NCBI GenBank assembly: GCA_021153325.1
Contig: JAGKTQ010000002.1
Coordinates: 22,774 to 86,773 of the forward strand
Reading direction: 5' to 3'
Length of the DNA: 64,000 bases
From: Lachnospiraceae bacterium
Lineage (GTDB): Bacteria > Bacillota > Clostridia > Lachnospirales > Lachnospiraceae
Part shown: in pieces, positions 1 to 64,000 of the stretch
Layout of the letters: each line of letters opens with the position of its first letter
How positions within the stretch are numbered: the first letter of the stretch is position 1
Translations under genes and position numbers: made by a program
Notes under the pieces: generated by a model
What the model saw: the letters and a program-made list of their open reading frames with translations, nothing else
What the model was told of the DNA's origin: nothing
Database searches by the model: none

Positions 1-2
1 GT

Positions 3-227
3 GCACTGGATCTGGATGAAGGTACAGCAGGAAAAAAATTACAGGCACAGAGTATAGTGCGTTATGCGATCATTGTAATGGTTATGGCAATAACAATGAT
101 AAGTGGAGTAACGAATCCACTTGCAGCATTTTTAGGTATTATGGGATTGAAAGTAGCGGCGTATTTACAGCCGTTTACTCATAAATTAATAATCAGATTT
201 TTTAAAAATGAAAAAACTGAGAACTAA
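3..227 (+). CDS. 3' fragment of a small hydrophobic protein directly upstream of atpB (AtpI/AtpZ-like ATP synthase accessory protein); 5' end lies outside the window
   Basis: Frame 3 is open from the window edge to TAA 225-227 (...VRYAIIVMVMAITMISGVTNPLAAFLGIMGLKVAAYLQPFTHKLIIRFFKNEKTEN). It has two hydrophobic segments and sits at the usual atpI position. Confidence 0.5.
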   Translation, partial: ALDLDEGTAGKKLQAQSIVRYAIIVMVMAITMISGVTNPLAAFLGIMGLKVAAYLQPFTHKLIIRFFKNEKTEN

Positions 228-239
228 GGAGGTGAACGT

Positions 240-971
240 ATGGAACAGGGTATTTTGTTATCTGGAGATAAGCTGGACTTTATGATCAAAGGGGTATTTT
301 CCTATGAAATTTGCGGACAGACTGTCTGGATAACAACATCGCATGTTTGTATCCTTATTGTAATGCTTGTACTGATGGGCTTCGCCCTTGCAGCAAACAG
401 AGCAATGAAACATGCTACAGAAGTGCCCGGAACTTTTCAGAACATAGTCGAACTGATTGTGGAAATGCTCGATAATATGGCGAATGGGGTAATGGGAAAA
501 TATGGAGTTCGATTTAGAAATTATATCGGTACGATCTTTATTTTTATTCTTGTCAGCAATATTTCGGGACTTTTTGGATTGCGTGCGCCAACAGCAGATT
601 ATGGTACGACGCTGGCACTTGGTTTAATTACATTTGTAATAATCCATTTCGTTCAGTTTAGACACAATTCATTAAAGACAATATGGGTAGACATGTGTTC
701 GCCATTGCCGCCATGGCTTCCAATCTGGTTCCCGATTAACTTAATTAGTGAAATTGCAGTGCCTATTTCATTGTCACTGCGTTTGTTTGCGAATGTTTTA
801 TCAGGAACGATCATGATGGCACTCATTTATGGTCTGCTAGGATGGATAGCAACGATATGGCCGGCAGCACTTCATGTATACTTTGATTTGTTCTCCGGAG
901 CAATTCAGACCTATGTATTCTGTATGTTGACAATGACTTATATTACGAATGCATATCCATCGGAAGATTAG
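240..971 (+). CDS. atpB: F0F1 ATP synthase subunit a
   Basis: 243-aa polytopic membrane protein with the conserved a-subunit Arg helix (SLSLRLFANVLSG). RBS AAGGAGG lies upstream. First gene of the canonical a-c-b-delta-alpha-gamma-beta-epsilon order. Confidence 0.95.
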   Translation: MEQGILLSGDKLDFMIKGVFSYEICGQTVWITTSHVCILIVMLVLMGFALAANRAMKHATEVPGTFQNIVELIVEMLDNMANGVMGKYGVRFRNYIGTIFIFILVSNISGLFGLRAPTADYGTTLALGLITFVIIHFVQFRHNSLKTIWVDMCSPLPPWLPIWFPINLISEIAVPISLSLRLFANVLSGTIMMALIYGLLGWIATIWPAALHVYFDLFSGAIQTYVFCMLTMTYITNAYPSED

Positions 972-1001
972 TAAAAATTGAATACTATATTTTATATTTA
1001 G

Positions 1002-1265
<264 letters not shown>

Positions 1266-1317
1266 TTGCTGGAAGCAACACAACAGCGGTTGTAGAAAGA
1301 GAGAAAGGAGGCAGGAG

Positions 1318-1820
1318 ATGGAGAGACTTTTTAATTTGGACTTTCAGCTCATAACGGATGCCACTTTAATGATTATTGCGGTATTTGTGCTGTTTTTGTT
1401 CATGTCCTACTTTCTGTTCAATCCGGCTAGAAAAATGCTGGAAGGCAGAAAAGAGAAAATTAAAAATGAACTGGATTCAGCAGAAAAAGACATGGCTGAT
1501 GCCAAAGCTTTAAGGCTTGAATATGAAGCAAAATTAAAAGATATTGACAAAGAAGCTGAAGAAATTTTAAGCGACGCAAGAAAAAAAGCACTTGCTAATG
1601 CTGCAAAGATTGAAGCAGATGCAAAAGAAGAAGCAGCAAGGATTATGGATAGAGCAAGACAGGAAGCAGAGCTTGAAAAACAGAAAGCTGCAGATGATGT
1701 TAAGAAAGAAATGGTTTCCATCGCATCGTTAATGGCAAGCAAGGTTGTTGCTGCTTCTATCGATACCACGGTGCAGGAAAGCCTGATTGATGAAACTTTA
1801 AAGGAAATAGGTGAAAGCAC

Positions 1821-1833
<13 letters not shown>
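1318..1833 (+). CDS. atpF: F0F1 ATP synthase subunit b
   Basis: One N-terminal TM helix followed by a long Lys/Glu/Ala-rich coiled coil. Correct operon position, overlapping the atpH start. Confidence 0.9.
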
Positions 1834-3901
<2,068 letters not shown>

Positions 3902-3914
3902 CAGGAAAGGTTAG

Positions 3915-4784
3915 GTGACAAGTATGGCGTCAATGCGCGATATTAAAAGACGTAAGGGTAGTATTCAAAGTACCCAGCAGATTACCAAAGCCATGAAGCT
4001 TGTTTCAACTGTTAAGCTGCAGAGAGCAAAAGGCCGTGCAGAAAAATCAAAATCCTATTTTGAATGTATGTATGAGACCGTAACTTCCATGCTTGCGAAA
4101 ACAGGAAGTTTGGAACATAAGTATCTGAAAGCAGGCGATTCACAGAAAAAAGCGGTGATCATGATCACTTCTAACAGAGGACTTGCTGGCGGATATAACT
4201 CTAACGTGATCAAATTGATTACGCAGGGTGACTTTAAAAAAGAGGATTTGTGTATTTACGCTGTAGGTGGTAAAGGAAGAGATACCCTTGGTCGCTACGG
4301 CTATGAAATAAAAGCAGACTATTCGGATTGCATTGAAGAACCGGTATATGTGGATGCGATGAATATTAGCAAAGAGCTGCTCAATGGTTTTGCAGCAGGT
4401 GAATTTGGTGAGATTTATTTAGCATATACTTCGTTTAAGAATACGGTAAGTCATGAACCGAAGTTATTGAAATTATTGCCGGTAGAGATTGAAGCTGGTG
4501 AAGCAGAAGAAGAGAAGACGAGCAAAGCACTTATGAACTTTGAACCGGAGGATGATCAGGCACTGGATATGATCATACCAAAATATATAACAAGTCTGAT
4601 CTTTGGAGCAATGGTAGAATCAGCGGCAAGTGAAAACGGTGCCAGAATGCAGGCAATGGATTCCGCAACAAGCAATGCAGAGGAAATGATTAGTAATCTG
4701 ACCCTTATGTACAATAGAGCACGTCAGGGCTCTATCACACAAGAGTTGACCGAGATTATTGCAGGTGCTAACGCAATTTCGTAA
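3915..4784 (+). CDS. atpG: F0F1 ATP synthase subunit gamma. Start uncertain: GTG 3915, ATG 3924 or ATG 3933
   Basis: N-terminus SMRDIKRRKGSIQSTQQITKAMKLVS and C-terminus RQGSITQELTEIIAGANA are gamma-subunit hallmarks. Confidence 0.93.
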   Translation: MTSMASMRDIKRRKGSIQSTQQITKAMKLVSTVKLQRAKGRAEKSKSYFECMYETVTSMLAKTGSLEHKYLKAGDSQKKAVIMITSNRGLAGGYNSNVIKLITQGDFKKEDLCIYAVGGKGRDTLGRYGYEIKADYSDCIEEPVYVDAMNISKELLNGFAAGEFGEIYLAYTSFKNTVSHEPKLLKLLPVEIEAGEAEEEKTSKALMNFEPEDDQALDMIIPKYITSLIFGAMVESAASENGARMQAMDSATSNAEEMISNLTLMYNRARQGSITQELTEIIAGANAIS

Positions 4785-4811
4785 GCGGACACCTGCAAAG
4801 AAATAGAGTGA

Positions 4812-6221
<1,410 letters not shown>

Positions 6222-6232
6222 GGGGTGAGTGT

Positions 6233-6637
6233 ATGGCAGATGACAGAAACTTTTTATTAAAAATTATTACGCCTGAAAGAGTGTTTTTTGAAGAAGAAGC
6301 TACCATGGTGGAATTTAACACAACAGAGGGAGAAATTGGTATTTATAAAAACCATGTGCCCATGACAGTTATTGTGAAGCCTGGAATTTTGACAATTACA
6401 CAAGAAGATGGCATAAAAGAAGCTGCACTGCATTCCGGTTTTGTTCAAATTCTTCAGGATGAAGTAACCATTTTAGCAGAAATTGTTGAATGGCCAGAGG
6501 AAATTGATGTGGAAAGAGCGGAAGCTGCAAAAGAAAGAGCGGAAGAGAGAATTAAGAGCCGCACACCGGAAACGGATATGGCAAGAGCAGAAACTGCGTT
6601 GCAGCGAGCAGTAGCACGTATTCAGGTACTGAAGTAA
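6233..6637 (+). CDS. atpC: F0F1 ATP synthase subunit epsilon
   Basis: 134 aa with a beta-sandwich N-domain (LKIITPERVFFE...) and a helical Ala/Glu/Arg-rich C-terminus. Last canonical gene of the operon. Confidence 0.9.
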   Translation: MADDRNFLLKIITPERVFFEEEATMVEFNTTEGEIGIYKNHVPMTVIVKPGILTITQEDGIKEAALHSGFVQILQDEVTILAEIVEWPEEIDVERAEAAKERAEERIKSRTPETDMARAETALQRAVARIQVLK

Positions 6638-6700
6638 GAAAGAAACTTTTGAAAAGAAAGATGCATATGATAATCATAAAAGAACAAAGATTGGAATATT

Positions 6701-7087
6701 ATGGATAATCATAGAATTCTTCCTTTTTACATGACATATCCACTGCCCTTGTTTTATCAGGAAGAGGATAAAGTACAAAGAGATTTGGAATACTTACAAC
6801 AGATGTATCCAGCAGAGGCCAAACGTTATCAGAGGATAATTGCTTCTATGTTGGATAAGATTGATTATGACGGAAGCATGATATATGATGAATATCCTGA
6901 CAGAATGAGAATGTATGCTCTCACACAGGATATTGTGGATCAAATCAAGCGGGAAGATATGAAGACGGATATGACAAATGACAGTCCAGACAGATGGAAC
7001 CACATTAGCGATTTAGTACAAATTTTGCTTTTTTATGAAATATATAAGCGCCGCCATATGAATCACAGAGGTATTTTAAAATTTTAG
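6701..7087 (+). CDS. Hypothetical 128-aa soluble protein (Tyr/Pro/Asp-rich, no TM segment), apparently co-transcribed with the atp operon
   Basis: Closed ORF 63 nt after atpC with no intervening terminator. A strong terminator follows at 7115-7164. I recognise no family. Confidence 0.5.
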   Translation: MDNHRILPFYMTYPLPLFYQEEDKVQRDLEYLQQMYPAEAKRYQRIIASMLDKIDYDGSMIYDEYPDRMRMYALTQDIVDQIKREDMKTDMTNDSPDRWNHISDLVQILLFYEIYKRRHMNHRGILKF

Positions 7088-7114
7088 TTGTGGTTTTCAG
7101 TAAAGAAAAGTAAA

Positions 7115-7164
7115 ATATAGTCATAGCATATGTATACTTACATTTGCTATGGCTATATTTTTTG
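7115..7164 (+). terminator. Rho-independent terminator closing the atp transcription unit
   Basis: ATATAGTCATAGCA (7115-7128) pairs with TGCTATGGCTATAT (7145-7158) with one G-U pair, followed by a T-run. Confidence 0.8.
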
Positions 7165-7204
7165 TATATAATAGAATTTTGTTTGTATATAGTAGGAAGT
7201 TTTT

Positions 7205-8362
7205 ATGGAACAGTTAAAAAAAGTATTAAATGATGGAATCAATGATAAATTATATCAAATTATATTGAGCAACCCAAGAAAAGCAGGCGGAGTAGAGAAA
7301 ATCAAAATCCGCCCTGTTTTAGTGAAAGGAAAGCTGGAGTTTCAGGAAACCTCCTATGTAGGTCAAAAGGTATTTCATGAAAACTTTTCCAAAGAAGAAC
7401 TGGTAGAACGAATATTGCATGCTTTACAGGAAAGCTTTAAGCAGGGGGAATTGGAAAACGAAGTGTTCAGAGCGACTATTCTTGTGAGCAAAAAGGGTAA
7501 GATCACGGTAAAGACCAAAAAGAATATATGTGGGAAAAAAGAAATTGATCTATCACACAACCGGGTGAAAAAATATATATTGGAAGAGGGCATTCCGGTT
7601 CCTTTTTTAATTGAACTGGGAGTACAGACAGCGGAAGGAAAAATTGTCAGAGCCAAATATGATAAATTTAAGCAGATCAATCGTTATCTGGAGTTCATCA
7701 GAGATGTTCTTCCGGTGCTGCCTAAGGACAGAACTGTGAATATTATTGATTTTGGCTGTGGAAAATCCTATTTGACCTTTGCAATGTATTATTATCTGAA
7801 GGTATTAAATAAATATGACATACGTGTCATTGGATTAGATCTGAAGGATGATGTTATAGAAAAATGCAATCGTTTGTCAGAAAAATTTGGATATTCAGAT
7901 GCCTTAAAATTTATTCGGGGAGATATCAGTACCTTTGAAGGGGATTACCAGCCGGACATGGTTGTGACACTGCATGCCTGTGATACAGCCACAGACTATG
8001 CATTGGAAAAAGCGGTGCGTTGGGGCGCAAAAGTAATTTTATCAGTACCTTGCTGTCAGCATGAAGTAAATAAGCAGATAGAGTGTAAAGAACTGGAATC
8101 TATATTAAAATATGGATTGTTAAAAGAAAGAATGTCCGCTATCATCACGGATGCAGTTCGTGCGAATCTGTTGGAAGAAATGGGATACGATACGCAAATA
8201 TTAGAATTTATCGATATGGAGCATACACCGAAAAATTTATTGATTCGAGCAGTAAAAAGAGCAGCAAACACTTTGACAGAAAATAAAGAGAGTCAGACCG
8301 AAAAACTTTTGGAAATGCTTCATACAAAGCAGACGTTAAATGAGTTATTGAGAAAGGCATAA
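7205..8362 (+). CDS. Class I SAM-dependent methyltransferase with an approx. 170-aa N-terminal extra domain
   Basis: Motif I IIDFGCGKSYLTF, then GLDL and a later acidic motif, typical of the Rossmann-fold MTase arrangement. Substrate not inferable. Confidence 0.7.
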   Translation: MEQLKKVLNDGINDKLYQIILSNPRKAGGVEKIKIRPVLVKGKLEFQETSYVGQKVFHENFSKEELVERILHALQESFKQGELENEVFRATILVSKKGKITVKTKKNICGKKEIDLSHNRVKKYILEEGIPVPFLIELGVQTAEGKIVRAKYDKFKQINRYLEFIRDVLPVLPKDRTVNIIDFGCGKSYLTFAMYYYLKVLNKYDIRVIGLDLKDDVIEKCNRLSEKFGYSDALKFIRGDISTFEGDYQPDMVVTLHACDTATDYALEKAVRWGAKVILSVPCCQHEVNKQIECKELESILKYGLLKERMSAIITDAVRANLLEEMGYDTQILEFIDMEHTPKNLLIRAVKRAANTLTENKESQTEKLLEMLHTKQTLNELLRKA

Positions 8363-8370
8363 ATAATAGA

Positions 8371-10902
8371 ATGAAAAAGTCATTAATAAAAGCCGCAGTT
8401 TTTGTGGGTACATTCTTTATTTCGCTATTCATTATCAGTGGGATACTGAATCAGGGAAATACAGACATGACAGCAGAAATGCAGCCGGCATCTTTTCCGC
8501 TTATTTATATGAATATAGATGGCGAAAGAGTAAACTGTCTTCACGGCTATGTGCAGGAAATGGAAGGCAGCTATCTTCGGGATACGATTACTGTAGTTTC
8601 GGAAGGCAGAACAGTACAGTTTCAGATAGATAAATATAATGCAGACATTGAGGGAATATCCTACGAGTTAAGAAGTGTAGATGGAGAACGCCTGATTGAA
8701 AATGGAGAAGTAGCAGATAAACAGGATGAAGGAGAGTATATCAGTGCCTCTATTACTTTAAAAGACCTGATTGAAGCAAAGACAGAGTATAACCTGATTC
8801 TCATTTTAAATGTTGACGGTAAAGAAATCCGTTATTATACAAGAGTCATTTTGGCGGATGATTATTTTGTTGCAGAAAAGCTCTCTTTTGTGAAAAATTT
8901 CCATGAGAAGACTTTTGACAAAGAAGCAGCTTCGGAACTGACAAAATACTTAGAATCCAATTCAGAAGGAGATAATACGACTTTTTCCAAAGTGACCATT
9001 CACTCCAGTTTTAGTCAGATAACCTGGGGAGATTTGAACGTAGAAATAGAAAGCATTCCGACTATTGATATTAAGGAAATCACAAGCCAGACTGGTTCTT
9101 TCAAAATGAATTATATCGTGTCTACTTCGGAGGGAAAGAACAAAACATATTACAATGTAGAAGAATATTATCGTGTACGTTATACTACAGATCGTATGTA
9201 TCTGCTTGATTATACTCGAACCATGAACCAGATACTGGACGAAGAATCAGAAGTATACGCGAATAATAAAATTTCTCTCGGAATCACAAGCAATGACATA
9301 CAGTTTGTGGAAAGCGATGGCGGAAGTATTTTTGCATTCGTAAATGCTAACCGCTTGTACAGCTATAATGTTGCTGAAAATAAAATGGCGCTGATCTACA
9401 GTTTTTATGATAAAAATAATGCTGATGCCCGAACCATGTATGACCATAATGACATACGCATATTAAGTGTGGACGAAACGGGAAATGTGCAATTTATTGT
9501 ATATGGTTATATGAATCGAGGAAGACATGAAGGCGGCGTCGGAATCCAAGTATGTACTTATAATAGCCAGATGAACACGATAGAGGAAGATATTTACATT
9601 CCGTATAATCGTTCCTGGCAGGTTCTGCAGGCTGATGTAGAACAGCTAGCCTATGTAAGCAGAACAAATCGCTTTTATATTATGCTGGATCGCACCATTT
9701 ATGCGGTCAACCTGAATGCAAAAATATATGAAGCAGTAGCAACGCAGCTTTATGATGGCAGTTATCAGGTTTCTGAAAGCAATGCGCGGATTGCCTGGCA
9801 GAATGGCGAAGACCTTTATGACAGCACAACACTAATTGTCATGGACCTGAATTCCCAAAACAAAACAGAAATAAAAGCAGGTTCTGGGGAAGTCGTTGCA
9901 CCGCTTGGTTTTATGGGAGAAGACTTTATATATGGTATTGCCAAAAAGGCTGATATTGTAAAAGATGAAACGGGAAGAGTGACTTTCCCGATGTATAAAG
10001 TGATCATACAGGATGAGTTTGGAGAGACCATTCATACCTACCAGCAAAATGGTATTTATATTGTAGGAAGTAAGATCGAGGCAAATCAGATTACGTTGCA
10101 GCGTGTCAGAAAAAGTGAAAATGGCAATTATGAAGAAATTGCTGATGATCAGATTATGAGCACTGCAGTAGCAGAAGTAGGTAACAATTATGCAGAAACA
10201 GTTGCAATAGATAAATACGAAAAAATTGTACAGATCGTAGTCAAAAATACGATTGATAGTAAATCGTTGCAGGTATTAACTCCGAAGGAAGTTCTTTTTG
10301 AAGGAGGAAGAGAACTTGCTTTATCTAATGAAGAAGAATTAAAAGAATTTTATTATGTATATAATCAGGGAGATATCGCAGGAATCTTTATGAATCCCGG
10401 TAGTGCGATAAATCTTGCCAATTCCATTTCAGGTGTAGTTGTCAATGATGATGGTGCTTATGTATGGCAGAAGGGAAACCGTAGTACCAAAAATCAGATC
10501 ATGGCAATCACAGGTGAACAGGTAACCGAGGAGAAGAATAGCCTTGCTGTGTGTCTGGATACAATTTTGAATTTTGAAGGCGTTATGAAAAATACAGAGC
10601 AGCAGTTAAGTCAGGGTAAGACGGTGATCGAGATTTTGGAGAGCGGACTTCCTGATGCACAGATTCTTGATCTGACAGGTTGTAGTCTTGATTCTGTATT
10701 ATACTATGTAAACAAGGATATTCCTGTACTTGCAATGTTAAATGACGGAAGTGCAGTGCTGGTAATTGGTTTTAATGAACTGAACATTGTAGTGATGAAT
10801 CCAATGACAGGTACTGTGTATAAAATGGGAATGAATGATTCTACGTCATGGTTTGAAGAAAATGGAAATTGTTTTATTACTTATGTAATGGATGAACAGT
10901 AA
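8371..10902 (+). CDS. Large (843 aa) N-terminally membrane-anchored extracytoplasmic protein of unknown function
   Basis: A single N-terminal TM helix (AAVFVGTFFISLFIISGIL) is followed by about 800 aa rich in beta-strand-like segments. The C-terminal approx. 150 aa (NSLAVCLDTILNFEG...VLVIGFNELNIVVMNP) weakly resembles a papain/C39-like fold, but this is not secure. Confidence 0.6.
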   Translation: MKKSLIKAAVFVGTFFISLFIISGILNQGNTDMTAEMQPASFPLIYMNIDGERVNCLHGYVQEMEGSYLRDTITVVSEGRTVQFQIDKYNADIEGISYELRSVDGERLIENGEVADKQDEGEYISASITLKDLIEAKTEYNLILILNVDGKEIRYYTRVILADDYFVAEKLSFVKNFHEKTFDKEAASELTKYLESNSEGDNTTFSKVTIHSSFSQITWGDLNVEIESIPTIDIKEITSQTGSFKMNYIVSTSEGKNKTYYNVEEYYRVRYTTDRMYLLDYTRTMNQILDEESEVYANNKISLGITSNDIQFVESDGGSIFAFVNANRLYSYNVAENKMALIYSFYDKNNADARTMYDHNDIRILSVDETGNVQFIVYGYMNRGRHEGGVGIQVCTYNSQMNTIEEDIYIPYNRSWQVLQADVEQLAYVSRTNRFYIMLDRTIYAVNLNAKIYEAVATQLYDGSYQVSESNARIAWQNGEDLYDSTTLIVMDLNSQNKTEIKAGSGEVVAPLGFMGEDFIYGIAKKADIVKDETGRVTFPMYKVIIQDEFGETIHTYQQNGIYIVGSKIEANQITLQRVRKSENGNYEEIADDQIMSTAVAEVGNNYAETVAIDKYEKIVQIVVKNTIDSKSLQVLTPKEVLFEGGRELALSNEEELKEFYYVYNQGDIAGIFMNPGSAINLANSISGVVVNDDGAYVWQKGNRSTKNQIMAITGEQVTEEKNSLAVCLDTILNFEGVMKNTEQQLSQGKTVIEILESGLPDAQILDLTGCSLDSVLYYVNKDIPVLAMLNDGSAVLVIGFNELNIVVMNPMTGTVYKMGMNDSTSWFEENGNCFITYVMDEQ

Positions 10903-10921
10903 CCATTGTAGGAGTGGGGAA

Positions 10922-13174
10922 ATGAAAACAAAAGAGGATAAAAATAGTGCGTTAAAAAAGAGGAAAAAGTCTATATTAAGCGTGGGCTTCATTACAATTT
11001 TGCTTTTTGTGATGATTTTGGGATTAATGATGTATGCCCAAATGTTGCAGGAAGATTTGAGAGATGAAGTGAGGAATAAGCTAAAAGAAGTTTCGAATCA
11101 GAATGTTCTTATCATCCAGAAGGAGATAGAAGGGGATAGGAATGCCCTGATAGAGATTGCGGAAAGAATTGGCGAGTCAGGTCTGTCAGAAGAATGGGAA
11201 ATTGTAGATACACTGCGTTCTATAGCACCACGTTATTCTTTTAGCCGGATGGGATTTTATAAGCCGGATGGTCTTGCCTATACAACCGATGGTGTGGTCA
11301 TGAATATTTCGGAGAGAGACTATTTTAAGGAAGCAATGATAGGAAATTTCAGCTTATCTGAGCTGTTGATCGAAATGGTGAATGGTGAAGAGGTCATTGT
11401 TTTTAGTGTGCCGATCGTGAGTGACAATAAAATCATCGGTGGAGTTTTTGCAAGCTATAGCATAGAAAGTCTTCAGGAAATTTTGTCGGTATCTTCTTTT
11501 GATGGCGAAGGTTATACCTACATCGTAAAGAAGGATGGTTCAAAAGTAGTTGATTCTGCTAACCCTATCAGCTTTCAAAATATGACAAACATATTTGAAT
11601 CCATGGAACAAGCAGATGAAAGAAATGGGCAATCCGTAGAGGAATTAAAAGCGTTATTGGAAAATGGGGATAAAGGATATGTGATCTTCTATAATAAAAT
11701 AGGAAAATATATGTATTGTACGCCCCTTGGAATCAATGACTGGTCTTTGATCGAGGTAGTTCCAGTTGATGTAATGGAAACAACTACAAACTATATTATG
11801 GCAAGAACATACATTATATGCATGATATTAATAGCAGTGTATACCTTGATCGTCATTACCGTTTTTAGAGAAGAGTACAAGAAAAAGAAGCAGATGCGGA
11901 CTCTTTTGTATGTGGATGAATTGACAGGTGGACATACCTTTGCCAAATTTAAAGAAGAAATAGAAAAGCAGATGAAAAATGCCGAGGACATAAAAAAGGC
12001 ATTCATTGTGATGGATATTGATGACTTTAAACTTGTAAACGAGCTGTTTGGATATGAAGAAGGAGATAAGCTTTTGCGTTATCTTTGGCGGGTGTTGAGT
12101 GACAGCTGTAAGGGAGGAGAAATCGTAGCCCGCAGGCTTGCGGATCGATTTACATTGTTTTTGAATTATCAGGAAAAAGAAGAAATTGAGAAACGGGTTA
12201 TAAGCATGATGGAGAAAATACGGCAATGCAGTATTGGAAGAGAAACGGAGTATATGCTGCAGCCAGTTTTTGGTATCTATTATGTGGAAAAAAGCGGTGA
12301 AAATGCAGAAGATATGCTTACCTATGCTACACTCGCACATAACCTGGCTAAAAAGGAAAGAGATTGCTTCTACGTCATTTACAATGATGAGATAAGAGGC
12401 AATATGCTGCAGAAAAAACAGCTTTCCGACCAGATGGAACATGCTTACAGGCATCATCATTTTGTAGTATATTATCAACCGAAATATGAGGCAGAAACAA
12501 AAAAACTTGCTGGTGCTGAAGCTTTGATACGTTGGCGTAAATCAGATGGTACAATGGTCTCTCCGGGGCAGTTCATACCACTGGCGGAGGAGACCGGATT
12601 TATATGTAAGCTGGATAAGTATGTATTCCATGAAGTATGTCTGGCGCAGAAACGTTTTATAGAAAAAGGGTTAAAAGTTGTGCCTATTTCTGTCAATCTG
12701 TCCCGCAGGCATTTGGACAATCCAGAATTTATTAATGAGTATAAGGCAATTTTAGATGAAACACAGATACCGATCGAATGTATACAGTTAGAAATTACAG
12801 AAAGTGCTATGTTCGAAAAACAGGATCAATTTATCAGCATTATTAAAAGGCTGCATGAACTTGGATTTGTAATATTGATGGATGACTTTGGAACTGGTTA
12901 TTCTTCACTTATGATGCTCAAGCAAATTCCGATTGATGTTATGAAATTGGATAAAACTTTTGTAGATGACTATAACGATATCCGAGGCGAACAGATTATA
13001 AGATGTGTTATGCAGATGGCGCAGAAGCTGGAAATTGAAATTACAGCAGAGGGTGTAGAAACAGAAGAACAGTATGTCTTTTTAAGAGGAATTGGTTGCG
13101 ATACGATTCAAGGATACTATTTTGCAAAGCCAATGCCGGAAGAAGAATATAAAAAACGCATGGAACAGCAATAA
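10922..13174 (+). CDS. Membrane-bound c-di-GMP phosphodiesterase: TM, Cache-like periplasmic sensor, TM, degenerate GGDEF, EAL. An alternative upstream start exists at 10892
   Basis: EAL-domain motifs are intact: EALIRW (12518-), QLEITES, DDFGTGYSS, KLDKTF, EGVETEEQ, QGYYFAKP. The GGDEF signature is replaced by RLADRF (12134-12151). RBS GGAGTGGGG precedes ATG 10922. Confidence 0.85.
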   Translation: MKTKEDKNSALKKRKKSILSVGFITILLFVMILGLMMYAQMLQEDLRDEVRNKLKEVSNQNVLIIQKEIEGDRNALIEIAERIGESGLSEEWEIVDTLRSIAPRYSFSRMGFYKPDGLAYTTDGVVMNISERDYFKEAMIGNFSLSELLIEMVNGEEVIVFSVPIVSDNKIIGGVFASYSIESLQEILSVSSFDGEGYTYIVKKDGSKVVDSANPISFQNMTNIFESMEQADERNGQSVEELKALLENGDKGYVIFYNKIGKYMYCTPLGINDWSLIEVVPVDVMETTTNYIMARTYIICMILIAVYTLIVITVFREEYKKKKQMRTLLYVDELTGGHTFAKFKEEIEKQMKNAEDIKKAFIVMDIDDFKLVNELFGYEEGDKLLRYLWRVLSDSCKGGEIVARRLADRFTLFLNYQEKEEIEKRVISMMEKIRQCSIGRETEYMLQPVFGIYYVEKSGENAEDMLTYATLAHNLAKKERDCFYVIYNDEIRGNMLQKKQLSDQMEHAYRHHHFVVYYQPKYEAETKKLAGAEALIRWRKSDGTMVSPGQFIPLAEETGFICKLDKYVFHEVCLAQKRFIEKGLKVVPISVNLSRRHLDNPEFINEYKAILDETQIPIECIQLEITESAMFEKQDQFISIIKRLHELGFVILMDDFGTGYSSLMMLKQIPIDVMKLDKTFVDDYNDIRGEQIIRCVMQMAQKLEIEITAEGVETEEQYVFLRGIGCDTIQGYYFAKPMPEEEYKKRMEQQ

Positions 13175-13354
13175 AAAATGTGTAGAAAAATACCGTATTT
13201 ATGCGGGTTGCAACTAATGGTTGCGGAGAAAATAAAGGACTGAAAACTAAAATTGGTAGAGCAACCACATGGGAAATTCATATAATGAAGACATAATACA
13301 AAGCGCAAAAAAATAAAAATACTACTTATAGAAAAGCGCAGAAATGAGGAATTT

Positions 13355-14164
13355 ATGAATATTGAAATTGCAAACCGTTTGGTAAATTTAAGAAAGAGCA
13401 ACAATTTATCACAAGAGGCATTAGCTGAAAAACTTGGAATCAGCCGTCAGGCAGTCAGCAAATGGGAACGCGCGGAAGCATCACCGGATACCGATAATTT
13501 GATTTTGTTAGCCAGACTTTATGGAGTGTCATTGGATGATCTGCTTCGGACGGAAGATGAAATTCCGATGCCGGAGGAAGAGGAAAACGAAGTAGTTGAC
13601 ACGGAGGCAAAGGAAGAAGCTTCTGACAAGAACTTTGAAGAAGAAAATGATCATAAAAAGGAATATGTGCATGTGGGCTTGGACGGCATTCATGTAAAAG
13701 ATGAAGACAGTGAGGTTCATGTTGATTGGAAAGGGATTCATGTAGTCGATACCAAAAATGCTACGGATGGGCCACAGGAAGTACATATTGATAAAAACGG
13801 CGTATTTGTTGATGGAGAAAAAAAGGATGGTCATATTTTTGCTTCTCACGTAAAAGCGGAATTTCCTTTTGCAGTAATTGCTTTCATTGCCTATATTGTA
13901 TTAGGAGTTTTATATGGAACATGGGGAATTGGATTAGTGTTGTTTTTAGCAATACCAGTAGTGGAATCCTTCTTTAAAATGATCAGAAAGCGTAAAGTAA
14001 GCGAATTTAATTATGCTGTACTGACAGTCATTATTTTTCTTTTGCTTGGTTATTACAAAGGATTGTGGCATCCAGGCTGGGTGGTGTTTTTATCCATTCC
14101 GGTATATTACAGTTTGGTGGATTATTTCAGTGCGTTGTGGGCATCCAGAAAATCAAAAAGATAG
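13355..14164 (+). CDS. XRE-family helix-turn-helix regulator fused to a C-terminal multi-TM domain
   Basis: N-terminus LRKSNNLSQEALAEKLGISRQAVSKWERAEASPD is a classic Cro/C1 HTH. An acidic linker follows, then about four hydrophobic helices at the C-terminus. Confidence 0.8.
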   Translation: MNIEIANRLVNLRKSNNLSQEALAEKLGISRQAVSKWERAEASPDTDNLILLARLYGVSLDDLLRTEDEIPMPEEEENEVVDTEAKEEASDKNFEEENDHKKEYVHVGLDGIHVKDEDSEVHVDWKGIHVVDTKNATDGPQEVHIDKNGVFVDGEKKDGHIFASHVKAEFPFAVIAFIAYIVLGVLYGTWGIGLVLFLAIPVVESFFKMIRKRKVSEFNYAVLTVIIFLLLGYYKGLWHPGWVVFLSIPVYYSLVDYFSALWASRKSKR

Positions 14165-14207
14165 AAAAAGAATCCTTAATAGCGTTGGCTGTTAAGGATT
14201 CTTTTTT
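14165..14207. terminator. Bidirectional rho-independent terminator between the convergent XRE gene and queT
   Basis: Perfect 12-bp stem AAGAATCCTTAA (14168-14179) / TTAAGGATTCTT (14192-14203), flanked by an A-run on the 5' side and a T-run on the 3' side. Confidence 0.85.
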
Positions 14208-14214
14208 GTTATGA

Positions 14215-14742
14215 TTATTCCGCTTTAAAAAGTCGTTTTGCATATTTCTGTAATGTGAAAAGTAATAGCATACCTAATACACCGCAGGAAATAATCTCGC
14301 CAATACCAACTGTCACCATAAAGTACGGAATGGAGCCTTCAAATTTGTAAACATAGGACAGTACAAAAGGCACGATCACTGTATTTGCAATGATCGGTGG
14401 AAGGGGGGCAAGCCATTTGTATTTGCGTAATGCGTAAGTACCAAGCGCACCAATAAGAGTAGCAAGACTGCCAAATAGGATATCAAGTGGCATACAGCCT
14501 GTTAACAGGTTACTGATCAGACATCCCACAAATAATCCTGGAATAGCTGCTGGTGTGAAATAAGGCAGAATCGTAAGTGCCTCTGAGAAGCGGACCTGAA
14601 TTGCATAATTAGCAAGTCCAAAGGCGTTGGCTAAAAAGGTAAGCACAACGTAGATCGCAGCAATCATAGCTGCCTGCGCGATTGTACGCGCATAGGGGTA
14701 GGCGGTTCTGACAGAAGTCGCCTGAGTGGTTTGTTTTCTCAT
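14215..14742 (-). CDS. queT: Queuosine-precursor transporter QueT (ECF-type S component)
   Basis: 175-aa polytopic protein. The block AAMIAAIYVVLTF...QVRFSEALTILPYFTPAAIPGLFVGCLISNLL matches the QueT family, and a preQ1 riboswitch lies in its leader. Confidence 0.8.
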   Translation of the reverse strand: MRKQTTQATSVRTAYPYARTIAQAAMIAAIYVVLTFLANAFGLANYAIQVRFSEALTILPYFTPAAIPGLFVGCLISNLLTGCMPLDILFGSLATLIGALGTYALRKYKWLAPLPPIIANTVIVPFVLSYVYKFEGSIPYFMVTVGIGEIISCGVLGMLLLFTLQKYAKRLFKAE

Positions 14743-14751
14743 ATTTATTTC

Positions 14752-14795
14752 TCCTTTAGTTTTGTTTTAGGTGAGGAAGGTCTCGAACTCACCGT
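14752..14795 (-). promoter_or_regulatory. preQ1-I riboswitch in the queT 5' leader, predicted to sequester the SD (translational control)
   Basis: The minus strand reads GGUGAG-UUCGAGACCUUC-CUCACC-UAAAACAAAACUAAAGGAG, then 8 nt, then AUG. This is a 6-bp P1, a loop starting UUC, and an A-rich tail ending in ACUAAAGGAG. It has the same layout as the B. subtilis queC aptamer AGAGG-UUCUAGCUACAC-CCUCU-AUAAAAAACUAAGG. Loop CCUU can pair with the SD AAGG. Confidence 0.65.
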
Positions 14796-14813
14796 TTTTA
14801 CTTCAACCGTTTC

Positions 14814-14841
14814 AGTATAGCACGATAAAAGGGATTGTCAA
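14814..14841 (-). promoter_or_regulatory. Sigma-A type promoter for queT
   Basis: Minus strand: TTGACA (14836-14841), 16-nt spacer, TATACT (14814-14819). Confidence 0.6.
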
Positions 14842-14898
14842 GGCAAGGATTTATGCTAAAATGAACTTTAGCAAATAAATTACAAAAGGAGAAAACCC

Positions 14899-15315
14899 AT
14901 GAAGAAATTTATGAAAGAATTTAAAGAGTTCGTCAGCCGTGGTAATGCCATGGATATGGCGGTAGGTATTATCATCGGTGGTGCATTCACAAGCATTGTG
15001 TCTTCCCTGGTAGAAGATATTATTAATCCAATTTTAGGGATTTTTGGTGGGATGAATTTTGACCAGCTGAGTATTACCTTGATGGGAAATGCCACATTGA
15101 ACTATGGAAAATTCATTACAGCAGTCATCAATTTTATCATAATGGCATTCATTGTTTTTCTGATCGTAAAAGTCATGAATAGTGCTTCCACACATTTTTC
15201 CAAAAAGAAAGAAGAAGCACCAAAAACAAAAAAATGTCCATTTTGTAAAACGGAAATTGATATAGAAGCAATCAGATGTCCACATTGTACATCTATGCTG
15301 GATGAGAAAAAATAG
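14899..15315 (+). CDS. mscL: Large-conductance mechanosensitive channel MscL with a C-terminal CxxC...CxxC zinc-ribbon tail
   Basis: KEFKEFVSRGNAMDMAVGIIIGGAFTSIVSSLVEDIINP is the MscL TM1 signature. The tail is KKCPFCKTEIDIEAIRCPHCTS. Confidence 0.9.
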   Translation: MKKFMKEFKEFVSRGNAMDMAVGIIIGGAFTSIVSSLVEDIINPILGIFGGMNFDQLSITLMGNATLNYGKFITAVINFIIMAFIVFLIVKVMNSASTHFSKKKEEAPKTKKCPFCKTEIDIEAIRCPHCTSMLDEKK

Positions 15316-15345
15316 AGAGCTGGATTATTCCAGCTCTCCTGTTTT
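15315..15345. terminator. Bidirectional terminator shared by the convergent mscL and prs genes; it overlaps the last prs codons
   Basis: 9-bp stem GAGAGCTGG (15315-15323) / CCAGCTCTC (15330-15338) with a 6-nt loop. A T-run follows on the + strand (CTGTTTTAT) and on the - strand (CTATTTTTTCTC). Confidence 0.6.
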
Positions 15346-16512
15346 ATATTTGGATACGATCGTCTGAATACGCTCACTTGGATTGAGTAGATCACTGATG
15401 GAAGAATCGTGATTCAAAGTATCAATGATGTAAGCGATGTATTTACTCATATCACAGTTAATGTACCATTCACGGCTTAATAAATCTGGTGTCTGATAAA
15501 TTAAGTTTGTAGTAAGAACTCGGTCGATCAAGCCTTCTTCATAAGCTTTGTCAAATTTATCAAGACCATTTGTAAATAATCCGAAAGTAGAGAAGACAAA
15601 AATCTTATTTGCTTTACGTTCTTTTAATGCAGCTGCAACTTCCAGTACACTTTCACCAGAGGAAATCATATCATCAATGATGATCATATCTTTACCTTCT
15701 ACACTTGTACCTAAAAATTCATGTGCAACAATTGGGTTACGTCCGTTCACAATTTTAGTATAGTCTCTTCTCTTATAGAACATACCCATATCAAGACCAA
15801 GTACGTTTGCAATATAGATTGCACGGCCCATACCACCTTCATCCGGGCTGATGACCATCATGTGATCAGAATCAATCTGAAGACCTTTTACATTGCGAAG
15901 AAGTCCTTTGACGAACTGATATGCAGGCTGTATTGTTTCAAAACCATTTAGAGGAATTGCATTTTGAACACGTGGGTCATGAGCATCAAAAGTGATGATA
16001 TTATCTACACCCATGTGTACTAATTCCTGAAGTGCAAGAGCACAGTCTAAAGATTCGCGTGAAGTTCTCTTGTGCTGTCTGCTTTCGTAAAGGAAAGGCA
16101 TAATAACAGTGATACGTCTTGCTTTACCGCCTAAAGCAGCAATAATACGTTTCAGATCCTGATAGTGGTCATCTGGAGACATATGGTTCTCATGACCGCA
16201 TAAAGAATAAGTCAGGCTGTAATTTGCAACGTCTACTAAAAGATAAAGGTCTGTACCACGTACGGATTCTAAAATAACACCTTTTGCTTCACCAGAACCA
16301 AAACGCGGAACCTTTGCATTCAAGATATAGGAATCTCTCTGATAACCAGAGAATGCAAGACTGTCCTTGTGTTCGCTTTCTCTTTCGGTTCTCCATTTTA
16401 CAAGATAATAGTCAACTTTTTCACCAAGGGATTTGCAACCCTCTAAAGGAATCATACCTAAAGAACCAACAGGTATTGTTTCTAGATTTCTTTTCTCTTC
16501 ACGTTTTGCCAT
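15325..16512 (-). CDS. prs: Ribose-phosphate pyrophosphokinase, long (395 aa) form
   Basis: PRPP-binding loop MIIIDDMISSGESVLE plus conserved Prs N-domain blocks (ITVIMPFLYESRQHKR, DAHDPRVQN). Confidence 0.85.
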   Translation of the reverse strand: MAKREEKRNLETIPVGSLGMIPLEGCKSLGEKVDYYLVKWRTERESEHKDSLAFSGYQRDSYILNAKVPRFGSGEAKGVILESVRGTDLYLLVDVANYSLTYSLCGHENHMSPDDHYQDLKRIIAALGGKARRITVIMPFLYESRQHKRTSRESLDCALALQELVHMGVDNIITFDAHDPRVQNAIPLNGFETIQPAYQFVKGLLRNVKGLQIDSDHMMVISPDEGGMGRAIYIANVLGLDMGMFYKRRDYTKIVNGRNPIVAHEFLGTSVEGKDMIIIDDMISSGESVLEVAAALKERKANKIFVFSTFGLFTNGLDKFDKAYEEGLIDRVLTTNLIYQTPDLLSREWYINCDMSKYIAYIIDTLNHDSSISDLLNPSERIQTIVSKYKTGELE

Positions 16513-16544
16513 GAAAAGGCCCTCACTTTCTGTAAGATACTTGT

Positions 16545-17522
16545 TTATAGTGTATTATTTGTAGTTTTAAAAAGCTTCTTAAGTCTGATGTCCGGTCCGG
16601 ACAATCTGCAGACTGTGTAATTACTGGTAATTCTTGAGAAGATCCTGTCGGAATAACGATCCCGTAATTCCTCTAATGAAAGATTCGTAGAAATTATTGT
16701 TGATTTCTTGCGAATGTGTCTTTCGTTCAAGCAGGAAAAAAGCTGTGATGTAACAAAGCTGTTTGTTACTTCTGTGCCCAAATCGTCAATAATTACCAAA
16801 TCACAATTATATAAGTCTTCAAAGGCGTTGTAAAGGTTTTCTTTATTTTTATAGTCAAAAGAATATCTGGAAAGAAACTCAAACAAGCCAATTGAGCTAA
16901 AATAAATGATAGAATGACCGGTTTCGATCAATTCTTTGGCAATGCAGCTTGAAAGGAAAGATTTTCCACAGCCTACTGTGCCAAAGAAGAGAAGATTGTC
17001 GTAATCTTTATCAAAGCTTTGAATAAAAGATTTGGAGACATCAACTGCTCTATTGAAAGAATTTAAATCTTCCCCGGAATAGTATTCATAAGAAAGATTG
17101 GAAAAATTCTCGGTTTTTAACATTTCATGAATATTTGACTGTTCGTAAAGAATGGAGATCATCTGTTGCTTGAAACAGTGACATTTCTCGCCATTGATAT
17201 AACCAGTGTCTTTACAGTCAGCGCAATCGTATATTGGTTCGAGATAATCGGCAGGAAAGCCGGCAGAAACTAAAAGTTGTTTTTTCTTTTCGGACATCTC
17301 CCGTAATTTTGCCTTTAGTGCCGGAAGAACATCTTCATCACCGGTAAGCATGCGCCTTCCATATTCCACAGAAACAGAAGCAACAGAGGAGTCTAATGCC
17401 TGATAGCCGTCTACCTGTTTGTAGACTTGGTTTATGCGTGCATCAAGAAGATGACGATTTTTTGTCTGCCGTTCTTCATAATTTCTGAGAATAGATTCAT
17501 ACTGTGAGTTTGTAAGTGGCAA
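16545..17522 (-). CDS. DnaI/DnaC-like replicative helicase loader (AAA+ ATPase with an N-terminal Cys-rich zinc module)
   Basis: Walker A GTVGCGKSFLS, Walker B LVIIDDLGTE, N-terminal CADCKDTGYINGEKCHC. It sits immediately downstream of a DnaD-domain gene. Confidence 0.8.
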   Translation of the reverse strand: MPLTNSQYESILRNYEERQTKNRHLLDARINQVYKQVDGYQALDSSVASVSVEYGRRMLTGDEDVLPALKAKLREMSEKKKQLLVSAGFPADYLEPIYDCADCKDTGYINGEKCHCFKQQMISILYEQSNIHEMLKTENFSNLSYEYYSGEDLNSFNRAVDVSKSFIQSFDKDYDNLLFFGTVGCGKSFLSSCIAKELIETGHSIIYFSSIGLFEFLSRYSFDYKNKENLYNAFEDLYNCDLVIIDDLGTEVTNSFVTSQLFSCLNERHIRKKSTIISTNLSLEELRDRYSDRIFSRITSNYTVCRLSGPDIRLKKLFKTTNNTL

Positions 17523-17567
17523 AGCCTTGTTCCTCCTGTATATGTATTATGCGAAAACCAACGATAG

Positions 17568-18668
17568 TTATTTGCTTAAAATGGCACGTTCTATTGCATC
17601 AAAATCATAGTCGTGTTGTTTGAATTGATTGAATTTATTATTGGCAGGCTGCTTGGCAAAAGTAGCCGCGTTCTTTTTCTTTTGAAAAAGTGCATCGATT
17701 TTCTGTATGTCTGATTTGTGATGCACATCTGCAGTTTTCCAACTGGATAAAATCTTGTCCGCATATTCAAAACGATGATTTTCAGTAGCAAGAACAGTAC
17801 GTTCACAAGCTTCAAATATGACATCCGTTTCAAAACCATATTCATCGGTCCAGCGTTTGATAAATTCAACTTCTTTTGGAGTAGGAGTGTTGGATTTGCC
17901 GAGTGCATTCATAATAGCGTAGATAGTCTTGTCATATTTATGAGCATGATTTTCCGCTTCCTGTGGAGTGGTAATACCATTTTCAGCCCAGTTGAGCGCA
18001 ACCTTTTCTATGTAACGGAAATCTTTTTTTCCTCTGTCAACACAATACTGTACAAGGTAATCAATTAGATCATCGGAAAAATGAAGCTTGTCCGATAAGA
18101 AAAGAATCGTGTTCAGATCAGAAGGACTTAATGGCTTTTGTAAGTATTGCTCCATAATGAAAATAAGCTGTTCGGTAGATTCCTTATCTTTAAAAGCTTT
18201 TATCTCATCTAAACTGTAAGAAGGCTTTTCAGGAATGGAAGTTTCCTGAATAGTAGCCACTTCTTTTTCAAGTTCCTTATCAGGCACATGGTTTGCTACT
18301 AAAGATACGACCGGAGTGAGCGAAACGATTTCGCCAGTCTGTTTGGACGCTGGTTCTTCCATATGAATACCGACGAGATTTTTGGCAGAGTCATATTCTA
18401 AAGAAAGAAGATGCTGTTTTTCCCAATAGGTAAGAGCACGCAGGACGTCCTTTTCCGTATGATTGAACATGTCTGCAATATCAGAAATGCTTGTAGTCAT
18501 ATTGGCATTTGTTATCCGCAAAAGATAGAGATATATTTTCAGCTGTGCATCATTGGCATCCTTCATATATTCATCTATAAAAAGGTTGGATACCACAGTT
18601 GAATCCATATAATTATTTTTAGAAATTGTCAATTGTCCCATATCTATATCCATGCTCCTTCGTATCAA
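17568..18668 (-). CDS. DnaD-domain replication initiation protein (DnaB/DnaD-like helicase-loading partner)
   Basis: 366 aa. The C-terminal half (...YLQKPLSPSDLNTILFLSDKLHFSDDLIDYLVQYCVDRGKKDFRYIEKVALNWAENGITTPQEAE...) contains the DnaD-domain repeat pattern. It is paired with the DnaI-like ATPase. Confidence 0.75.
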   Translation of the reverse strand: MIRRSMDIDMGQLTISKNNYMDSTVVSNLFIDEYMKDANDAQLKIYLYLLRITNANMTTSISDIADMFNHTEKDVLRALTYWEKQHLLSLEYDSAKNLVGIHMEEPASKQTGEIVSLTPVVSLVANHVPDKELEKEVATIQETSIPEKPSYSLDEIKAFKDKESTEQLIFIMEQYLQKPLSPSDLNTILFLSDKLHFSDDLIDYLVQYCVDRGKKDFRYIEKVALNWAENGITTPQEAENHAHKYDKTIYAIMNALGKSNTPTPKEVEFIKRWTDEYGFETDVIFEACERTVLATENHRFEYADKILSSWKTADVHHKSDIQKIDALFQKKKNAATFAKQPANNKFNQFKQHDYDFDAIERAILSK

Positions 18669-18700
18669 TGCGTGAAAATCTTTGCCTCTAAAGCAATTGC

Positions 18701-18709
18701 ATTATAGCA
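18701..18709 (-). promoter_or_regulatory. Candidate extended -10 element (TGCTATAAT) for the dnaD-like/dnaI-like operon
   Basis: The minus strand reads TTATGCTATAATGCAATTG about 35 nt upstream of the RBS/ATG at 18668. There is no good -35. Confidence 0.35.
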
Positions 18710-18776
18710 TAAGGGTTTGAAAAAAGAAATAGCAAATTTCCCGAAAACCCTTGAAAATACTAGGGTTTTGACGATT

Positions 18777-18891
18777 TGTGGATAATGTGGATATTGTGGA
18801 TAATAGGTGGAAATAACGACAAATCAAACAAAAAATATCCACAGAAAAGTGGGGAAATGATCCCGTTACTTTTTGTGGATATTGTGGACAA
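18777..18891. promoter_or_regulatory. Cluster of six DnaA boxes (consensus TTATCCACA) between the murC 3' end and the dnaD-like gene
   Basis: TGTGGATAA 18777-18785 (perfect), TGTGGATAT 18786-18794, TGTGGATAA 18795-18803 (perfect), ATATCCACA 18835-18843 (inverted), TGTGGATAT 18874-18882, TGTGGACAA 18883-18891. The four non-perfect boxes have one mismatch each. Confidence 0.75.
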
Positions 18892-20277
18892 TTATTTTTT
18901 TAGCAAATTTTCTCCGATTTTAAGCACATCTCCGGCGCCCATAGTTATCAACAGGTCCCCGTTGATACAATTTTCTAATAAAAATTTTTCAATTTCATCA
19001 AAAGAAGGGAAATAGAAACATTCATGACCGAGTTTTTCTATTTCAGCTTTTAAAGATTTGGAACTGATCCCTAATGTGTCGGTTTCACGTGCAGCGTAGA
19101 TGTCAGCCAAAACAACATGGTCTGCAAGACTGAGAGCCTGTGCAAATTCCGTAAGGAAGGCTTTTGTCCGGGAATAAGTGTGTGGCTGGAAGACACACCA
19201 AATAGAATTATGAGGATAATTTTTTGCTGCGGACAAAGTTGCAGTAATTTCTGTAGGATGATGTGCATAATCATCTATTATAGTAACACCATGTAAGGAA
19301 CCCTTATATTCAAAGCGTCTGTTCGTTCCTGTAAAATGTGCAAGGGCATAAGAAATATCTTTATCTTCCAGTCCTAAAAGGTCAGCGATCGCAATGGCAG
19401 CCAGTGCATTGGAAACGTTGTGGATTCCCGGAACTGCAAGAGAGAAGGTTCTCTCGGTATTCTTATCGCACTTCAAGGTAAAAGTTGGGTGTCCAAATTC
19501 ATCATAGGATATATTTTCAGCATGATAATCACAGGAAGGAGAAGCACCATAAGTAATGATATGGCATGCAAGTCCGTCGATGATCTCCTGGTAATTATCA
19601 ATATCACTATTAATGATCAAAGTACCATCTGCCGGCAAAAGTTCAGCAAAGGCACGGAAAGATTGACGAATATCATTTATATCTTTAAAAAAGTCTAAAT
19701 GATCTTCTTCAATATTAAGGATAATTCCGATTTTGGGGAAAAAGCTTAAAAAACTATTGGTATATTCACATGCTTCTGTTACAAAATATTCGGATTTTCC
19801 AACACGGATATTTCCTTCTATGGACTTTAAGATACCACCGATGGATAAAGTAGGGTCGGTATCTGCACGGAGCAGAATTTCTGAAATCATGGAGGTGGTA
19901 GTTGTTTTACCATGCGTTCCGCTTATTGCGATAGGCATCTTGTAATTTTTCATGATTTGGCCTAAAAGCTCTGCACGTGAAAGAGAAGGAATATTGAGCT
20001 TTTGCATGGCAACATATTCCGGATTATCAGGATGGATTGCACTTGTATATACAACGAGGTCGATATCCTGCGTGATATTTTCTTCCTTTTGTCCGATAAA
20101 AATGTGCGCTCCCTTTTTCTCAAGAGAGTCAGTTAATGCGGACTGGTGGGCATCGGAACCGGACACTTTAAAATTTTCCGTGATAAGTATTTCGGCAAGA
20201 CCACTCATACTGATGCCGCCGATACCAATAAAATATATGTGTATTGGATGATTAAAATCTATTTGATACATTTTCAA
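18892..20277 (-). CDS. murC: UDP-N-acetylmuramate--L-alanine ligase
   Basis: 461 aa. N-terminus HIYFIGIGGISMSGLAEIL and the Mur-ligase P-loop ISGTHGKTTTTSMI. Confidence 0.93.
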   Translation of the reverse strand: MKMYQIDFNHPIHIYFIGIGGISMSGLAEILITENFKVSGSDAHQSALTDSLEKKGAHIFIGQKEENITQDIDLVVYTSAIHPDNPEYVAMQKLNIPSLSRAELLGQIMKNYKMPIAISGTHGKTTTTSMISEILLRADTDPTLSIGGILKSIEGNIRVGKSEYFVTEACEYTNSFLSFFPKIGIILNIEEDHLDFFKDINDIRQSFRAFAELLPADGTLIINSDIDNYQEIIDGLACHIITYGASPSCDYHAENISYDEFGHPTFTLKCDKNTERTFSLAVPGIHNVSNALAAIAIADLLGLEDKDISYALAHFTGTNRRFEYKGSLHGVTIIDDYAHHPTEITATLSAAKNYPHNSIWCVFQPHTYSRTKAFLTEFAQALSLADHVVLADIYAARETDTLGISSKSLKAEIEKLGHECFYFPSFDEIEKFLLENCINGDLLITMGAGDVLKIGENLLKK

Positions 20278-20530
20278 ACCTACCTTTATAAATTAATCCT
20301 TCCCCTGTATTATACGCATTATACAAATAAAAAACAACGAGGAAAGAGCGAAAAATGATTTTTTCGACGAGTCAGCATAATTAACGAATTTAAATAGAAG
20401 AATTTGTCGATTTTGTTGACAAAAAGAATGTGAAAAAAGGAATTGAATGGAATATAAGTAAAATTTGGGAAAAGAAGTGGAAAAAATATACAAAAAAAGA
20501 ATCATTAATTCAAATTTTTTGTCGTAAATA

Positions 20531-20559
20531 TTCACTTTCTGAACGCGGTGTGTTATACT
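20531..20559 (+). promoter_or_regulatory. Candidate sigma-A promoter for glgCD with an extended -10
   Basis: TTCACT (20531-20536), 17 nt including TG at 20551-20552, TATACT (20554-20559). It lies about 50 nt upstream of the glgC ATG. Confidence 0.4.
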
Positions 20560-20609
20560 GAACATACACAGATTCCGTATGTGTAGGAAGACTAGAACGA
20601 GGTGATGAC

Positions 20610-21878
20610 ATGATAAAGAAAGAAATGATTGCCATGTTACTTGCCGGAGGTCAAGGAAGCAGATTAGGGGTGCTGACTTCCAAAGTTGCAAAACCGGCAG
20701 TTTCTTTTGGCGGAAAGTACAGAATTATTGACTTCCCATTGAGCAATTGTATTAATTCGGGAATTGATACCGTAGGTGTGCTGACACAGTATCAGCCATT
20801 GCGATTAAATACTCATATTGGTATTGGTATTCCATGGGATTTAGACCGTAATATTGGAGGGGTTACGGTACTTCCACCTTATGAAAAGAGTGGCGGAAGC
20901 GAGTGGTATTCAGGAACAGCTAATGCCATTTATCAGAACTTAGCTTATATGGAAAGCTATAATCCAGAATATGTGCTTATTTTGTCAGGTGACCATATTT
21001 ATAAAATGGATTATGAAGTAATGTTAGATTTCCATAAGGCAAATAATGCGGATGTTACTATTGCCGTAATGCCTGTTCCAATCGAGGAAGCAAGCCGTTT
21101 TGGTGTAGTAATTGCAGACGAAAATAAAAAGATCACAGAATTTGAAGAGAAACCGGAAAAACCTAGAAGCAATCTCGCTTCTATGGGAATTTATATCTTT
21201 TCATGGAAAGTGTTACGGGACGCACTGATTGCCATGAAAGATCAATCAGGATTGGATTTCGGAAAGCATGTCATTCCTTATTGCCACGAAAATGGAAAAC
21301 CGATTTACGCGTACGAGTTTAATGGTTATTGGAAAGATGTAGGAACCTTAAGTTCTTATTGGGAAGCAAATATGGAGCTTATTGATCTTGTTCCTGAATT
21401 TAACCTTTACGAAGAATATTGGAAGATATATACAAAGAGTGAGATTCTGCCACCACAATACATATCCAGCGATAGTAAGATAGAGAAAAGTATCATAGGC
21501 GAAGGCTCTGAGATTTATGGGGTGGTATATAATTCCATTATCGGATGTGGCGTAGTGATCGGAAAAGGTACAGTCGTAAGAGATTCTATTATTATGAATT
21601 ATTCTACAATTGGTGAGGACTGTCAGATCAATAAAGCGATCATTGCAGAAAATGTAAACATTGCAAATAATGTTGTGACCGGAGAAGGCGAAGAAGTACC
21701 GAATGAAAAGGCAGCCCATATTTATACAGATGGACTTGTAACGATTGGTGAAAAGAGTGAAATTCCGGCAAATGTTAAAATTGGAAAAAATACGGTTATT
21801 TTCGGCAGCACTGAAATCGGAGATTATCCGGATTCTTATCTCATGAGCGGAAAAGCGTTAATTAAGGCAGGTGAATGA
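20610..21878 (+). CDS. glgC: Glucose-1-phosphate adenylyltransferase, catalytic subunit
   Basis: [45 protein letters not shown] is the ADP-glucose pyrophosphorylase N-terminal signature. The C-terminus is a left-handed beta-helix. Confidence 0.93.
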
Positions 21879-22998
21879 TATGAGAGCAATAGGAATTATT
21901 TTAGCAGGTGGCAACAACCATAGAATGAAAGAGCTTGCCCAGAAGAGAGCGGTTGGTGCGATGCCGATTGCGGGCAGTTATCGAAGCATTGACTTTGCGC
22001 TTAGTAATATGTCTAATTCACATATTCAGAAAGTCGGTGTTTTCACACAATATAATGCGAGAAGCCTGAATGAACATTTGAGTTCTTCCAAATGGTGGGA
22101 TTTCGGTAGAAAGCAGGGCGGTTTATTTGTATTTACTCCTGCTGTTACTGCAGAAGGCAGTTTTTGGTATCGTGGAACAGCAGATGCTCTTTATCAGAAT
22201 TTGTCTTTCTTGAAGAACAGTCATGAGCCATATGTAGTCATCGCTTCTGCGGACTGCGTATATAAAATGGATTTTAATGCAGTATTAGAGTATCACATCG
22301 CAAAGAAAGCGGATATTACTGTTGTATGTAAGGAAATGCCTCAGGGAGTCAGTGTAGAACGCTTTGGTACGGTGAAAATGAATGAAGACAGCCGTATTGA
22401 AGAATTTGAAGAAAAACCGATTATGGCAAAATCCAATACGATTTCTTGTGGTATTTATGTTATCAGAAGAAGACAGTTGATTGAAATGGTAGAAAGATGT
22501 GCAGAAGAAGGCAGATACGATTTCGTTAATGATATTTTAATCCGCTATAAAAATGTGAAACGTATCTATGGTTACAAGATTAAAGATTATTGGCGTAACA
22601 TTGCGACTGTTCAGGATTATTATGATACAAACATGGATTTCTTAAAACCGGAGATCAGAGATTATTTCTTTAAACAGTATCCAGATGTTTATTCTAAGGT
22701 GGATGATCTGCCGCCAGCAAAATATAACATTGGTGCGGAAGTAAAGAACAGCCTTGTTTCAAGTGGATGTATCGTTAACGGTAAAGTGGAAAATTCCGTT
22801 ATATTTAAAGAATCCTTTATTGGTAACAACTGTACGATCAAAAATTCTATTATTTTGAATGATGTATATATTGGGGATAATACTTACATCGAAAACTGTA
22901 TCGTAGAGAGCCGTGATACGATTCCGGCAAATTCCTATCATAAAGGAGAAAATGGTATTGAGATAGTTATAGAGCGGAACGCACGATATGTTCTATAA
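21871..22998 (+). CDS. glgD: Glucose-1-phosphate adenylyltransferase, GlgD regulatory subunit
   Basis: Paralogous to GlgC but with a degenerate G-rich loop ([13 protein letters not shown]). Overlaps the glgC stop, as in Firmicute glgCD pairs. Confidence 0.88.
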
Positions 22999-23046
22999 AT
23001 ATAAAACTGAATCGGGATAGCATAATGACAGACAGGGGGACACAAA

Positions 23047-23322
23047 ATGAAAATTACAGATGTTAGAGTGCGCAAGATTACAAAAGAAGGAAAAATGAAA
23101 GCAATCGTTTCAATTACAATTGATGATGAATTTGTAGTTCATGATATTAAAGTAATTGAAGGCGAAAAGGGATTGTTTATTGCAATGCCTAGTAAAAAGG
23201 CAACGGATGGAGAGTACAGAGATATAGCTCATCCAATTAATTCCGCAACAAGAGAAAATATTCAGAGTATTATTTTAGAAAGCTATGAGAAAGCTCTTTT
23301 GGAGCCGGAAGAAGCAGAATAA
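23047..23322 (+). CDS. spoVG: Septation/sporulation regulator SpoVG
   Basis: [11 protein letters not shown]...[34 protein letters not shown] is near-canonical SpoVG. Confidence 0.95.
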
Positions 23323-23335
23323 AATTTGCAAGGTT

Positions 23336-23369
23336 GAACGAGGGATGTCAATTGACATCCCTCGTTTTT
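23336..23369 (+). terminator. Rho-independent terminator after spoVG
   Basis: GAACGAGGGATGTCA / TGACATCCCTCGTT perfect stem followed by TTTT. Confidence 0.85.
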
Positions 23370-23416
23370 GTTGATAGGATTGGAACAGATGATATGAGAA
23401 ATGACGGAGGATTAAG

Positions 23417-23992
23417 ATGTACATTATTGTTGGACTTGGAAACCCTACAAATGAATATAAAAATACAAGACATAATGTAGGTTTTAGTGTGATAGATGCT
23501 ATTGCAGAGAAATACGATATATCAGTTCTGGAAAAAAAGCATAAGGCATTGATTGGAAAAGGATTTATTGACGGACAGAAAGTTATATTGGCAAAGCCAT
23601 TAACATATATGAATTTAAGTGGAGAAAGTGTAAGAGAGCTGGTAGACTATTACAAGATTGATGAAAAAGAGGAATTGATCGTAATTTATGATGACATCAG
23701 CTTGGATGTGGGACAGCTTAGAATACGAAAAAAAGGAAGTGCCGGAGGACATAACGGCATTAAAAATATTATCGCCCATTTGGGACATGATACTTTCATG
23801 CGTATTAAAATGGGAGTTGGAGAAAAGCCTAAAGGCTATGATCTGGCAGACTATGTACTGGGTCATTTTAGTGAAGCAGAACGCAAAATTATGAGTGAGA
23901 GTGCTGAGAAGGCATCTGATGCGGTCAAGGTTATGATGAATGAGAGCGCAGATGCGGCAATGAACCTTTATAATAAAAAGGTAAGCAGTTAA
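23417..23992 (+). CDS. pth: Peptidyl-tRNA hydrolase
   Basis: IVGLGNPTNEYKNTRHNVGF and GSAGGHNGIKNII motifs. Confidence 0.95.
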   Translation: MYIIVGLGNPTNEYKNTRHNVGFSVIDAIAEKYDISVLEKKHKALIGKGFIDGQKVILAKPLTYMNLSGESVRELVDYYKIDEKEELIVIYDDISLDVGQLRIRKKGSAGGHNGIKNIIAHLGHDTFMRIKMGVGEKPKGYDLADYVLGHFSEAERKIMSESAEKASDAVKVMMNESADAAMNLYNKKVSS

Positions 23993-24015
23993 TATAGTAG
24001 AAATGAGGGTAAGAC

Positions 24016-27000
24016 ATGCGTGCTTTAACAGCCCCGTTGCAGGAACTTGGGGCATATGAAGAGATGAAAAAGGCACTGGAAAAAGGTACAGCAAATATTT
24101 CAGTGACGGGTTGCGTGGATTCGCAAAAACTCCATATGATTTATGGCTTGAGCGATGGTTTTCGATACAAAATCATCGTTACTTATAGTGACTTAAAGGC
24201 AAAAGAATTGTATGAGGATTATAAATTTTATGACAGGAATGTCAGATTGTATCCAGCAAAGGATCTGATTTTTTATCAGGCTGATATCCATGGCAATCAG
24301 CTTGTGACGGAACGTATCAAATGTTTAAAAAGAATTATAGAAAATCGTCCTATGACGATCATTACTACCTTTTCAGCGCTGATGACACCACAGGTTCCAT
24401 TAGAAGTGCTTGAAAAAAATGTAATACGCATAAGTAAAGGTGGAGAAGTGGACGAAAAGCAACTGGCAAAGCAGCTTGTTGCGATGGGCTATGAAAAAAA
24501 TTATCAGGTGGAGGCACCGGGGCAGTTTTCTATTCGTGGCGGTATTGTAGATATTTTTGATCTGACCGAAGAGAATCCATACCGAATCGAGCTGTGGGGC
24601 GAGGAAGTGGATTCTATTAGAAGCTTTGATATTTTGAGCCAGCGTTCTATTGAGAAATTGGAATCCATCACTATTTATCCAGCAACAGAACTGATATTGA
24701 ATGATCAGGAACTGAAAAAGGGTATGGAGAAGATAGAAAAGGAAGCGAAAGAATGTGAAGAGACTCTTCGGAAGCAGTTCAAGACCGAAGAAGCTGCACG
24801 AATCCATTCCCAGATCAAGGAATTAAAGGAGCAGATATTTGAGTTTCAGTCTATTGTAAATCTGGAAAGCTATATTCACTATTTCTTTAAAGAAACAGCT
24901 TCTTTTTTGGATATATTTAAAGAGAAGAAAAGTTGTATTTTTATTGATGAGCCGGTGAGAGTTGGAGAACATGCAGAGGCTGTTGAACTGGAATTTAAAG
25001 ACAGCATGATACATCGTTTGGAAAAAGGTTACATTTTACCAAGGCAGATGGAGCTTCTTTATACAAGAGAGATGATCGTTTCTAAAATGGCAAATAGGAA
25101 CGTGGTAAGTATTTCCATGCTGGACATGAAAAATCCGATCATAAAAGCGGATAAAAAATATGGAATCGATGCCAAAAGCATGGCTTCTTATAATAACAGC
25201 TTTGAAGAGCTGGTAAAGGATTTGAAGCGGTACAAAAAGAACGGGTATCGTATTCTTTTATTATCCGGTTCCAGAACGAGAGCACAGAGAATTGCGGAAG
25301 ACTTACGGGAGCAGGAGCTGACTGCATTTTATACAGAAAATCCGGACAGAGAGATCGCGCCGGGTGAGATCATGACGTATTACGGCAGAGTTTTAAAAGG
25401 ATTTGAGTATCCAATGTTAAAATTTGCCGTGATTGCGGAAAGTGATATTTTTGGTGTCGAGAAGAAGAAAAAGAAGAAAAAGAAAACCTACGAGGGACAG
25501 AAAATCAATGATTTTGCGGAACTGAAGGTAGGGGATTATGTCGTTCATGAAAATCATGGACTTGGTATTTATAAAGGCATTGAAAAGGTAGAGGTGGAAA
25601 AGGTAGTTAAGGATTACATTAAGATAGAGTACCGGGATGGCGGGAATCTGTACATTCTTGCGACAGGTCTTGATGTGATACAAAAGTATGCTTCTGCGGA
25701 TGCCAAGAAACCGAAATTAAATAAACTAGGTACGCAGGAATGGAATAAAACAAAGACCAAAGTCCGAGGTGCTGTTGGGGAAGTTGCCAAAGATCTGGTA
25801 GAGCTTTACGCTATCCGTCAGCAGAAGGAAGGCTTTGCTTATGGCAAGGATACAGTATGGCAGCGGGAATTTGAAGAAATGTTTCCTTTTGAAGAAACAG
25901 AAGATCAGTTAAGTACCATTGAGGCTACCAAGCAGGATATGGAAAGTACGAAGATCATGGATAGACTTATCTGTGGTGATGTTGGTTATGGCAAGACCGA
26001 AATTGCGATTCGTGCTGCATTTAAGGCAGTGCAGGAAGGCAAGCAGGTAGTCTTTTTAGTACCGACTACGATTCTTGCACAGCAGCACTATAATACGTTT
26101 ACGCAGCGTATGAAGGAATTTCCGGTAAGGGTGGATCTGCTTTCCCGTTTTCGTACTTCTGCGGAGCAGAAAAAGACCGTAGAAGATTTGAAAAAAGGTT
26201 TGGTCGATATTGTTATCGGTACACATAGGGTTTTGTCAAAAGATGTAGAATACAAAGATTTGGGACTGCTGATCATTGATGAGGAACAGCGTTTTGGTGT
26301 TACACATAAAGAAAAGATCAAAAAGCTGAAGGATAATATTGATGTGCTCACTTTGACGGCTACACCAATTCCAAGAACACTTCATATGAGTCTGATCGGA
26401 ATCCGTGATATGAGTGTATTGGAGGAAGCGCCAAACGATCGTATGCCGATTCAGACGTATGTTATGGAATACAACGAAGAAATGGTGCGAGAGGCAATTG
26501 TAAGGGAGCTTTCCAGAAATGGTCAGGTGTATTATGTATATAATCGAGTTAACAATATCGCTGATATTGCAGCAAGAGTGCAGAGTCTTGTACCAGAAGC
26601 CAATGTAGCCTTTGCACACGGGCAGATGAAGGAGCATGAATTGGAACGGATCATGTACGATTTCATCAATGGTGAAATTGATGTACTTGTTTCCACAACG
26701 ATCATTGAAACCGGTCTGGATATTTCCAATGCCAATACGATGATTATCCACGATTCTGACAATATGGGGCTTTCTCAGCTTTATCAGCTCAGAGGACGTG
26801 TAGGACGTTCCAATCGAAATGCTTATGCGTTCCTGATGTATAAGAGAGATAAAATGCTGAAAGAAGTAGCCGAAAAAAGATTGCAGGCAATTAAGGAGTT
26901 CACCGACCTTGGAAGTGGTTTTAAAATTGCTATGCGTGATCTGGAAATCCGTGGAGCAGGAAATCTCCTTGGACAGAAGCAGCATGGACATATGGAAGCA

Positions 27001-27543
27001 GTCGGTTATGACCTGTATTGCAAGATGTTGAATGAGGCTGTAAAAAACCTAAAGGGAATTACAACGATAGAAGATTTTAATACAACGATAGATTTGGATG
27101 TAGATGCTTATATTCCCCCTTCCTATATTGTCAATGAGGTGCAGAAGCTGGATATTTACAAACGTATTGCAGGCATTGAAAATAAAGCTGAGAGTGAGGA
27201 TATGAGGGAAGAGCTGTTGGATCGTTTCGGGGAAATACCAAAGTCCGTAGACAATCTGCTTCGTATTGCGTTGATCCGTGTGAAAGCACATAAACTTTAT
27301 ATGGCGGAAGTAAAAGGGCGCAATGAGGAAATTAAATTTATATTCCATGAAAAAGCCCAGATAAAAGTGGAACAGATTCCGGCTATGTTAGCGCAGTATG
27401 AAAAGAAATTGAGTTTTAGTCCAAAGGGAGTGCCAAGTTTTGTCTATCGTTACAAAAAGTATGGTGTGGTAGAGAAAGATGCTGAGAGGCTTTTGGAGTT
27501 GACAGAAAGTATTTTAGAAGACATGGAGAACGTACTTTCATAA
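24016..27543 (+). CDS. mfd: Transcription-repair coupling factor Mfd
   Basis: 1175 aa. It has a UvrB-homology N-terminus, an RNAP-interaction region (VGDYVVHENHGLGIY), superfamily-2 helicase motifs (CGDVGYGKTEIA, DEEQRFG) and a TRG motif region. Confidence 0.95.
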   Translation: MRALTAPLQELGAYEEMKKALEKGTANISVTGCVDSQKLHMIYGLSDGFRYKIIVTYSDLKAKELYEDYKFYDRNVRLYPAKDLIFYQADIHGNQLVTERIKCLKRIIENRPMTIITTFSALMTPQVPLEVLEKNVIRISKGGEVDEKQLAKQLVAMGYEKNYQVEAPGQFSIRGGIVDIFDLTEENPYRIELWGEEVDSIRSFDILSQRSIEKLESITIYPATELILNDQELKKGMEKIEKEAKECEETLRKQFKTEEAARIHSQIKELKEQIFEFQSIVNLESYIHYFFKETASFLDIFKEKKSCIFIDEPVRVGEHAEAVELEFKDSMIHRLEKGYILPRQMELLYTREMIVSKMANRNVVSISMLDMKNPIIKADKKYGIDAKSMASYNNSFEELVKDLKRYKKNGYRILLLSGSRTRAQRIAEDLREQELTAFYTENPDREIAPGEIMTYYGRVLKGFEYPMLKFAVIAESDIFGVEKKKKKKKKTYEGQKINDFAELKVGDYVVHENHGLGIYKGIEKVEVEKVVKDYIKIEYRDGGNLYILATGLDVIQKYASADAKKPKLNKLGTQEWNKTKTKVRGAVGEVAKDLVELYAIRQQKEGFAYGKDTVWQREFEEMFPFEETEDQLSTIEATKQDMESTKIMDRLICGDVGYGKTEIAIRAAFKAVQEGKQVVFLVPTTILAQQHYNTFTQRMKEFPVRVDLLSRFRTSAEQKKTVEDLKKGLVDIVIGTHRVLSKDVEYKDLGLLIIDEEQRFGVTHKEKIKKLKDNIDVLTLTATPIPRTLHMSLIGIRDMSVLEEAPNDRMPIQTYVMEYNEEMVREAIVRELSRNGQVYYVYNRVNNIADIAARVQSLVPEANVAFAHGQMKEHELERIMYDFINGEIDVLVSTTIIETGLDISNANTMIIHDSDNMGLSQLYQLRGRVGRSNRNAYAFLMYKRDKMLKEVAEKRLQAIKEFTDLGSGFKIAMRDLEIRGAGNLLGQKQHGHMEAVGYDLYCKMLNEAVKNLKGITTIEDFNTTIDLDVDAYIPPSYIVNEVQKLDIYKRIAGIENKAESEDMREELLDRFGEIPKSVDNLLRIALIRVKAHKLYMAEVKGRNEEIKFIFHEKAQIKVEQIPAMLAQYEKKLSFSPKGVPSFVYRYKKYGVVEKDAERLLELTESILEDMENVLS

Positions 27544-27592
27544 AATGATAAAGAAAAAATAAATAAGTCCGTTTTAATGGACATATAAAATG

Positions 27593-27643
27593 TTACCTTC
27601 TAATCAGAACAAAGCAATTCATTCTGAAAGGAAGGTAATTTTT
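27593..27643 (+). terminator. Probable mfd terminator: a two-tier hairpin plus T-run. Its 3' arm is also the SD of the small ORF at 27644
   Basis: TTACCTTC-TAA-TCAGAA-(12 nt)-TTCTGA-AAG-GAAGGTAA followed by TTTTT (27639-27643). Confidence 0.5.
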
Positions 27644-27760
27644 ATGAAAGGTTATCATGTTGAAAGTGGTTATATGGGTTATGTAGAAAATAAATATATG
27701 TTATTTGCCTGTGAGGAGGACTACATGGATTACATTTCGTCCTCCAGCATACGATAGCCG
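27644..27760 (+). CDS. Possible 38-aa small protein (MKGYHVESGYMGYVENKYMLFACEEDYMDYISSSSIR)
   Basis: ATG is preceded by GAAAGGAAGG at good spacing. However, the ORF overlaps the 3' end of the convergent response-regulator gene by 31 nt, and its SD lies inside the putative terminator hairpin. Confidence 0.25.
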
Positions 27761-28443
27761 ATACCAATTTCCGTAAATACATATTTGGGTTCTGCAGGAT
27801 TTTCTTCGATCTTACGGCGGATATTAGCCATATTTACCCGTAAGATCTGGTTGTTGCTGTCATCGGCATAGGGACCCCAGATTTCTCCTATAATATAAGA
27901 ATAAGTCAATACGCGTCCTGAATTTTTAGCAAGCAGGGAGAGCAGTTTATACTCAATCTGTGTTAAATGGATCTCTGTTCCATTTAAAGAAACGATACGT
28001 TTTTCAAAATCAAGCACTAATCCATGTGAATGATAAGGTCTCGTATTCAATGGATTTCCGATCGTCATACGGTTGCTATGGCGAATGGAAGTACGAATAC
28101 GCGCCAAAAGCTCTGAGGTTCCAAAAGGTTTTGTGATATAGTCGTCTGCACCGGCATCCAGTGCCAGAACTTTTTCGTGTTCCTGCGTTCTTGCAGAAAT
28201 GACAATAATAGGAATACTGGACCAGGTTCGGATACTTTTGATGACTTCCATACCATCAATATCAGGAAGTCCAAGATCAAGCAGGATAATATTCGGACAT
28301 TGGGAAGTAATTAAGCTTAGACCATCATTGCCATTGTGTGCAATAGTCAGCTTATAATCCGAGGTTTTTAAAGCAGTTGCAATAAAGTTGCAAATATTCA
28401 TTTCGTCTTCTATTAATATAATTGAAATTTTAGGATGCATCAT
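27730..28443 (-). CDS. OmpR/PhoB-family response regulator, KdpE-like. I place the start at the ATGATG at 28443, not the track's 28623
   Basis: Receiver domain (ILLDLGLPDIDG, ISARTQEHEKVLALDAGADDYITKPF) and winged-helix domain (IWGP...LRVNMANIRRKIEENPAEPKYVFTEIGIGYRM) closely follow the KdpE pattern. RBS GGAGGAAAAAT precedes ATG 28443, which overlaps the kinase stop by 14 nt. Confidence 0.88.
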   Translation of the reverse strand: MMHPKISIILIEDEMNICNFIATALKTSDYKLTIAHNGNDGLSLITSQCPNIILLDLGLPDIDGMEVIKSIRTWSSIPIIVISARTQEHEKVLALDAGADDYITKPFGTSELLARIRTSIRHSNRMTIGNPLNTRPYHSHGLVLDFEKRIVSLNGTEIHLTQIEYKLLSLLAKNSGRVLTYSYIIGEIWGPYADDSNNQILRVNMANIRRKIEENPAEPKYVFTEIGIGYRMLEDEM

Positions 28444-29542
28444 ATTTTTCCTCCTTTGGTAATGTAAATAAAAATTCGGCACCATCACCATGATTTCGTG
28501 CGGTAATATCGCCACGATGAGCTGTGATAATAGTTTTGCATATAGAAAGCCCGATTCCCATTCCCTTATAGGCGTCAGATGTTTTGCTTTCTTCGTAATC
28601 AGAACCATCAAATATGGTGTCAATTTTGTCTTCTGAAATGCCTACACCGAAGTCTCTTATAGAAAATTGAACAGAATCCGGCAGGTCAGTTACTGTAAAA
28701 ATAATTGGTGAATTGCTATTAGAATGTACAGCTGCATTTTCCAATAGATTGATAATAACTTGTTCAATTAACATGGCATCCATAGGAAGAAACACATATT
28801 CTTCCGGGATTGTGACTTGAACTGCGGTGTCAGGAAGTCTTTTCTTGAAACGAGACATTGCTTCTCCGATCACTTCTTCTACTGCTTCAAGTGAAGTGGT
28901 GACTTTCATAGTACCCGTACGTATTCTTGTGACGGATAGGAGATTTTCTACCATGTTCAATAACCATTTGGAATCATCATTAATACGGTTTACCAGATTT
29001 AATTTTTCATCATCGCTTAATATGGTATTGTTATCGATGTACGCGGTGCTGTTACCAATAATACCAGTAAGAGGTGTGCGTAGATCATGGGAAACTGCAC
29101 GGAGCAGGTTGGCACGCATTTTCTCTTTTTCGGCTTCCATCAGAAGCTTATCACGTTCAGCAAGCAAGGTAGCCTGTATTTTTAGGTGAGTTGTCATAGT
29201 GCTTGTCATTAATGAAATTGTCAGCATGCATAAAAAAGTAATTTGATAACCTGTCAATGAAAAGTTCAATGCAAAATAAGGATAGGTGAACAGGTAGTTT
29301 ATACAAATAACTCCAACTGCCGCGGAAAAGATACCGTAAAAGTAGCCATCCGTATTTCGTGCAATAATAATTAAAGCAAGAATTTGAATTAATGCAGTAT
29401 TTGCAGAATTTTCTGGAACAAAATAAAAAAGTACGGAAGAAAGAAAAATAGCGGCTGCTTGAACAAGTATCGTGGTACACCAGTCGCGGATACGCGGGCA
29501 TTGCTGCGTGAATATTTTGTATTTATCGACAAAACCTTTCAT
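28430..29542 (-). CDS. Sensor histidine kinase resembling the C-terminal half of KdpD (4-TM DUF4118-like domain, HisKA, HATPase) without the KdpD N-terminal sensor/Usp domains
   Basis: H-box LRAVSHDLRTPLT, N-box LLENAAVHS and G-boxes DFGVGI / GMGIGLSICKTII. The N-terminal four hydrophobic helices resemble the KdpD membrane module. Only 370 aa. Confidence 0.8.
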   Translation of the reverse strand: MKGFVDKYKIFTQQCPRIRDWCTTILVQAAAIFLSSVLFYFVPENSANTALIQILALIIIARNTDGYFYGIFSAAVGVICINYLFTYPYFALNFSLTGYQITFLCMLTISLMTSTMTTHLKIQATLLAERDKLLMEAEKEKMRANLLRAVSHDLRTPLTGIIGNSTAYIDNNTILSDDEKLNLVNRINDDSKWLLNMVENLLSVTRIRTGTMKVTTSLEAVEEVIGEAMSRFKKRLPDTAVQVTIPEEYVFLPMDAMLIEQVIINLLENAAVHSNSNSPIIFTVTDLPDSVQFSIRDFGVGISEDKIDTIFDGSDYEESKTSDAYKGMGIGLSICKTIITAHRGDITARNHGDGAEFLFTLPKEEKYDAS

Positions 29543-29568
29543 AATCTCTCCTTTTAACCTTTTTTCTG

Positions 29569-29597
29569 ATTATAGCTTTTTTACATTCATTATTCAA
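29569..29597 (-). promoter_or_regulatory. Sigma-A type promoter of the kinase/regulator operon
   Basis: Minus strand: TTGAAT (29592-29597), 17 nt, TATAAT (29569-29574), about 25 nt upstream of the ATG at 29542. Confidence 0.55.
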
Positions 29598-29603
29598 TGA
29601 AAC

Positions 29604-29622
29604 TACGTTAAGGTTACGTTAA
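29604..29622. promoter_or_regulatory. Direct repeat TACGTTAA-N3-TACGTTAA with 11-bp periodicity, 6 nt upstream of the -35. Candidate OmpR-family regulator binding site
   Basis: Exact 8-mers at 29604-29611 and 29615-29622, one helical turn apart, abutting the promoter of the adjacent two-component operon. Confidence 0.45.
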
Positions 29623-29677
29623 AATCTGTAAAAAGCAAGGGAAAAAGTTGGAATATAGTCTGATAATTCGATATTTC

Positions 29678-29706
29678 TTGACACACTTTTTTAGAACCAA
29701 TAAAAT
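29678..29706 (+). promoter_or_regulatory. Sigma-A type promoter for the trpB-like gene
   Basis: TTGACA (29678-29683), 17 nt, TAAAAT (29701-29706). Confidence 0.55.
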
Positions 29707-29740
29707 AGAATAAGATTATTTGTAAACGGAGGATATAATA

Positions 29741-31108
29741 ATGGGTAAAATTCCATATAAGATTTATTTGGAAGAGCATGAGATGCCAAAACAGTGGTAC
29801 AATGTTCGCGCAGATATGAAGAAAAAACCTGCGCCAATTCTTAATCCGCAAACATTACAGCCGGTAACAGTAGAAGAACTTTCCAATATTTTCTGTACAG
29901 AGCTTGCAAAACAGGAATTGGATGATACAACAGCTTACTTTGATATCCCGGAAGAGATTCGTGATTTTTATAAAATGTACAGACCATCTCCATTGGTACG
30001 TGCATACTGTTTAGAGAAAAAATTGGATACGCCGGCTCATATTTATTATAAATTTGAAGGAAATAATACATCTGGAAGTCACAAGTTAAATTCTGCTATT
30101 GCACAGGCTTATTATGCAAAGCAGCAGGGATTAAAAGGGGTTACTACAGAGACAGGAGCAGGTCAATGGGGAACGGCTCTTTCTATGGCTTGTTCTTACT
30201 TTGATCTGGATTGTCAGGTATACATGGTGAAGTGTTCTTATGAACAGAAGCCATTCCGACGTGAAGTTATGCGTACATACGGGGCACAGGTTACTCCATC
30301 TCCGTCCATGAATACAAATGTAGGACGTAAGATCAATGAAGAATTTCCGGGAACAACAGGAAGTCTTGGATGTGCCATTTCAGAGGCTGTTGAGGCAGCA
30401 GGCAATCAGGAAGGCTATCGTTATGTATTAGGTTCTGTGTTGACACAGGTATTGTTGCATCAGTCGATTATTGGATTAGAGACAAAGGCAGCATTAGATA
30501 AATACGGTGTGAAAGCGGATATGATCATTGGCTGTGCCGGTGGTGGTTCTAATCTTGGTGGTTTGATTTCTCCATTCGCGGGAGAAATGTTGAGAGGGGA
30601 AGCAAGCTATGAGATGATTGCTGTAGAACCAGCTTCCTGTCCAAGCCTGACGAGAGGAAAATATGCGTACGATTATTGCGATACAGGTAAGGTTTGTCCG
30701 TTAGCTAAAATGTACACTCTGGGAAGTGGATATATCCCATCGGCAAGTCATGCAGGAGGCTTACGTTATCATGGTATGAGTTCTGTTGTATCAGAACTTT
30801 ATGATCAGGGGCTTCTTACAGCAAGAAGTGTAGAACAGACAGAAGTCTTTAAGGCTGCACAGGAATTTGCAAGAGTGGAAGGTATTCTTCCAGCACCGGA
30901 AAGCAGTCATGCTATCAAGGTTGCTATCGACGAAGCAATGAAGTGCAAAGAAACAGGCGAAGAGAAAAATATTGTATTTGGATTAACCGGTACAGGATAT
31001 TTTGATATGTTCGCATATCAGAGATATAATGATGGTGAGATGACTGATTATATTCCTACAGACGAAGAAATTGCAAAAGCACTTTCTAAATTGCCAAATG
31101 TGGAATAA
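29741..31108 (+). CDS. TrpB-like PLP-dependent enzyme (tryptophan synthase beta, TrpB2 class), stand-alone
   Basis: 455 aa. It has the long TrpB2-type N-terminus (PYKIYLEEHEMPKQWYNVRADM), the PLP-lysine region GSHKLNSA and the glycine loop GCAGGGSNLGG. No trpA or other trp gene is nearby. Confidence 0.85.
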   Translation: MGKIPYKIYLEEHEMPKQWYNVRADMKKKPAPILNPQTLQPVTVEELSNIFCTELAKQELDDTTAYFDIPEEIRDFYKMYRPSPLVRAYCLEKKLDTPAHIYYKFEGNNTSGSHKLNSAIAQAYYAKQQGLKGVTTETGAGQWGTALSMACSYFDLDCQVYMVKCSYEQKPFRREVMRTYGAQVTPSPSMNTNVGRKINEEFPGTTGSLGCAISEAVEAAGNQEGYRYVLGSVLTQVLLHQSIIGLETKAALDKYGVKADMIIGCAGGGSNLGGLISPFAGEMLRGEASYEMIAVEPASCPSLTRGKYAYDYCDTGKVCPLAKMYTLGSGYIPSASHAGGLRYHGMSSVVSELYDQGLLTARSVEQTEVFKAAQEFARVEGILPAPESSHAIKVAIDEAMKCKETGEEKNIVFGLTGTGYFDMFAYQRYNDGEMTDYIPTDEEIAKALSKLPNVE

Positions 31109-31224
31109 AAGTATCATTAAATAAAAAATTTTTGTATGAAATTACAAAAGAGCACAAGTCTTTGCAAATGATAAAAATCCAGAATTTAAAGAAGGATCAT
31201 GGCAAAAAAGGAATTTTAATTTAG

Positions 31225-31253
31225 GTATAAAATGCCTCCATTTACAGATACTA
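31225..31253 (+). promoter_or_regulatory. Candidate forespore sigma-G/F-type promoter for spoVT
   Basis: GTATA (31225-31229), 17 nt, GATACTA (31247-31253), compared with the sigma-G consensus GhATr-N17/18-CAtnnTA. Confidence 0.35.
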
Positions 31254-31294
31254 CTATCACACAGTAGAAAAATGTAAATGGAGGAATTTTTTAT

Positions 31295-31840
31295 ATGAAA
31301 GCAACAGGTATAGTTCGCAGAATAGATGATTTAGGGCGCATTGTTATTCCAAAGGAAATCAGAAGAACCTTGCGTATTAGGGAAAGTGATCCTTTAGAGA
31401 TATTTACAGATAGAGAGGGCGAGATTATTTTAAAGAAATACTCACCGATTGGGGAAATGAGTACTTTTGCAAAGCAGTATGCGGAAAGTCTTGCACAAGT
31501 ATCCGGGCACGCGGTTCTTATTAGTGACAGAGACCAGTATATTGCAGTTTCTGGTGGGTATAAGCAGGCACTTGGAAAAGCAATAAGTAAGGAGCTGGAA
31601 GAAAAAATAAATAATCGGGAAACGATGATTGCTACAAAAGGTGACCGCAATTTCATTTCGGTTCTTTCAGAAGGGAATGAGGAATATGTACATGAAGCAA
31701 TTAGCCCTATCATTTGTGAAGGAGATGTGATCGGTGCAGTCGTTTTGGTGGAAAATGACAATAAATCCAAAATGGGAGAAGTAGAGCAAAAATTGATTTT
31801 ATCGGCAGCAGGCTTTTTGGGAAGGCAGATGGAGCAGTAA
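31295..31840 (+). CDS. spoVT: Stage V sporulation protein T (AbrB-family SpoVT/AbrB N-domain plus GAF-like C-domain)
   Basis: MKATGIVRRIDDLGRIVIPKEIRRTLRIRESDPLEIF is the swapped-hairpin AbrB/SpoVT motif. The 181-aa length and C-terminal domain fit SpoVT. Confidence 0.92.
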   Translation: MKATGIVRRIDDLGRIVIPKEIRRTLRIRESDPLEIFTDREGEIILKKYSPIGEMSTFAKQYAESLAQVSGHAVLISDRDQYIAVSGGYKQALGKAISKELEEKINNRETMIATKGDRNFISVLSEGNEEYVHEAISPIICEGDVIGAVVLVENDNKSKMGEVEQKLILSAAGFLGRQMEQ

Positions 31841-31847
31841 AAAGAAT

Positions 31848-31895
31848 AAGGCTTGTTACAGAAAGGGGAATTTCCCAATCTGTGACAAGCCTTTT
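31848..31895. terminator. Bidirectional terminator between the convergent spoVT and pncB genes
   Basis: AAGGCTTGT (31848-31856) / ACAAGCCTT (31885-31893) with additional imperfect inner pairing. T-rich tracts follow on both strands. Confidence 0.55.
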
Positions 31896-31907
31896 AAAAT
31901 CATAGGT

Positions 31908-33362
31908 TTATTTTTCACTCATTTGGTTTAGTAATTCAATCTTCATGTCATAAAGCTTTTGCGATAAATCGACATATACTTCATGCGGGTTAACGAGACG
32001 TCTTGTCTCTTCCCAAAGAGTGTCCAGCTCCTTCTGACAGTAATCCCGGATTTCCATTGTTTTTGGTGAAGTGTAAACACATTTTCCTTGTAAGAAGACT
32101 GGGACTAAAAGTTCGCGTAATGTGTAAGTGCCGCCTTCTAAGTGTGTTTTTTTCCATGGTTCTAATGGGTCAAATAACAAAAGAGGATCTTTTTCATCAA
32201 AATGTTCTTCTGACAGGCAGATTAAATCTGCTTTAATTTTGCCGGATTCTTTTTCATAAATACGATAAATGGTCTTGTTGCCTGGATTTGTGACTTTTTC
32301 CGTATTTTCGGAAAGCTTGATTTTTGGAATGAAATTACCATCTTTATCACGGATCGCAGCAAGCTTATATACTCCGCCAAAGGAAGGGCAGTCTTTGGAA
32401 GTAATCAAATGTGTACCAACACCCCAGGAAGTGATTTTCGCGCCCTGTGTTTTTAAGCTGTCGATCAAAAATTCGTCCAAATCGTTGGAAGCCGCAATCA
32501 CCGCATCTGGAAAACCAGCTTCGTCGAACATTTTTCGTGCTTTTTTAGAGAGGTAAGCAAGGTCGCCGCTGTCTAAGCGGATACCATAGTTTGTAAGTGG
32601 GATTCCCGCCTCCCGCATTTCTTTGAAAACTCGAATTGCATTTGGAACACCAGATTTTAATGTATCATAGGTGTCTGCTAATAAAATGCAGGAAGAAGGG
32701 TACATATTGGCATAAGTTTTAAATGCAGTATATTCATCGGGAAAGCTCATAATCCAGCTGTGTGCATGTGTGCCCTTTACTGGCACATCAAAGAGTTGTC
32801 CGCATAGAACGTTTGAAGTACCGACACAGCCACCGATCACAGCGGCCCTTGCACCATAAGTTCCAGCATCCGGTCCCTGTGCACGGCGAAGTCCAAATTC
32901 CATAATGCCATCGCCTTTTGCTGCATAACAGATACGGGAGGCTTTTGTGGCGATCAGACTTTGGTGGTTCATAATATTCAAAATGGCAGTTTCCACAAGC
33001 TGCGCTTCCATAATTGGCGCAATGACTTTTATCATGGGCTCTCTCGGAAACATAATAGTTCCTTCAGGAATAGCATAAATGTCTCCTGAAAATTTAAAGT
33101 CAGCGAGATACGCGAGAAAATCTTCCTCAAAAATGCCAAGGCTTCTTAAATAGGTAATATCTTCTTCTTCAAAACGAAGATTTTTAATGTAGTCAATGAT
33201 CTGCTCCAAGCCAGCCGAAATAGCATATCCGCCATCACACGGATTATTGCGGTAAAAGGCGTCAAAAATAACAATTTCATTTTGGTCTTTATTTTTAAAA
33301 TAGCCCTGCATCATAGTTAATTCGTACAGGTCGGTAAGCAGTGTGAGATTTTGTCTGTCCAT
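31908..33362 (-). CDS. pncB: Nicotinate phosphoribosyltransferase
   Basis: 484 aa. N-terminus LLTDLYELTMMQGYF and the block GLRRAQGPDAGTYGARAAVIGG are typical of Firmicute-type NAPRTase. Confidence 0.9.
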   Translation of the reverse strand: MDRQNLTLLTDLYELTMMQGYFKNKDQNEIVIFDAFYRNNPCDGGYAISAGLEQIIDYIKNLRFEEEDITYLRSLGIFEEDFLAYLADFKFSGDIYAIPEGTIMFPREPMIKVIAPIMEAQLVETAILNIMNHQSLIATKASRICYAAKGDGIMEFGLRRAQGPDAGTYGARAAVIGGCVGTSNVLCGQLFDVPVKGTHAHSWIMSFPDEYTAFKTYANMYPSSCILLADTYDTLKSGVPNAIRVFKEMREAGIPLTNYGIRLDSGDLAYLSKKARKMFDEAGFPDAVIAASNDLDEFLIDSLKTQGAKITSWGVGTHLITSKDCPSFGGVYKLAAIRDKDGNFIPKIKLSENTEKVTNPGNKTIYRIYEKESGKIKADLICLSEEHFDEKDPLLLFDPLEPWKKTHLEGGTYTLRELLVPVFLQGKCVYTSPKTMEIRDYCQKELDTLWEETRRLVNPHEVYVDLSQKLYDMKIELLNQMSEK

Positions 33363-33400
33363 ATAGCCTCCTTTTCGATCCCCTAAATATATATTTTACC

Positions 33401-33429
33401 ATTATATAAGAATTTTAGGCGAAGTACAA
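33401..33429 (-). promoter_or_regulatory. Sigma-A type promoter for pncB
   Basis: Minus strand: TTGTAC (33424-33429), 17 nt, TATAAT (33401-33406). Confidence 0.5.
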
Positions 33430-33590
33430 TGAAAGTGGTAAAATTAAGTTGACACGAAAATATGTTGAAGAATAAGGGTTCAACTGGATGATAACATGGA
33501 AAAAGCAAATAGACCAAAATGGTCTAAAAACCCTTTCCTTTTTAGTAGCAATAAAGCTGTGAATCGTAGTAAAAAATTCCTATAAGGGAA

Positions 33591-33620
33591 TTGACATTTC
33601 AAGGATGACAGCTTTATAAT
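33591..33620 (+). promoter_or_regulatory. Sigma-A type promoter of the ileS leader
   Basis: TTGACA (33591-33596), 18 nt, TATAAT (33615-33620). Confidence 0.6.
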
Positions 33621-33624
33621 AGGG

Positions 33625-33925
33625 TTCAGATAGAAAAGACGTTGACGAAGACAGTAGATAGCTATTGAAGTTGCAGCGAGCCGGTGAGGGTGAGAGTCCG
33701 GTACGAGTAGACAGCTATTGAATATCACTTCCGAGTTGCAGGTCCGAACCGATTATCCTAAACAAAATCATGGTTGAATAGAAGTAGGAGCTGACGGTAT
33801 TCCACCGTTAAGGGAACACATATTAACCGCTTGTAAGTATGCAGGAAAGAAGCGCGGGAGTATGGTTGTAACAGGTGGTATAACGAGATTTTTTGACCTC
33901 GTCCTTTTACAGGACGAGGTTTTTC
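33625..33925 (+). promoter_or_regulatory. T-box riboswitch (tRNA-Ile responsive leader) with an intrinsic terminator
   Basis: Stem I has distal GGTGAGGGTGAGAGTCCGG motifs. The specifier-loop context is TGAAT-ATC-A-CTTCCGAG, with ATC (the Ile codon) at 33724-33726. The T-box core AACAGGTGGTATAACGAG is at 33870-33887. The terminator is GACCTCGTCC / GGACGAGGT plus TTTTT (33895-33925), and ACGAG/CTCGT can form the alternative antiterminator. ileS lies downstream. Confidence 0.85.
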
Positions 33926-33960
33926 TATGTGCAGAGAATCAAAAAGAAAGGAAGAAAAAA

Positions 33961-36900
33961 ATGTACGAAAAAGTATCTACAAACCTTAATTTCGTAGAAC
34001 GCGAAAAACAGACATTGGATTTTTGGAATGCCAATGACATTTTCAAAAAAAGTATGGACAGCAGAAAAGAGGGACCGACTTATACTTTTTATGACGGACC
34101 GCCAACTGCTAATGGTAAGCCACATATTGGTCACGTATTAACACGTGTTATTAAAGATATGATTCCAAGATACCGTACAATGAAAGGCTATATGGTACCA
34201 AGAAAAGCAGGATGGGATACCCATGGTCTTCCGGTAGAATTGGAAGTAGAAAAATTACTTGGATTGGATGGAAAAGAACAGATTGAAGAATATGGTCTTG
34301 ATCCATTTATTACAAAATGTAAAGAGAGTGTATGGAAATACAAAGGAATGTGGGAAGATTTTTCCGGCACAGTAGGTTTCTGGGCGGATATGGACGATCC
34401 TTATGTTACTTACCATGATGATTATATCGAATCCGAATGGTGGGCATTAAAAGAAATCTGGAATAAAGGTCTTTTATACAAAGGCTTTAAGATCGTACCT
34501 TACTGTCCTCGTTGTGGTACCCCGCTTTCTTCTCACGAAGTGGCACAGGGCTATAAAGATGTAAAAGAACGTTCTGCAGTAGCAAGATTCAAGGTAAAAG
34601 GTGAAGATGCTTATATTCTTGCATGGACAACAACACCTTGGACATTACCTTCCAATGTGGCACTCTGTGTAAATCCAGACGAAACTTATGCAAAAGTAAA
34701 AGCAGCAGATGGTTATACCTATTATATGGCAGAAGCATTGCTTGATACGGTGCTTGGAAGACTTGGAAAAGATGAAAACAAGGAAACGGGTGAAGCAGCT
34801 GTTGCAGCTTACGAGGTTTTGGAAGTCTATAAAGGTAAAGATTTAGAATATAAAGAATATGAGCCATTATTTGACTGTGCTACAGAAATCTGCGAAAGAC
34901 AGCATAAGAAAGCATATTATGTAACATGCGATAATTATGTAACTTTGACAGATGGTACTGGTGTCGTTCACATTGCACCTGCATTTGGTGAAGACGATGC
35001 GAACGTAGGACGTAAATATGACCTTCCTTTCGTACAGTTAGTAGACGGAAAAGGTGAAATGACAAAAGAAACTCCTTATGCCGGTGTATTTTGTAAAAAA
35101 GCAGATCCAATGGTATTGACTGATCTGGATAAAAAAGGTCTGTTATTTGATGCGCCGAAGTTCGAGCATAGCTATCCACACTGCTGGAGATGTGATACTC
35201 CGCTCATTTACTATGCGAGAGAATCCTGGTTCATCAAAATGACAGCAGTGAAGGATGACTTGATCCGCAACAACAACACGATCAACTGGATTCCAGAATC
35301 TATCGGTAAAGGACGTTTTGGTGACTGGTTAGAGAACATTCAGGACTGGGGTATTTCCCGTAACCGTTACTGGGGAACACCATTAAACGTATGGGAATGT
35401 GAATGCGGACATATGCATTCTGTAGGAAGTCGTGAAGAATTAGAAAAATTAAGCGGAAATCCAGAAGCAAAAACAGTAGAACTTCACAGACCATACATTG
35501 ATGCCATCACTTTCCCTTGTGAGAAATGTGGTAAGACGATGCATCGTGTACCGGAAGTAATTGACTGCTGGTTCGATTCAGGAGCAATGCCTTTTGCACA
35601 GCATCATTATCCGTTTGAAAACAAAGAGTTGTTTGAAAAACAGTTCCCGGCACAGTTTATTTCCGAGGCTGTTGACCAGACAAGAGGATGGTTCTACTCC
35701 TTACTTGCAGAGTCTACTTTGTTGTTTAATAAAGCACCATATGAAAATGTAATCGTACTCGGACACGTACAGGATGAAAATGGACAGAAGATGAGTAAGT
35801 CCAAAGGAAATGCAGTTGATCCGTTTGATGCACTGGCTACTTACGGAGCAGATGCTATCCGCTGGTATTTCTATATTAACTCTGCACCTTGGTTACCGAA
35901 TCGTTTCCATGGCAAAGCAGTACAGGAAGGTCAGCGTAAATTTATGGGTACACTTTGGAATACTTATGCATTCTTCGTACTCTATGCAAATATTGATGAC
36001 TTTGATGCAAGCAAATACAGTCTGGAATATGACAAACTTACTGTTATGGATAAATGGCTGTTATCCAAGTTGAACAGCTTGATCACAGAAGTAGATAATA
36101 ACTTAGAGAACTATCGTATTCCGGAAGCAGCAAGAGCATTGGAAAGCTTTGTGGATGATATGAGTAACTGGTATGTAAGAAGAAGCCGTGAACGTTTCTG
36201 GGCAAAAGGAATGGAACAGGATAAGATCAATGCTTATATGACACTGTACACTGCTCTTGTAACAGTATGTAAAGTGGCAGCTCCAATGATTCCGTTCATG
36301 ACAGAAGACATTTACCAGAACCTTGTTAGAAGCATTGACAAATCCGCACCGGAAAGTATTCATCTGTGTGATTACCCAGTTGCAGATGCAGCTTTTGTAG
36401 ATAAGAAATTAGAAGAAGATATGGATGAGGTATTGAAGGTTGTTGTTATGGGTCGTGCATGTAGAAATGCAGCGAATATCAAAAACCGTCAGCCAATCGG
36501 AAATATGTTCATTAAAGCTCCTAATGCACTGGATGATTTCTATAAAGCAATCATTGAGGAAGAGTTGAACGTAAAAGCAGTTACTTTCACAGATGACGTA
36601 AGAGATTTCACAAGCTACACCTTTAAACCGCAGCTTCGTACAGTCGGACCAAAATATGGCAAACAGCTTGGCGGTATTCAGAAGACATTAGCTACTTTGG
36701 ATGGCAATGCGGCAATGGATGAATTAAAGGCAAGCGGAGCATTGAAATTCGATATAGACGGAGTGGAAGTAGCACTGGCAGAGGAAGACTTATTGATCGA
36801 AATGAGTCAGAAGGAAGGCTATGTATCTGAAGCAGATAATACAGTGACTGTTGTACTGGATACAAATTTGACAGAAGAACTCATTGAAGAAGGCTTCGTA

Positions 36901-37143
36901 CTGGAGCTTATCAGTAAGATTCAGACGATGCGTAAAGAGTCTGAAGAGAACTTACAGGTAACAGACCACATTAAAGTATCTGTAAGCGGAAATGACAAAA
37001 TTGCATCCATTATGGATACAAATAAAGAAGCGATCGCAGGAAAAGTACTTGCAGATGTGATGACAGCAGGCGATAGTTTCAAATACGCTAAAGAATGGAA
37101 TGTAAACGGAGAAAACGTAACAATTTCCATTGAAAAAGCATAA
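33961..37143 (+). CDS. ileS: Isoleucine--tRNA ligase, type 2 (eukaryote-like) form. I place the start at ATG 33961, downstream of the T-box terminator, not at 33862
   Basis: 1060 aa with FYDGPPTANGKPHIGHVLT (HIGH), GWDTHGLPVE and KMSKSKGN (KMSKS). Type-2 features are the GWDTHGLP block and the long C-terminal extension lacking the type-1 zinc-finger tail. The track start at 33862 would lie inside the leader. Confidence 0.93.
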   Translation: MYEKVSTNLNFVEREKQTLDFWNANDIFKKSMDSRKEGPTYTFYDGPPTANGKPHIGHVLTRVIKDMIPRYRTMKGYMVPRKAGWDTHGLPVELEVEKLLGLDGKEQIEEYGLDPFITKCKESVWKYKGMWEDFSGTVGFWADMDDPYVTYHDDYIESEWWALKEIWNKGLLYKGFKIVPYCPRCGTPLSSHEVAQGYKDVKERSAVARFKVKGEDAYILAWTTTPWTLPSNVALCVNPDETYAKVKAADGYTYYMAEALLDTVLGRLGKDENKETGEAAVAAYEVLEVYKGKDLEYKEYEPLFDCATEICERQHKKAYYVTCDNYVTLTDGTGVVHIAPAFGEDDANVGRKYDLPFVQLVDGKGEMTKETPYAGVFCKKADPMVLTDLDKKGLLFDAPKFEHSYPHCWRCDTPLIYYARESWFIKMTAVKDDLIRNNNTINWIPESIGKGRFGDWLENIQDWGISRNRYWGTPLNVWECECGHMHSVGSREELEKLSGNPEAKTVELHRPYIDAITFPCEKCGKTMHRVPEVIDCWFDSGAMPFAQHHYPFENKELFEKQFPAQFISEAVDQTRGWFYSLLAESTLLFNKAPYENVIVLGHVQDENGQKMSKSKGNAVDPFDALATYGADAIRWYFYINSAPWLPNRFHGKAVQEGQRKFMGTLWNTYAFFVLYANIDDFDASKYSLEYDKLTVMDKWLLSKLNSLITEVDNNLENYRIPEAARALESFVDDMSNWYVRRSRERFWAKGMEQDKINAYMTLYTALVTVCKVAAPMIPFMTEDIYQNLVRSIDKSAPESIHLCDYPVADAAFVDKKLEEDMDEVLKVVVMGRACRNAANIKNRQPIGNMFIKAPNALDDFYKAIIEEELNVKAVTFTDDVRDFTSYTFKPQLRTVGPKYGKQLGGIQKTLATLDGNAAMDELKASGALKFDIDGVEVALAEEDLLIEMSQKEGYVSEADNTVTVVLDTNLTEELIEEGFVLELISKIQTMRKESEENLQVTDHIKVSVSGNDKIASIMDTNKEAIAGKVLADVMTAGDSFKYAKEWNVNGENVTISIEKA

Positions 37144-37162
37144 AAATGGAGGAGAAACCTTT

Positions 37163-39640
37163 ATGGCAAAATTGAAGAAAAAGACTTTTGATAAGGAACT
37201 CTTTAAAAGAAGCGTGCTATATAATGTAAAGACTCTTTACCGTAAGACTTTAGAAGAAGCAAGTGATCAACAAATCTTTCAGGCTGTTTCCTATGCGATT
37301 AAAGATGCAATTATCGATCATTGGCTGGAAACTCAAAAAACATATGAAAAAAAAGACCCGAAAACAGTATATTATTTGTCAATGGAATTTCTGATGGGTC
37401 GTGCATTAGGCAATAATATGATCAACTTACAGGCTTATGACGAAGTGAAAAAAGCATTGGATGAGCTTGGAATAGATATTAACGTAGTAGAGGACCAGGA
37501 GCCGGATGCGGCTCTTGGAAATGGCGGTCTGGGACGATTGGCTGCCTGCTTCCTTGATTCTCTTGCAACACTTGGCTATCCGGCATATGGCTGCGGTATT
37601 CGTTATCGTTATGGTATGTTCAAACAGGAAATCCGTGATGGATATCAGGTGGAAGTACCGGATGTATGGCTGAACGAAGGCAATCCGTTTGAACTTCGCA
37701 GACCGGAATATGCAAAAGAAGTAAAATTTGGCGGTTATGTGAATGTTTACATTGATGAAAAAGGAAGAAGCAATTTTGTACAGGAAGGTTATCAATCTGT
37801 AAAGGCAGTCCCTTATGATATGCCAATCGTAGGTTATGGAAATGGTATCGTAAATACACTTCGTATCTGGGATGCACAGCCTGTAGAGTGCTTCCAGTTG
37901 GATTCCTTTGATAAAGGTGATTATCATAAGGCAGTAGAGCAGGAAAATCTTGCAAAAAATATTGTAGAAGTATTGTATCCGAATGATAATCATTATGCTG
38001 GAAAAGAATTACGTTTGAAACAGCAATATTTCTTCATTTCCGCATCGGTACAGGAAGCGGTAGCAAAATATATGCGTAACCACGACGATATTCGTAAGTT
38101 CCATGAGAAAGTAACTTTCCAGTTGAACGATACACATCCGACGGTAGCAATCGCAGAATTAATGCGTATTTTAATGGATGAGTACTATTTAACATGGGAT
38201 GAAGCATGGAATGTTACGACAAAAACATGCGCTTACACAAACCATACGATTATGGCTGAAGCATTGGAAAAATGGCCGATTGAGTTATTCTCAAGACTCC
38301 TTCCTAGAATTTATCAGATCGTAGAAGAGATCAACCGTCGTTTTGTAGATCAGATACAGCAACAGTATGGTGGAGACCAGAACTTGTGTCAGGAAAAGAT
38401 TCGCAAAATGGCAATCATTTATGACGGACAGGTTAAAATGGCACACCTTGCTATCGTAGCAGGTTATTCTGTAAATGGTGTAGCAAGACTGCATACGGAA
38501 ATTTTGAAAAAACAGGAATTAAAAGACTTTTATGAAATGATGCCTGAGAAATTTAACAACAAAACAAATGGTATCACACAGAGAAGATTCTTATTACATG
38601 GAAATCCGTTGCTTGCAAAATGGGTAACAGAACATGTTGGAAGCGACTGGATCACAGACTTGCCAAAGATCAACAAATTAAAAGTATACGCAGATGATGA
38701 AAAGGCACAACAGGAGTTCATGAACATCAAATATCGTAATAAAGTAAGACTTGCGGAATACATCAGAGAGCATAATGGAATCGAAGTGGATCCTCGTTCT
38801 ATTTTTGATGTACAGGTAAAACGTCTTCATGAATATAAACGTCAGTTGTTGAATATCCTGCATGTAATGTATTTGTACAATGAATTAAAGGAACATCCGG
38901 AAATGGACTTCTATCCAAGAACATTTATTTTCGGAGCAAAAGCGGCAGCAGGTTATCAGAATGCAAAACTTACTATTAAATTGATCAATTCAGTAGCAGA
39001 TGTGATCAATAACGATCCTTCCATTAATGGAAAGATCAAAGTAGTATTTATTGAAAACTACCGCGTTTCTAATGCAGAAATGATCTTTGCGGCAGCAGAT
39101 GTTTCCGAACAGATTTCTACAGCAAGTAAAGAGGCTTCTGGTACAGGAAACATGAAATTCATGTTAAATGGTGCACTGACTCTTGGAACAATGGATGGTG
39201 CGAATGTAGAAATCGTAGAAGAAGTTGGTCAGGAAAATGCATTTATTTTTGGATTAAGCTCAGATGAAGTCATTCAGTATGAGAACTATGGCGGATACAA
39301 TCCGATGGAAATTTTCAACAATGACCCGGATGTAAGAAAGGTATTAATGCAGTTGATCAACGGTACTTATGCACCGGATGATACAGAACTTTTCCGTCCG
39401 CTCTACAATTCACTGTTAAATACACAGAGTACATCAAAAGCAGATACTTACTTTATTTTGAAAGATTTCAAATCTTATGCAGAAGCACAAAGAAAAGTGG
39501 AAGCTGCTTACAAAGATGAAGCCGGTTGGGCAAGAAGTGCTATTTTGAATGTAGCATGCTCAGGTAAATTTACTTCAGATAGAACTATTCAGCAATACGT
39601 TGATGAAATTTGGCATTTGGATAAAGTAGTATTGGATTAA
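37163..39640 (+). CDS. glgP: Glycogen/maltodextrin phosphorylase. Start at ATG 37163 with RBS GGAGGAG
   Basis: About 825 aa. It has the PLP-lysine region EASGTGNMKFMLNGALTLGTMDGANVE, plus LGNGGLGRLAACFLDS and NDTHP. Confidence 0.95.
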   Translation: MAKLKKKTFDKELFKRSVLYNVKTLYRKTLEEASDQQIFQAVSYAIKDAIIDHWLETQKTYEKKDPKTVYYLSMEFLMGRALGNNMINLQAYDEVKKALDELGIDINVVEDQEPDAALGNGGLGRLAACFLDSLATLGYPAYGCGIRYRYGMFKQEIRDGYQVEVPDVWLNEGNPFELRRPEYAKEVKFGGYVNVYIDEKGRSNFVQEGYQSVKAVPYDMPIVGYGNGIVNTLRIWDAQPVECFQLDSFDKGDYHKAVEQENLAKNIVEVLYPNDNHYAGKELRLKQQYFFISASVQEAVAKYMRNHDDIRKFHEKVTFQLNDTHPTVAIAELMRILMDEYYLTWDEAWNVTTKTCAYTNHTIMAEALEKWPIELFSRLLPRIYQIVEEINRRFVDQIQQQYGGDQNLCQEKIRKMAIIYDGQVKMAHLAIVAGYSVNGVARLHTEILKKQELKDFYEMMPEKFNNKTNGITQRRFLLHGNPLLAKWVTEHVGSDWITDLPKINKLKVYADDEKAQQEFMNIKYRNKVRLAEYIREHNGIEVDPRSIFDVQVKRLHEYKRQLLNILHVMYLYNELKEHPEMDFYPRTFIFGAKAAAGYQNAKLTIKLINSVADVINNDPSINGKIKVVFIENYRVSNAEMIFAAADVSEQISTASKEASGTGNMKFMLNGALTLGTMDGANVEIVEEVGQENAFIFGLSSDEVIQYENYGGYNPMEIFNNDPDVRKVLMQLINGTYAPDDTELFRPLYNSLLNTQSTSKADTYFILKDFKSYAEAQRKVEAAYKDEAGWARSAILNVACSGKFTSDRTIQQYVDEIWHLDKVVLD

Positions 39641-39646
39641 TCGCAA

Positions 39647-39711
39647 GGAAGTAAATCGCCTTTGCGCCGGAGAAGCAATCTTTCGGGGCAGGGCAGTTTA
39701 CTTCTTTTTTT
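39647..39711 (+). terminator. Probable terminator after glgP (long-loop hairpin plus T7 run)
   Basis: GAAGTAAAT (39648-39656) pairs with GTTTACTTC (39696-39704), followed by TTTTTTT. The loop has further GC pairing. Confidence 0.5.
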
Positions 39712-39730
39712 GTGAAATGAGGAGGGAAAA

Positions 39731-41170
39731 ATGCTTTTTTCCAGTACAATATTTTTGTTTTTATTTTTACCCATTGTAATTTTGCTCTATTTTCTTGCAA
39801 AAGAGAAATACCGCAATATCATTCTTTTATTTGCGAGCCTTTATTTTTACGCATATGGTGAGCCGGAATTTATTTATATATTGCTCATATCTATTGCGTT
39901 AAATTACCTTTTTGCACTTGGAATCGAAAAGGTAGAAAGTAGAGAGAAGTTGCGAAAAGCAGTATTGGTCGTTGCGATTGTTGTGAATGTTGCGGTGCTT
40001 TTTGTATGCAAATATTTGAATTTTACGATCACGATCATTGACGCACTGTTTGGAGATATCTTACAGGTATTGCCGATCAGGCTGCCTATTGGAATTTCTT
40101 TTTATACATTCCAGGCAATTTCGTATTTGATTGATGTTTATAGAAAAGAAGTGAAAGCGCAGAAAAATCCAATTAATCTGGCACTTTATATATCCTTCTT
40201 CCCGCAGCTTATTGCCGGTCCGATCGTGCGGTACAAGACAATGGCAGAGGCATTAGAGAATCGAAAAGAGAGTTGGAATGACATTACTTATGGCGTAAGA
40301 AGATTTTTGATCGGATTGGGCAAGAAAATTATTTTAGCCAACAATTTAAGTCTGATAGCGGAATATGCTTTTGGATTTGATAATTATGGAAATCTGCCAG
40401 TAGTGACTGCATGGCTTGGCGCGATCAGTTTTTCTTTACAGATCTATTTTGACTTTTCAGGTTATTCTGATATGGCAATTGGTCTGGGAAGAATTTTCGG
40501 ATTCCATTTTGAAGAAAACTTTCACTATCCTTACGCAGCAAAAAATATTACGGACTTCTGGCGAAGATGGCATATTTCTTTGAGTGCCTGGTTTCGGGAT
40601 TATGTATACATTCCGTTAGGCGGTTCCAGAGTAAGTAAAAAAAGACACATATGGAATATGTTCGTAGTTTGGTGTATTACCGGAATATGGCATGGCGCAG
40701 CGTGGAATTTTGTAGCTTGGGGACTTTGCTATTTCTTCTTACTTGTTTTGGAAAAATATGTGTTCCATCCAGAAAAACTGAAAAATGTTTTTGGTAAGCT
40801 CATCTATAGAATAGGTACACTGTTGGCAGTGAATTTCCTTTGGGTATTTTTTAATGCCACAGCAGGATATGGTATGAGTGCTTTGCGTCGTGGAGCAGGG
40901 TACTGTCTGTCAATGATCGGTTGTAATGAGAATCCATTTTTCTCATCTGAAATATTATTTTACGTGCAGGAATATGGATGGTTTCTTGTGGCAGCTGTAT
41001 TAGCATCTGCCCCGATTCTGCCGAAGTTAAAAGAGTTATGCAGTAAACATAAGGTGATACATGGCATTTGGGAAGTACTTGCCTGTGCCGGACTTGCAGT
41101 AGTATTTTTGTACGCGGTTGCAAATCTGGTCATGGGAGCTCACAATCCATTTATTTATTTTAACTTTTAA
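39731..41170 (+). CDS. MBOAT-family membrane-bound O-acyltransferase (AlgI/DltB/PatA-like)
   Basis: 479-aa polytopic protein with the MBOAT catalytic-His block FWRRWHISLSAWFRDYVYIPLGGSR. Confidence 0.9.
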   Translation: MLFSSTIFLFLFLPIVILLYFLAKEKYRNIILLFASLYFYAYGEPEFIYILLISIALNYLFALGIEKVESREKLRKAVLVVAIVVNVAVLFVCKYLNFTITIIDALFGDILQVLPIRLPIGISFYTFQAISYLIDVYRKEVKAQKNPINLALYISFFPQLIAGPIVRYKTMAEALENRKESWNDITYGVRRFLIGLGKKIILANNLSLIAEYAFGFDNYGNLPVVTAWLGAISFSLQIYFDFSGYSDMAIGLGRIFGFHFEENFHYPYAAKNITDFWRRWHISLSAWFRDYVYIPLGGSRVSKKRHIWNMFVVWCITGIWHGAAWNFVAWGLCYFFLLVLEKYVFHPEKLKNVFGKLIYRIGTLLAVNFLWVFFNATAGYGMSALRRGAGYCLSMIGCNENPFFSSEILFYVQEYGWFLVAAVLASAPILPKLKELCSKHKVIHGIWEVLACAGLAVVFLYAVANLVMGAHNPFIYFNF

Positions 41171-41196
41171 ATAGAAAGAGGCAGGAGGACTATTTT

Positions 41197-42351
41197 ATGA
41201 AATTGTTTTCAGGAAAAAAACCGGATCTTGCAAAGCTGCCGGAAAATATTTTGGCTGTTGCTTTCTTTCTGTTTCTCATTTTGACAGGATATTACAGTCT
41301 GAAAAATTACTGGGATGTGCGCGTTTCAGGCGTTACAGAAACAGCAGATGGCTTTTCGGTAGAAAATGACTTTGAATCCAATTTTAATATTTTACTTTGG
41401 CATGAAGATAAATATGTAGAATATTATGGATTGGCTGCAAAGCTGCTTGGACAACCGGAATTGAATGAAGTAGTAAAATTAAAAAACGGTTACCTGAGCG
41501 GAGTAGAAGAACTTGTACCGGAAGAGAATCTGAAAAGAAATGCAGATGATCTATTAGCTTTAAAGCAGTATTTGGAAAGCCGTGGAAGCAGTCTGTTGTA
41601 TGTGCAGACTCCATTCAAAATCAGCAAATTTGATGATCAATTGCCGGCAGGAATTGCAGATTTCAGCAATCAGAATATAGATACTTTTATGAAGTATCTG
41701 GCTGAAAATGGGATTGCGACTATTGATATCCGGCAGACAATGTATGAAGAGGGTATGGATCAGTATGATTACTTTTTCCGGACAGATCATCACTGGACAC
41801 CGGAAGCAGGATTTTATGCTTATGGGAAAATTGCAGATTATGTAGAGGAAAACTTAGGGATTCCGGTGGATGAGCAAGTAAAAAATCTGGAAAACTATCA
41901 AATAGATAACTACGAGGACTGGCATTTGGGAACGAATGGACAGAGAACCGGAATCTATTATGGTGGAATTGATGATTTTCATTTGATCTCTCCCGCATTT
42001 GATACACAGCTTATCAATATGGATACGCAGGCAACTGGAAGTTATCATGAGATTTTGATCGAAGATGCCGTATTAAAAGAAGAGAGCCGTGCTGTTTATG
42101 ACATTGCTTACGGTAATTCTATCGGACATTATTTTCATAATCCGAACGCGGCTAATGATGCAAGGGTGCTTGTAGTCAGTGACTCTATGGGCAAGGTAGT
42201 AGCCCCGTTTTTGATCTTGTCTTATCAGGATGTTTACACAACAGGTTATGATCTGACTATGGAAAAGATAGAAGAATTTGCACCAGATATTGTGATCTAT
42301 GTGACTTATCCTGCCAATATTGGTGGAGAAAGTTTTCATGTAGTACAGTAG
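41197..42351 (+). CDS. DHHW-motif protein (AlgX/AlgJ/PatB-like extracytoplasmic acyltransferase partner), N-terminally anchored
   Basis: Signal-anchor ILAVAFFLFLILTGYY, the eponymous FFRTDHHWTPEAGFYAY motif, and a position immediately downstream of the MBOAT gene. Confidence 0.8.
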   Translation: MKLFSGKKPDLAKLPENILAVAFFLFLILTGYYSLKNYWDVRVSGVTETADGFSVENDFESNFNILLWHEDKYVEYYGLAAKLLGQPELNEVVKLKNGYLSGVEELVPEENLKRNADDLLALKQYLESRGSSLLYVQTPFKISKFDDQLPAGIADFSNQNIDTFMKYLAENGIATIDIRQTMYEEGMDQYDYFFRTDHHWTPEAGFYAYGKIADYVEENLGIPVDEQVKNLENYQIDNYEDWHLGTNGQRTGIYYGGIDDFHLISPAFDTQLINMDTQATGSYHEILIEDAVLKEESRAVYDIAYGNSIGHYFHNPNAANDARVLVVSDSMGKVVAPFLILSYQDVYTTGYDLTMEKIEEFAPDIVIYVTYPANIGGESFHVVQ

Positions 42352-42462
42352 CATTTGCGAATTTATGTAAGTTATATGCATATTACTTGCGTACTTTTCT
42401 TTGTTGAATTATAATTAATTTTTGTCAGAGTATTTTATTATATTAGAAAATGGAGGACTAGG

Positions 42463-44751
42463 ATGATTCATTTATACGAAGGCGGAGCTTATCTTGTAAA
42501 CGGGACAGAACTGATTCCGGATAACAACGAAGCCATCAGCGCCGTAAAAAGCAAAACAGGTAAAGAAGTGACCAAAGAATCCGCTGCAAAAGAAACAATC
42601 GCATATGGAATTTTGGAAAATCATAATACATCCGGTAATATGGACAAGTTAAAGATCAAATTTGATAAGTTAACTTCTCATGATATTACTTTTGTTGGAA
42701 TTATACAGACAGCACGTGCATCAGGACTTGAGAAATTTCCAATCCCTTATGTACTTACAAACTGCCACAACTCCCTTTGTGCAGTAGGTGGTACTATCAA
42801 CGAAGATGACCACATGTTTGGACTTACTTGTGCAAAGAAATACGGCGGAGTTTATGTTCCACCTCATCAGGCGGTTATTCATCAGTTTGCAAGAGAAATG
42901 CTTGCAGGCGGTGGAAAGATGATCTTAGGTTCTGACTCCCATACACGTTATGGTGCTCTCGGTACTATGGCAATGGGCGAAGGTGGACCGGAGCTTGTAA
43001 AACAGCTTTTGAATCAGACTTATGACATTAATATGCCGGGTGTTGTTGCTGTTTACTTAAAAGGTGAACCAGTGAAAGGTGTAGGTCCTCAGGACGTTGC
43101 TCTTGCGATTATCGGAGCTGTATTTGGAAACGGTTATGTGAAAAATAAAGTTATGGAATTTGTTGGACCAGGCGTTGCATCTTTAAGTGCTGATTTCCGT
43201 ATTGGTATTGATGTAATGACAACGGAAACAACTTGTCTTTCTTCTATCTGGCAGACAGATGACAAGATCAAGGAATTTTATGATATTCATGCAAGAAGCG
43301 AAGAATACAAAGAATTAAATCCTGGCGAAGTTGCTTATTATGATGGTGTGATCGAAGTGGATTTAAGCAAGATCAAACCGATGATCGCTATGCCATTCCA
43401 CCCAAGCAACACTTATACGATTGAAGAATTAAATGCAAATTTAATGGATATTTTGGATGATGTAGAGAAACGTGCAGCAGTCAGCCTTGACGGAGCAGTA
43501 GACTACACATTAAAGAATAAAGTGAAAAACGGTAAATTCATAGTAGATCAGGGTATCATTGCGGGATGTGCTGGCGGCGGATTTGAAAACATCTGTGCCG
43601 CTGCTGACATTATGAAAGGAAGCTACATTGGCTGTGACGAATTTACGTTGAGCGTATATCCGGCTTCTACACCGATCTATATGGAATTAATGAAGAATGG
43701 CTGTGCAGCAACTCTCTTGGAGACTGGTGCGATCTTGAAGACAGCATTCTGTGGACCTTGCTTCGGTGCAGGCGATACTCCGGCTAACAATGCATTCAGT
43801 ATCCGTCACTCTACAAGAAACTTCCCGAACAGAGAAGGTTCTAAATTACAGAGTGGTCAGATTTCTTCTGTTGCTCTTATGGATGCACGTTCTATTGCAG
43901 CTACAGCAGCAAACAAGGGTGTGCTTACTCCGGCAACTGATTTTGATGGAGAAATTGGAAAATACAAATATCATTTTGATACAAATATTTATGCAAACCG
44001 TGTATTTGATTCTAAGGGTGTGGCAGATGAATCTGTAGAAATTCACTTTGGACCAAATATCAAAGACTGGCCGGTTATGGGAGCACTTCCAGAAAACATG
44101 GTACTTCGTGTTGTTTCTGAAATTCATGATCCGGTAACGACAACAGACGAATTGATCCCTTCAGGAGAGACTTCTTCTTATCGTTCCAATCCTTTGGGAC
44201 TTGCAGAGTTTACGCTTTCCAGAAAAGATCCGAACTACGTTCCACTTGCAAAGGATATGCAGAAGGCACAGACAGCTGTTATGAACGGAGAATGTCCGAT
44301 TGAAGCGAAACCGGAATTAAAAGAAGTTATGGAAGTGATCAACAAAGAATATCCAGAGGTAGGAAAAGGAAATGTAGGCTTTGGTTCTACTATTTTTGCA
44401 GTAAAACCGGGTGATGGTTCTGCAAGAGAGCAGGCTGCTTCCTGCCAGAAAGTATTAGGTGGATGGGCAAATATTGCGAATGAGTATGCTACCAAGAGAT
44501 ATCGTTCCAACCTGATCAACTGGGGTATGCTTCCATTCCTGATTGAAGAAGGAGAACTGCCATTTAAGAATAAAGATTATTTATTCATTCCAAATATCAA
44601 AAAGGCAGTAGAAGAAAAAGCTGAAGTCATTAAAGCTTATACCGTAAGCGAGAGTGGACTCAAAGAGTTCAGCTTAAAACTTGGTGAACTGACGGATGAA
44701 GAACGTCAGATTATCTTAAAAGGTTGTCTGATCAATTACAATAGAGTGTAA
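42463..44751 (+). CDS. Aconitase-family [4Fe-4S] hydratase (aconitate hydratase-like, 762 aa)
   Basis: Aconitase-family substrate-site motif GSDSHTRYG and Fe-S cluster Cys motifs IAGCAGGG and [10 protein letters not shown]. The C-terminal swivel domain contains [15 protein letters not shown]. Confidence 0.8.
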
Positions 44752-44766
44752 AATAACCCATAAAGT

Positions 44767-44811
44767 AAGGCTTGCCATTCTAAATTTTAGGATGACAGCC
44801 TTATTTTTTTT
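44767..44811 (+). terminator. Rho-independent terminator after the hydratase gene
   Basis: AAGGCT...CATTCTAAA/TTTAGGATG...AGCCTT hairpin followed by ATTTTTTTT. Confidence 0.75.
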
Positions 44812-44823
44812 CATGAAACTTCT

Positions 44824-44850
44824 TAGAAAAATAGAAAATCATGCCGATAA
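44824..44850 (+). promoter_or_regulatory. Sigma-28 (SigD/FliA)-type promoter upstream of the flagellin relic
   Basis: TAGA (44824-44827), N15, GCCGATAA (44843-44850), compared with the consensus TAAA-N15-GCCGATAA. Confidence 0.6.
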
Positions 44851-44879
44851 ATAATAGAAGAGTTTTTCAAGGAAGAAAA

Positions 44880-46624
44880 ATGCGGATGTGACAGAAAAAT
44901 TGTCTTCTGGGTACCGGATCAATCGTGCTGGGGATGATGCAGCAGGTCTATCCATCTCGGAGAAGATGCGGAGACAGATTCGAGGACTGACACAGGCTTC
45001 GACCAATTCATTGGATGGTATTTCGATGGCACAGTCTGCCGAGGGAGCTATGCAGGAAATTCATGAGATGTTGCAGCGTAGCAATGTATTGGCGGTAAAA
45101 GCAGCAAATGGGACTTATTCGGATTTAGAGCGTGCAATGATAGATGATGAGTTGTAGCAAATGAAAAAGGCGATTGATGAGACTGCATGGAATACGGTAT
45201 TTAATGACATCAATCTTTTCCCACAAAATGGAGTCTCGCCTTATGCAGCCATGAGCAGTCAGGTTTATCATTATGAAATTAAGTACCATTTGTCAGATGG
45301 TGTGATCGAGATAGGCAGCAGCAATGCGGATACAACGGATGTAGACCAGACAGGCAGTACGATTTCGAGCGGAAGTGTGTTAGCAGATCACATTGCCAAT
45401 GAATTGTTGCCAAATGCGATCAGTCAGATATTAGAGGCATTTCCTTCTTTAAAGACAGCGACCGGAAGTGATACGATCGATATGGCATTGGATCTGTCTG
45501 TGATTGATGGTCCTGGCAGTACGTTAGCTTATGCACAATACTCTTTTTATACAACAAGTGGCAGCCGACCGATCAGTATGTTGATCAAGGTTGACAGTGC
45601 TGACTTTGATGATGAGGACACAACAAGCAGCGGTGCGAATGCGGAAATGTTGGAATCGACCATTGCACATGAATTGATGCATACGGTAATGCAATATAAT
45701 CTGACGGATGGCATGAGTGGAAGAGCGGGAGATGAGTTCCCGGATTGGTTTGTCGAGGGAACTGCACAATTAGCTGGTGGTGGTTTCCCTACTGGATGGA
45801 ATAATTATTTAAGCTATTATGCAGGAAAATTGAGCGATGAAACGGATACCAGTCGAGATACGGATATTGCCAATTATTTGAAACAATTTACGGTAGACAA
45901 CAGACCATATGGACATGGATATCTGGCAGCAGCTTATATTGGATATCTTGCAAATGGTGGTGGAGATGTAACAGCAGAAAACATTGCCAGTGGTATGGAT
46001 AAAGTATTTGCTGATCTGATAGGCGGAGCGAGCTTTGCCGAGGCACTTATGAATAATACTGGACTGACAGAAAGTGATATTGATAATTTATTCGCTACAG
46101 GAGATAGTGATCTGGTGGCATTTGTAAGAAAGCTTTCTTATGCATCCATTCAGCAGTTTAGAATTGATCCTACTAAGGTGAATATAGATTTATCTTCCAG
46201 CTCTGGCGGCACAGGAGGAACGAATGGAGTAGATTCTGTTTGGATACAGACTGGAACCGATGCAGGAGTCGGTATGTCCATCAATCTGTATAAGATGGAC
46301 TCAGAAGCACTTGGACTTACAAGTACGAGTTTAAGGACAATGGCTTCTGCCGGAAATGCGATTAATGAAGTAAAACTAGCAATGGAAGGTGTCAGTAAAG
46401 TAAGAAGTTACTATGGAGCGATACAGAATCGTTTAGAGCATACGATCGCCAATCTGAATAATGTAATTGAAAACACGACTGCAGCTGAGTCTGCTATAAG
46501 AGATACGGATATGGCAAAAGAGATGGTCACATATTCTAATATGCAGATTTTGGAACAGGCAGGAATCTCGATGCTCTCACAGGCAAATCGTCAATCAGAA
46601 TTTGTATTAAATCTTTTAAGTTAA
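44880..46624 (+). pseudogene. Disrupted flagellin with an HExxH metallopeptidase insert in the variable region (proteolytic-flagellin/flagellinolysin-like)
   Basis: ATG CGG ATG TGA at 44880 is out of frame with the flagellin frame that begins at 44888 ([38 protein letters not shown]). The first approx. 25 codons of a normal flagellin are missing. An in-frame TAG at 45155-45157 splits the N-domain (...IDDEL*QMKKAIDETAWNTVFN). The C-terminal flagellin domain is intact (IQNRLEHTIANLNN...ILEQAGISMLSQANRQSEFVLNLLS). HELMH is at 45668-45682, with WFVEGTAQ 25 aa downstream. Confidence 0.8.
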
Positions 46625-46655
46625 GAAAAAGTGTATGGAGGCATAAGGGAAACAA

Positions 46656-47033
46656 ATGGGTGTTGTTGAGAAAATAAGTTGCAGTATATGTGGACAGACT
46701 TGGGAATGTCAAACAGGCTGTGGTCTGCAACATGGCAGAATAGAAGCTGTTGCCGAATTGTTTGATAAAAAGACAGCAGTGCAGATCAAAACAAACAGAT
46801 CACATGATCCATTTCCCTTATATGACTTTGCCTATCATTTAGCAAGCTGTGATCCATGCAAATGTGTGCTAAGCGTTCCGGTTCTTACTATGATGGAAAG
46901 TAATCTTCAATATATAGGAACTTGCCCACAATGTGGAGAAAAAGTGAAATGCATGGAGGATGTGGAAAATACTTTTTGCCCTTGGTGTCATGAAAAGGGG
47001 CTTCACAGAGAAAAAATCGGACACTGGGATTAA
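46656..47033 (+). CDS. Cys-rich hypothetical protein (125 aa) with several CxxC pairs, predicted zinc-ribbon(s)
   Basis: CSIC, CQTGC, CDPCKC, CPQC and CPWC motifs. The ORF lies 31 nt after the flagellin stop with no terminator between them. Confidence 0.5.
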   Translation: MGVVEKISCSICGQTWECQTGCGLQHGRIEAVAELFDKKTAVQIKTNRSHDPFPLYDFAYHLASCDPCKCVLSVPVLTMMESNLQYIGTCPQCGEKVKCMEDVENTFCPWCHEKGLHREKIGHWD

Positions 47034-47062
47034 AAGATAAAATTTCAAAAAGAATAGAAAAT

Positions 47063-48007
47063 GTGGCATTTACATACAATGAAAGAAAGAGTTGTATGGG
47101 ATGTCGGATGAAAAAAAGAACTTATAAAAAAACCATACAAAAATCCGGTATTTTGGAAATTTGTATGGTTTTTTGTATTATGCTGATTCTTCCAATTAAT
47201 ATATCGCTTTTCGTATCAGACAGTGCAGATACAGAAAAAAAGGAAAAGAAAGTGTTGGATTCGGAAATAGAATGGCAGGTGCTTCATGAACTGGCAGCAG
47301 TCATTCCTGTAGAATATGAAGAAGAAACATTGAAAGCACAGGCGGTCATTCTTCGGACAAACATTCTTGCAGACGGAGAGCAGCTGCAGGAGTTTCCACT
47401 TCTGTTTACTTATAAAGAAAAATGGGGCAATCAATATAATGAAAATTGTGAAAAGCTGTTGCGGGTGGTGACGGAAACGGAAGGAATGTATTTGGTGAAC
47501 GAGGGAGCCTATGTAAGAACCTCTTATTTCCGGTTGAGCAATGGAAGCACAAGGAATGCCGCAGAATGTCTGGGGAAAAAATATACAGCGTTTACAGCTA
47601 AAAAGTGTGGAAATGATTTGTTGAGCGAAGAATTTGTATGGAAAAAAGAAGTGGGAAAACAACAGTTTTTTACGAAGCTTGTCAGTATGACAGGTGAGCA
47701 GATGACAGTGGATGCATGGGAAAAGACAGAGATTACATATGCAAGGGACAGTGCTGGATATGTGCTTTCTGTGAGCTTTGGCAGTATTCGTATTGGAGGA
47801 GAAATCTTTCGGCAGGCGTTCTTTCTTCCTTCTTCCGATTTTACAATAAGCTGCGAAAATGACACCATTTTTATTACGACAAGGGGAATTGGAAACGGAA
47901 TTGGTTTTTGCCAGTATGGTGCAAATGAAATGGCAAAAGAGGGAAAGAATTTTCTGGAATTGTTAAATTATTTTTTTACAAATATTGCAATATCAAAAAC
48001 TGAATAA
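47063..48007 (+). CDS. spoIID: SpoIID/LytB-domain protein (stage II sporulation protein D-like lytic transglycosylase). Start uncertain: GTG 47063, ATG 47096 or ATG 47108
   Basis: N-terminal TM anchor, then LKAQAVILRTN, YFRLSNGSTRNAAE and C-terminal GIGNGIGFCQYGANEMAKEGKNFLELLNYFF, all SpoIID-family blocks. Confidence 0.8.
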   Translation: MAFTYNERKSCMGCRMKKRTYKKTIQKSGILEICMVFCIMLILPINISLFVSDSADTEKKEKKVLDSEIEWQVLHELAAVIPVEYEEETLKAQAVILRTNILADGEQLQEFPLLFTYKEKWGNQYNENCEKLLRVVTETEGMYLVNEGAYVRTSYFRLSNGSTRNAAECLGKKYTAFTAKKCGNDLLSEEFVWKKEVGKQQFFTKLVSMTGEQMTVDAWEKTEITYARDSAGYVLSVSFGSIRIGGEIFRQAFFLPSSDFTISCENDTIFITTRGIGNGIGFCQYGANEMAKEGKNFLELLNYFFTNIAISKTE

Positions 48008-48073
48008 GCAGACGGATTTCGGCAAGACTATTTCTATAACTTAAAGATGGAGGAAAGGAGCAGGGTTATAGAA

Positions 48074-48973
48074 ATGAAAAGAAGAAATAGAATGCGGGGC
48101 GGCGCAGGAAAAGAGCGCGCTATTATGTTGGCGGCTTCCGTTTTCGTCTTAGGTGCGTTGACACTGACAGGCGTATATGTAAAAGAAAATAATGCAGAGA
48201 AGAGTGATGACGGATATTCCGTTGATTTAAGCTCGCTGGAAAAAGATAATACGGTGCAGGAAAATGCACAGGCAATTGAAGACAATCAGGATTCCTTGAG
48301 CGTACAAAATCCAGCTGCAGAATATGAGTTGGACTTAGAAGCAGTATTGGAAGAAGGCGAAATTGAGAATACCGATCTGGCAAAGAAGGAAGAGGAAAAG
48401 CAGAATGAAAAGGAAGAGGAAAAAACTTCTGAAGCGAATGAGACTTCTAAGGCGAAGGATGCAGAAAATCCTGGTCAGAATGAAGATAAGGAAAAGAGTA
48501 CGACGCAGTCTGAAGACAGTGCGTCGGTTTCTACAACAACTTGGAAAGCGCTGGAATTTACGGAAGAGAAAGGTCTTGTATGGCCTACAGTAGGTGAAAT
48601 CCTGATCAATTATAGTATGGATAAAACCGTGTATTTCCCGACACTGGCACAGTATAAATACAATCCGGCACTTATCATATCGGCAGCAGAAGGAAAAACT
48701 ATCGTGGCAGCAGCAGATGCACAGATCGTTGAAATTTTTAATGATGGTGAAATCGGAAGTGCAGTGCGTATGGATTTAGGAAATGGATATGAATTGGTTT
48801 ATGGACAGCTGAAAGACATTCAAGTAAGCAAAGGGGCTTACGTGTCTGCCGGTGATGTAATAGGAACGGTAGCTGCACCTAGCAAATATTATAGTGTGGA
48901 AGGCAGTAACCTTTATGTGAAACTGACTAAAGATGGCACACCGATCAATCCACTGTCCTTATTGCCACAGTGA
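48074..48973 (+). CDS. Bitopic membrane protein with an acidic linker and a catalytically degenerate LytM (M23) domain; SpoIIQ-like. The track start at 48047 is probably the RBS region
   Basis: TM segment AIMLAASVFVLGALTLTGVYV. The M23 fold blocks are present, but all Zn ligands are replaced: YNPALIISAAEGKTIVAAADAQIV instead of HxGxD..., GQL instead of AHL, and GSNLYVKL instead of GPHLHFE. Confidence 0.6.
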   Translation: MKRRNRMRGGAGKERAIMLAASVFVLGALTLTGVYVKENNAEKSDDGYSVDLSSLEKDNTVQENAQAIEDNQDSLSVQNPAAEYELDLEAVLEEGEIENTDLAKKEEEKQNEKEEEKTSEANETSKAKDAENPGQNEDKEKSTTQSEDSASVSTTTWKALEFTEEKGLVWPTVGEILINYSMDKTVYFPTLAQYKYNPALIISAAEGKTIVAAADAQIVEIFNDGEIGSAVRMDLGNGYELVYGQLKDIQVSKGAYVSAGDVIGTVAAPSKYYSVEGSNLYVKLTKDGTPINPLSLLPQ

Positions 48974-49085
48974 CCGTTTAAAAGAAGTGAATTTTTCTAT
49001 GATAAGATGTCATATCAAAATACAAGTTTGTGCCAGAGAAGCGACACAAACTTGATTTTGTGTGGACAAAAAGATAGGAGCAGGT

Positions 49086-50252
49086 ATGAGTCGTATTTTT
49101 ATAAAGAACGGAAAGATCATGACGATGGCGGGGTATATTCATGAAGGTGGAAGTATATTATTGGAAGCAGGAAAAATACAGGCAGTTGGAAATATCCAGA
49201 TAGAGGAAAGTAAAGACGATCTGATAATACTGGATGCTAAAGGCGGCTGGGTCATGCCCGGGCTTATGGAAGCACATTGTCATATGGGAATTACGGAAGA
49301 GAAAAAAGGAACAGAGGGGGATGACTGCAATGAAAATGTGGAACCTATTACACCCTATCTTCGCGGGATAGATGCGATTAATCCTATGGATGCAGCCTTT
49401 GAGGACGCTGTACGCGCCGGTATTACAGCGGCAATGATAGGACCGGGAAGTGCTAACGTTGTGGGTGGGCAATTTGCGGTAGTAAAAACAAAGGGAAGAA
49501 AGATGGATGATTTGATCGTAAAAGCGCCGGCAGCCATGAAAGTTGCTTTTGGGGAAAATCCAAAGGTCAATTACAGTGGACAGAAAAAAATGCCCGTAAC
49601 GAGAATGGCAATTGCGGGGATGTTGCGAAGAGAATTGTTTGCGGCAAAGCAATATGCAAAAAAGAAGAAACATGCGGGAAGCGATTTTGAAGAGGATTTC
49701 CATTATGAGAGCTGGCTTCCGGTGTTAAATAAAGAAATTCCCATAAAAGCTCACGTACACCGGGTAGATGATATTTTTACGGCAATACGCATTGCAAAAG
49801 AATTTGATGTAAAGATGACACTGGATCATTGCAGCGAAGGGCATCTTATTGCAAAGGAAGTGGCAGAAAGCAAAATGCCCGCCATTGTAGGACCGGATTT
49901 TACGAGTCGCAACAAAATTGAAGTGCAAAATATGGCATTTAAAACGGCAGGAGTATTGCAAAAAGCAGGAGTACTTGTGGCGATTACTACAGATCATCCG
50001 GTGTCTATCATCAATTCCCTGCCGCTATGTGCAGGAATGGCAGTAAAGGCTGGGTTGCCCATGATGGAAGGATTAAAAGCCATTACGATCAATCCGGCAA
50101 GAATCTGTGGAGTGGATGACAGACTGGGCAGTTTAGAGGAAGGGAAGGATGCGGATGTGGTAATCTTTTCTGGAAATCCTATGGAAATTTTTACGCAAGT
50201 GTATTGTACGATCATAGACGGTGTCATAGTCTATCGTAAAGAGGGCTTTTAG
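49086..50252 (+). CDS. Metal-dependent amidohydrolase (imidazolonepropionase-related superfamily). Start at ATG 49086
   Basis: Beta-sandwich N-terminus IFIKNGKIMTM...GWVMPGLMEAHCHMGI with the HxH metal motif, and C-terminal GSLEEGKDADVVIF, typical of the family. Confidence 0.8.
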   Translation: MSRIFIKNGKIMTMAGYIHEGGSILLEAGKIQAVGNIQIEESKDDLIILDAKGGWVMPGLMEAHCHMGITEEKKGTEGDDCNENVEPITPYLRGIDAINPMDAAFEDAVRAGITAAMIGPGSANVVGGQFAVVKTKGRKMDDLIVKAPAAMKVAFGENPKVNYSGQKKMPVTRMAIAGMLRRELFAAKQYAKKKKHAGSDFEEDFHYESWLPVLNKEIPIKAHVHRVDDIFTAIRIAKEFDVKMTLDHCSEGHLIAKEVAESKMPAIVGPDFTSRNKIEVQNMAFKTAGVLQKAGVLVAITTDHPVSIINSLPLCAGMAVKAGLPMMEGLKAITINPARICGVDDRLGSLEEGKDADVVIFSGNPMEIFTQVYCTIIDGVIVYRKEGF

Positions 50253-50321
50253 TTTTCTTGAAAAAGAGGTATAATACAAAAGATTAGTGTCTGTATTTGG
50301 ACAAAGAAAGGGAATTGTTTT

Positions 50322-51671
50322 GTGAAACAAAAGGTGTTTGTAATTCTGTTATGTCTCATGCTCCTTTTGACCGGGTGTTCAGGAAAGGAAACCTATACGG
50401 TGCAGAATGCTTCTGGAATGGCAGAGGGCATGGAAACAGAAGCAGTCATAGATTATGTCGTTCCCCAAAGTTTTCCGGGGATTTTAATAAATCAGGCAGG
50501 ATATGGTGTAGACAGTGCGAAAACTGCTATTTTCCGGGGAGAAAATTTGCCGGAAACTTTTTGTGTATATAATGCGGAAAATGGAAAGAAAGTGTATGAA
50601 GGCACGGTAGAGAGAAAAGGGTATGATGCTGTGACGGGCGAGCGGATTGCGTACGGAACTTTTTCTGATGTGACAATGCCTGGTGAGTATTATGTGGAAG
50701 CGGATATTGTAGGACGTTCCTATACATTTACGATCGGCAATCAGGTATATCGCAAGCTCCTTGAAGCAAATGTACAGCATCTTTATGAAGGACTGCAGGG
50801 GAAAACGACACTGACCGAAGAAGAGACAAAGGAAAGCAGCAAGGCACTTATGAATAGTTTACTAGCTTGTGAATTGCATGGAACAGCCTTTGATGATGAA
50901 ATGGGTATACCGGAAAGTGGAAATAATGTTCCCGATGTTATTGATGTTTTGTTTGTGCAGGTAAATCTTTTGATGCAGCAGAGTGAAGTTGTGCTGGCTT
51001 CTACAGATTGGGAAATGGTTTCCTATTATGCGGCGGCAATGGCAAAATTTAGTTATACATACAAAGAATATGACAGTGTATTTGCTACGTCCTGTTTGCA
51101 GCTTGCTGATATGGTGTGGAAATATATGGAGAAAAATGCAGACAGCATAGATGAAGATATGCGTTTTATGGTGGCAGCAGAATTGTATCGCGCCTCGGGT
51201 GCACAACGTTATCATACTTATATCAAACAATATGGTGCAGTAGAAGAACTGGAAAGCCGGGAAGCTATATATGGTGCAGTGACTTACGTTTCTACAAAAC
51301 AGTCTGTAGATATAGAACTATGTAATGTCTTTATGAAAGAGATCATGTCGGAAGCAGAAGACAGTGCAGCACGCTCCAAAGAGTCTTACTATCAGGTCTC
51401 TTTAAGTGAAAAACAGGATAATCATGAGGATATTATGTGGGACATGATCATGCTCACTATCGTTGACAAGGTAATTTCCAATCATGAGTATGCAACCGTC
51501 ATTGAAAACAATCTACATTATTTTTTAGGACGAAATCCTAAGGCAGTCAGTTTTGTAAATGGTGTTGGCGATTATAGCTGTACAGAGGAGAAACTGCAGT
51601 CTATCATGGATGGCGGTTTTGAAGAAAGTGCACTTCTCTTTATGCTGAGTGAAATAAACGATACAGTATAG
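50322..51671 (+). CDS. Lipoprotein with a GH9-type N-terminal Ig-like (CelD_N-like) domain and a truncated GH9-like (alpha/alpha)6 region lacking recognisable catalytic motifs
   Basis: Lipobox LLLTGC with a GTG start. The blocks ILINQAGYGVDSAKTAIF...FCVYNAENGKKVYEGTV...GTFSDVTMPGEYYVEADIVGRSYTFTIG match the Ig-like domain pattern. The blocks VPDVIDVLFVQVNLLMQQ, AAAMAKFSYTYKEYDSVFATSCLQLADMVWKY, AAELYRASGAQRY and HYFLGRNPKAVSFVNGVG parallel GH9 helices. I find no DAGD or HHR/NE motifs. Confidence 0.55.
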   Translation: MKQKVFVILLCLMLLLTGCSGKETYTVQNASGMAEGMETEAVIDYVVPQSFPGILINQAGYGVDSAKTAIFRGENLPETFCVYNAENGKKVYEGTVERKGYDAVTGERIAYGTFSDVTMPGEYYVEADIVGRSYTFTIGNQVYRKLLEANVQHLYEGLQGKTTLTEEETKESSKALMNSLLACELHGTAFDDEMGIPESGNNVPDVIDVLFVQVNLLMQQSEVVLASTDWEMVSYYAAAMAKFSYTYKEYDSVFATSCLQLADMVWKYMEKNADSIDEDMRFMVAAELYRASGAQRYHTYIKQYGAVEELESREAIYGAVTYVSTKQSVDIELCNVFMKEIMSEAEDSAARSKESYYQVSLSEKQDNHEDIMWDMIMLTIVDKVISNHEYATVIENNLHYFLGRNPKAVSFVNGVGDYSCTEEKLQSIMDGGFEESALLFMLSEINDTV

Positions 51672-51768
51672 AGCATTTTTTACAATGTGAAAAGCATAAA
51701 TTTATATTCTGTAGAAGAATAAGTGCTGATATAATGAAAATAATAAGCGGTTATATAGGAGGTTTCAT

Positions 51769-52794
51769 ATGAAGATCGTAGTATTAGCGGGTGGAATTAG
51801 TACAGAAAGAGATGTTTCCCTGATTTCAGGAACTATGATATATAGAGCGTTAAAAGAAAAAGGACATCAAGTCATTTTGTTGGATGTGTTTTTAGGTTAC
51901 GCAGGAAATACAGCAGATATTTTTGAAAGAGACGAAGATTGGGCAAAAGAAATTGAAGGCATTAAAGAAGAAAACCCAGATATTGAAAAAGTAAAAGCGA
52001 TGCGTCCGGATGGGGATAAGATTTTCTTTGGACCAAACGTTATTTCCATTTGCCAGAGTGCAGATGTAGTATTCATGGCACTTCACGGAGAAAACGGAGA
52101 GAACGGAAAAATTCAGGCATGCTTTGATCTGATGGGAATTAAATATACGGGAACGGATTATGTCAGCTCCGCTCTTTGTATGGATAAAGGTCTTACGAAA
52201 GAGCTGTTTGAACTGCACGGTGTTCCAACTCCAAAAGGAATCTGTTTAAAGAAAGGACAGCAAGATAAACGGGAAGTACCGCTTCCTTGTGTGGTAAAAG
52301 CATGCTGTGGCGGTTCCAGTGTAGGGGTGTGCATTGCTTCTAACGAGAGTGAATACGAAAAGGCAAAAGAGGAAGCCTTCCGTTATGACAATGAAGTTGT
52401 TATTGAACAATACATTAAAGGACGGGAATTTTCTGTAGGTGTAATAGAAGGAAGGGCATTGCCGATTATTGAAATTGCGCCGATCAGCGGTTTTTACGAT
52501 TATAAAAATAAATATCAGGCAGGCAGTACGATCGAAACCTGTCCGGCAGAGCTTAGTGAAGAGAAAACAAAGGAAATGCAAAAATATGCAGAAGATGCTT
52601 TCCGTGTACTTCGATTAAAAAATTACGCCCGCATGGATTTCATGATGAGCGAAAAAGGAGAGCTTTACTGTTTAGAGGCAAATACACTGCCAGGAATGAC
52701 ACCGACCTCCCTTCTCCCACAAGAAGCGCAGGCAGAAGGTACTTCTTATGGAGATTTGTGCGAAGAACTTATTCGGATTTCATTGGAGGGATAA
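51769..52794 (+). CDS. ddl: D-alanine--D-alanine ligase
   Basis: MKIVVLAGGISTERDVSLISG N-terminus, ATP-grasp core, FYDYKNKYQAGS omega-loop region, C-terminal EANTLPGMTPTSLLP. Confidence 0.93.
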   Translation: MKIVVLAGGISTERDVSLISGTMIYRALKEKGHQVILLDVFLGYAGNTADIFERDEDWAKEIEGIKEENPDIEKVKAMRPDGDKIFFGPNVISICQSADVVFMALHGENGENGKIQACFDLMGIKYTGTDYVSSALCMDKGLTKELFELHGVPTPKGICLKKGQQDKREVPLPCVVKACCGGSSVGVCIASNESEYEKAKEEAFRYDNEVVIEQYIKGREFSVGVIEGRALPIIEIAPISGFYDYKNKYQAGSTIETCPAELSEEKTKEMQKYAEDAFRVLRLKNYARMDFMMSEKGELYCLEANTLPGMTPTSLLPQEAQAEGTSYGDLCEELIRISLEG

Positions 52795-52795
52795 T

Positions 52796-54190
52796 ATGAA
52801 AAATATGACATTGGTGTCGGTTGCAGAAAGCTGTCATGGCATTTTGCATCAGGCAGAAGCCGATTTAACAAAATGTGCAGCTGGTGTAGTACTGGATTCC
52901 AGAAAAGTAGAAAAGGATTTCCTTTTTATTGCCACAAAAGGAGAGCGTGTGGATGGACACGACTTCATTCCACAGGTTATGGAAAAAGGGGCTCTTGCCG
53001 TTGTATGTGAAAAAGCGCCGGAGGATGAAACGATACCTTATATTTTGGTCAAAGATTCTTTTCAGGCTTTGAAAGATATTGCGGAATATTACAGACAGCA
53101 GCTGTCAGTAAAAGTAGTTGGGATTACGGGAAGTGTAGGAAAGACAAGTACAAAAGAATTTATTGCAGGTGTGCTTTCTGAAAAGTACAATGTGCTGAAG
53201 ACCGAAGGAAATTTCAACAATGAAGTTGGACTTCCGCTTACTGTACTGCGGATAAAAGAAGAGCACGAGGTTGCTGTATTGGAAATGGGAATCAGTGATT
53301 TTGGTGAGATGCACCGCTTAAGTAAAATCGCAAAACCTGATATTTGTGTCATGACTAATATTGGACAGTGTCATTTGGAATTTCTTGGAACAAGAGACGG
53401 TATTCTGAAAGCCAAGTCGGAAATTTTTGATTTTGCAAAGGAGGATGCGTCAGTTTTTGTAAATGGGGATGATGATAAACTCATTACTGTTCCGGAAAGA
53501 AACGGAAAGATGCCTGTACGTTTTGGCTTAAATGAAGAAAATGATGTATATGCTACTGAAGTTGAAAACAGAGGTCTGTTTGGAAGCGAAGCAAACATTC
53601 ATATAAAAAAGACAGATGGAACAGAGGATTGCTTCCAAGTATCCGTTCCACTTCCGGGTGGACATATGGTATACAATGCGTTGGCAGCCGCCGGTGTGGC
53701 AGTGGAATTAGGACTTAGCACGGAGCAGATTCAGGCAGGTATTTCCACTGTAAAACCGGTGGGCGGAAGAAGCAATATTATCCGTGCTGAAAAATATACG
53801 CTGATCGACGATTGTTACAATGCAAATCCAGTGTCTATGGAAGCCGCTATTGATCTTTTGGGCATGGCACTTACGAGAAAAGTTGCTGTATTAGGCGATA
53901 TGTTTGAACTTGGCGAAAACTCCGACGCGTTGCATGAGCGGGTTGGAAAATATGCAGTGGAGCATGGTGTAGATGTGTTGATCTGTGTAGGTGCAAATTC
54001 AAAATTCATGTATGAAGCTGCCGGAAAGAAAAAAGAAGAAATGCATGGTGTAACAGAACTTTATTATTTTGCTGCAAAAGCGGAATTGGAATCGGCGATA
54101 GAAAGCATTTTGAACGAAAAAGATACTGTACTGATCAAAGCATCTCATGGAATGGGATTTGATACGGTCGTAAAAAAGCTGTCAATATGA
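52796..54190 (+). CDS. murF: UDP-N-acetylmuramoyl-tripeptide--D-alanyl-D-alanine ligase. Start at ATG 52796, 1 nt after the ddl stop
   Basis: Mur-ligase P-loop GITGSVGKTSTKEFI and DCYNANPVSMEAAI. ddl-murF is the conserved gene pair. Confidence 0.92.
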   Translation: MKNMTLVSVAESCHGILHQAEADLTKCAAGVVLDSRKVEKDFLFIATKGERVDGHDFIPQVMEKGALAVVCEKAPEDETIPYILVKDSFQALKDIAEYYRQQLSVKVVGITGSVGKTSTKEFIAGVLSEKYNVLKTEGNFNNEVGLPLTVLRIKEEHEVAVLEMGISDFGEMHRLSKIAKPDICVMTNIGQCHLEFLGTRDGILKAKSEIFDFAKEDASVFVNGDDDKLITVPERNGKMPVRFGLNEENDVYATEVENRGLFGSEANIHIKKTDGTEDCFQVSVPLPGGHMVYNALAAAGVAVELGLSTEQIQAGISTVKPVGGRSNIIRAEKYTLIDDCYNANPVSMEAAIDLLGMALTRKVAVLGDMFELGENSDALHERVGKYAVEHGVDVLICVGANSKFMYEAAGKKKEEMHGVTELYYFAAKAELESAIESILNEKDTVLIKASHGMGFDTVVKKLSI

Positions 54191-54200
54191 CAGCTTTTTT
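54173..54200. terminator. Bidirectional terminator between the convergent murF and plsC genes; it overlaps the murF stop
   Basis: AAAAAGCTGTCA-ATA-TGACAGCTTTTTT, a palindromic hairpin flanked by an A-run and a T-run. Confidence 0.75.
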
Positions 54201-54217
54201 AGTTTCTTAATTCCACT

Positions 54218-54958
54218 TTATGAATAATATTTTTCTTTATTTCTAAAATAGGCTTCTGAAATAATTTTCTGCGTGTAGGCTCCTACAAATTTCTGGTCTT
54301 CCTTGTCTAAATCTTTCATATAAAATGGCTTGCAGTATTCCACAACCACATGCGCTTTTTTGATTTTAGGAAAATGATCTTCTAAAATAGAGGAACTGTT
54401 GTTGATGCTGATCGGAACGACCGGACAGCCACTTTTTTGAGCAAGCTTGAAACTGCCTTCATGGAATGGAAGAAAAGTATCCGCCTGTTTGTTTCTTGTT
54501 CCTTCTGGGAAAATACAGATAGAAATGCCGGATTTTATTTTTTCAATTCCAGTTAAAATGGTCTTCATACCCTTCTTAATATCATCTCTGTCCAAGAATA
54601 AACAGTGCAGATTTCTCATCCACTGATTCAGAAGAGGTATCTTTTCGATTTCGACCTTGGAAACATAACCGGTTGGTCTTGGAACTCTCACATATGTAAT
54701 GAGAATGTCGAAAATACTGCGATGGTTACCCACATATAAAACAGCCGTATCCTTTGGTACATTTTCTTCGCCGATCACAGTGACCTTTGTACCTGCTATA
54801 AAAAGAACACAGCGAAATGCCCAGTTTACAATGGCAAGCGAACTTTTATTTTTGGCATCCATATTAAATTTTCCAATGAGCCATTCTATAAAAAATAAAG
54901 GAATGGAACAAATAAGAAATATGACAACAAATACTACAGCTAAAATAAGTCGAATCAT
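54218..54958 (-). CDS. plsC: 1-acyl-sn-glycerol-3-phosphate acyltransferase
   Basis: N-terminal TM, HX4D acyltransferase motif VGNHRSIFDI, and FPEGTRN block. Confidence 0.88.
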   Translation of the reverse strand: MIRLILAVVFVVIFLICSIPLFFIEWLIGKFNMDAKNKSSLAIVNWAFRCVLFIAGTKVTVIGEENVPKDTAVLYVGNHRSIFDILITYVRVPRPTGYVSKVEIEKIPLLNQWMRNLHCLFLDRDDIKKGMKTILTGIEKIKSGISICIFPEGTRNKQADTFLPFHEGSFKLAQKSGCPVVPISINNSSSILEDHFPKIKKAHVVVEYCKPFYMKDLDKEDQKFVGAYTQKIISEAYFRNKEKYYS

Positions 54959-55183
54959 AATATTTACCTTCTTTTTTGATTTTGCAAGTTACAGAGAAAT
55001 ATTTCCATAACATATTTATTATATCTGACTAAAAAGGGGAAAGCAATACAATGTTCAAAAACACATAAACTGCCAAAATGTACTGTATCCATTTATGGGT
55101 CATTATGGTAAAATAGATAAGATAGAGAGTACATTTATATTTATCGTATATATTGCAAACTGGGTGAATAAGGAGGAAACGCA

Positions 55184-58100
55184 ATGAAAAAGAGAGTGAT
55201 GGCGTTTATGCTATGCATGGCGATGATATTAGGGGATACGTCATATGCATTTGCCGCAGAAACATCTGACAGCGCAGCAACCACTCAGACCACGGATTCC
55301 CAGCAGGTGACAGAAACAACTTCTGGGGAAACGGACAACCAGACAGGCGAAGATACACAGCAAAGCCAGTCTGATGAAAATACAAAAGAAGAAAATACGG
55401 CGGATGAAAGTCAGACGGGCGTGACACAGCCGAGTGAGTCACAAACAGACGAGTCACAAACGGGTGAATCACAGCCAAACGAATCACAGCCTGAGGAAAG
55501 CCAGTCTGAAGAAGAGAGTAGTGAGGTTTCGGAGTCTGTAGAGGAATCCGGAGAAGAGGAGTCAACGACAGAAGAAACATTAACAGAAGAGTTCCTGGAG
55601 CCGATTCTTGATGGGGCAGATGGAGAAAATGTAGAAGATGTAGAAGATGCAAGTGTTCGTGTAGAGCAAAAACAGAATGACGAATGGATCGGTAAGGAGT
55701 ATGATTCTCTTGACAGTGCCATTGCTGGATTGACAACAGATTTTGGCGGAAAAGAGACAGATTACACCATTACCTTTTTGACGGACACGACATTGACAAA
55801 GAATGTGACGATTCCATCCTTTGTAAAACAGTTGAACTTAAATGCAAATGAAAACCGGACAGGGGAAGGAACGTTAGAATCCGTTACAGCGGTAACCTTA
55901 GATTTTAATAATTATTCCATGACCATACCGGGTACAGCGAGTATACAGGAAGGTTTGTATATTACAAACAGTGCAACGGGAGCAAACAAGAGCAATCTGA
56001 CAGTGAATAGTGCAGATGTAGAGAATGAGAGCTGTGCTTTGAATCTGGTAGGCAGAGATGCGGGTATTAAGTTTGTAGATTGCGATGGAAATGAAGTACA
56101 GGATAGAGCAAGCAGAGAGTTTATTAGTAAGATCAATGTGGTAGTTGCAAACGGTACGATATGGTTTGGTGCAGAAAAGGAAGGCACTTATAAGATTCGT
56201 AGTTCTATGAATGCAAAAAGCGTGTATGTATGTGAAGGAACAGAGGCAGAGCTTACTGCACTTACTCTCACAGGTGGACGGGCAGACATTGGTGGAGTGT
56301 GCGACGTCGATGTCATGACTATGAGCAATGCCAAACTTTATGTAGAAGAACAGGCAACCTTTTGTGCAGATTCTATCACAGTCAAAACACCCTATGTATT
56401 TGATGTGATAGGAGACTACACGATAGAGAACCTCGGAAGTTTTACTGTGAGTACCCTTACTATGCCATCCGGCAGCTTCTATAATGAGGGTACTGCAAAG
56501 GGAACAAAATGGATTATGACAAGTGCCACGATCCGTAATAATGGCGAGTTGGATTTAGACGATACCTTGGATATGTCTAAAGGTACTTTTTATAATGGTG
56601 ACAGAGAGCATAAAGCGAATGCGGTAGTTACAAATGTAAAATCCATGAAGGATTTTTATAATACAGAAGTGTACTATTATAAGGAAGATGCCTTAAACAA
56701 AGATGGAAGCAGCTTTACTGCATATACTTTCACACAAGTAAGTGCAGGAAAAGCATATTTGGAAGCCAACTCGAAAATGTACATCAAACAGTCTGCTGTA
56801 ATTTATAATACCGTGCTTCGTGGTGAATATGGTGATGGCGAACAGGAATGTGCCTATGAATGTGCCTATATTTATCAGAAGGAAAATGCAGCGGTCGCAT
56901 TGGAAGGAAGCGTTACACAGGAGAATGCAAAATTTAAACTAGGTTATGGTATCTTCGATGACGAAGACGGTAATAGTCTTAAGACACTGGACAAAGGAAC
57001 AAAACTGTTTACAACCAAAATTACGACATTTCCAGTTGATTATGTGATGGTACAACAGCCAGAGGAAAGCAGCAATATTGGCGCATACCAACAGGGACAA
57101 GAGATCCGCGTAGGTTCTAACTGTATTACTGTTTATGCACAAAGCGCAGATGGAAGTGAAACGATTGCAATCAGAAGTTTTACAAAATGGGAAGATGCTG
57201 CTACTTATTTGAATAGTTTATCCAATGCATCCATGAGTTATGTCATTGTGCTTACGGAGGATTTGGACATTGGGGGCACACTTACCTTGCCAAAGAGTGC
57301 GTCCAAGGTAGAATTTAGAGGTGATGCTGACAATGGCGGAAGCATTTCTCTTACATATAAAGGGGATATTTCCCTGACAACGAATACCGTATTCCGCAAT
57401 ATTGATCTGCATGCACAAAATACCAAGACGGGTGCAGAATATTACAGTATTGTGAAATTAAATGGTAAAAATTTAGAGCTTATCAATACCGAAGCAACCT
57501 TTACCTCGATTACGGGAACAACAGCTTCTGATCTGATCATTATGGGGGATGAGGAAAGCAATAGCATTCCAACTGTCACAGTAACTGGTGCGATTTCTAA
57601 TCTGAATACCTTGGAAGTAAACTATGCAGATTGCATCATTGGTAATAATTTAAAAGCAACAAGTGCTGCAATTACCGGTGTAAACTATATTGTCTTAAAG
57701 CAGGCTAATGTGGAGGTTTGGAATGGTTCTGTAACGGTGAAAGTCAATGCTACCTTAGAAGAGTCAGAGCTTTATGTGCATGATACTGGTGCAATTTCTA
57801 TTGCGGGAACAACTACTTTAGAGAGTGGAGTGTTATTGACAGAAGCGGGTAAGATCACATTAAAAGATGTTTGTTCCTTGAATGACAAAAATGCACTTTG
57901 CTATGGTGGTAATACAAGTAAAAATGGGTTGACGATTACGGGCACGGTTTATGGACCGGAAAGCGGTGACTACTATGGCGACAAGAAAGTAGCAAAGAAT
58001 GAAAACAATGTATATGTTACAGTAAACGATACAGTAGAGGGTAACTATATCCGTAAGGCAGCGCTGGAATTAGTAATGTATTCCTTGGAGGATGAAGAAA

Positions 58101-61100
58101 ATCCGGATGGTGTTGTTCTGTTGAGTGCACCAAAAGTACAGGCAGAGTGGTTTGTAGTATGTGATGATAATGGAAATATTACAAGTCTTACCCATAAAGA
58201 GAGCGGCAGCAAGGCAAATACCGCAAACATCTTATATGGTGCATTAGAGGATGCGCGCGTTGTCTTAAAGCAAGGAAATGAGATTTATGGATATTATGCA
58301 ACCTTGCAGGGAGCCTTTGATGAAATTGAACGTATCGGAAATGCAGCTGGCAGCTATATTATAGAGATCAAAGATGATACAGCAACGGATGGAGCAAAGG
58401 AACTGACAACACCGACAAAGGCAGAGTCTATCGAGATTTGTAAGAGTGGAACGGTCGGCGCAGAAAGCGACATTGTAATTTCTTATAAGAGCACGCTGAC
58501 CTTAAAAACAAATCTTACCTTTCAGGATGTTACTCTTGCACCACAGGCTGCGACAAACAAAATGGTATTGAATGATTATCGCTTAGCTTTTGAAGAAGAT
58601 GCAGTTCTTTCCAACGAAGGAAAGTCTACCACAGTTTCCGGAAGCGGTGTGGCAAAAAATTCTTGTCTTTCTATAAGCGAATGTACAGAAGCATTTACTT
58701 TTAGCAGTATGGTAAACGTGGGAGAACTTGCATTAGCAGAAAGTACGACTACGGTGTATGTGAATGGAACAATCAATATTGGTGATGTAGCTGTATCAGG
58801 TAATCCCACTTTGTATGGATTTGCCAAAAAGGTAACGCGTGGTACGAAAGATCCGTACGATATAACAAAAATCGAAACCGACATAAAGATCAATGGCGGA
58901 GTGTATGCCCAGGTGGAGGGAAGCTCGCTTGTACTTGGATTACGTGAAAAGAAAGATGGGGTATATCAGGTAATTGATTTCTACTCTAATGTAGAGGATG
59001 AAGGAAAGCTGGTTGAGAATGGCATACAGCTTGCGTATGCACCGAATGTTTATTCTGATATTGTGAAAGTGGCAACGACAGAGACAGCAGAGAACGGCAG
59101 TGTAATAAAAGAAGGTAATGTTTCTAAAAATGACAGTGGTATCTTAACAAAATCGGGCGGCTATCTGACTTACCGGGATCGTGCAGATTTAGGTGTTATT
59201 CTGTCTTATGAAGATAAAAATGGGGAAACGGTAGAAACATGGTGTCGTACTTTTGCAGAAGCTGTTACAGAGATCAATAACTTAAAGACAAAACGTGATT
59301 ACAATATTCTTTTGTTGAGTGAAACAGAGAATGTATCATATGAGACACCGGCTGTATTGACGATGCCGAACAAAAATTATGTAGATTCCCTGTTTATCAC
59401 AGGCTGGGATAGTGAGAATAGCATTTCAGGAGAGGTGACTCCGGTTACGCTATACTATACTGGAAATATCGTCTTATCTGCAAAGACTATATTAGGTGAT
59501 GTGGACTTTGTGCAGATGACGAAAGTAAACGGAAGCTATGTACGTGTGGACGACGAAGAAGCAAAAGGAGATTATCCATCTGCTATTTCTTTTAGCACAG
59601 CAGGAAATAACCTGACCATAGCTGGTGAAGTTACTTTTAACACACCGGTAAACTTTGCAGGTGCCAATAAGGAAACTTTCCGTATTGCAAATGGTACAGA
59701 ATTGGATGTGATGGATGGTGGAACATCCTATACCGGACAGTTATGTACTGTTACGAATGAAAGCGTAAAAGAAGATGCTGCACAAGGGGAAGGATACATT
59801 CTCGGAAGCATTAGCAAATTTGCAGAAATATACATAGAAGACAATCAAAGCATTACCGTAATACAATATGCGACTGTGCTTTCTAGCGGACAGAAAAAAT
59901 ATACTGCTGCAAAAGTGGAAGCTACTACACTGTACATGGAAGACGGTGCAGTACTGAGTGTCGGTTATTCGGATAACTGCATAGATACGGCAACCCCCAG
60001 TGTGAAATTTACCAATACTTTTATGGAGTCAGAGGGAATGCTGGAAGTGGGCGGAAAGGCAGCTTTCACAAATGTGACACTGGCAGGTGATGAACCATGT
60101 ATCATGGTAACAAATGATTTCAACATTACGGGAACATTGACGAATACTGCGAAAAATGCGACGTTCATCACGGTGCGTAAGGGTGAGAATAAAGCGCCAT
60201 ACTTGAACATCAGCGGTAAGATCATGATGGAAGACGTATCCGCTAACCGCATTACCGTTGAAGTCATGGATTACTATGCTGGTTATGTGGATTACGTGGA
60301 TGGGTATGGTGATATAAGTGGTGTGCCTGCTGCATCTTTGGAAAATGATCCGGAAAAAACAGCTCCAAATGAAACAGCACAGCTTCTTACAGCGAAAAAT
60401 GCAACTGCGAATATGTTTATTCCATCAGAGGATAATGCGGCACAGCGTGGGGAATATAGCGTAGAGAATACAGATGGATACATGGTAAGCAAAACGGGCA
60501 ATAACCTTTATGTATATTATGGAGATGAAGTAGAGGTAGCGTTGGTAGAAGGAATCGAGTACCAAACTTTGTCTGAGGCAGAGGAAAAGGGAGCAGTGCT
60601 TGGTTATTATGCGACCTTTAAAGATGCAGTCAGTGCGATAGAAGCCAAAAAAGACAAAACTGCCACGTATACGCTTTTGCTATTACAAAATGTAGGTGAA
60701 AGTGTCCCTGTAAGCTTAACGATGCCAAAGACAGCGTCCAAAGTCAAAATCTGTGGTGATATAACGGCTGGCGAAGGAAAGGATATTTACTTTACTGGAA
60801 ATCTTACACTTGGCACCCATACAGAATTTGCTCATGTAACATTCCAGCCAGTGAAAAAATCAGGCAGTATCTATGTTGGAAATACTTTCCATATAGCAAA
60901 TGGTGCATTTGCGCTGGAGTTAGTGGATGTGACAATCGGTGAGACGGACAAGATGGCACTCGGTAATGTTACCGGTAACAATAATGGAACACTGACACTG
61001 TCTTCCACAAATCTTGAAGTAAGCGGTGCGGTCACAAAACAAAGTAATATTACCGTTACTGGCAGTAATCAGAAGCCGATCAAAGGGAATGTGCAAAGTA

Positions 61101-64000
61101 AGAAAATCGTATTGGAAAATGGCGTGACCTTGACGGTAAATGGCACTGTGACAGCGGATAAATTGGAAATGAATGCAGGGGCAGTACTGGATGCTTCGAA
61201 TGGTGGAGCAGTCAAGGTAAAAGATGTTACTGTGACAGGGGATGCTATTGCTACAATCCAATATGGCAGAGATAAAAACAGTAATCCGAATCTGACTATT
61301 AGTGGTGAGATTACGATTGCATCTAAACTCATTTTAAATTTGAATGCGGATGGTGTTCTGGTGCAGGATTATAAACTGGAGCCGGATGCTTCCAAGTTAG
61401 CAAATGGTGTGACTCAGGTCAAATTAACGAATAACAAGAAACTGGCAACTGTAGAAAAAACATTTGACCAAAGCAAGCTTACCATGCAGTTAAATGGGAA
61501 CGTAGTGGATGATGAAACCTATGATGTAGTAAAAGCAAATAAAGGTCTGTATGTTGTGGATGTGGGAAGCGGAGCAAATACAGTAACCCTTGATTTTGGT
61601 GGAATATCCTATAAGTTCCTTGACTTTACACAGGCAGTTAACGAGATCAGCAACTTGAAACAAAAAGATGCCTCGGTGACGATAGCCTTTGATAAGGATA
61701 TAACGGATACCAATGTGACAGATGATAAGGCAGTGAGTGCGATCACAATGCCGAAAACGGGTACTTGTGCGGATCTTACTTTAGCCGGTGAGATAATATC
61801 TGGTGAAAATGCTTGTATGAACTTTAGTGGAAATCTGTCTTATGCAGGCAGTTTGCGCTTAAGTAAAATCAAGCTTGTCGTAACCGGTACTACAACGATA
61901 GGTACGCTCACACTGGAAAATGCGAGCAGCATGATCACCAGTGGTACAGCAACGATAACTACCTTGAACCTTTGCGATACAAGTAGTCTGGATGCGTTAG
62001 GAAAAACAACGATCACAAACATAAATGCAACGAGCATAACGGTATCAGAAAATAAAGATGCTTCGGCTTATATCGCTACCAGACAGGTAAATAACAAGAA
62101 GACGGGAGTGCCGGAAACACAGCTTATAGTAAAAGGAACGGTTAACATGGACAAGCTTCCGCTTCCTGTTAAAGTATGGAAGGAAGAGTCTACCGTTGAA
62201 AATCTTGTTGAAGTGGACAGATATACGGAAACAACGAGTACCGTGGATGACGCTACAGAAACCATAGATGCTGTCGGACTGGTAGTGGCACCGAAAGAAA
62301 ATGCGAATAAATTTATTGCATATAACCTGCGTATATACAGTACAGCGTCCGGGGATGGTTCTGCTACCATAGAGACGATGGTGGCTAATAACGAGGACAT
62401 TACAAAGGATAAGTGGGCAGCTTATAAAGATAGCAGCAATGTTGTGAAGAACGGAAATACGGATAACATGAAAGTGTGCATCAGCAAAGATGGCGATGCA
62501 GGTGTGACCTATGCGAAATCCTTTGAGGAAGCCGTGAAGTTCATCGACACGATGGGAGACACCAAAGCTTCTTACACGATCAAACTGCTGAAAGGTACGG
62601 AGGAAGACCAGACAGAAATTAAAACAGCGAAAAATGGAACTGCCTATGGAGCTCTCACACTTCCTACAAAGGCAGCTAGTGTAACGATCGATGGACAAGG
62701 TAATACGCTTAGCTATACCGGGAAGCTGACGCCGAAGTGCAACATCACTTTTGAAAACATTGTTCTGACAGAGGGAACGGTAGATAAGAGCGGAAACTTT
62801 ACTCCTTCTTATACGATCACACTTGCGTATGGAAGTGGAGCTTATCAGGTTGCATTTGGAGAAGGAGTCTCTACATTAAAACCCGAAGCTTCCGAAGACG
62901 AGATGATGCAATGGGCAGATTTGGTATTGGAGTCCGTTAGTGGAAGTAAGGGAACGTTGCAGATTTCTGGTGTAGATAAGGTTTATGTAAAAGGTGCGCT
63001 TTCTGTAAAAGAAGCAGTGATTACTGGCACGGAAATGGTCGTGGCAAAAGATGTTACTGTGACAAGTCAATTCACTATGAAAAAAGATGACAGCGAGAGT
63101 TCTTTGGAAAGTCAGACAGGCAAGCTGCAGATGGGAACCCTGTCTGTGGATGGCGCTAGTGCGCCTTCTATAAAAGCGCCAGGAGCGATCACGATAGGAT
63201 GCCTTAAGGCAAACGATGCTTCTGCTGCTTTAACGATTGATACTTGCTTTACAAAGACATCCAATGCAAAACAACAGTCGGTGACGCAGTTGACCATCAA
63301 TGAAAAAGCCGATCAGGATGTTGCAGTTACCATAGCTCCCAGGATGTATGACTTTGAGAGTAAGACATATCATCCAATGACTTATGAGGAAGCAGTGGCA
63401 ATGAACGTAACGGATGCTTCAAAGAAACCAGAAAGTTCAAAGAAGATTGCAAGTATGCCAAAATATGATGGAAATAACATTTCCCTTGTGTATTCCAACG
63501 ATGGCGAAAACTTTGCTATAGACACACCGCTGACGACAATTGCTGAAAAGCAAGTATCCGGGTATAAGTATGAAGGTGGCTATTATATTACTACCATGAC
63601 ACCGGCAATAAAAGTACGAGGATTTTCTTCAGATTCAGAAACAACGAAAAAACAAGTCTATACAGGCACGTTCTTTAGCTGGGAACAGGCAATAAAAGAA
63701 ATTGACAGGATAGGAAACAAGAGCAACTGCTATGATATTGTTTTGTTAAAAAATATCGGTGATATTACAAACGAGGAAGCGCCAATTGGCACACTTACGA
63801 TGCCTTCCAAAGCAAATAGCATAACGGTAAAATCGGGAACGACAGCGGATGGTGCAGAAAAGGATAATACAAAGTATATTTTCTTTACAAAGAACAGTAT
63901 TGCCTTAAAATGTGATACTACTTTTGAGGGTATTGGCTTGATGGCAGTGAAGAAGATGGGTAAATCTCCTGCCACATGGTACGATTCCATTACTTTCAAT
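55184..64000 (+). CDS. 5' part (at least 2,939 codons) of a giant secreted modular repeat protein (putative surface adhesin/beta-solenoid fibre). The 3' end lies beyond the window
   Basis: RBS AAGGAGG (55170-55176) precedes ATG 55184. The frame has no stop codon up to base 64000, so the closed-ORF track does not list it, and only short antisense ORFs are listed across this 8.8 kb. Signal peptide MKKRVMAFMLCMAMILGDTSYAFA/AE, then an acidic S/E/Q/T-rich spacer, then at least 8 divergent modules that each contain an [LI]T[ML]P-like anchor motif. Confidence 0.85.
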   Translation, partial: MKKRVMAFMLCMAMILGDTSYAFAAETSDSAATTQTTDSQQVTETTSGETDNQTGEDTQQSQSDENTKEENTADESQTGVTQPSESQTDESQTGESQPNESQPEESQSEEESSEVSESVEESGEEESTTEETLTEEFLEPILDGADGENVEDVEDASVRVEQKQNDEWIGKEYDSLDSAIAGLTTDFGGKETDYTITFLTDTTLTKNVTIPSFVKQLNLNANENRTGEGTLESVTAVTLDFNNYSMTIPGTASIQEGLYITNSATGANKSNLTVNSADVENESCALNLVGRDAGIKFVDCDGNEVQDRASREFISKINVVVANGTIWFGAEKEGTYKIRSSMNAKSVYVCEGTEAELTALTLTGGRADIGGVCDVDVMTMSNAKLYVEEQATFCADSITVKTPYVFDVIGDYTIENLGSFTVSTLTMPSGSFYNEGTAKGTKWIMTSATIRNNGELDLDDTLDMSKGTFYNGDREHKANAVVTNVKSMKDFYNTEVYYYKEDALNKDGSSFTAYTFTQVSAGKAYLEANSKMYIKQSAVIYNTVLRGEYGDGEQECAYECAYIYQKENAAVALEGSVTQENAKFKLGYGIFDDEDGNSLKTLDKGTKLFTTKITTFPVDYVMVQQPEESSNIGAYQQGQEIRVGSNCITVYAQSADGSETIAIRSFTKWEDAATYLNSLSNASMSYVIVLTEDLDIGGTLTLPKSASKVEFRGDADNGGSISLTYKGDISLTTNTVFRNIDLHAQNTKTGAEYYSIVKLNGKNLELINTEATFTSITGTTASDLIIMGDEESNSIPTVTVTGAISNLNTLEVNYADCIIGNNLKATSAAITGVNYIVLKQANVEVWNGSVTVKVNATLEESELYVHDTGAISIAGTTTLESGVLLTEAGKITLKDVCSLNDKNALCYGGNTSKNGLTITGTVYGPESGDYYGDKKVAKNENNVYVTVNDTVEGNYIRKAALELVMYSLEDEENPDGVVLLSAPKVQAEWFVVCDDNGNITSLTHKESGSKANTANILYGALEDARVVLKQGNEIYGYYATLQGAFDEIERIGNAAGSYIIEIKDDTATDGAKELTTPTKAESIEICKSGTVGAESDIVISYKSTLTLKTNLTFQDVTLAPQAATNKMVLNDYRLAFEEDAVLSNEGKSTTVSGSGVAKNSCLSISECTEAFTFSSMVNVGELALAESTTTVYVNGTINIGDVAVSGNPTLYGFAKKVTRGTKDPYDITKIETDIKINGGVYAQVEGSSLVLGLREKKDGVYQVIDFYSNVEDEGKLVENGIQLAYAPNVYSDIVKVATTETAENGSVIKEGNVSKNDSGILTKSGGYLTYRDRADLGVILSYEDKNGETVETWCRTFAEAVTEINNLKTKRDYNILLLSETENVSYETPAVLTMPNKNYVDSLFITGWDSENSISGEVTPVTLYYTGNIVLSAKTILGDVDFVQMTKVNGSYVRVDDEEAKGDYPSAISFSTAGNNLTIAGEVTFNTPVNFAGANKETFRIANGTELDVMDGGTSYTGQLCTVTNESVKEDAAQGEGYILGSISKFAEIYIEDNQSITVIQYATVLSSGQKKYTAAKVEATTLYMEDGAVLSVGYSDNCIDTATPSVKFTNTFMESEGMLEVGGKAAFTNVTLAGDEPCIMVTNDFNITGTLTNTAKNATFITVRKGENKAPYLNISGKIMMEDVSANRITVEVMDYYAGYVDYVDGYGDISGVPAASLENDPEKTAPNETAQLLTAKNATANMFIPSEDNAAQRGEYSVENTDGYMVSKTGNNLYVYYGDEVEVALVEGIEYQTLSEAEEKGAVLGYYATFKDAVSAIEAKKDKTATYTLLLLQNVGESVPVSLTMPKTASKVKICGDITAGEGKDIYFTGNLTLGTHTEFAHVTFQPVKKSGSIYVGNTFHIANGAFALELVDVTIGETDKMALGNVTGNNNGTLTLSSTNLEVSGAVTKQSNITVTGSNQKPIKGNVQSKKIVLENGVTLTVNGTVTADKLEMNAGAVLDASNGGAVKVKDVTVTGDAIATIQYGRDKNSNPNLTISGEITIASKLILNLNADGVLVQDYKLEPDASKLANGVTQVKLTNNKKLATVEKTFDQSKLTMQLNGNVVDDETYDVVKANKGLYVVDVGSGANTVTLDFGGISYKFLDFTQAVNEISNLKQKDASVTIAFDKDITDTNVTDDKAVSAITMPKTGTCADLTLAGEIISGENACMNFSGNLSYAGSLRLSKIKLVVTGTTTIGTLTLENASSMITSGTATITTLNLCDTSSLDALGKTTITNINATSITVSENKDASAYIATRQVNNKKTGVPETQLIVKGTVNMDKLPLPVKVWKEESTVENLVEVDRYTETTSTVDDATETIDAVGLVVAPKENANKFIAYNLRIYSTASGDGSATIETMVANNEDITKDKWAAYKDSSNVVKNGNTDNMKVCISKDGDAGVTYAKSFEEAVKFIDTMGDTKASYTIKLLKGTEEDQTEIKTAKNGTAYGALTLPTKAASVTIDGQGNTLSYTGKLTPKCNITFENIVLTEGTVDKSGNFTPSYTITLAYGSGAYQVAFGEGVSTLKPEASEDEMMQWADLVLESVSGSKGTLQISGVDKVYVKGALSVKEAVITGTEMVVAKDVTVTSQFTMKKDDSESSLESQTGKLQMGTLSVDGASAPSIKAPGAITIGCLKANDASAALTIDTCFTKTSNAKQQSVTQLTINEKADQDVAVTIAPRMYDFESKTYHPMTYEEAVAMNVTDASKKPESSKKIASMPKYDGNNISLVYSNDGENFAIDTPLTTIAEKQVSGYKYEGGYYITTMTPAIKVRGFSSDSETTKKQVYTGTFFSWEQAIKEIDRIGNKSNCYDIVLLKNIGDITNEEAPIGTLTMPSKANSITVKSGTTADGAEKDNTKYIFFTKNSIALKCDTTFEGIGLMAVKKMGKSPATWYDSITFN

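Follow-up and report, generated by a model that had tools for sequence, protein, structure and literature searches.

Two open reading frames (ORFs) lie in one frame at 44888-45157 (ORF1, 89 aa from a GTG start) and 45161-46624 (ORF2, 487 aa) of the window, the 64,000-nt stretch of Lachnospiraceae DNA analyzed here, and they are separated only by TAG-CAA, as the preliminary description of this DNA had stated. It had also read the two as the parts of a single flagellin, and the domain searches agree with this: in Pfam, ORF1 matches Flagellin_N (E 1.2e-28, over profile positions 25-112 of 139 only) and ORF2 matches Flagellin_C (E 1.5e-24). Sequence searches of the PDB return flagellin matches with E down to 5.6e-28, and the AF2 model can be superposed onto flagellin cores. 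Full-length homologues number in the hundreds, at 57-69% identity, and some of them carry the NCBI name flagellinolysin. The corresponding NCBIfam profile (NF033876, 'flagellinolysin') matches ORF2 with E 4.3e-51 and the conceptual read-through protein with E 4.9e-54, all 384 profile positions being covered. The read-through protein scores 184.2 bits and does not reach the curated equivalog cut-off of 205 bits, compared with 202.7 bits for the allele of a sister species and 196.8-220.9 bits for intact relatives; this low score goes with a 25-aa deletion, and homology is not in doubt.

The region between the flagellin domains is a hypervariable-region insert with the features of a gluzincin-type metallopeptidase. 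The two motifs on which this had been proposed are both present: HELMH, whose two His and Glu do not vary in 20/20 diverse inserts and 60/60 close homologues, and WFVEGTAQLAGGG at 45746-45784, whose Glu falls exactly 25 residues past the second His of HELMH. Every family-invariant residue of the insert is kept in the window (20-insert alignment), and the AF2 pLDDT is 75-95 across most of the metallopeptidase insert. With all catalytic motifs present, the NF033876 match and the homologues support the earlier assignment to the proteolytic flagellins of the flagellinolysin family. Regarding a suggested kinship with M9 collagenases, a profile of the 20 inserts searched against PDB sequences gave a best E of only 2.2, the Pfam scan gave no Peptidase_M9 match, and Foldseek with the whole AF2 model, in which flagellin cores dominate, gave only flagellin cores among the best 50 matches.

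Upstream, the sequence of the proposed sigma-28-type promoter is confirmed. Its -10 box is kept in the sister species while the adjacent intergenic DNA has diverged, GCCGATA(A/T) or a near match recurs upstream of 8/11 orthologous flagellinolysin genes, and the two strands of the window together contain GCCGATAA just twice. RNA folding gives the same 5'UTR hairpin for the window, the sister species, and the intact allele, and the block that forms it (44862-44881) is 100% conserved between both species. By analogy with hag-type leaders, this retained hairpin appears to resemble their first CsrA site. A second leader hairpin, which bears the Shine-Dalgarno sequence, is gone in the deletion at the gene start.

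Table 1. Coordinates of the features of the flagellinolysin locus within the window.
Feature	Position	Strand	Basis or remark
SigD/FliA (sigma-28)-type promoter, TAGA-N15-GCCGATAA	44824..44850	+	Read from the sequence; sigma-28 use predicted
5'UTR hairpin GUUUUUC-AAGGAA-GAAAAAU, GGA in loop	44862..44881	+	RNA folds; conservation
93-nt deletion junction, with the one remaining AGAAAAATG (9-nt direct repeat)	44874..44882	+	Comparison with L085
ORF1, flagellin N-terminal D1 remnant	44888..45154	+	89 codons from a fortuitous GTG, without N-terminal D0 helix and export-signal region; Pfam, homologue alignment
Premature stop TAG; intact and deletion-only alleles have CAG (Gln)	45155..45157	+	Haplotype table
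ORF2, N-D1 end, protease insert, and C-terminal D1/D0	45161..46624	+	Pfam Flagellin_C, NF033876
Hypervariable-region insert, predicted gluzincin-type metallopeptidase domain	45212..46234	+	Alignment of 20 diverse inserts; AF2
HELMH, predicted zinc-binding and catalytic motif	45668..45682	+	Sequence reading; alignments
EGTA, predicted third zinc ligand Glu and 'basement' Ala three residues on	45755..45766	+	Spacing; invariant motif
75-nt in-frame deletion junction, 25 conserved residues lost (KDGAGSVIAASLGTGGTDILGNTAA in the sister species)	46141..46148	+	Alignments
C-terminal D1/D0 flagellin helices	46235..46621	+	Pfam Flagellin_C; PDB flagellin matches; dN/dS 0.094 vs the sister species
125-aa Cys-rich ORF, four CxxC pairs, intact	46656..47033	+	Conserved downstream neighbour of flagellinolysin genes

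Lesions and haplotypes

The lesions can be read by comparison with an uninterrupted 603-aa allele (L085, protein P0123), which occupies the same locus and is 99.7-99.8% identical to the window. This allele contains two copies of AGAAAAATG, one in the 5'UTR and one at codons 21-23, with DNA between them; the window and nine other haplotypes contain a single copy. Through the 93-nt deletion, the gene has lost its Shine-Dalgarno sequence GAGGAAAT, its ATG, and codons 1-22, i.e., MVIQHNLLAGNANRQLNINVE(K). N-terminal codons of the D0/export region had been described as absent, and 22 are indeed missing relative to L085. By contrast, the string 'ATG CGG ATG TGA', previously taken for the wrecked start, is an out-of-frame reading of the kept codons AAT GCG GAT GTG ACA (N-A-D-V-T), and alignment with the intact allele rules it out as a start remnant. 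With the 93-nt deletion and the TAG, the window copy does not contain a complete ORF with the D0 and type III export region.

Position 45155, the first of the TAG codon, is a T in 9/11 haplotypes and a C in the other two, L001 and L085. With the TAG in frame and the frame open on either side, ORF1 and ORF2 could in principle yield one protein if it were read through or decoded (e.g., as pyrrolysine, or by stop-codon reassignment). Such recoding is extremely improbable, and was rejected on the grounds that TAG serves as an ordinary stop in the window (4/31 ORFs of at least 250 aa end in it, at ends expected from homologues) and that sibling strains have CAG here. The family consensus at this column is Gln (nearly invariant in 60 homologues), and a read-through protein would still be without ribosome-binding site, start codon, and export region.

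Alignments also reveal a third lesion, missed in the preliminary description: a 75-nt in-frame deletion at about 46147. The segment lost is nearly invariant across the family. The deletion is found in 11/11 haplotypes of the window species, including the L085 allele, which carries it though uninterrupted. Its loss may have weakened the protein even before the other lesions arose.

The haplotype table comprises 11 sequences from metagenome assemblies, each of them a consensus, so that allele frequencies are rough. The 93-nt deletion is present in 10/11 haplotypes, and the TAG in 9/11, always alongside the deletion. An allele with the deletion and CAG is represented by L001, and also by P0122 on three contigs. 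Only L093 (one 2.4-kb contig) carries a further 1-nt deletion, at 45760, which shifts the frame within the WFVEG zinc-ligand motif. The alleles thus form a nested series, from intact to the 93-nt deletion, then deletion with TAG, and then deletion with TAG and frameshift, among strains that differ by just 0.2-0.4%.

The preliminary description had left room for the TAG and the 5' gap being contig errors in a gene that is really an intact proteolytic flagellin. The uninterrupted allele is indeed found in one assembly (L085), and a collapsed or chimeric assembly could in principle give such a difference. Nevertheless, the identical junction and TAG recur in at least eight other samples (ERZ27303017, SRR9182607, SRR33263718, SRR33263705, SRR35689838, ERZ27303220, SRR33263716, and ERZ27302833), which come from different runs and two assemblers (megahit-style k141 contigs and Logan) and bear different linked SNPs, and the deletion-only CAG allele exists as well. 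As the lesions recur in this way, they are not assembly errors; this explanation can be regarded as effectively refuted, with a negligible residual probability. What is found is a recent, segregating null allele, its lesions set against an intact allele of the same locus and reproducible across assemblies. The comparison of orthologous loci therefore upholds the recent inactivation that had been proposed, the uninterrupted allele belonging to a nearly identical strain.

Past constraint and recent loss

In a sister species, the same locus is present as an intact allele (L092) and as an AAA>AA frameshift allele (L002), which are 99.73% identical. Since L002 equals L003 over 9375 nt and the two may share a sample, the sister frameshift counts as one independent observation. 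A programmed frameshift was considered for this allele and rejected: it would need a -1 shift, the site GCTTCGACAACTC offers no slippery heptamer, and AAA in place of AA is all that sets the intact allele apart.

Between the window species and the sister species, dN/dS is 0.067 at a dS of about 0.95, from which it follows that constraint on the gene lasted until very recently. By segment, the N-D1 remnant has a ratio of 0.05, the protease insert 0.06, and the C-terminal D1/D0 0.09, and the first 37 codons show one amino-acid difference between the species. In a relative-rate test, 21-27 lineage-specific changes fall to the window species vs 13-17 (chi-square 0.4-4.3), and changes at outgroup-invariant sites number seven vs one. 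This weak excess in the window species is suggestive, but not decisive, of an earlier relaxation. Taken together, the nested and polymorphic lesions and the sister's own frameshift indicate that the gene is being lost now, after long purifying selection.

The region 44824-46624 is thus best read as a dead allele of a flagellinolysin gene, i.e., a flagellin with an HExxH zinc metalloprotease insert (probability about 0.9). The ancestral intact gene would have been transcribed from the sigma-28-type promoter and translated from a hag-like leader, and its product presumably exported by the flagellar type III apparatus via the N-terminal D0, incorporated into the filament, and displayed as a surface protease. 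The 75-nt deletion of the conserved linker predates the 93-nt deletion and the TAG and is fixed in the species. In the window, two lesions bar the gene from this ancestral role: the slippage-type 93-nt deletion between the AGAAAAATG repeats took its ribosome-binding site, its start codon, and 22 D0/export codons, and the later CAG>TAG change cuts any product initiated at the fortuitous GTG at 89 residues. The catalytic motifs are still perfect only for lack of time to decay.

A different outcome, in which the lesions at the N-terminus were tolerated or selected and the gene now yields a non-exported protease (cytoplasmic or released) by reinitiation at ATG 45161, or at GTG 44888 in CAG strains, deserves to be weighed against this. 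The N-terminal part takes all lesions but one, and the catalytic residues and family-invariant positions are intact; the latter is expected anyway in strains differing by so little. The geometry, with ATG 45161 placed 3 nt past the TAG, would permit termination-reinitiation of a 487-aa product, but no Shine-Dalgarno sequence precedes that ATG, and GTG 44888 has only a weak one, at a distance of 12-13 nt. The sister lesion and the 93-nt deletion both leave a long downstream ORF (554 aa, P0002; 578 aa, P0001), and the searched text of the flagellinolysin paper describes a recombinant protein made of the hypervariable region only as active in vitro (PMC5595980). Against this, the nested, accumulating lesions follow the pattern of neutral decay, and the low dN/dS holds equally for the C-terminal D1/D0, which builds the filament, and for the 37 codons preceding the sister frameshift; this fits a flagellin function until recently and not a free protease. 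The frameshift within the WFVEG motif of L093, i.e., inside the active site, also disfavours a free protease, which the preliminary description had already ranked as the less likely reading; it is now considered very unlikely.

Read as a dying flagellinolysin gene, the locus offers an unusually clean snapshot of gene death, with four successive lesions ordered by nesting, an uninterrupted allele that persists, and a parallel loss in the sister species. It bears on the dispensability or cost of a protease-decorated flagellum for gut or rumen Lachnospiraceae. Lachnospiraceae flagellins are prominent host antigens.

Neighbourhood and the Cys-rich ORF

Related contigs share the locus order of aconitase-like gene, flagellinolysin, 125-aa Cys-rich ORF, and spoIID. 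The Pfam-scanned ORFs of the window include no flagellar or chemotaxis gene, and neither do its remaining genes, according to the annotation of the matching contigs L085 and L094. The earlier remark that no flagellar gene lies nearby therefore stands for the window, but not as a sign of decay, because intact alleles of both species share the same non-flagellar neighbourhood. Relatives at 62-65% identity sit in late flagellar clusters (FlgM, FlgN, FlgK, FlgL, FliW, CsrA, FlaG, FliD, and FliS), and fliW and csrA are present in the flagellar cluster beside a 65%-identical orthologue. This setting of the relatives speaks for an ancestral flagellar role. Among GTDB representative genomes, which do not include the window species, the best match is just 60% identical. 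Many Lachnospiraceae (e.g., L083) have several flagellin genes, so perhaps only the proteolytic flagellin is dispensable.

The conserved Cys-rich partner ORF is the most novel side observation at this locus. Flagellinolysin genes are immediately followed by it in 24 loci, compared with 0/53 loci without the protease insert, and L095 adds one more case of this pairing. It matches no Pfam or NCBIfam family. An exhaustive profile search found homologues in 404 representative clusters, compared with just four proteins in a word-index search. Its AF2 model, with a pLDDT of 95.6, has no fold match in the PDB. The searched text of the flagellinolysin papers does not mention such a downstream partner. 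Flagellinolysin and the Cys-rich ORF might form a two-gene module, in which the partner would be a dedicated cytoplasmic chaperone or inhibitor that silences the protease before export; the frequent, independent null alleles in both sister species would then reflect selection against protease display instead of neutral decay. This proposal is tentative and, on balance, rather unlikely. The ORF nevertheless provides a testable lead on the handling of an active protease ahead of its export to the flagellum.

Comparison with known systems

The broken copy is a pseudogene allele of an already known family, and it adds little by itself because flagellinolysins have been described and are already auto-named by NCBI. 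In FliA(H) of Clostridium haemolyticum, His233, His237, Glu262, and Ala265 are the motif residues (Eckhard et al. 2017, PMC5595980). The HExxH of the window, its Glu at +25, and the Ala at Glu+3 match these residues, and the gene shares with the FliA(H)/FlaMP family the architecture of flagellin N- and C-terminal helical domains around a hypervariable region that is, from its sequence, of the gluzincin type. It differs in being a pseudogene, without ribosome-binding site, start, and D0 N-terminus, with a TAG, and with 25 linker residues gone. The Lachnospiraceae clade to which the gene belongs is not mentioned in the 2017 paper, which stressed conservation 'rather than loss through pseudogenization' (PMC5595980); at the window locus, in contrast, loss is under way.

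The flagellinolysin of Hylemonella gracilis is, according to the searched text, a second experimentally characterised member (PMC7643111). It has the same domain architecture and catalytic motifs as the window gene, but it is described there as active and intact, and is from a Gram-negative betaproteobacterium. Neither a Cys-rich downstream partner nor pseudogenes are mentioned in the searched text of that paper (PMC7643111). A literature search on proteolytic flagellins in Lachnospiraceae brought up nothing relevant, judged by title and abstract, and the sample accessions gave no match there that would point to a habitat.

The upstream region can be compared with Bacillus subtilis hag, which has a SigD promoter and a CsrA/FliW-controlled leader. 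As a lead only, the window resembles hag in its TAAA-like -35 and GCCGATAA -10 elements and in a leader hairpin with an AAGGAA loop. The intact allele has a second GGA overlapping the Shine-Dalgarno sequence, and both GGA would be putative CsrA sites; unlike in hag, the second is deleted in the window.

Pseudogenes of flagellin and other flagellar genes also occur in lineages on the way to losing motility, such as Shigella and Yersinia pestis. The present locus is similar to these in its small disabling lesions of a late flagellar gene, in an otherwise well-preserved sequence, and in null alleles that differ by strain. It differs from them in that an uninterrupted allele still segregates within the window species.

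Identity and lesions of the flagellin gene

Within a known family, that of flagellins with an HExxH metalloprotease insert between their N- and C-terminal parts, the flagellinolysin gene of the window is an allele that has recently become a pseudogene. As stated in the preliminary description, its two pieces, ORF1 and ORF2, lie in one frame and are separated by TAG-CAA, and re-reading of the sequence gave the same coordinates. With Pfam, ORF1 gives Flagellin_N, restricted to profile positions 25-112 of 139, and ORF2 gives Flagellin_C. The proposed HExxH...E arrangement also holds, the Glu standing 25 residues past the second His of HELMH.

The assignment as a proteolytic flagellin is borne out by all the catalytic motifs and by the curated NCBIfam model NF033876 'flagellinolysin', which matches ORF2 (E 4e-51) and, over its full 384 positions, the read-through protein (E 5e-54). 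The read-through score of 184 bits is below the NCBI cut-off of 205 (intact relatives score 197-221), a shortfall that goes together with a 25-residue deletion (75 nt). When 20 diverse inserts are aligned, H-E-x-x-H, M, P-x-W-F-x-E-G-x-A-Q, G, W, Y, G, Y, and L-A prove invariant, and the window copy retains all of these positions. These are the features by which Eckhard et al. define the family, namely the zinc-binding HExxH, the third ligand Glu262, and the Ala265 'basement' (PMC5595980). Relatives number thousands in a large protein database; the top 120 (BLASTP) are nearly all full-length (613-657 aa, 54-65% identity), several carry the NCBI name flagellinolysin, and all come from Lachnospiraceae or Eubacterium MAGs. 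For the proposed distant relation to M9 collagenases, a search of PDB sequences with the insert profile found nothing, and the top 50 matches from Foldseek, run with the whole-protein AF2 model (pLDDT 72.8), are all flagellin cores.

Features of the flagellinolysin locus and of other window genes
Feature	Position	Strand	Details
Promoter	44824-44850		TAGA-N15-GCCGATAA
First leader hairpin	44862-44881	+	AAGGAA in loop
Surviving single copy of AGAAAAATG	44874-44882	+	alignment with L085
ORF1	44888-45157	+	GTG start, 89 aa
ORF2	45161-46624	+	487 aa
HELMH motif	45668-45682	+	read in sequence
WFVEGTAQLAGGG	45746-45784	+	read in sequence
Cys-rich ORF	46656-47033	+	125 aa, four CxxC pairs
Flagellinolysin neighbours			aconitase-family protein, 125-aa Cys-rich ORF, SpoIID-domain protein (Pfam)
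128-aa ORF	6701-7087	+	3' of ATP synthase operon
843-aa ORF	8371-10902	+	3' of ATP synthase operon
dCache-GGDEF-EAL protein	10892-13174	+	cyclic-di-GMP signalling enzyme
MBOAT and ALGX/DHHW-like genes	39731-42351	+	479 aa and 384 aa
Giant ORF	55184 to beyond 64000	+	open >2938 codons to window end

The same locus was retrieved from many assemblies by exact-sequence look-ups. Comparison with related strains, suggested in the preliminary description, uncovered an uninterrupted gene of 603 aa, with CAG at 45155, on contig L085 (ERZ27302875), which is 99.7-99.8% identical to the window across 21.7 kb. Alignment with L085 reveals that exactly 93 nt are missing from the window, a stretch flanked in L085 by two copies of AGAAAAATG, in the 5'UTR and in codons 21-23; lost with it were the Shine-Dalgarno sequence GAGGAAAT, the ATG start codon, and 22 codons. 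Because the deletion is placed there, the 'ATG CGG ATG TGA' previously taken for a wrecked start is not the old start, and arises when the retained codons AAT GCG GAT GTG ACA are read out of frame.

Eleven haplotypes were tabulated over window positions 44700-47040. A 75-nt in-frame deletion of a nearly invariant linker (KDGAGSV...LGNTAA) is common to all 11, L085 included, and the 93-nt deletion is found in ten. The T at 45155 (TAG) occurs in nine, without exception on the 93-nt-deletion background, while L085 and L001, another contig of the window species, have C (CAG, Gln, the family consensus). An extra 1-nt deletion at 45760, within the WFVEG zinc-ligand motif, is confined to one contig, L093. 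This distribution gives a lesion order in which the 75-nt deletion, now fixed, was followed by the 93-nt deletion, the TAG, and finally the frameshift.

Selection, timing and competing readings

In the sister species (contigs L002/L003 and L092), nucleotide identity to the window is 83% for the flagellin gene and 73-90% for neighbouring genes, and gene order is conserved: aconitase-like gene, flagellinolysin, Cys-rich ORF, (SPM-domain gene), spoIID, M23 peptidase, etc. The SPM-domain gene (400 aa), between the Cys-rich ORF and spoIID, is present in the sister species only and missing in the window species. Conversely, the MBOAT and ALGX/DHHW-like genes, which the window species has between the glycogen phosphorylase and aconitase-like genes, do not occur there in the sister species. 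Sister contig L092 carries an intact flagellinolysin of 625 aa; L002, 99.73% identical to L092, has AAA>AA at the equivalent of about window position 45003, leaving a 94-aa product, and is an independent null allele.

Between the window and L002, dN/dS (Nei-Gojobori) is 0.067 at a dS of 0.95 for flagellinolysin, with 0.05 for the N-D1 remnant, 0.06 for the protease insert, and 0.09 for the C-terminal D1/D0, all within the spread of values for neighbouring genes (0.01-0.23); the 37 codons 5' of the sister frameshift hold one amino-acid difference. These values place the whole protein, filament-forming helices included, under purifying selection during almost all the time since the species split. 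Given the low dN/dS and the divergence of only 0.2-0.4% between null and uninterrupted strains, the inactivations are very recent, which, together with the uninterrupted L085 allele, agrees with the recently inactivated relic first proposed. From such recent inactivation after purifying selection, we infer that a flagellar apparatus is present, or was until recently, in this lineage. In a relative-rate test, the window species has only slightly more changes (21-27 vs 13-17; 7 vs 1 at sites invariant in outgroups), which would fit some relaxation once the 75-nt deletion had arisen.

A repurposed protease with internal initiation could draw on the ATG at 45161, only 3 nt past the TAG, but this has no ribosome-binding site, the lesions accumulate in a nested fashion, one of them within the active site, and the filament domains are constrained equally, so that this reading is disfavoured. 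An assembly artefact is effectively refuted, since the allele with TAG and deletion recurs in at least eight other samples, whose linked SNPs differ and which were assembled with two pipelines. Recoding of TAG is likewise effectively refuted, because TAG ends 4 of the 31 window ORFs of at least 250 aa. Recent pseudogenisation is thus the reading retained.

Neighbourhood and Cys-rich companion

Among the window ORFs scanned with Pfam, outside 33862-42351 and 48047-54958, no flagellar or chemotaxis family was found; those scanned include the ATP synthase operon, a GGDEF-EAL protein, GlgC/D, Mfd, and SpoVT. For the genes in the two intervals, annotation was taken from contigs L085 and L094, which match the window: IleRS, glycogen phosphorylase, MBOAT, ALGX, M23 peptidase, amidohydrolase, GH9 glycoside hydrolase, Ddl, Mur ligase, and acyltransferase. 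It was, therefore, correct that no flagellar gene lies nearby, but this is no sign of decay, as intact alleles share the same surroundings: given the intact L092 gene at the same synteny, the intact gene of both species normally resides among non-flagellar genes. More distant intact relatives, at 62-65% identity, reside in late flagellar clusters (FlgM, FlgN, FlgK, FlgL, FliW, CsrA, FlaG, FliD, FliS).

On L083 (7952-9949, 17255-19230), a contig of another relative, the flagellinolysin gene (62% identical) adjoins a second flagellin, of 665 aa, and two ordinary flagellins of 272 aa, with glycosyltransferases nearby. Proteolytic and non-proteolytic flagellins coexist in this clade, so the proteolytic ones could be individually dispensable.

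Elsewhere in the window, the dCache-GGDEF-EAL gene is the only one found with a loose tie to motility control. The giant ORF (3485 aa on L085) has a signal-peptide-like N-terminus, then a T/S/E/Q-rich stretch, and probably encodes a large protein that is secreted or displayed on the cell surface; neither it nor the 843-aa and 128-aa ORFs matched a Pfam family at E 1e-4.

The Cys-rich ORF consistently accompanies flagellinolysin genes, being directly 3' of them in 24 loci and in none of 53 loci without protease insert; L095 is a further locus with this pairing. It matches no Pfam or NCBIfam family. A profile search matched 404 representative clusters and, among the 150 matches listed, nearly all are stand-alone proteins of 120-133 aa. 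C9, C12, C108, C111, G23, W124, and D125 are invariant, and C65, C68, C90, and C93 nearly so. The AF2 model is very confident (pLDDT 95.6, pTM 0.87), with no fold match in the PDB (best E 0.47). The ORF is intact in all strains of the haplotype table whose flagellinolysin is broken, with a dN/dS of 0.18 against the sister species, and goes unmentioned in the flagellinolysin literature within the text open to search. Its role may be that of a partner dedicated to proteolytic flagellins. Overall, the locus neatly illustrates gene loss in progress at the level of a population, and draws attention to an uncharacterised putative partner protein.

Promoter and leader

The SigD/FliA-type promoter noted upstream stands: its -10 box and a leader block are conserved between the two species, in surrounding intergenic DNA that has diverged, and CCGATA(A/T) occurs at most 160 nt upstream in 8 of 11 orthologues. 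RNA folding predicts two hairpins in the intact leader (L085 9957-10000), of which the first is retained in the window and the second, holding the Shine-Dalgarno sequence, was lost with the 93-nt deletion. In Bacillus subtilis, hag is under SigD plus CsrA/FliW control and has a two-site CsrA leader, which the predicted layout resembles. The likeness to hag lies in the sigma-28-type -10 box and the two-hairpin leader of flagellinolysin, whereas in the window allele the second leader element is deleted.

Follow-up and report, generated by a model that had tools for sequence, protein, structure and literature searches.

Giant1-5 of Apilactobacillus kunkeei are proteins of 3,000-8,000 aa from a Gram-positive, host-associated bacterium. 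They carry a Sec signal and no LPXTG motif, contain highly imperfect repeats together with a beta-solenoid element, and have been proposed to form elongated adhesin-like fibres (PMC12863079). P0001, the product of the giant gene at the 3′ end of the window (the whole 64,000-nt stretch of DNA analysed here), resembles them in these respects. The Giants, however, possess one SRRP-like N-terminal solenoid and a stalk that is alpha-helical (Giant1-3) or made of beta-sheet (Giant4) (PMC12863079). They end in DUF5776/SH3b-like domains, whereas P0001 is predicted to consist of nine beta-solenoid modules throughout and has no detectable sequence relation to them. No DUF5776 or SH3 Pfam match was obtained for the window protein or for 45 modules drawn from six family members.

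The SRRP-BR of L. reuteri is likewise a Gram-positive gut adhesin with a pectate-lyase-like beta-solenoid and an S/T-rich segment behind the signal peptide. SRRPs, however, have one solenoid, long glycosylated SRR regions, accessory Sec export and LPXTG, none of which is found in P0001. The assignment to SRRPs was rejected, as LPXTG is missing and no SecA2/SecY2 and glycosyltransferase locus is present within 10 kb on either side. The autotransporter passengers (pertactin, Ag43, Hbp, IgA1 protease, AIDA-I) share a beta-helical stalk and an adhesin or scaffold role with the structure proposed for P0001. They are Gram-negative proteins built on a single uninterrupted helix, and a beta-barrel translocator forms their C-terminus, whereas P0001 has nine capped modules and no barrel. 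An autotransporter was rejected, since the C-terminus of the full-length protein is module 9 and no Autotransporter Pfam match occurs within the 2,939 aa encoded in the window. Two-partner secretion (FHA, CdiA, HMW1) was rejected as well, because neither a Haemagg_act/TPS match nor an adjacent TpsB gene was found.

The RTX adhesins SiiE, LapA and MpIBP are also long rods of anciently diverged modules that extend a functional end, but they are composed of ~100-aa Ig-like (BIg) domains, depend on Ca2+, are exported by type I secretion in Gram-negative bacteria and often vary in copy number. Non-catalytic polysaccharide-binding beta-helices, mostly from Firmicutes or the gut, are represented by the tapirins of Caldicellulosiruptor (6N2B/6N2C) and by CBM89 (7JVI, PMC8810776). 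In contrast to the P0001 array, these are single domains of 350-420 aa located at pilus loci or on a GH10 enzyme. Their structural similarity to the P0001 modules is low (TM 0.2-0.3), and no sequence similarity to these modules was detected.

Reading frame, termini and genomic setting

The initial annotation described a giant open reading frame that starts at ATG 55184, is preceded by AAGGAGG and is still open at the window edge. Frame 1 is indeed free of stop codons from this ATG to base 64000 (2,939 codons), and the other five frames contain 66-225 stops each in the interval 55184-64000. The AAGGAGG is present at a distance of 7 nt. The stop codon lies 1,638 nt past the window edge, which completes a protein of 3,485 aa (L001 10001-20458). 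At least four independent assemblies carry the frame unbroken, at 3,481-3,485 aa. P0001 is an acidic protein (pI 4.5) of 371 kDa, rich in T, G, V, S and A and containing 1.3% Arg and 1.0% Cys, a composition in keeping with the signature published for giant surface proteins (PMC10756260). The positions of the features are given in Table 1.

Table 1. Features of the giant gene and its upstream region within the window
Feature	Position	Strand	Evidence or remark
Acyltransferase gene	54218..54958	-	divergent upstream neighbour
Two weak sigma-70-like promoter matches	55025..55141	+	225-nt upstream intergenic region; not above chance
Ribosome-binding site AAGGAGG	55170..55176	+	7 nt upstream of start codon, read from sequence
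Sec-type signal peptide, aa 1-24, MKKRVMAFMLCMAMILGDTSYAFA	55184..55255	+	predicted cleavage after AFA
Acidic low-complexity S/T/E/Q spacer, aa 25-159	55256..55660	+	composition
Module 1, aa 160-648	55661..57127	+	divergent, fast-evolving; AlphaFold2, hhalign
Module 2, aa 649-1025	57128..58258	+	header HMM; profile probability against modules 3-9 of 96.9-99.7%
Module 3, aa 1026-1341	58259..59206	+	header HMM, profile-profile match
Module 4, aa 1342-1796	59207..60571	+	header HMM, profile-profile match
Module 5, aa 1797-2132	60572..61579	+	modelled reference module, AlphaFold2
Module 6, aa 2133-2431	61580..62476	+	header HMM, profile-profile match
Module 7, aa 2432-2812	62477..63619	+	header HMM, profile-profile match
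Module 8, first 127 of 369 residues	63620..64000	+	cut at window edge

The two sigma-70-like sites compare with 2.7 expected in shuffles, so that the intergenic region is at most a possible promoter region; promoter and terminator scans around the gene gave nothing informative. The giant gene is surrounded by genes for the acyltransferase, MurF, a hybrid histidine kinase and an MBOAT protein. Core chromosomal genes, encoding ATP synthase, Mfd, IleRS, Ddl and MurF, are located nearby, and the GC content of the giant gene is in line with that of the rest of the window.

The N-terminus, MKKRVMAFMLCMAMILGDTSYAFA/AE, combines a basic n-region with a hydrophobic core of 12 residues and has an A-x-A site. 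It provides the sole 19-aa window of P0001 with a Kyte-Doolittle value above 1.6, and no hydrophobic window indicative of a transmembrane segment was found outside the signal peptide. The signal-peptide pattern is kept in all eight homologues (consensus MKKRVLAF.L.LAMV.GD.S.A.AAE) and in nearly all family members listed in the survey. The conservation of these features supports the Sec signal claimed earlier as a prediction, and judging by its sequence P0001 is most probably a Sec-exported protein. A lipoprotein reading was rejected, as the signal-peptide Cys is not conserved and no lipobox surrounds it. The acidic S/E/Q/T spacer reported to follow the signal peptide, then estimated at approx. 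120 aa, is present and measures ~135 aa. Its residues 25-150 (126 residues) include 30 Glu, 21 Thr, 20 Ser, 14 Gln and 1 Lys but 0 Arg, and all homologues have a comparable acidic, E/T/S-rich segment behind the signal peptide.

The possibility that the frame encodes a tail fibre or tailspike of prophage origin, or is a functionless artefact of assembly or annotation, is favoured only by the presence of tailspikes among weak Foldseek matches. The protein gave no PHROGs match, and tblastn with module 2 as the query found nothing in 50,697 phage records. The core chromosomal neighbours, the unremarkable GC content and the Sec signal peptide argue against a phage origin or an artefact, as do the intact ORF in the independent assemblies and the conservation of the family in 413 clusters. 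This explanation is effectively refuted.

No C-terminal anchor was recognised; P0001 ends in module 9. Its last 250 aa lack a [LIV]PxT/S/A-G-like motif, and the C-terminal 60 aa of the members that the survey lists lack LPXTG. SLH, LysM, SH3b and cell-wall-binding domains gave no Pfam match. Given the lack of a known wall anchor, P0001 may just be shed into the surroundings; the same lack also points to a possible new way of retention on the surface. P0001 could accordingly be a component of an extracellular matrix, biofilm or coat that is not anchored to the cell and resides in the medium or in a loose layer. Besides the lack of an anchor motif or wall-binding domain in P0001 and the surveyed relatives, the detection of the A. 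kunkeei Giant proteins in both supernatant and cell lysate speaks for such a component (PMC12863079). The conserved length of nine modules and the enzyme-like heads of relatives, however, fit a distance-holding stalk better. We consider a released matrix protein unlikely, though it overlaps the stalk or adhesin reading in all but retention.

The module array and its predicted fold

At least eight copies of a module had been proposed for this protein. The array could be confirmed, and the count was refined to nine, eight of which begin inside the window. The remainder of module 8 and module 9 lie beyond it, and module 9 closes the protein with a tail hairpin. All eight header and anchor strings quoted previously exist, the anchor coordinates being right to within 8 nt. 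A plain self-BLASTP of the protein revealed no internal repeats, and HMM and profile-profile methods were needed to detect them. Profile-profile comparison of modules 2-9 with each other gave probabilities of 94-99.7%, the matches spanning up to 321 columns. With a header HMM derived from P0001, nine strong copies were recovered, ordered alike, in each of seven homologues that had no part in its construction (domain E = 1e-6 to 1e-30). These two results show that the repeats are not due to chance. In the comparison of module 1 with the pooled profile of modules 2-9 by hhalign, the header matched with E = 4.6e-5, followed by weak collinear matches beyond it. On the sequence level module 1 is a divergent copy of the module, to which it is weakly related.

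The modules have diverged to different degrees. Ortholog identity is lowest for module 1 (0.28), which takes up 14% of the length and bears 17 of the 30 strain-level substitutions. Conservation is highest in modules 4 and 8; the ortholog identity of module 4 is 0.38, and its header, CRTFAEAVTEINNLKTKRDY...LTMPNKNYV, is the best conserved in the family. As had been noted, long identical DNA repeats are missing, the longest direct repeat being 29 nt at 79% identity. The view of an old and maintained array was borne out: the array is real and old.

Structure prediction of single modules was performed with AlphaFold2. The model of module 5 (pLDDT 93.4, pTM 0.91) consists of a cap helix, a short-strand beta-solenoid with ~20 residues per turn and a small C-terminal beta subdomain with a hairpin. 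The model of module 1 (pLDDT 81.0, pTM 0.80) comprises a beta-hairpin, a cap helix, an all-beta body with a low-confidence stretch of ~70 aa and a tail hairpin. Both models are nearly all beta after the one cap helix. Foldseek searches of the PDB with modules 1 and 5, and of BFVD, returned no significant match (best E = 0.016-0.26, TM 0.2-0.4). The neighbours of the two modules are exclusively beta-helix proteins and include autotransporter passengers, tapirin, TpsA domains, CBM89, tailspikes and pectate lyases. Autotransporter passengers are the most frequent of them, all insignificant. The tapirin reached a probability of 0.38-0.51 in the module 5 search. The top match for module 1 was CBM89 7JVI (E = 0.016, probability 0.47, TM 0.20-0.23), which did not appear in the profile searches against PDB sequences. 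An autocorrelation of hydrophobic periodicity gave no clean rung period. The beta-solenoid or beta-helix guess of the initial annotation agrees with the models and with the all-beta-helix neighbours, and on this modelling evidence the structural class of the module as a beta-solenoid is well supported. As no structural neighbour is significant, the analogy with adhesins is one of fold class alone.

Searches of Pfam, NCBIfam, PHROGs and PDB sequences gave nothing above threshold for the protein or its modules, and the header therefore continues to lack a named family. The pectate-lyase-like superfamily (Beta_helix PF13229, PF20585 and relatives) did not reach a gathering score in the whole protein or in the 45 modules. 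Bactofilin (PF04519) was sub-threshold in 3 of the 45 modules, the best E value being 2.7e-5 in one module, and scored 19.6 bits for module 5, under the cut-off of 27.9 bits. The profile searches against PDB sequences returned only the bactofilin 2N3D (E = 0.0036). A bactofilin was rejected in view of these sub-threshold matches and because P0001 is predicted to be exported and is 20 times larger than the single cytoplasmic DUF583 domain. The AIDA repeat was a weak Pfam match. A word-indexed homology search with the alignment of 45 modules found nothing; with an alignment of the two C-terminal modules it found fragments only.

Another explanation is that P0001 is a multi-domain polysaccharide-degrading enzyme whose modules are pectate-lyase-, GH28- or PL6-like and act on plant or host glycans, which would suit a gut habitat of fibre degradation. 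The Foldseek lists contain pectate lyases, rhamnogalacturonase, alginate lyases, dextranase and tailspike depolymerases, but these matches are insignificant (E > 0.01, TM <= 0.4). Similarly, Pectate_lyase_5 (PF20585) is touched by 3 of the 45 modules, all below threshold (best E = 0.011), but no module reaches the threshold of any CAZy-type Pfam family. Asp, Glu, Lys and Arg are nowhere conserved across modules, and an enzyme with nine catalytic domains in a set tandem order would be unprecedented. An enzyme is thus distinctly improbable.

Family, distribution and accessory domains

The family comprises 413 clusters at 50% identity, mostly giants of 3,000-5,700 aa. Sources naming its members call them only "hypothetical protein" or use the name of an accessory domain. 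No description of the nine-module family and no paper on DUF5722 was found in the literature searched. A profile scan of contigs with the module 4 header alignment placed 14 of 15 genome loci in uncultured Lachnospiraceae MAGs, and the source titles of family loci mention mouse, buffalo colon and goat rectum. Two hits carry a Bacteroidales label and may be mis-binned. The host of the giant gene is most probably a gut Clostridia bacterium of the Lachnospiraceae. Comparison of six family loci for synteny revealed no conserved partner gene. The ORFs flanking P0002, one of the homologues, encode other surface proteins outside the nine-module family.

P0001 shows the hallmarks of the family, namely the signal peptide, the acidic spacer, nine ordered modules and the header A...Y-x-I...L-T-x-P-x-K. 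The initial annotation had suggested a survey of copy-number variation among homologues; the eight homologues compared (P0001-P0008), with identities down to 26%, keep nine modules in the same order and with position-specific lengths, and nine is the commonest module count among surveyed family members. Variation was found at the ends. The region preceding the modules ranges from about 160 to 1,530 aa across the family. Relatives add transglutaminase-like (papain-fold) heads at the N-terminal side, which are absent from P0001, or a DUF5722 tail at the C-terminus of the same array.

Such heads could also belong to a contact-dependent toxin-delivery or polymorphic-toxin filament like CdiA, FHA or MafB, in which a beta-helical shaft carries a variable effector. 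The giant beta-helical nature of the protein and the TpsA secretion domains (HxuA, HMW1) in the Foldseek lists agree with this. No TPS domain, TpsB or dedicated exporter, or small downstream immunity-like gene was found, however; the C-terminus is a conserved module and not a variable toxin, and the variable domains of relatives are N-terminal and missing from P0001. We regard a toxin filament as very improbable.

Proposed function and meaning

We propose that P0001 is a Sec-exported, non-enzymatic beta-solenoid stalk of fixed length and multivalent adhesin, which probably acts on or near the cell surface. The cleaved protein would begin with the disordered acidic spacer of ~135 residues, behind which the nine beta-solenoid modules would be joined in head-to-tail orientation. 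A strand-helix-strand cap, corresponding to the header, is predicted to open each module; it is formed by the helix Y-x-T-F-x-E-A-V-x-x-I, the strand Y-T-I-x-L-L and the turn L-T-M-P-K with its invariant proline. The module body would be an irregular beta-helix of at least about ten turns, and a small beta subdomain closed by the aromatic hairpin Y-x-K-x-G-x-x-I-Y-x-G would end the module. The nine modules may together form a segmented rod, estimated at about 55-75 nm if extended. The N-terminal end, with module 1 and the extra heads of relatives, would be the variable end that contacts ligands, likely dietary or host glycans or other cells. The geometry of the rod, its adhesion or scaffold function, its polarity and its retention on the cell are what we infer from these data.

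Several observations lead to this proposal. A non-enzymatic role is suggested by the lack of any CAZy-type Pfam match and by the near-invariant columns: invariant or nearly invariant positions in the 45-48 aligned modules are confined to Ala, Tyr, Pro and Gly. The stalk is regarded as fixed because the homologues keep nine ordered modules, the number most common in the survey. A scaffold role is implied by the mounting of transglutaminase-like heads and DUF5722 tails on the same array, and a variable N-terminal end by the length range of the pre-module region and the fast change of module 1. Non-catalytic glycan-binding beta-helices have a precedent in a gut bacterium in CBM89 (PMC8810776), and Gram-positive precedents in the SRRP and the A. 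kunkeei Giants (PMC12863079).

A more specific, tentative version, which we hold to be somewhat unlikely, is a "molecular ruler" stalk, new to the literature and almost confined to gut Lachnospiraceae, whose length is set by nine non-interchangeable modules and which has exchangeable heads, sometimes a DUF5722 glycosidase-like tail, and a novel mode of retention on the Gram-positive wall. The transglutaminase-like or papain-fold domains, or module 1, would then be the heads held at a set distance. Candidate anchors would be either the acidic spacer at the N-terminus or the aromatic hairpin or subdomain that recurs at the tail of every module.

Lachnospiraceae are among the most abundant fibre-degrading, butyrate-producing bacteria of the gut. 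To our knowledge, very little is known about their attachment to particles, mucus or each other. The family presented here spans at least 413 clusters, and each member represents a gene of 10-17 kb for its carrier. A fixed array of nine modules with swappable heads is rare among repeat adhesins, in which the copy number usually drifts. The idea of a secreted beta-helical fibre adhesin is well established, so the present finding broadens an existing theme and starts no new one. The definition of the module by its cap helix, invariant-proline turn, solenoid and tail hairpin could serve as a Pfam or InterPro family. The family is thus far unnamed in any database, and for P0001 a role as a long surface fibre or adhesin is the most likely.

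Gene, product and export signal

The frame opening at ATG 55184 contains 2,939 codons and no stop up to position 64000 (frame 1), as the initial annotation had recorded; the remaining five frames contain 66-225 stops across the same region. The AAGGAGG motif, also noted before, lies 7 nt upstream of the start codon. A 3,485-aa database protein (P0001) is 100% identical to the translation of the window ORF, and its complete gene was found on the recovered contig L001. This places the end of the ORF 1,638 nt outside the window. The stop or frameshift envisaged as a possible objection was not found: the ORF is intact (3,481-3,485 aa, 5-18 substitutions) in three more assemblies, which argues against a sequencing artefact or a pseudogene. 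The GC content of the gene, 0.40-0.42, is like that of the remainder of the window (0.37-0.41).

The mature protein has a mass of 371 kDa and a pI of 4.5. In composition, T, G, V, S and A are abundant, and Arg (1.3%) and Cys (1.0%) are scarce. Its N-terminus, MKKRVMAFMLCMAMILGDTSYAFA/AE, displays the n-, h- and c-regions of a Sec signal and an A-x-A site, consistent with the export signal proposed earlier, and is the sole hydrophobic segment. The C-terminus is ...IYQDGTNYYIGAYVSN. The search for an anchor beyond the window edge found none of a known type: no LPXTG-like motif is present in the last 250 aa and there is no hydrophobic tail. LPXTG is likewise absent from the last 60 aa of the family members listed in the architecture survey, which covered the best 150 family matches and eight homologues. 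One alternative is that the product is a released matrix protein.

Module array and predicted fold

Each of the eight header and anchor strings given in the initial annotation was found, with anchor coordinates correct within 8 nt. Self-BLASTP of the protein did not detect internal repeats, and, as expected from the first inspection, no meaningful DNA repeat exists (at most 29 nt at 79% identity). A header HMM derived from the giant protein detects nine strong, identically ordered copies in all seven homologues outside its training (domain E 1e-6 to 1e-30), in which the length of each module is conserved by its position in the array. Profile-profile comparison of position-specific ortholog alignments indicates that modules 2-9 are mutually homologous (probability 94-99.7%). 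These alignments reach 321 columns, so the homology spans whole modules and is not limited to the headers. The header of module 1 matches the pooled module 2-9 profile with E = 4.6e-5, and two more weak collinear matches fall on the 'LTI-G-V' turn and the tail hairpin; module 1 is a divergent copy. The repeats are genuine and old. The earlier count of at least eight becomes nine, including the ninth module of the full-length protein and the divergent first.

AlphaFold2 modelled module 5 (60572-61579, 45-sequence alignment) with pLDDT 93.4 and pTM 0.91. The model contains one helix (residues 16-26), about 25 short strands with roughly 20 residues per turn, and a small beta subdomain terminating in a hairpin. 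The model of module 1 (aa 150-660; pLDDT 81.0, pTM 0.80) follows the same plan of hairpin, cap helix, beta body and tail hairpin, with one low-confidence stretch of about 70 residues. Foldseek searches of PDB and BFVD with these models returned only beta-helix proteins, none of them significant (best E 0.26 for module 5 and 0.016 for module 1; TM-scores 0.2-0.4). Among them are IgA1 protease, SepA, Hbp, EspP, Ag43, pertactin, tapirin, the HxuA/HMW1 secretion domains, CBM89, tailspikes and pectate lyases. There is thus good support for a capped beta-solenoid as the predicted fold class, as was first guessed.

No match above threshold was obtained in Pfam, NCBIfam, PHROGs or PDB sequence searches, in line with the earlier failure to name the header; the sub-threshold matches, Bactofilin, AIDA and Pectate_lyase_5, are all beta-helix families. 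Membership of the modules in any named family is unsupported by these searches and by Foldseek. The missing PHROGs match and the intact ORF in the three further assemblies essentially exclude a phage fibre or an artefact; a toxin-delivery filament is essentially excluded as well. Across 45-48 aligned modules, only the cap-helix Ala, the Tyr of Y-T-I, the Pro of L-T-M-P-K and two Gly are invariant or nearly so. These residues look structural rather than catalytic, and the lack of a catalytic signature speaks against an array of enzymes.

Family, distribution and genomic neighbourhood

The homologues that had been called for came from a profile search run exhaustively over 1.84 billion representatives. 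It gave 413 clusters at E <= 1e-3, of which 227 reach E <= 1e-30; most are 3,000-5,700 aa long and match in 7-14 stretches. Among the members listed in the survey, nearly all have a signal peptide, the header count is 5-13 (most commonly nine), and most stop directly after the tail hairpin. The architecture of the family is fixed, and the window's protein, with signal peptide, spacer and nine modules, is its minimal form. The region ahead of module 1 varies from about 160 to 1,530 aa among these members; the long heads of P0004, P0005, P0013 and P0043 contain enzyme-like, transglutaminase-like cores. Occasional C-terminal extensions carry DUF5722 (P0004, P0015, P0024). Where sources name family members, they are called 'hypothetical protein' or named after DUF5722.

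Compared across orthologs, module 1 is the least conserved (mean identity 0.28), and modules 8 (0.41) and 4 (0.38) are the most conserved. In the near-identical strain variants P0009-P0011, 17 of 30 substitutions, small and perhaps non-independent counts, fall in module 1 (55661-57127), which makes up 14% of the length. Near-identical assemblies also differ there by a 4-aa indel (aa 555-558). This clustering may reflect diversifying selection. The low identity, the substitution cluster and the variable heads mark the N-terminus as the putative diversifying end, which is probably the end that contacts a ligand or faces the environment.

GTDB representative genomes contain 15 family loci, 14 of them in uncultured Lachnospiraceae MAGs (mouse, water-buffalo colon and goat rectum in the titles) and one labelled Bacteroides; by these labels the family appears almost confined to gut Lachnospiraceae. 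The highest identity among these loci is 60%, so the window's species is not a GTDB representative. Two matches are labelled Bacteroidales: L008 (CAZRKN010000008.1), from an 'uncultured Bacteroides sp.' MAG, and P0129, a partial 'Phocaeicola sp.' protein; Lachnospiraceae account for the remaining 14 genome loci. Either mis-binning or cross-phylum transfer would account for them. Some genomes apparently have multiple copies: on contig CAZHGE010000004.1, two matches to module 4 (L011 and L021) are separated by 24 kb, and P0001 and the 40%-identical P0002 (L003) come from separate contigs of sample SRR9182607.

The window is core chromosome, encoding ATP synthase, Mfd, IleRS, glycogen phosphorylase, Ddl/MurF, SpoIID and flagellin. 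The loci compared share no conserved synteny around family members, nor any recurrent secretion, sortase or partner gene. Pairs of an MBOAT acyltransferase and a partner recur near family members, which could be coincidental or could be linked to O-acylation of a wall polymer bound by the fibre. Genes for further very large surface proteins frequently lie beside the homologues, a pattern suggestive of surface-protein islands. Elsewhere in the window, an 843-aa ORF runs at its 3' end into the beginning of a dCache-GGDEF-EAL signalling gene (10892-13174), suggesting an operon with an uncharacterised partner. A GH9-like gene, whose Glyco_hydro_9 match spans profile positions 152-382 of 444, lies within a peptidoglycan/sporulation cluster (SpoIID, M23 peptidase, amidohydrolase, Ddl, MurF).

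Features of the window and of loci carrying family members
Feature	Location	Strand	Remarks
Giant gene, complete	L001 10001-20458		encodes P0001
MBOAT gene, then AlgX/DHHW protein gene	window 39731-42351	+	
MBOAT + 358-aa protein	L001 22856-25454		~2.4 kb 3' of giant gene; 358-aa protein without Pfam match
Histidine-kinase gene	L001		between giant gene and downstream MBOAT pair
Similar MBOAT + 353-aa protein	L004 260-2899		upstream of homologue P0005
Flanking very large surface proteins	L004 23503-28275; L006 1-9863, 26695-32300		Big_2, Flg_new, LRR_5 or Beta_helix domains
Two flanking ORFs	L003 1-1311, 13540-16803		no module header
843-aa ORF	window 8371-10902	+	no Pfam match at E <= 1e-5
GH9-like protein	window 50322-51671	+	CelD_N Ig-like domain, partial Glyco_hydro_9

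Proposed fibre and known analogues

We propose that the modules would align into a segmented rod. Taking some 10 or more turns per module, ~0.48 nm per turn and the caps, one module would measure ~6-8 nm and the extended rod, by our estimate, about 55-75 nm. Such a rod could serve as a fixed-length stalk and a multivalent adhesin for glycans or cells.

The nearest functional analogues are the Giant proteins of A. kunkeei, which share the Sec signal, a beta-solenoid element and the absence of LPXTG, and which are loosely cell-associated (PMC12863079). They differ in that their one SRRP-like solenoid sits on a stalk of alpha-helical or beta-sheet type, and in their C-terminal DUF5776/SH3b domains (PMC12863079). 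The same fold class, together with the adhesive role proposed here, is seen in autotransporter passengers, tapirins, CBM89 (PMC8810776) and SRRP binding regions; the membership tests applied placed the protein in none of these groups. The sequence family is undescribed and is an unusual architectural variant of the well-known beta-helical secreted fibre or adhesin. A paper on Ca. Epulopiscium, also of the Lachnospiraceae, says that the other large proteins it secretes 'lack any discernable functional domains' (PMC10756260), a remark consistent with a family of this kind having escaped notice.
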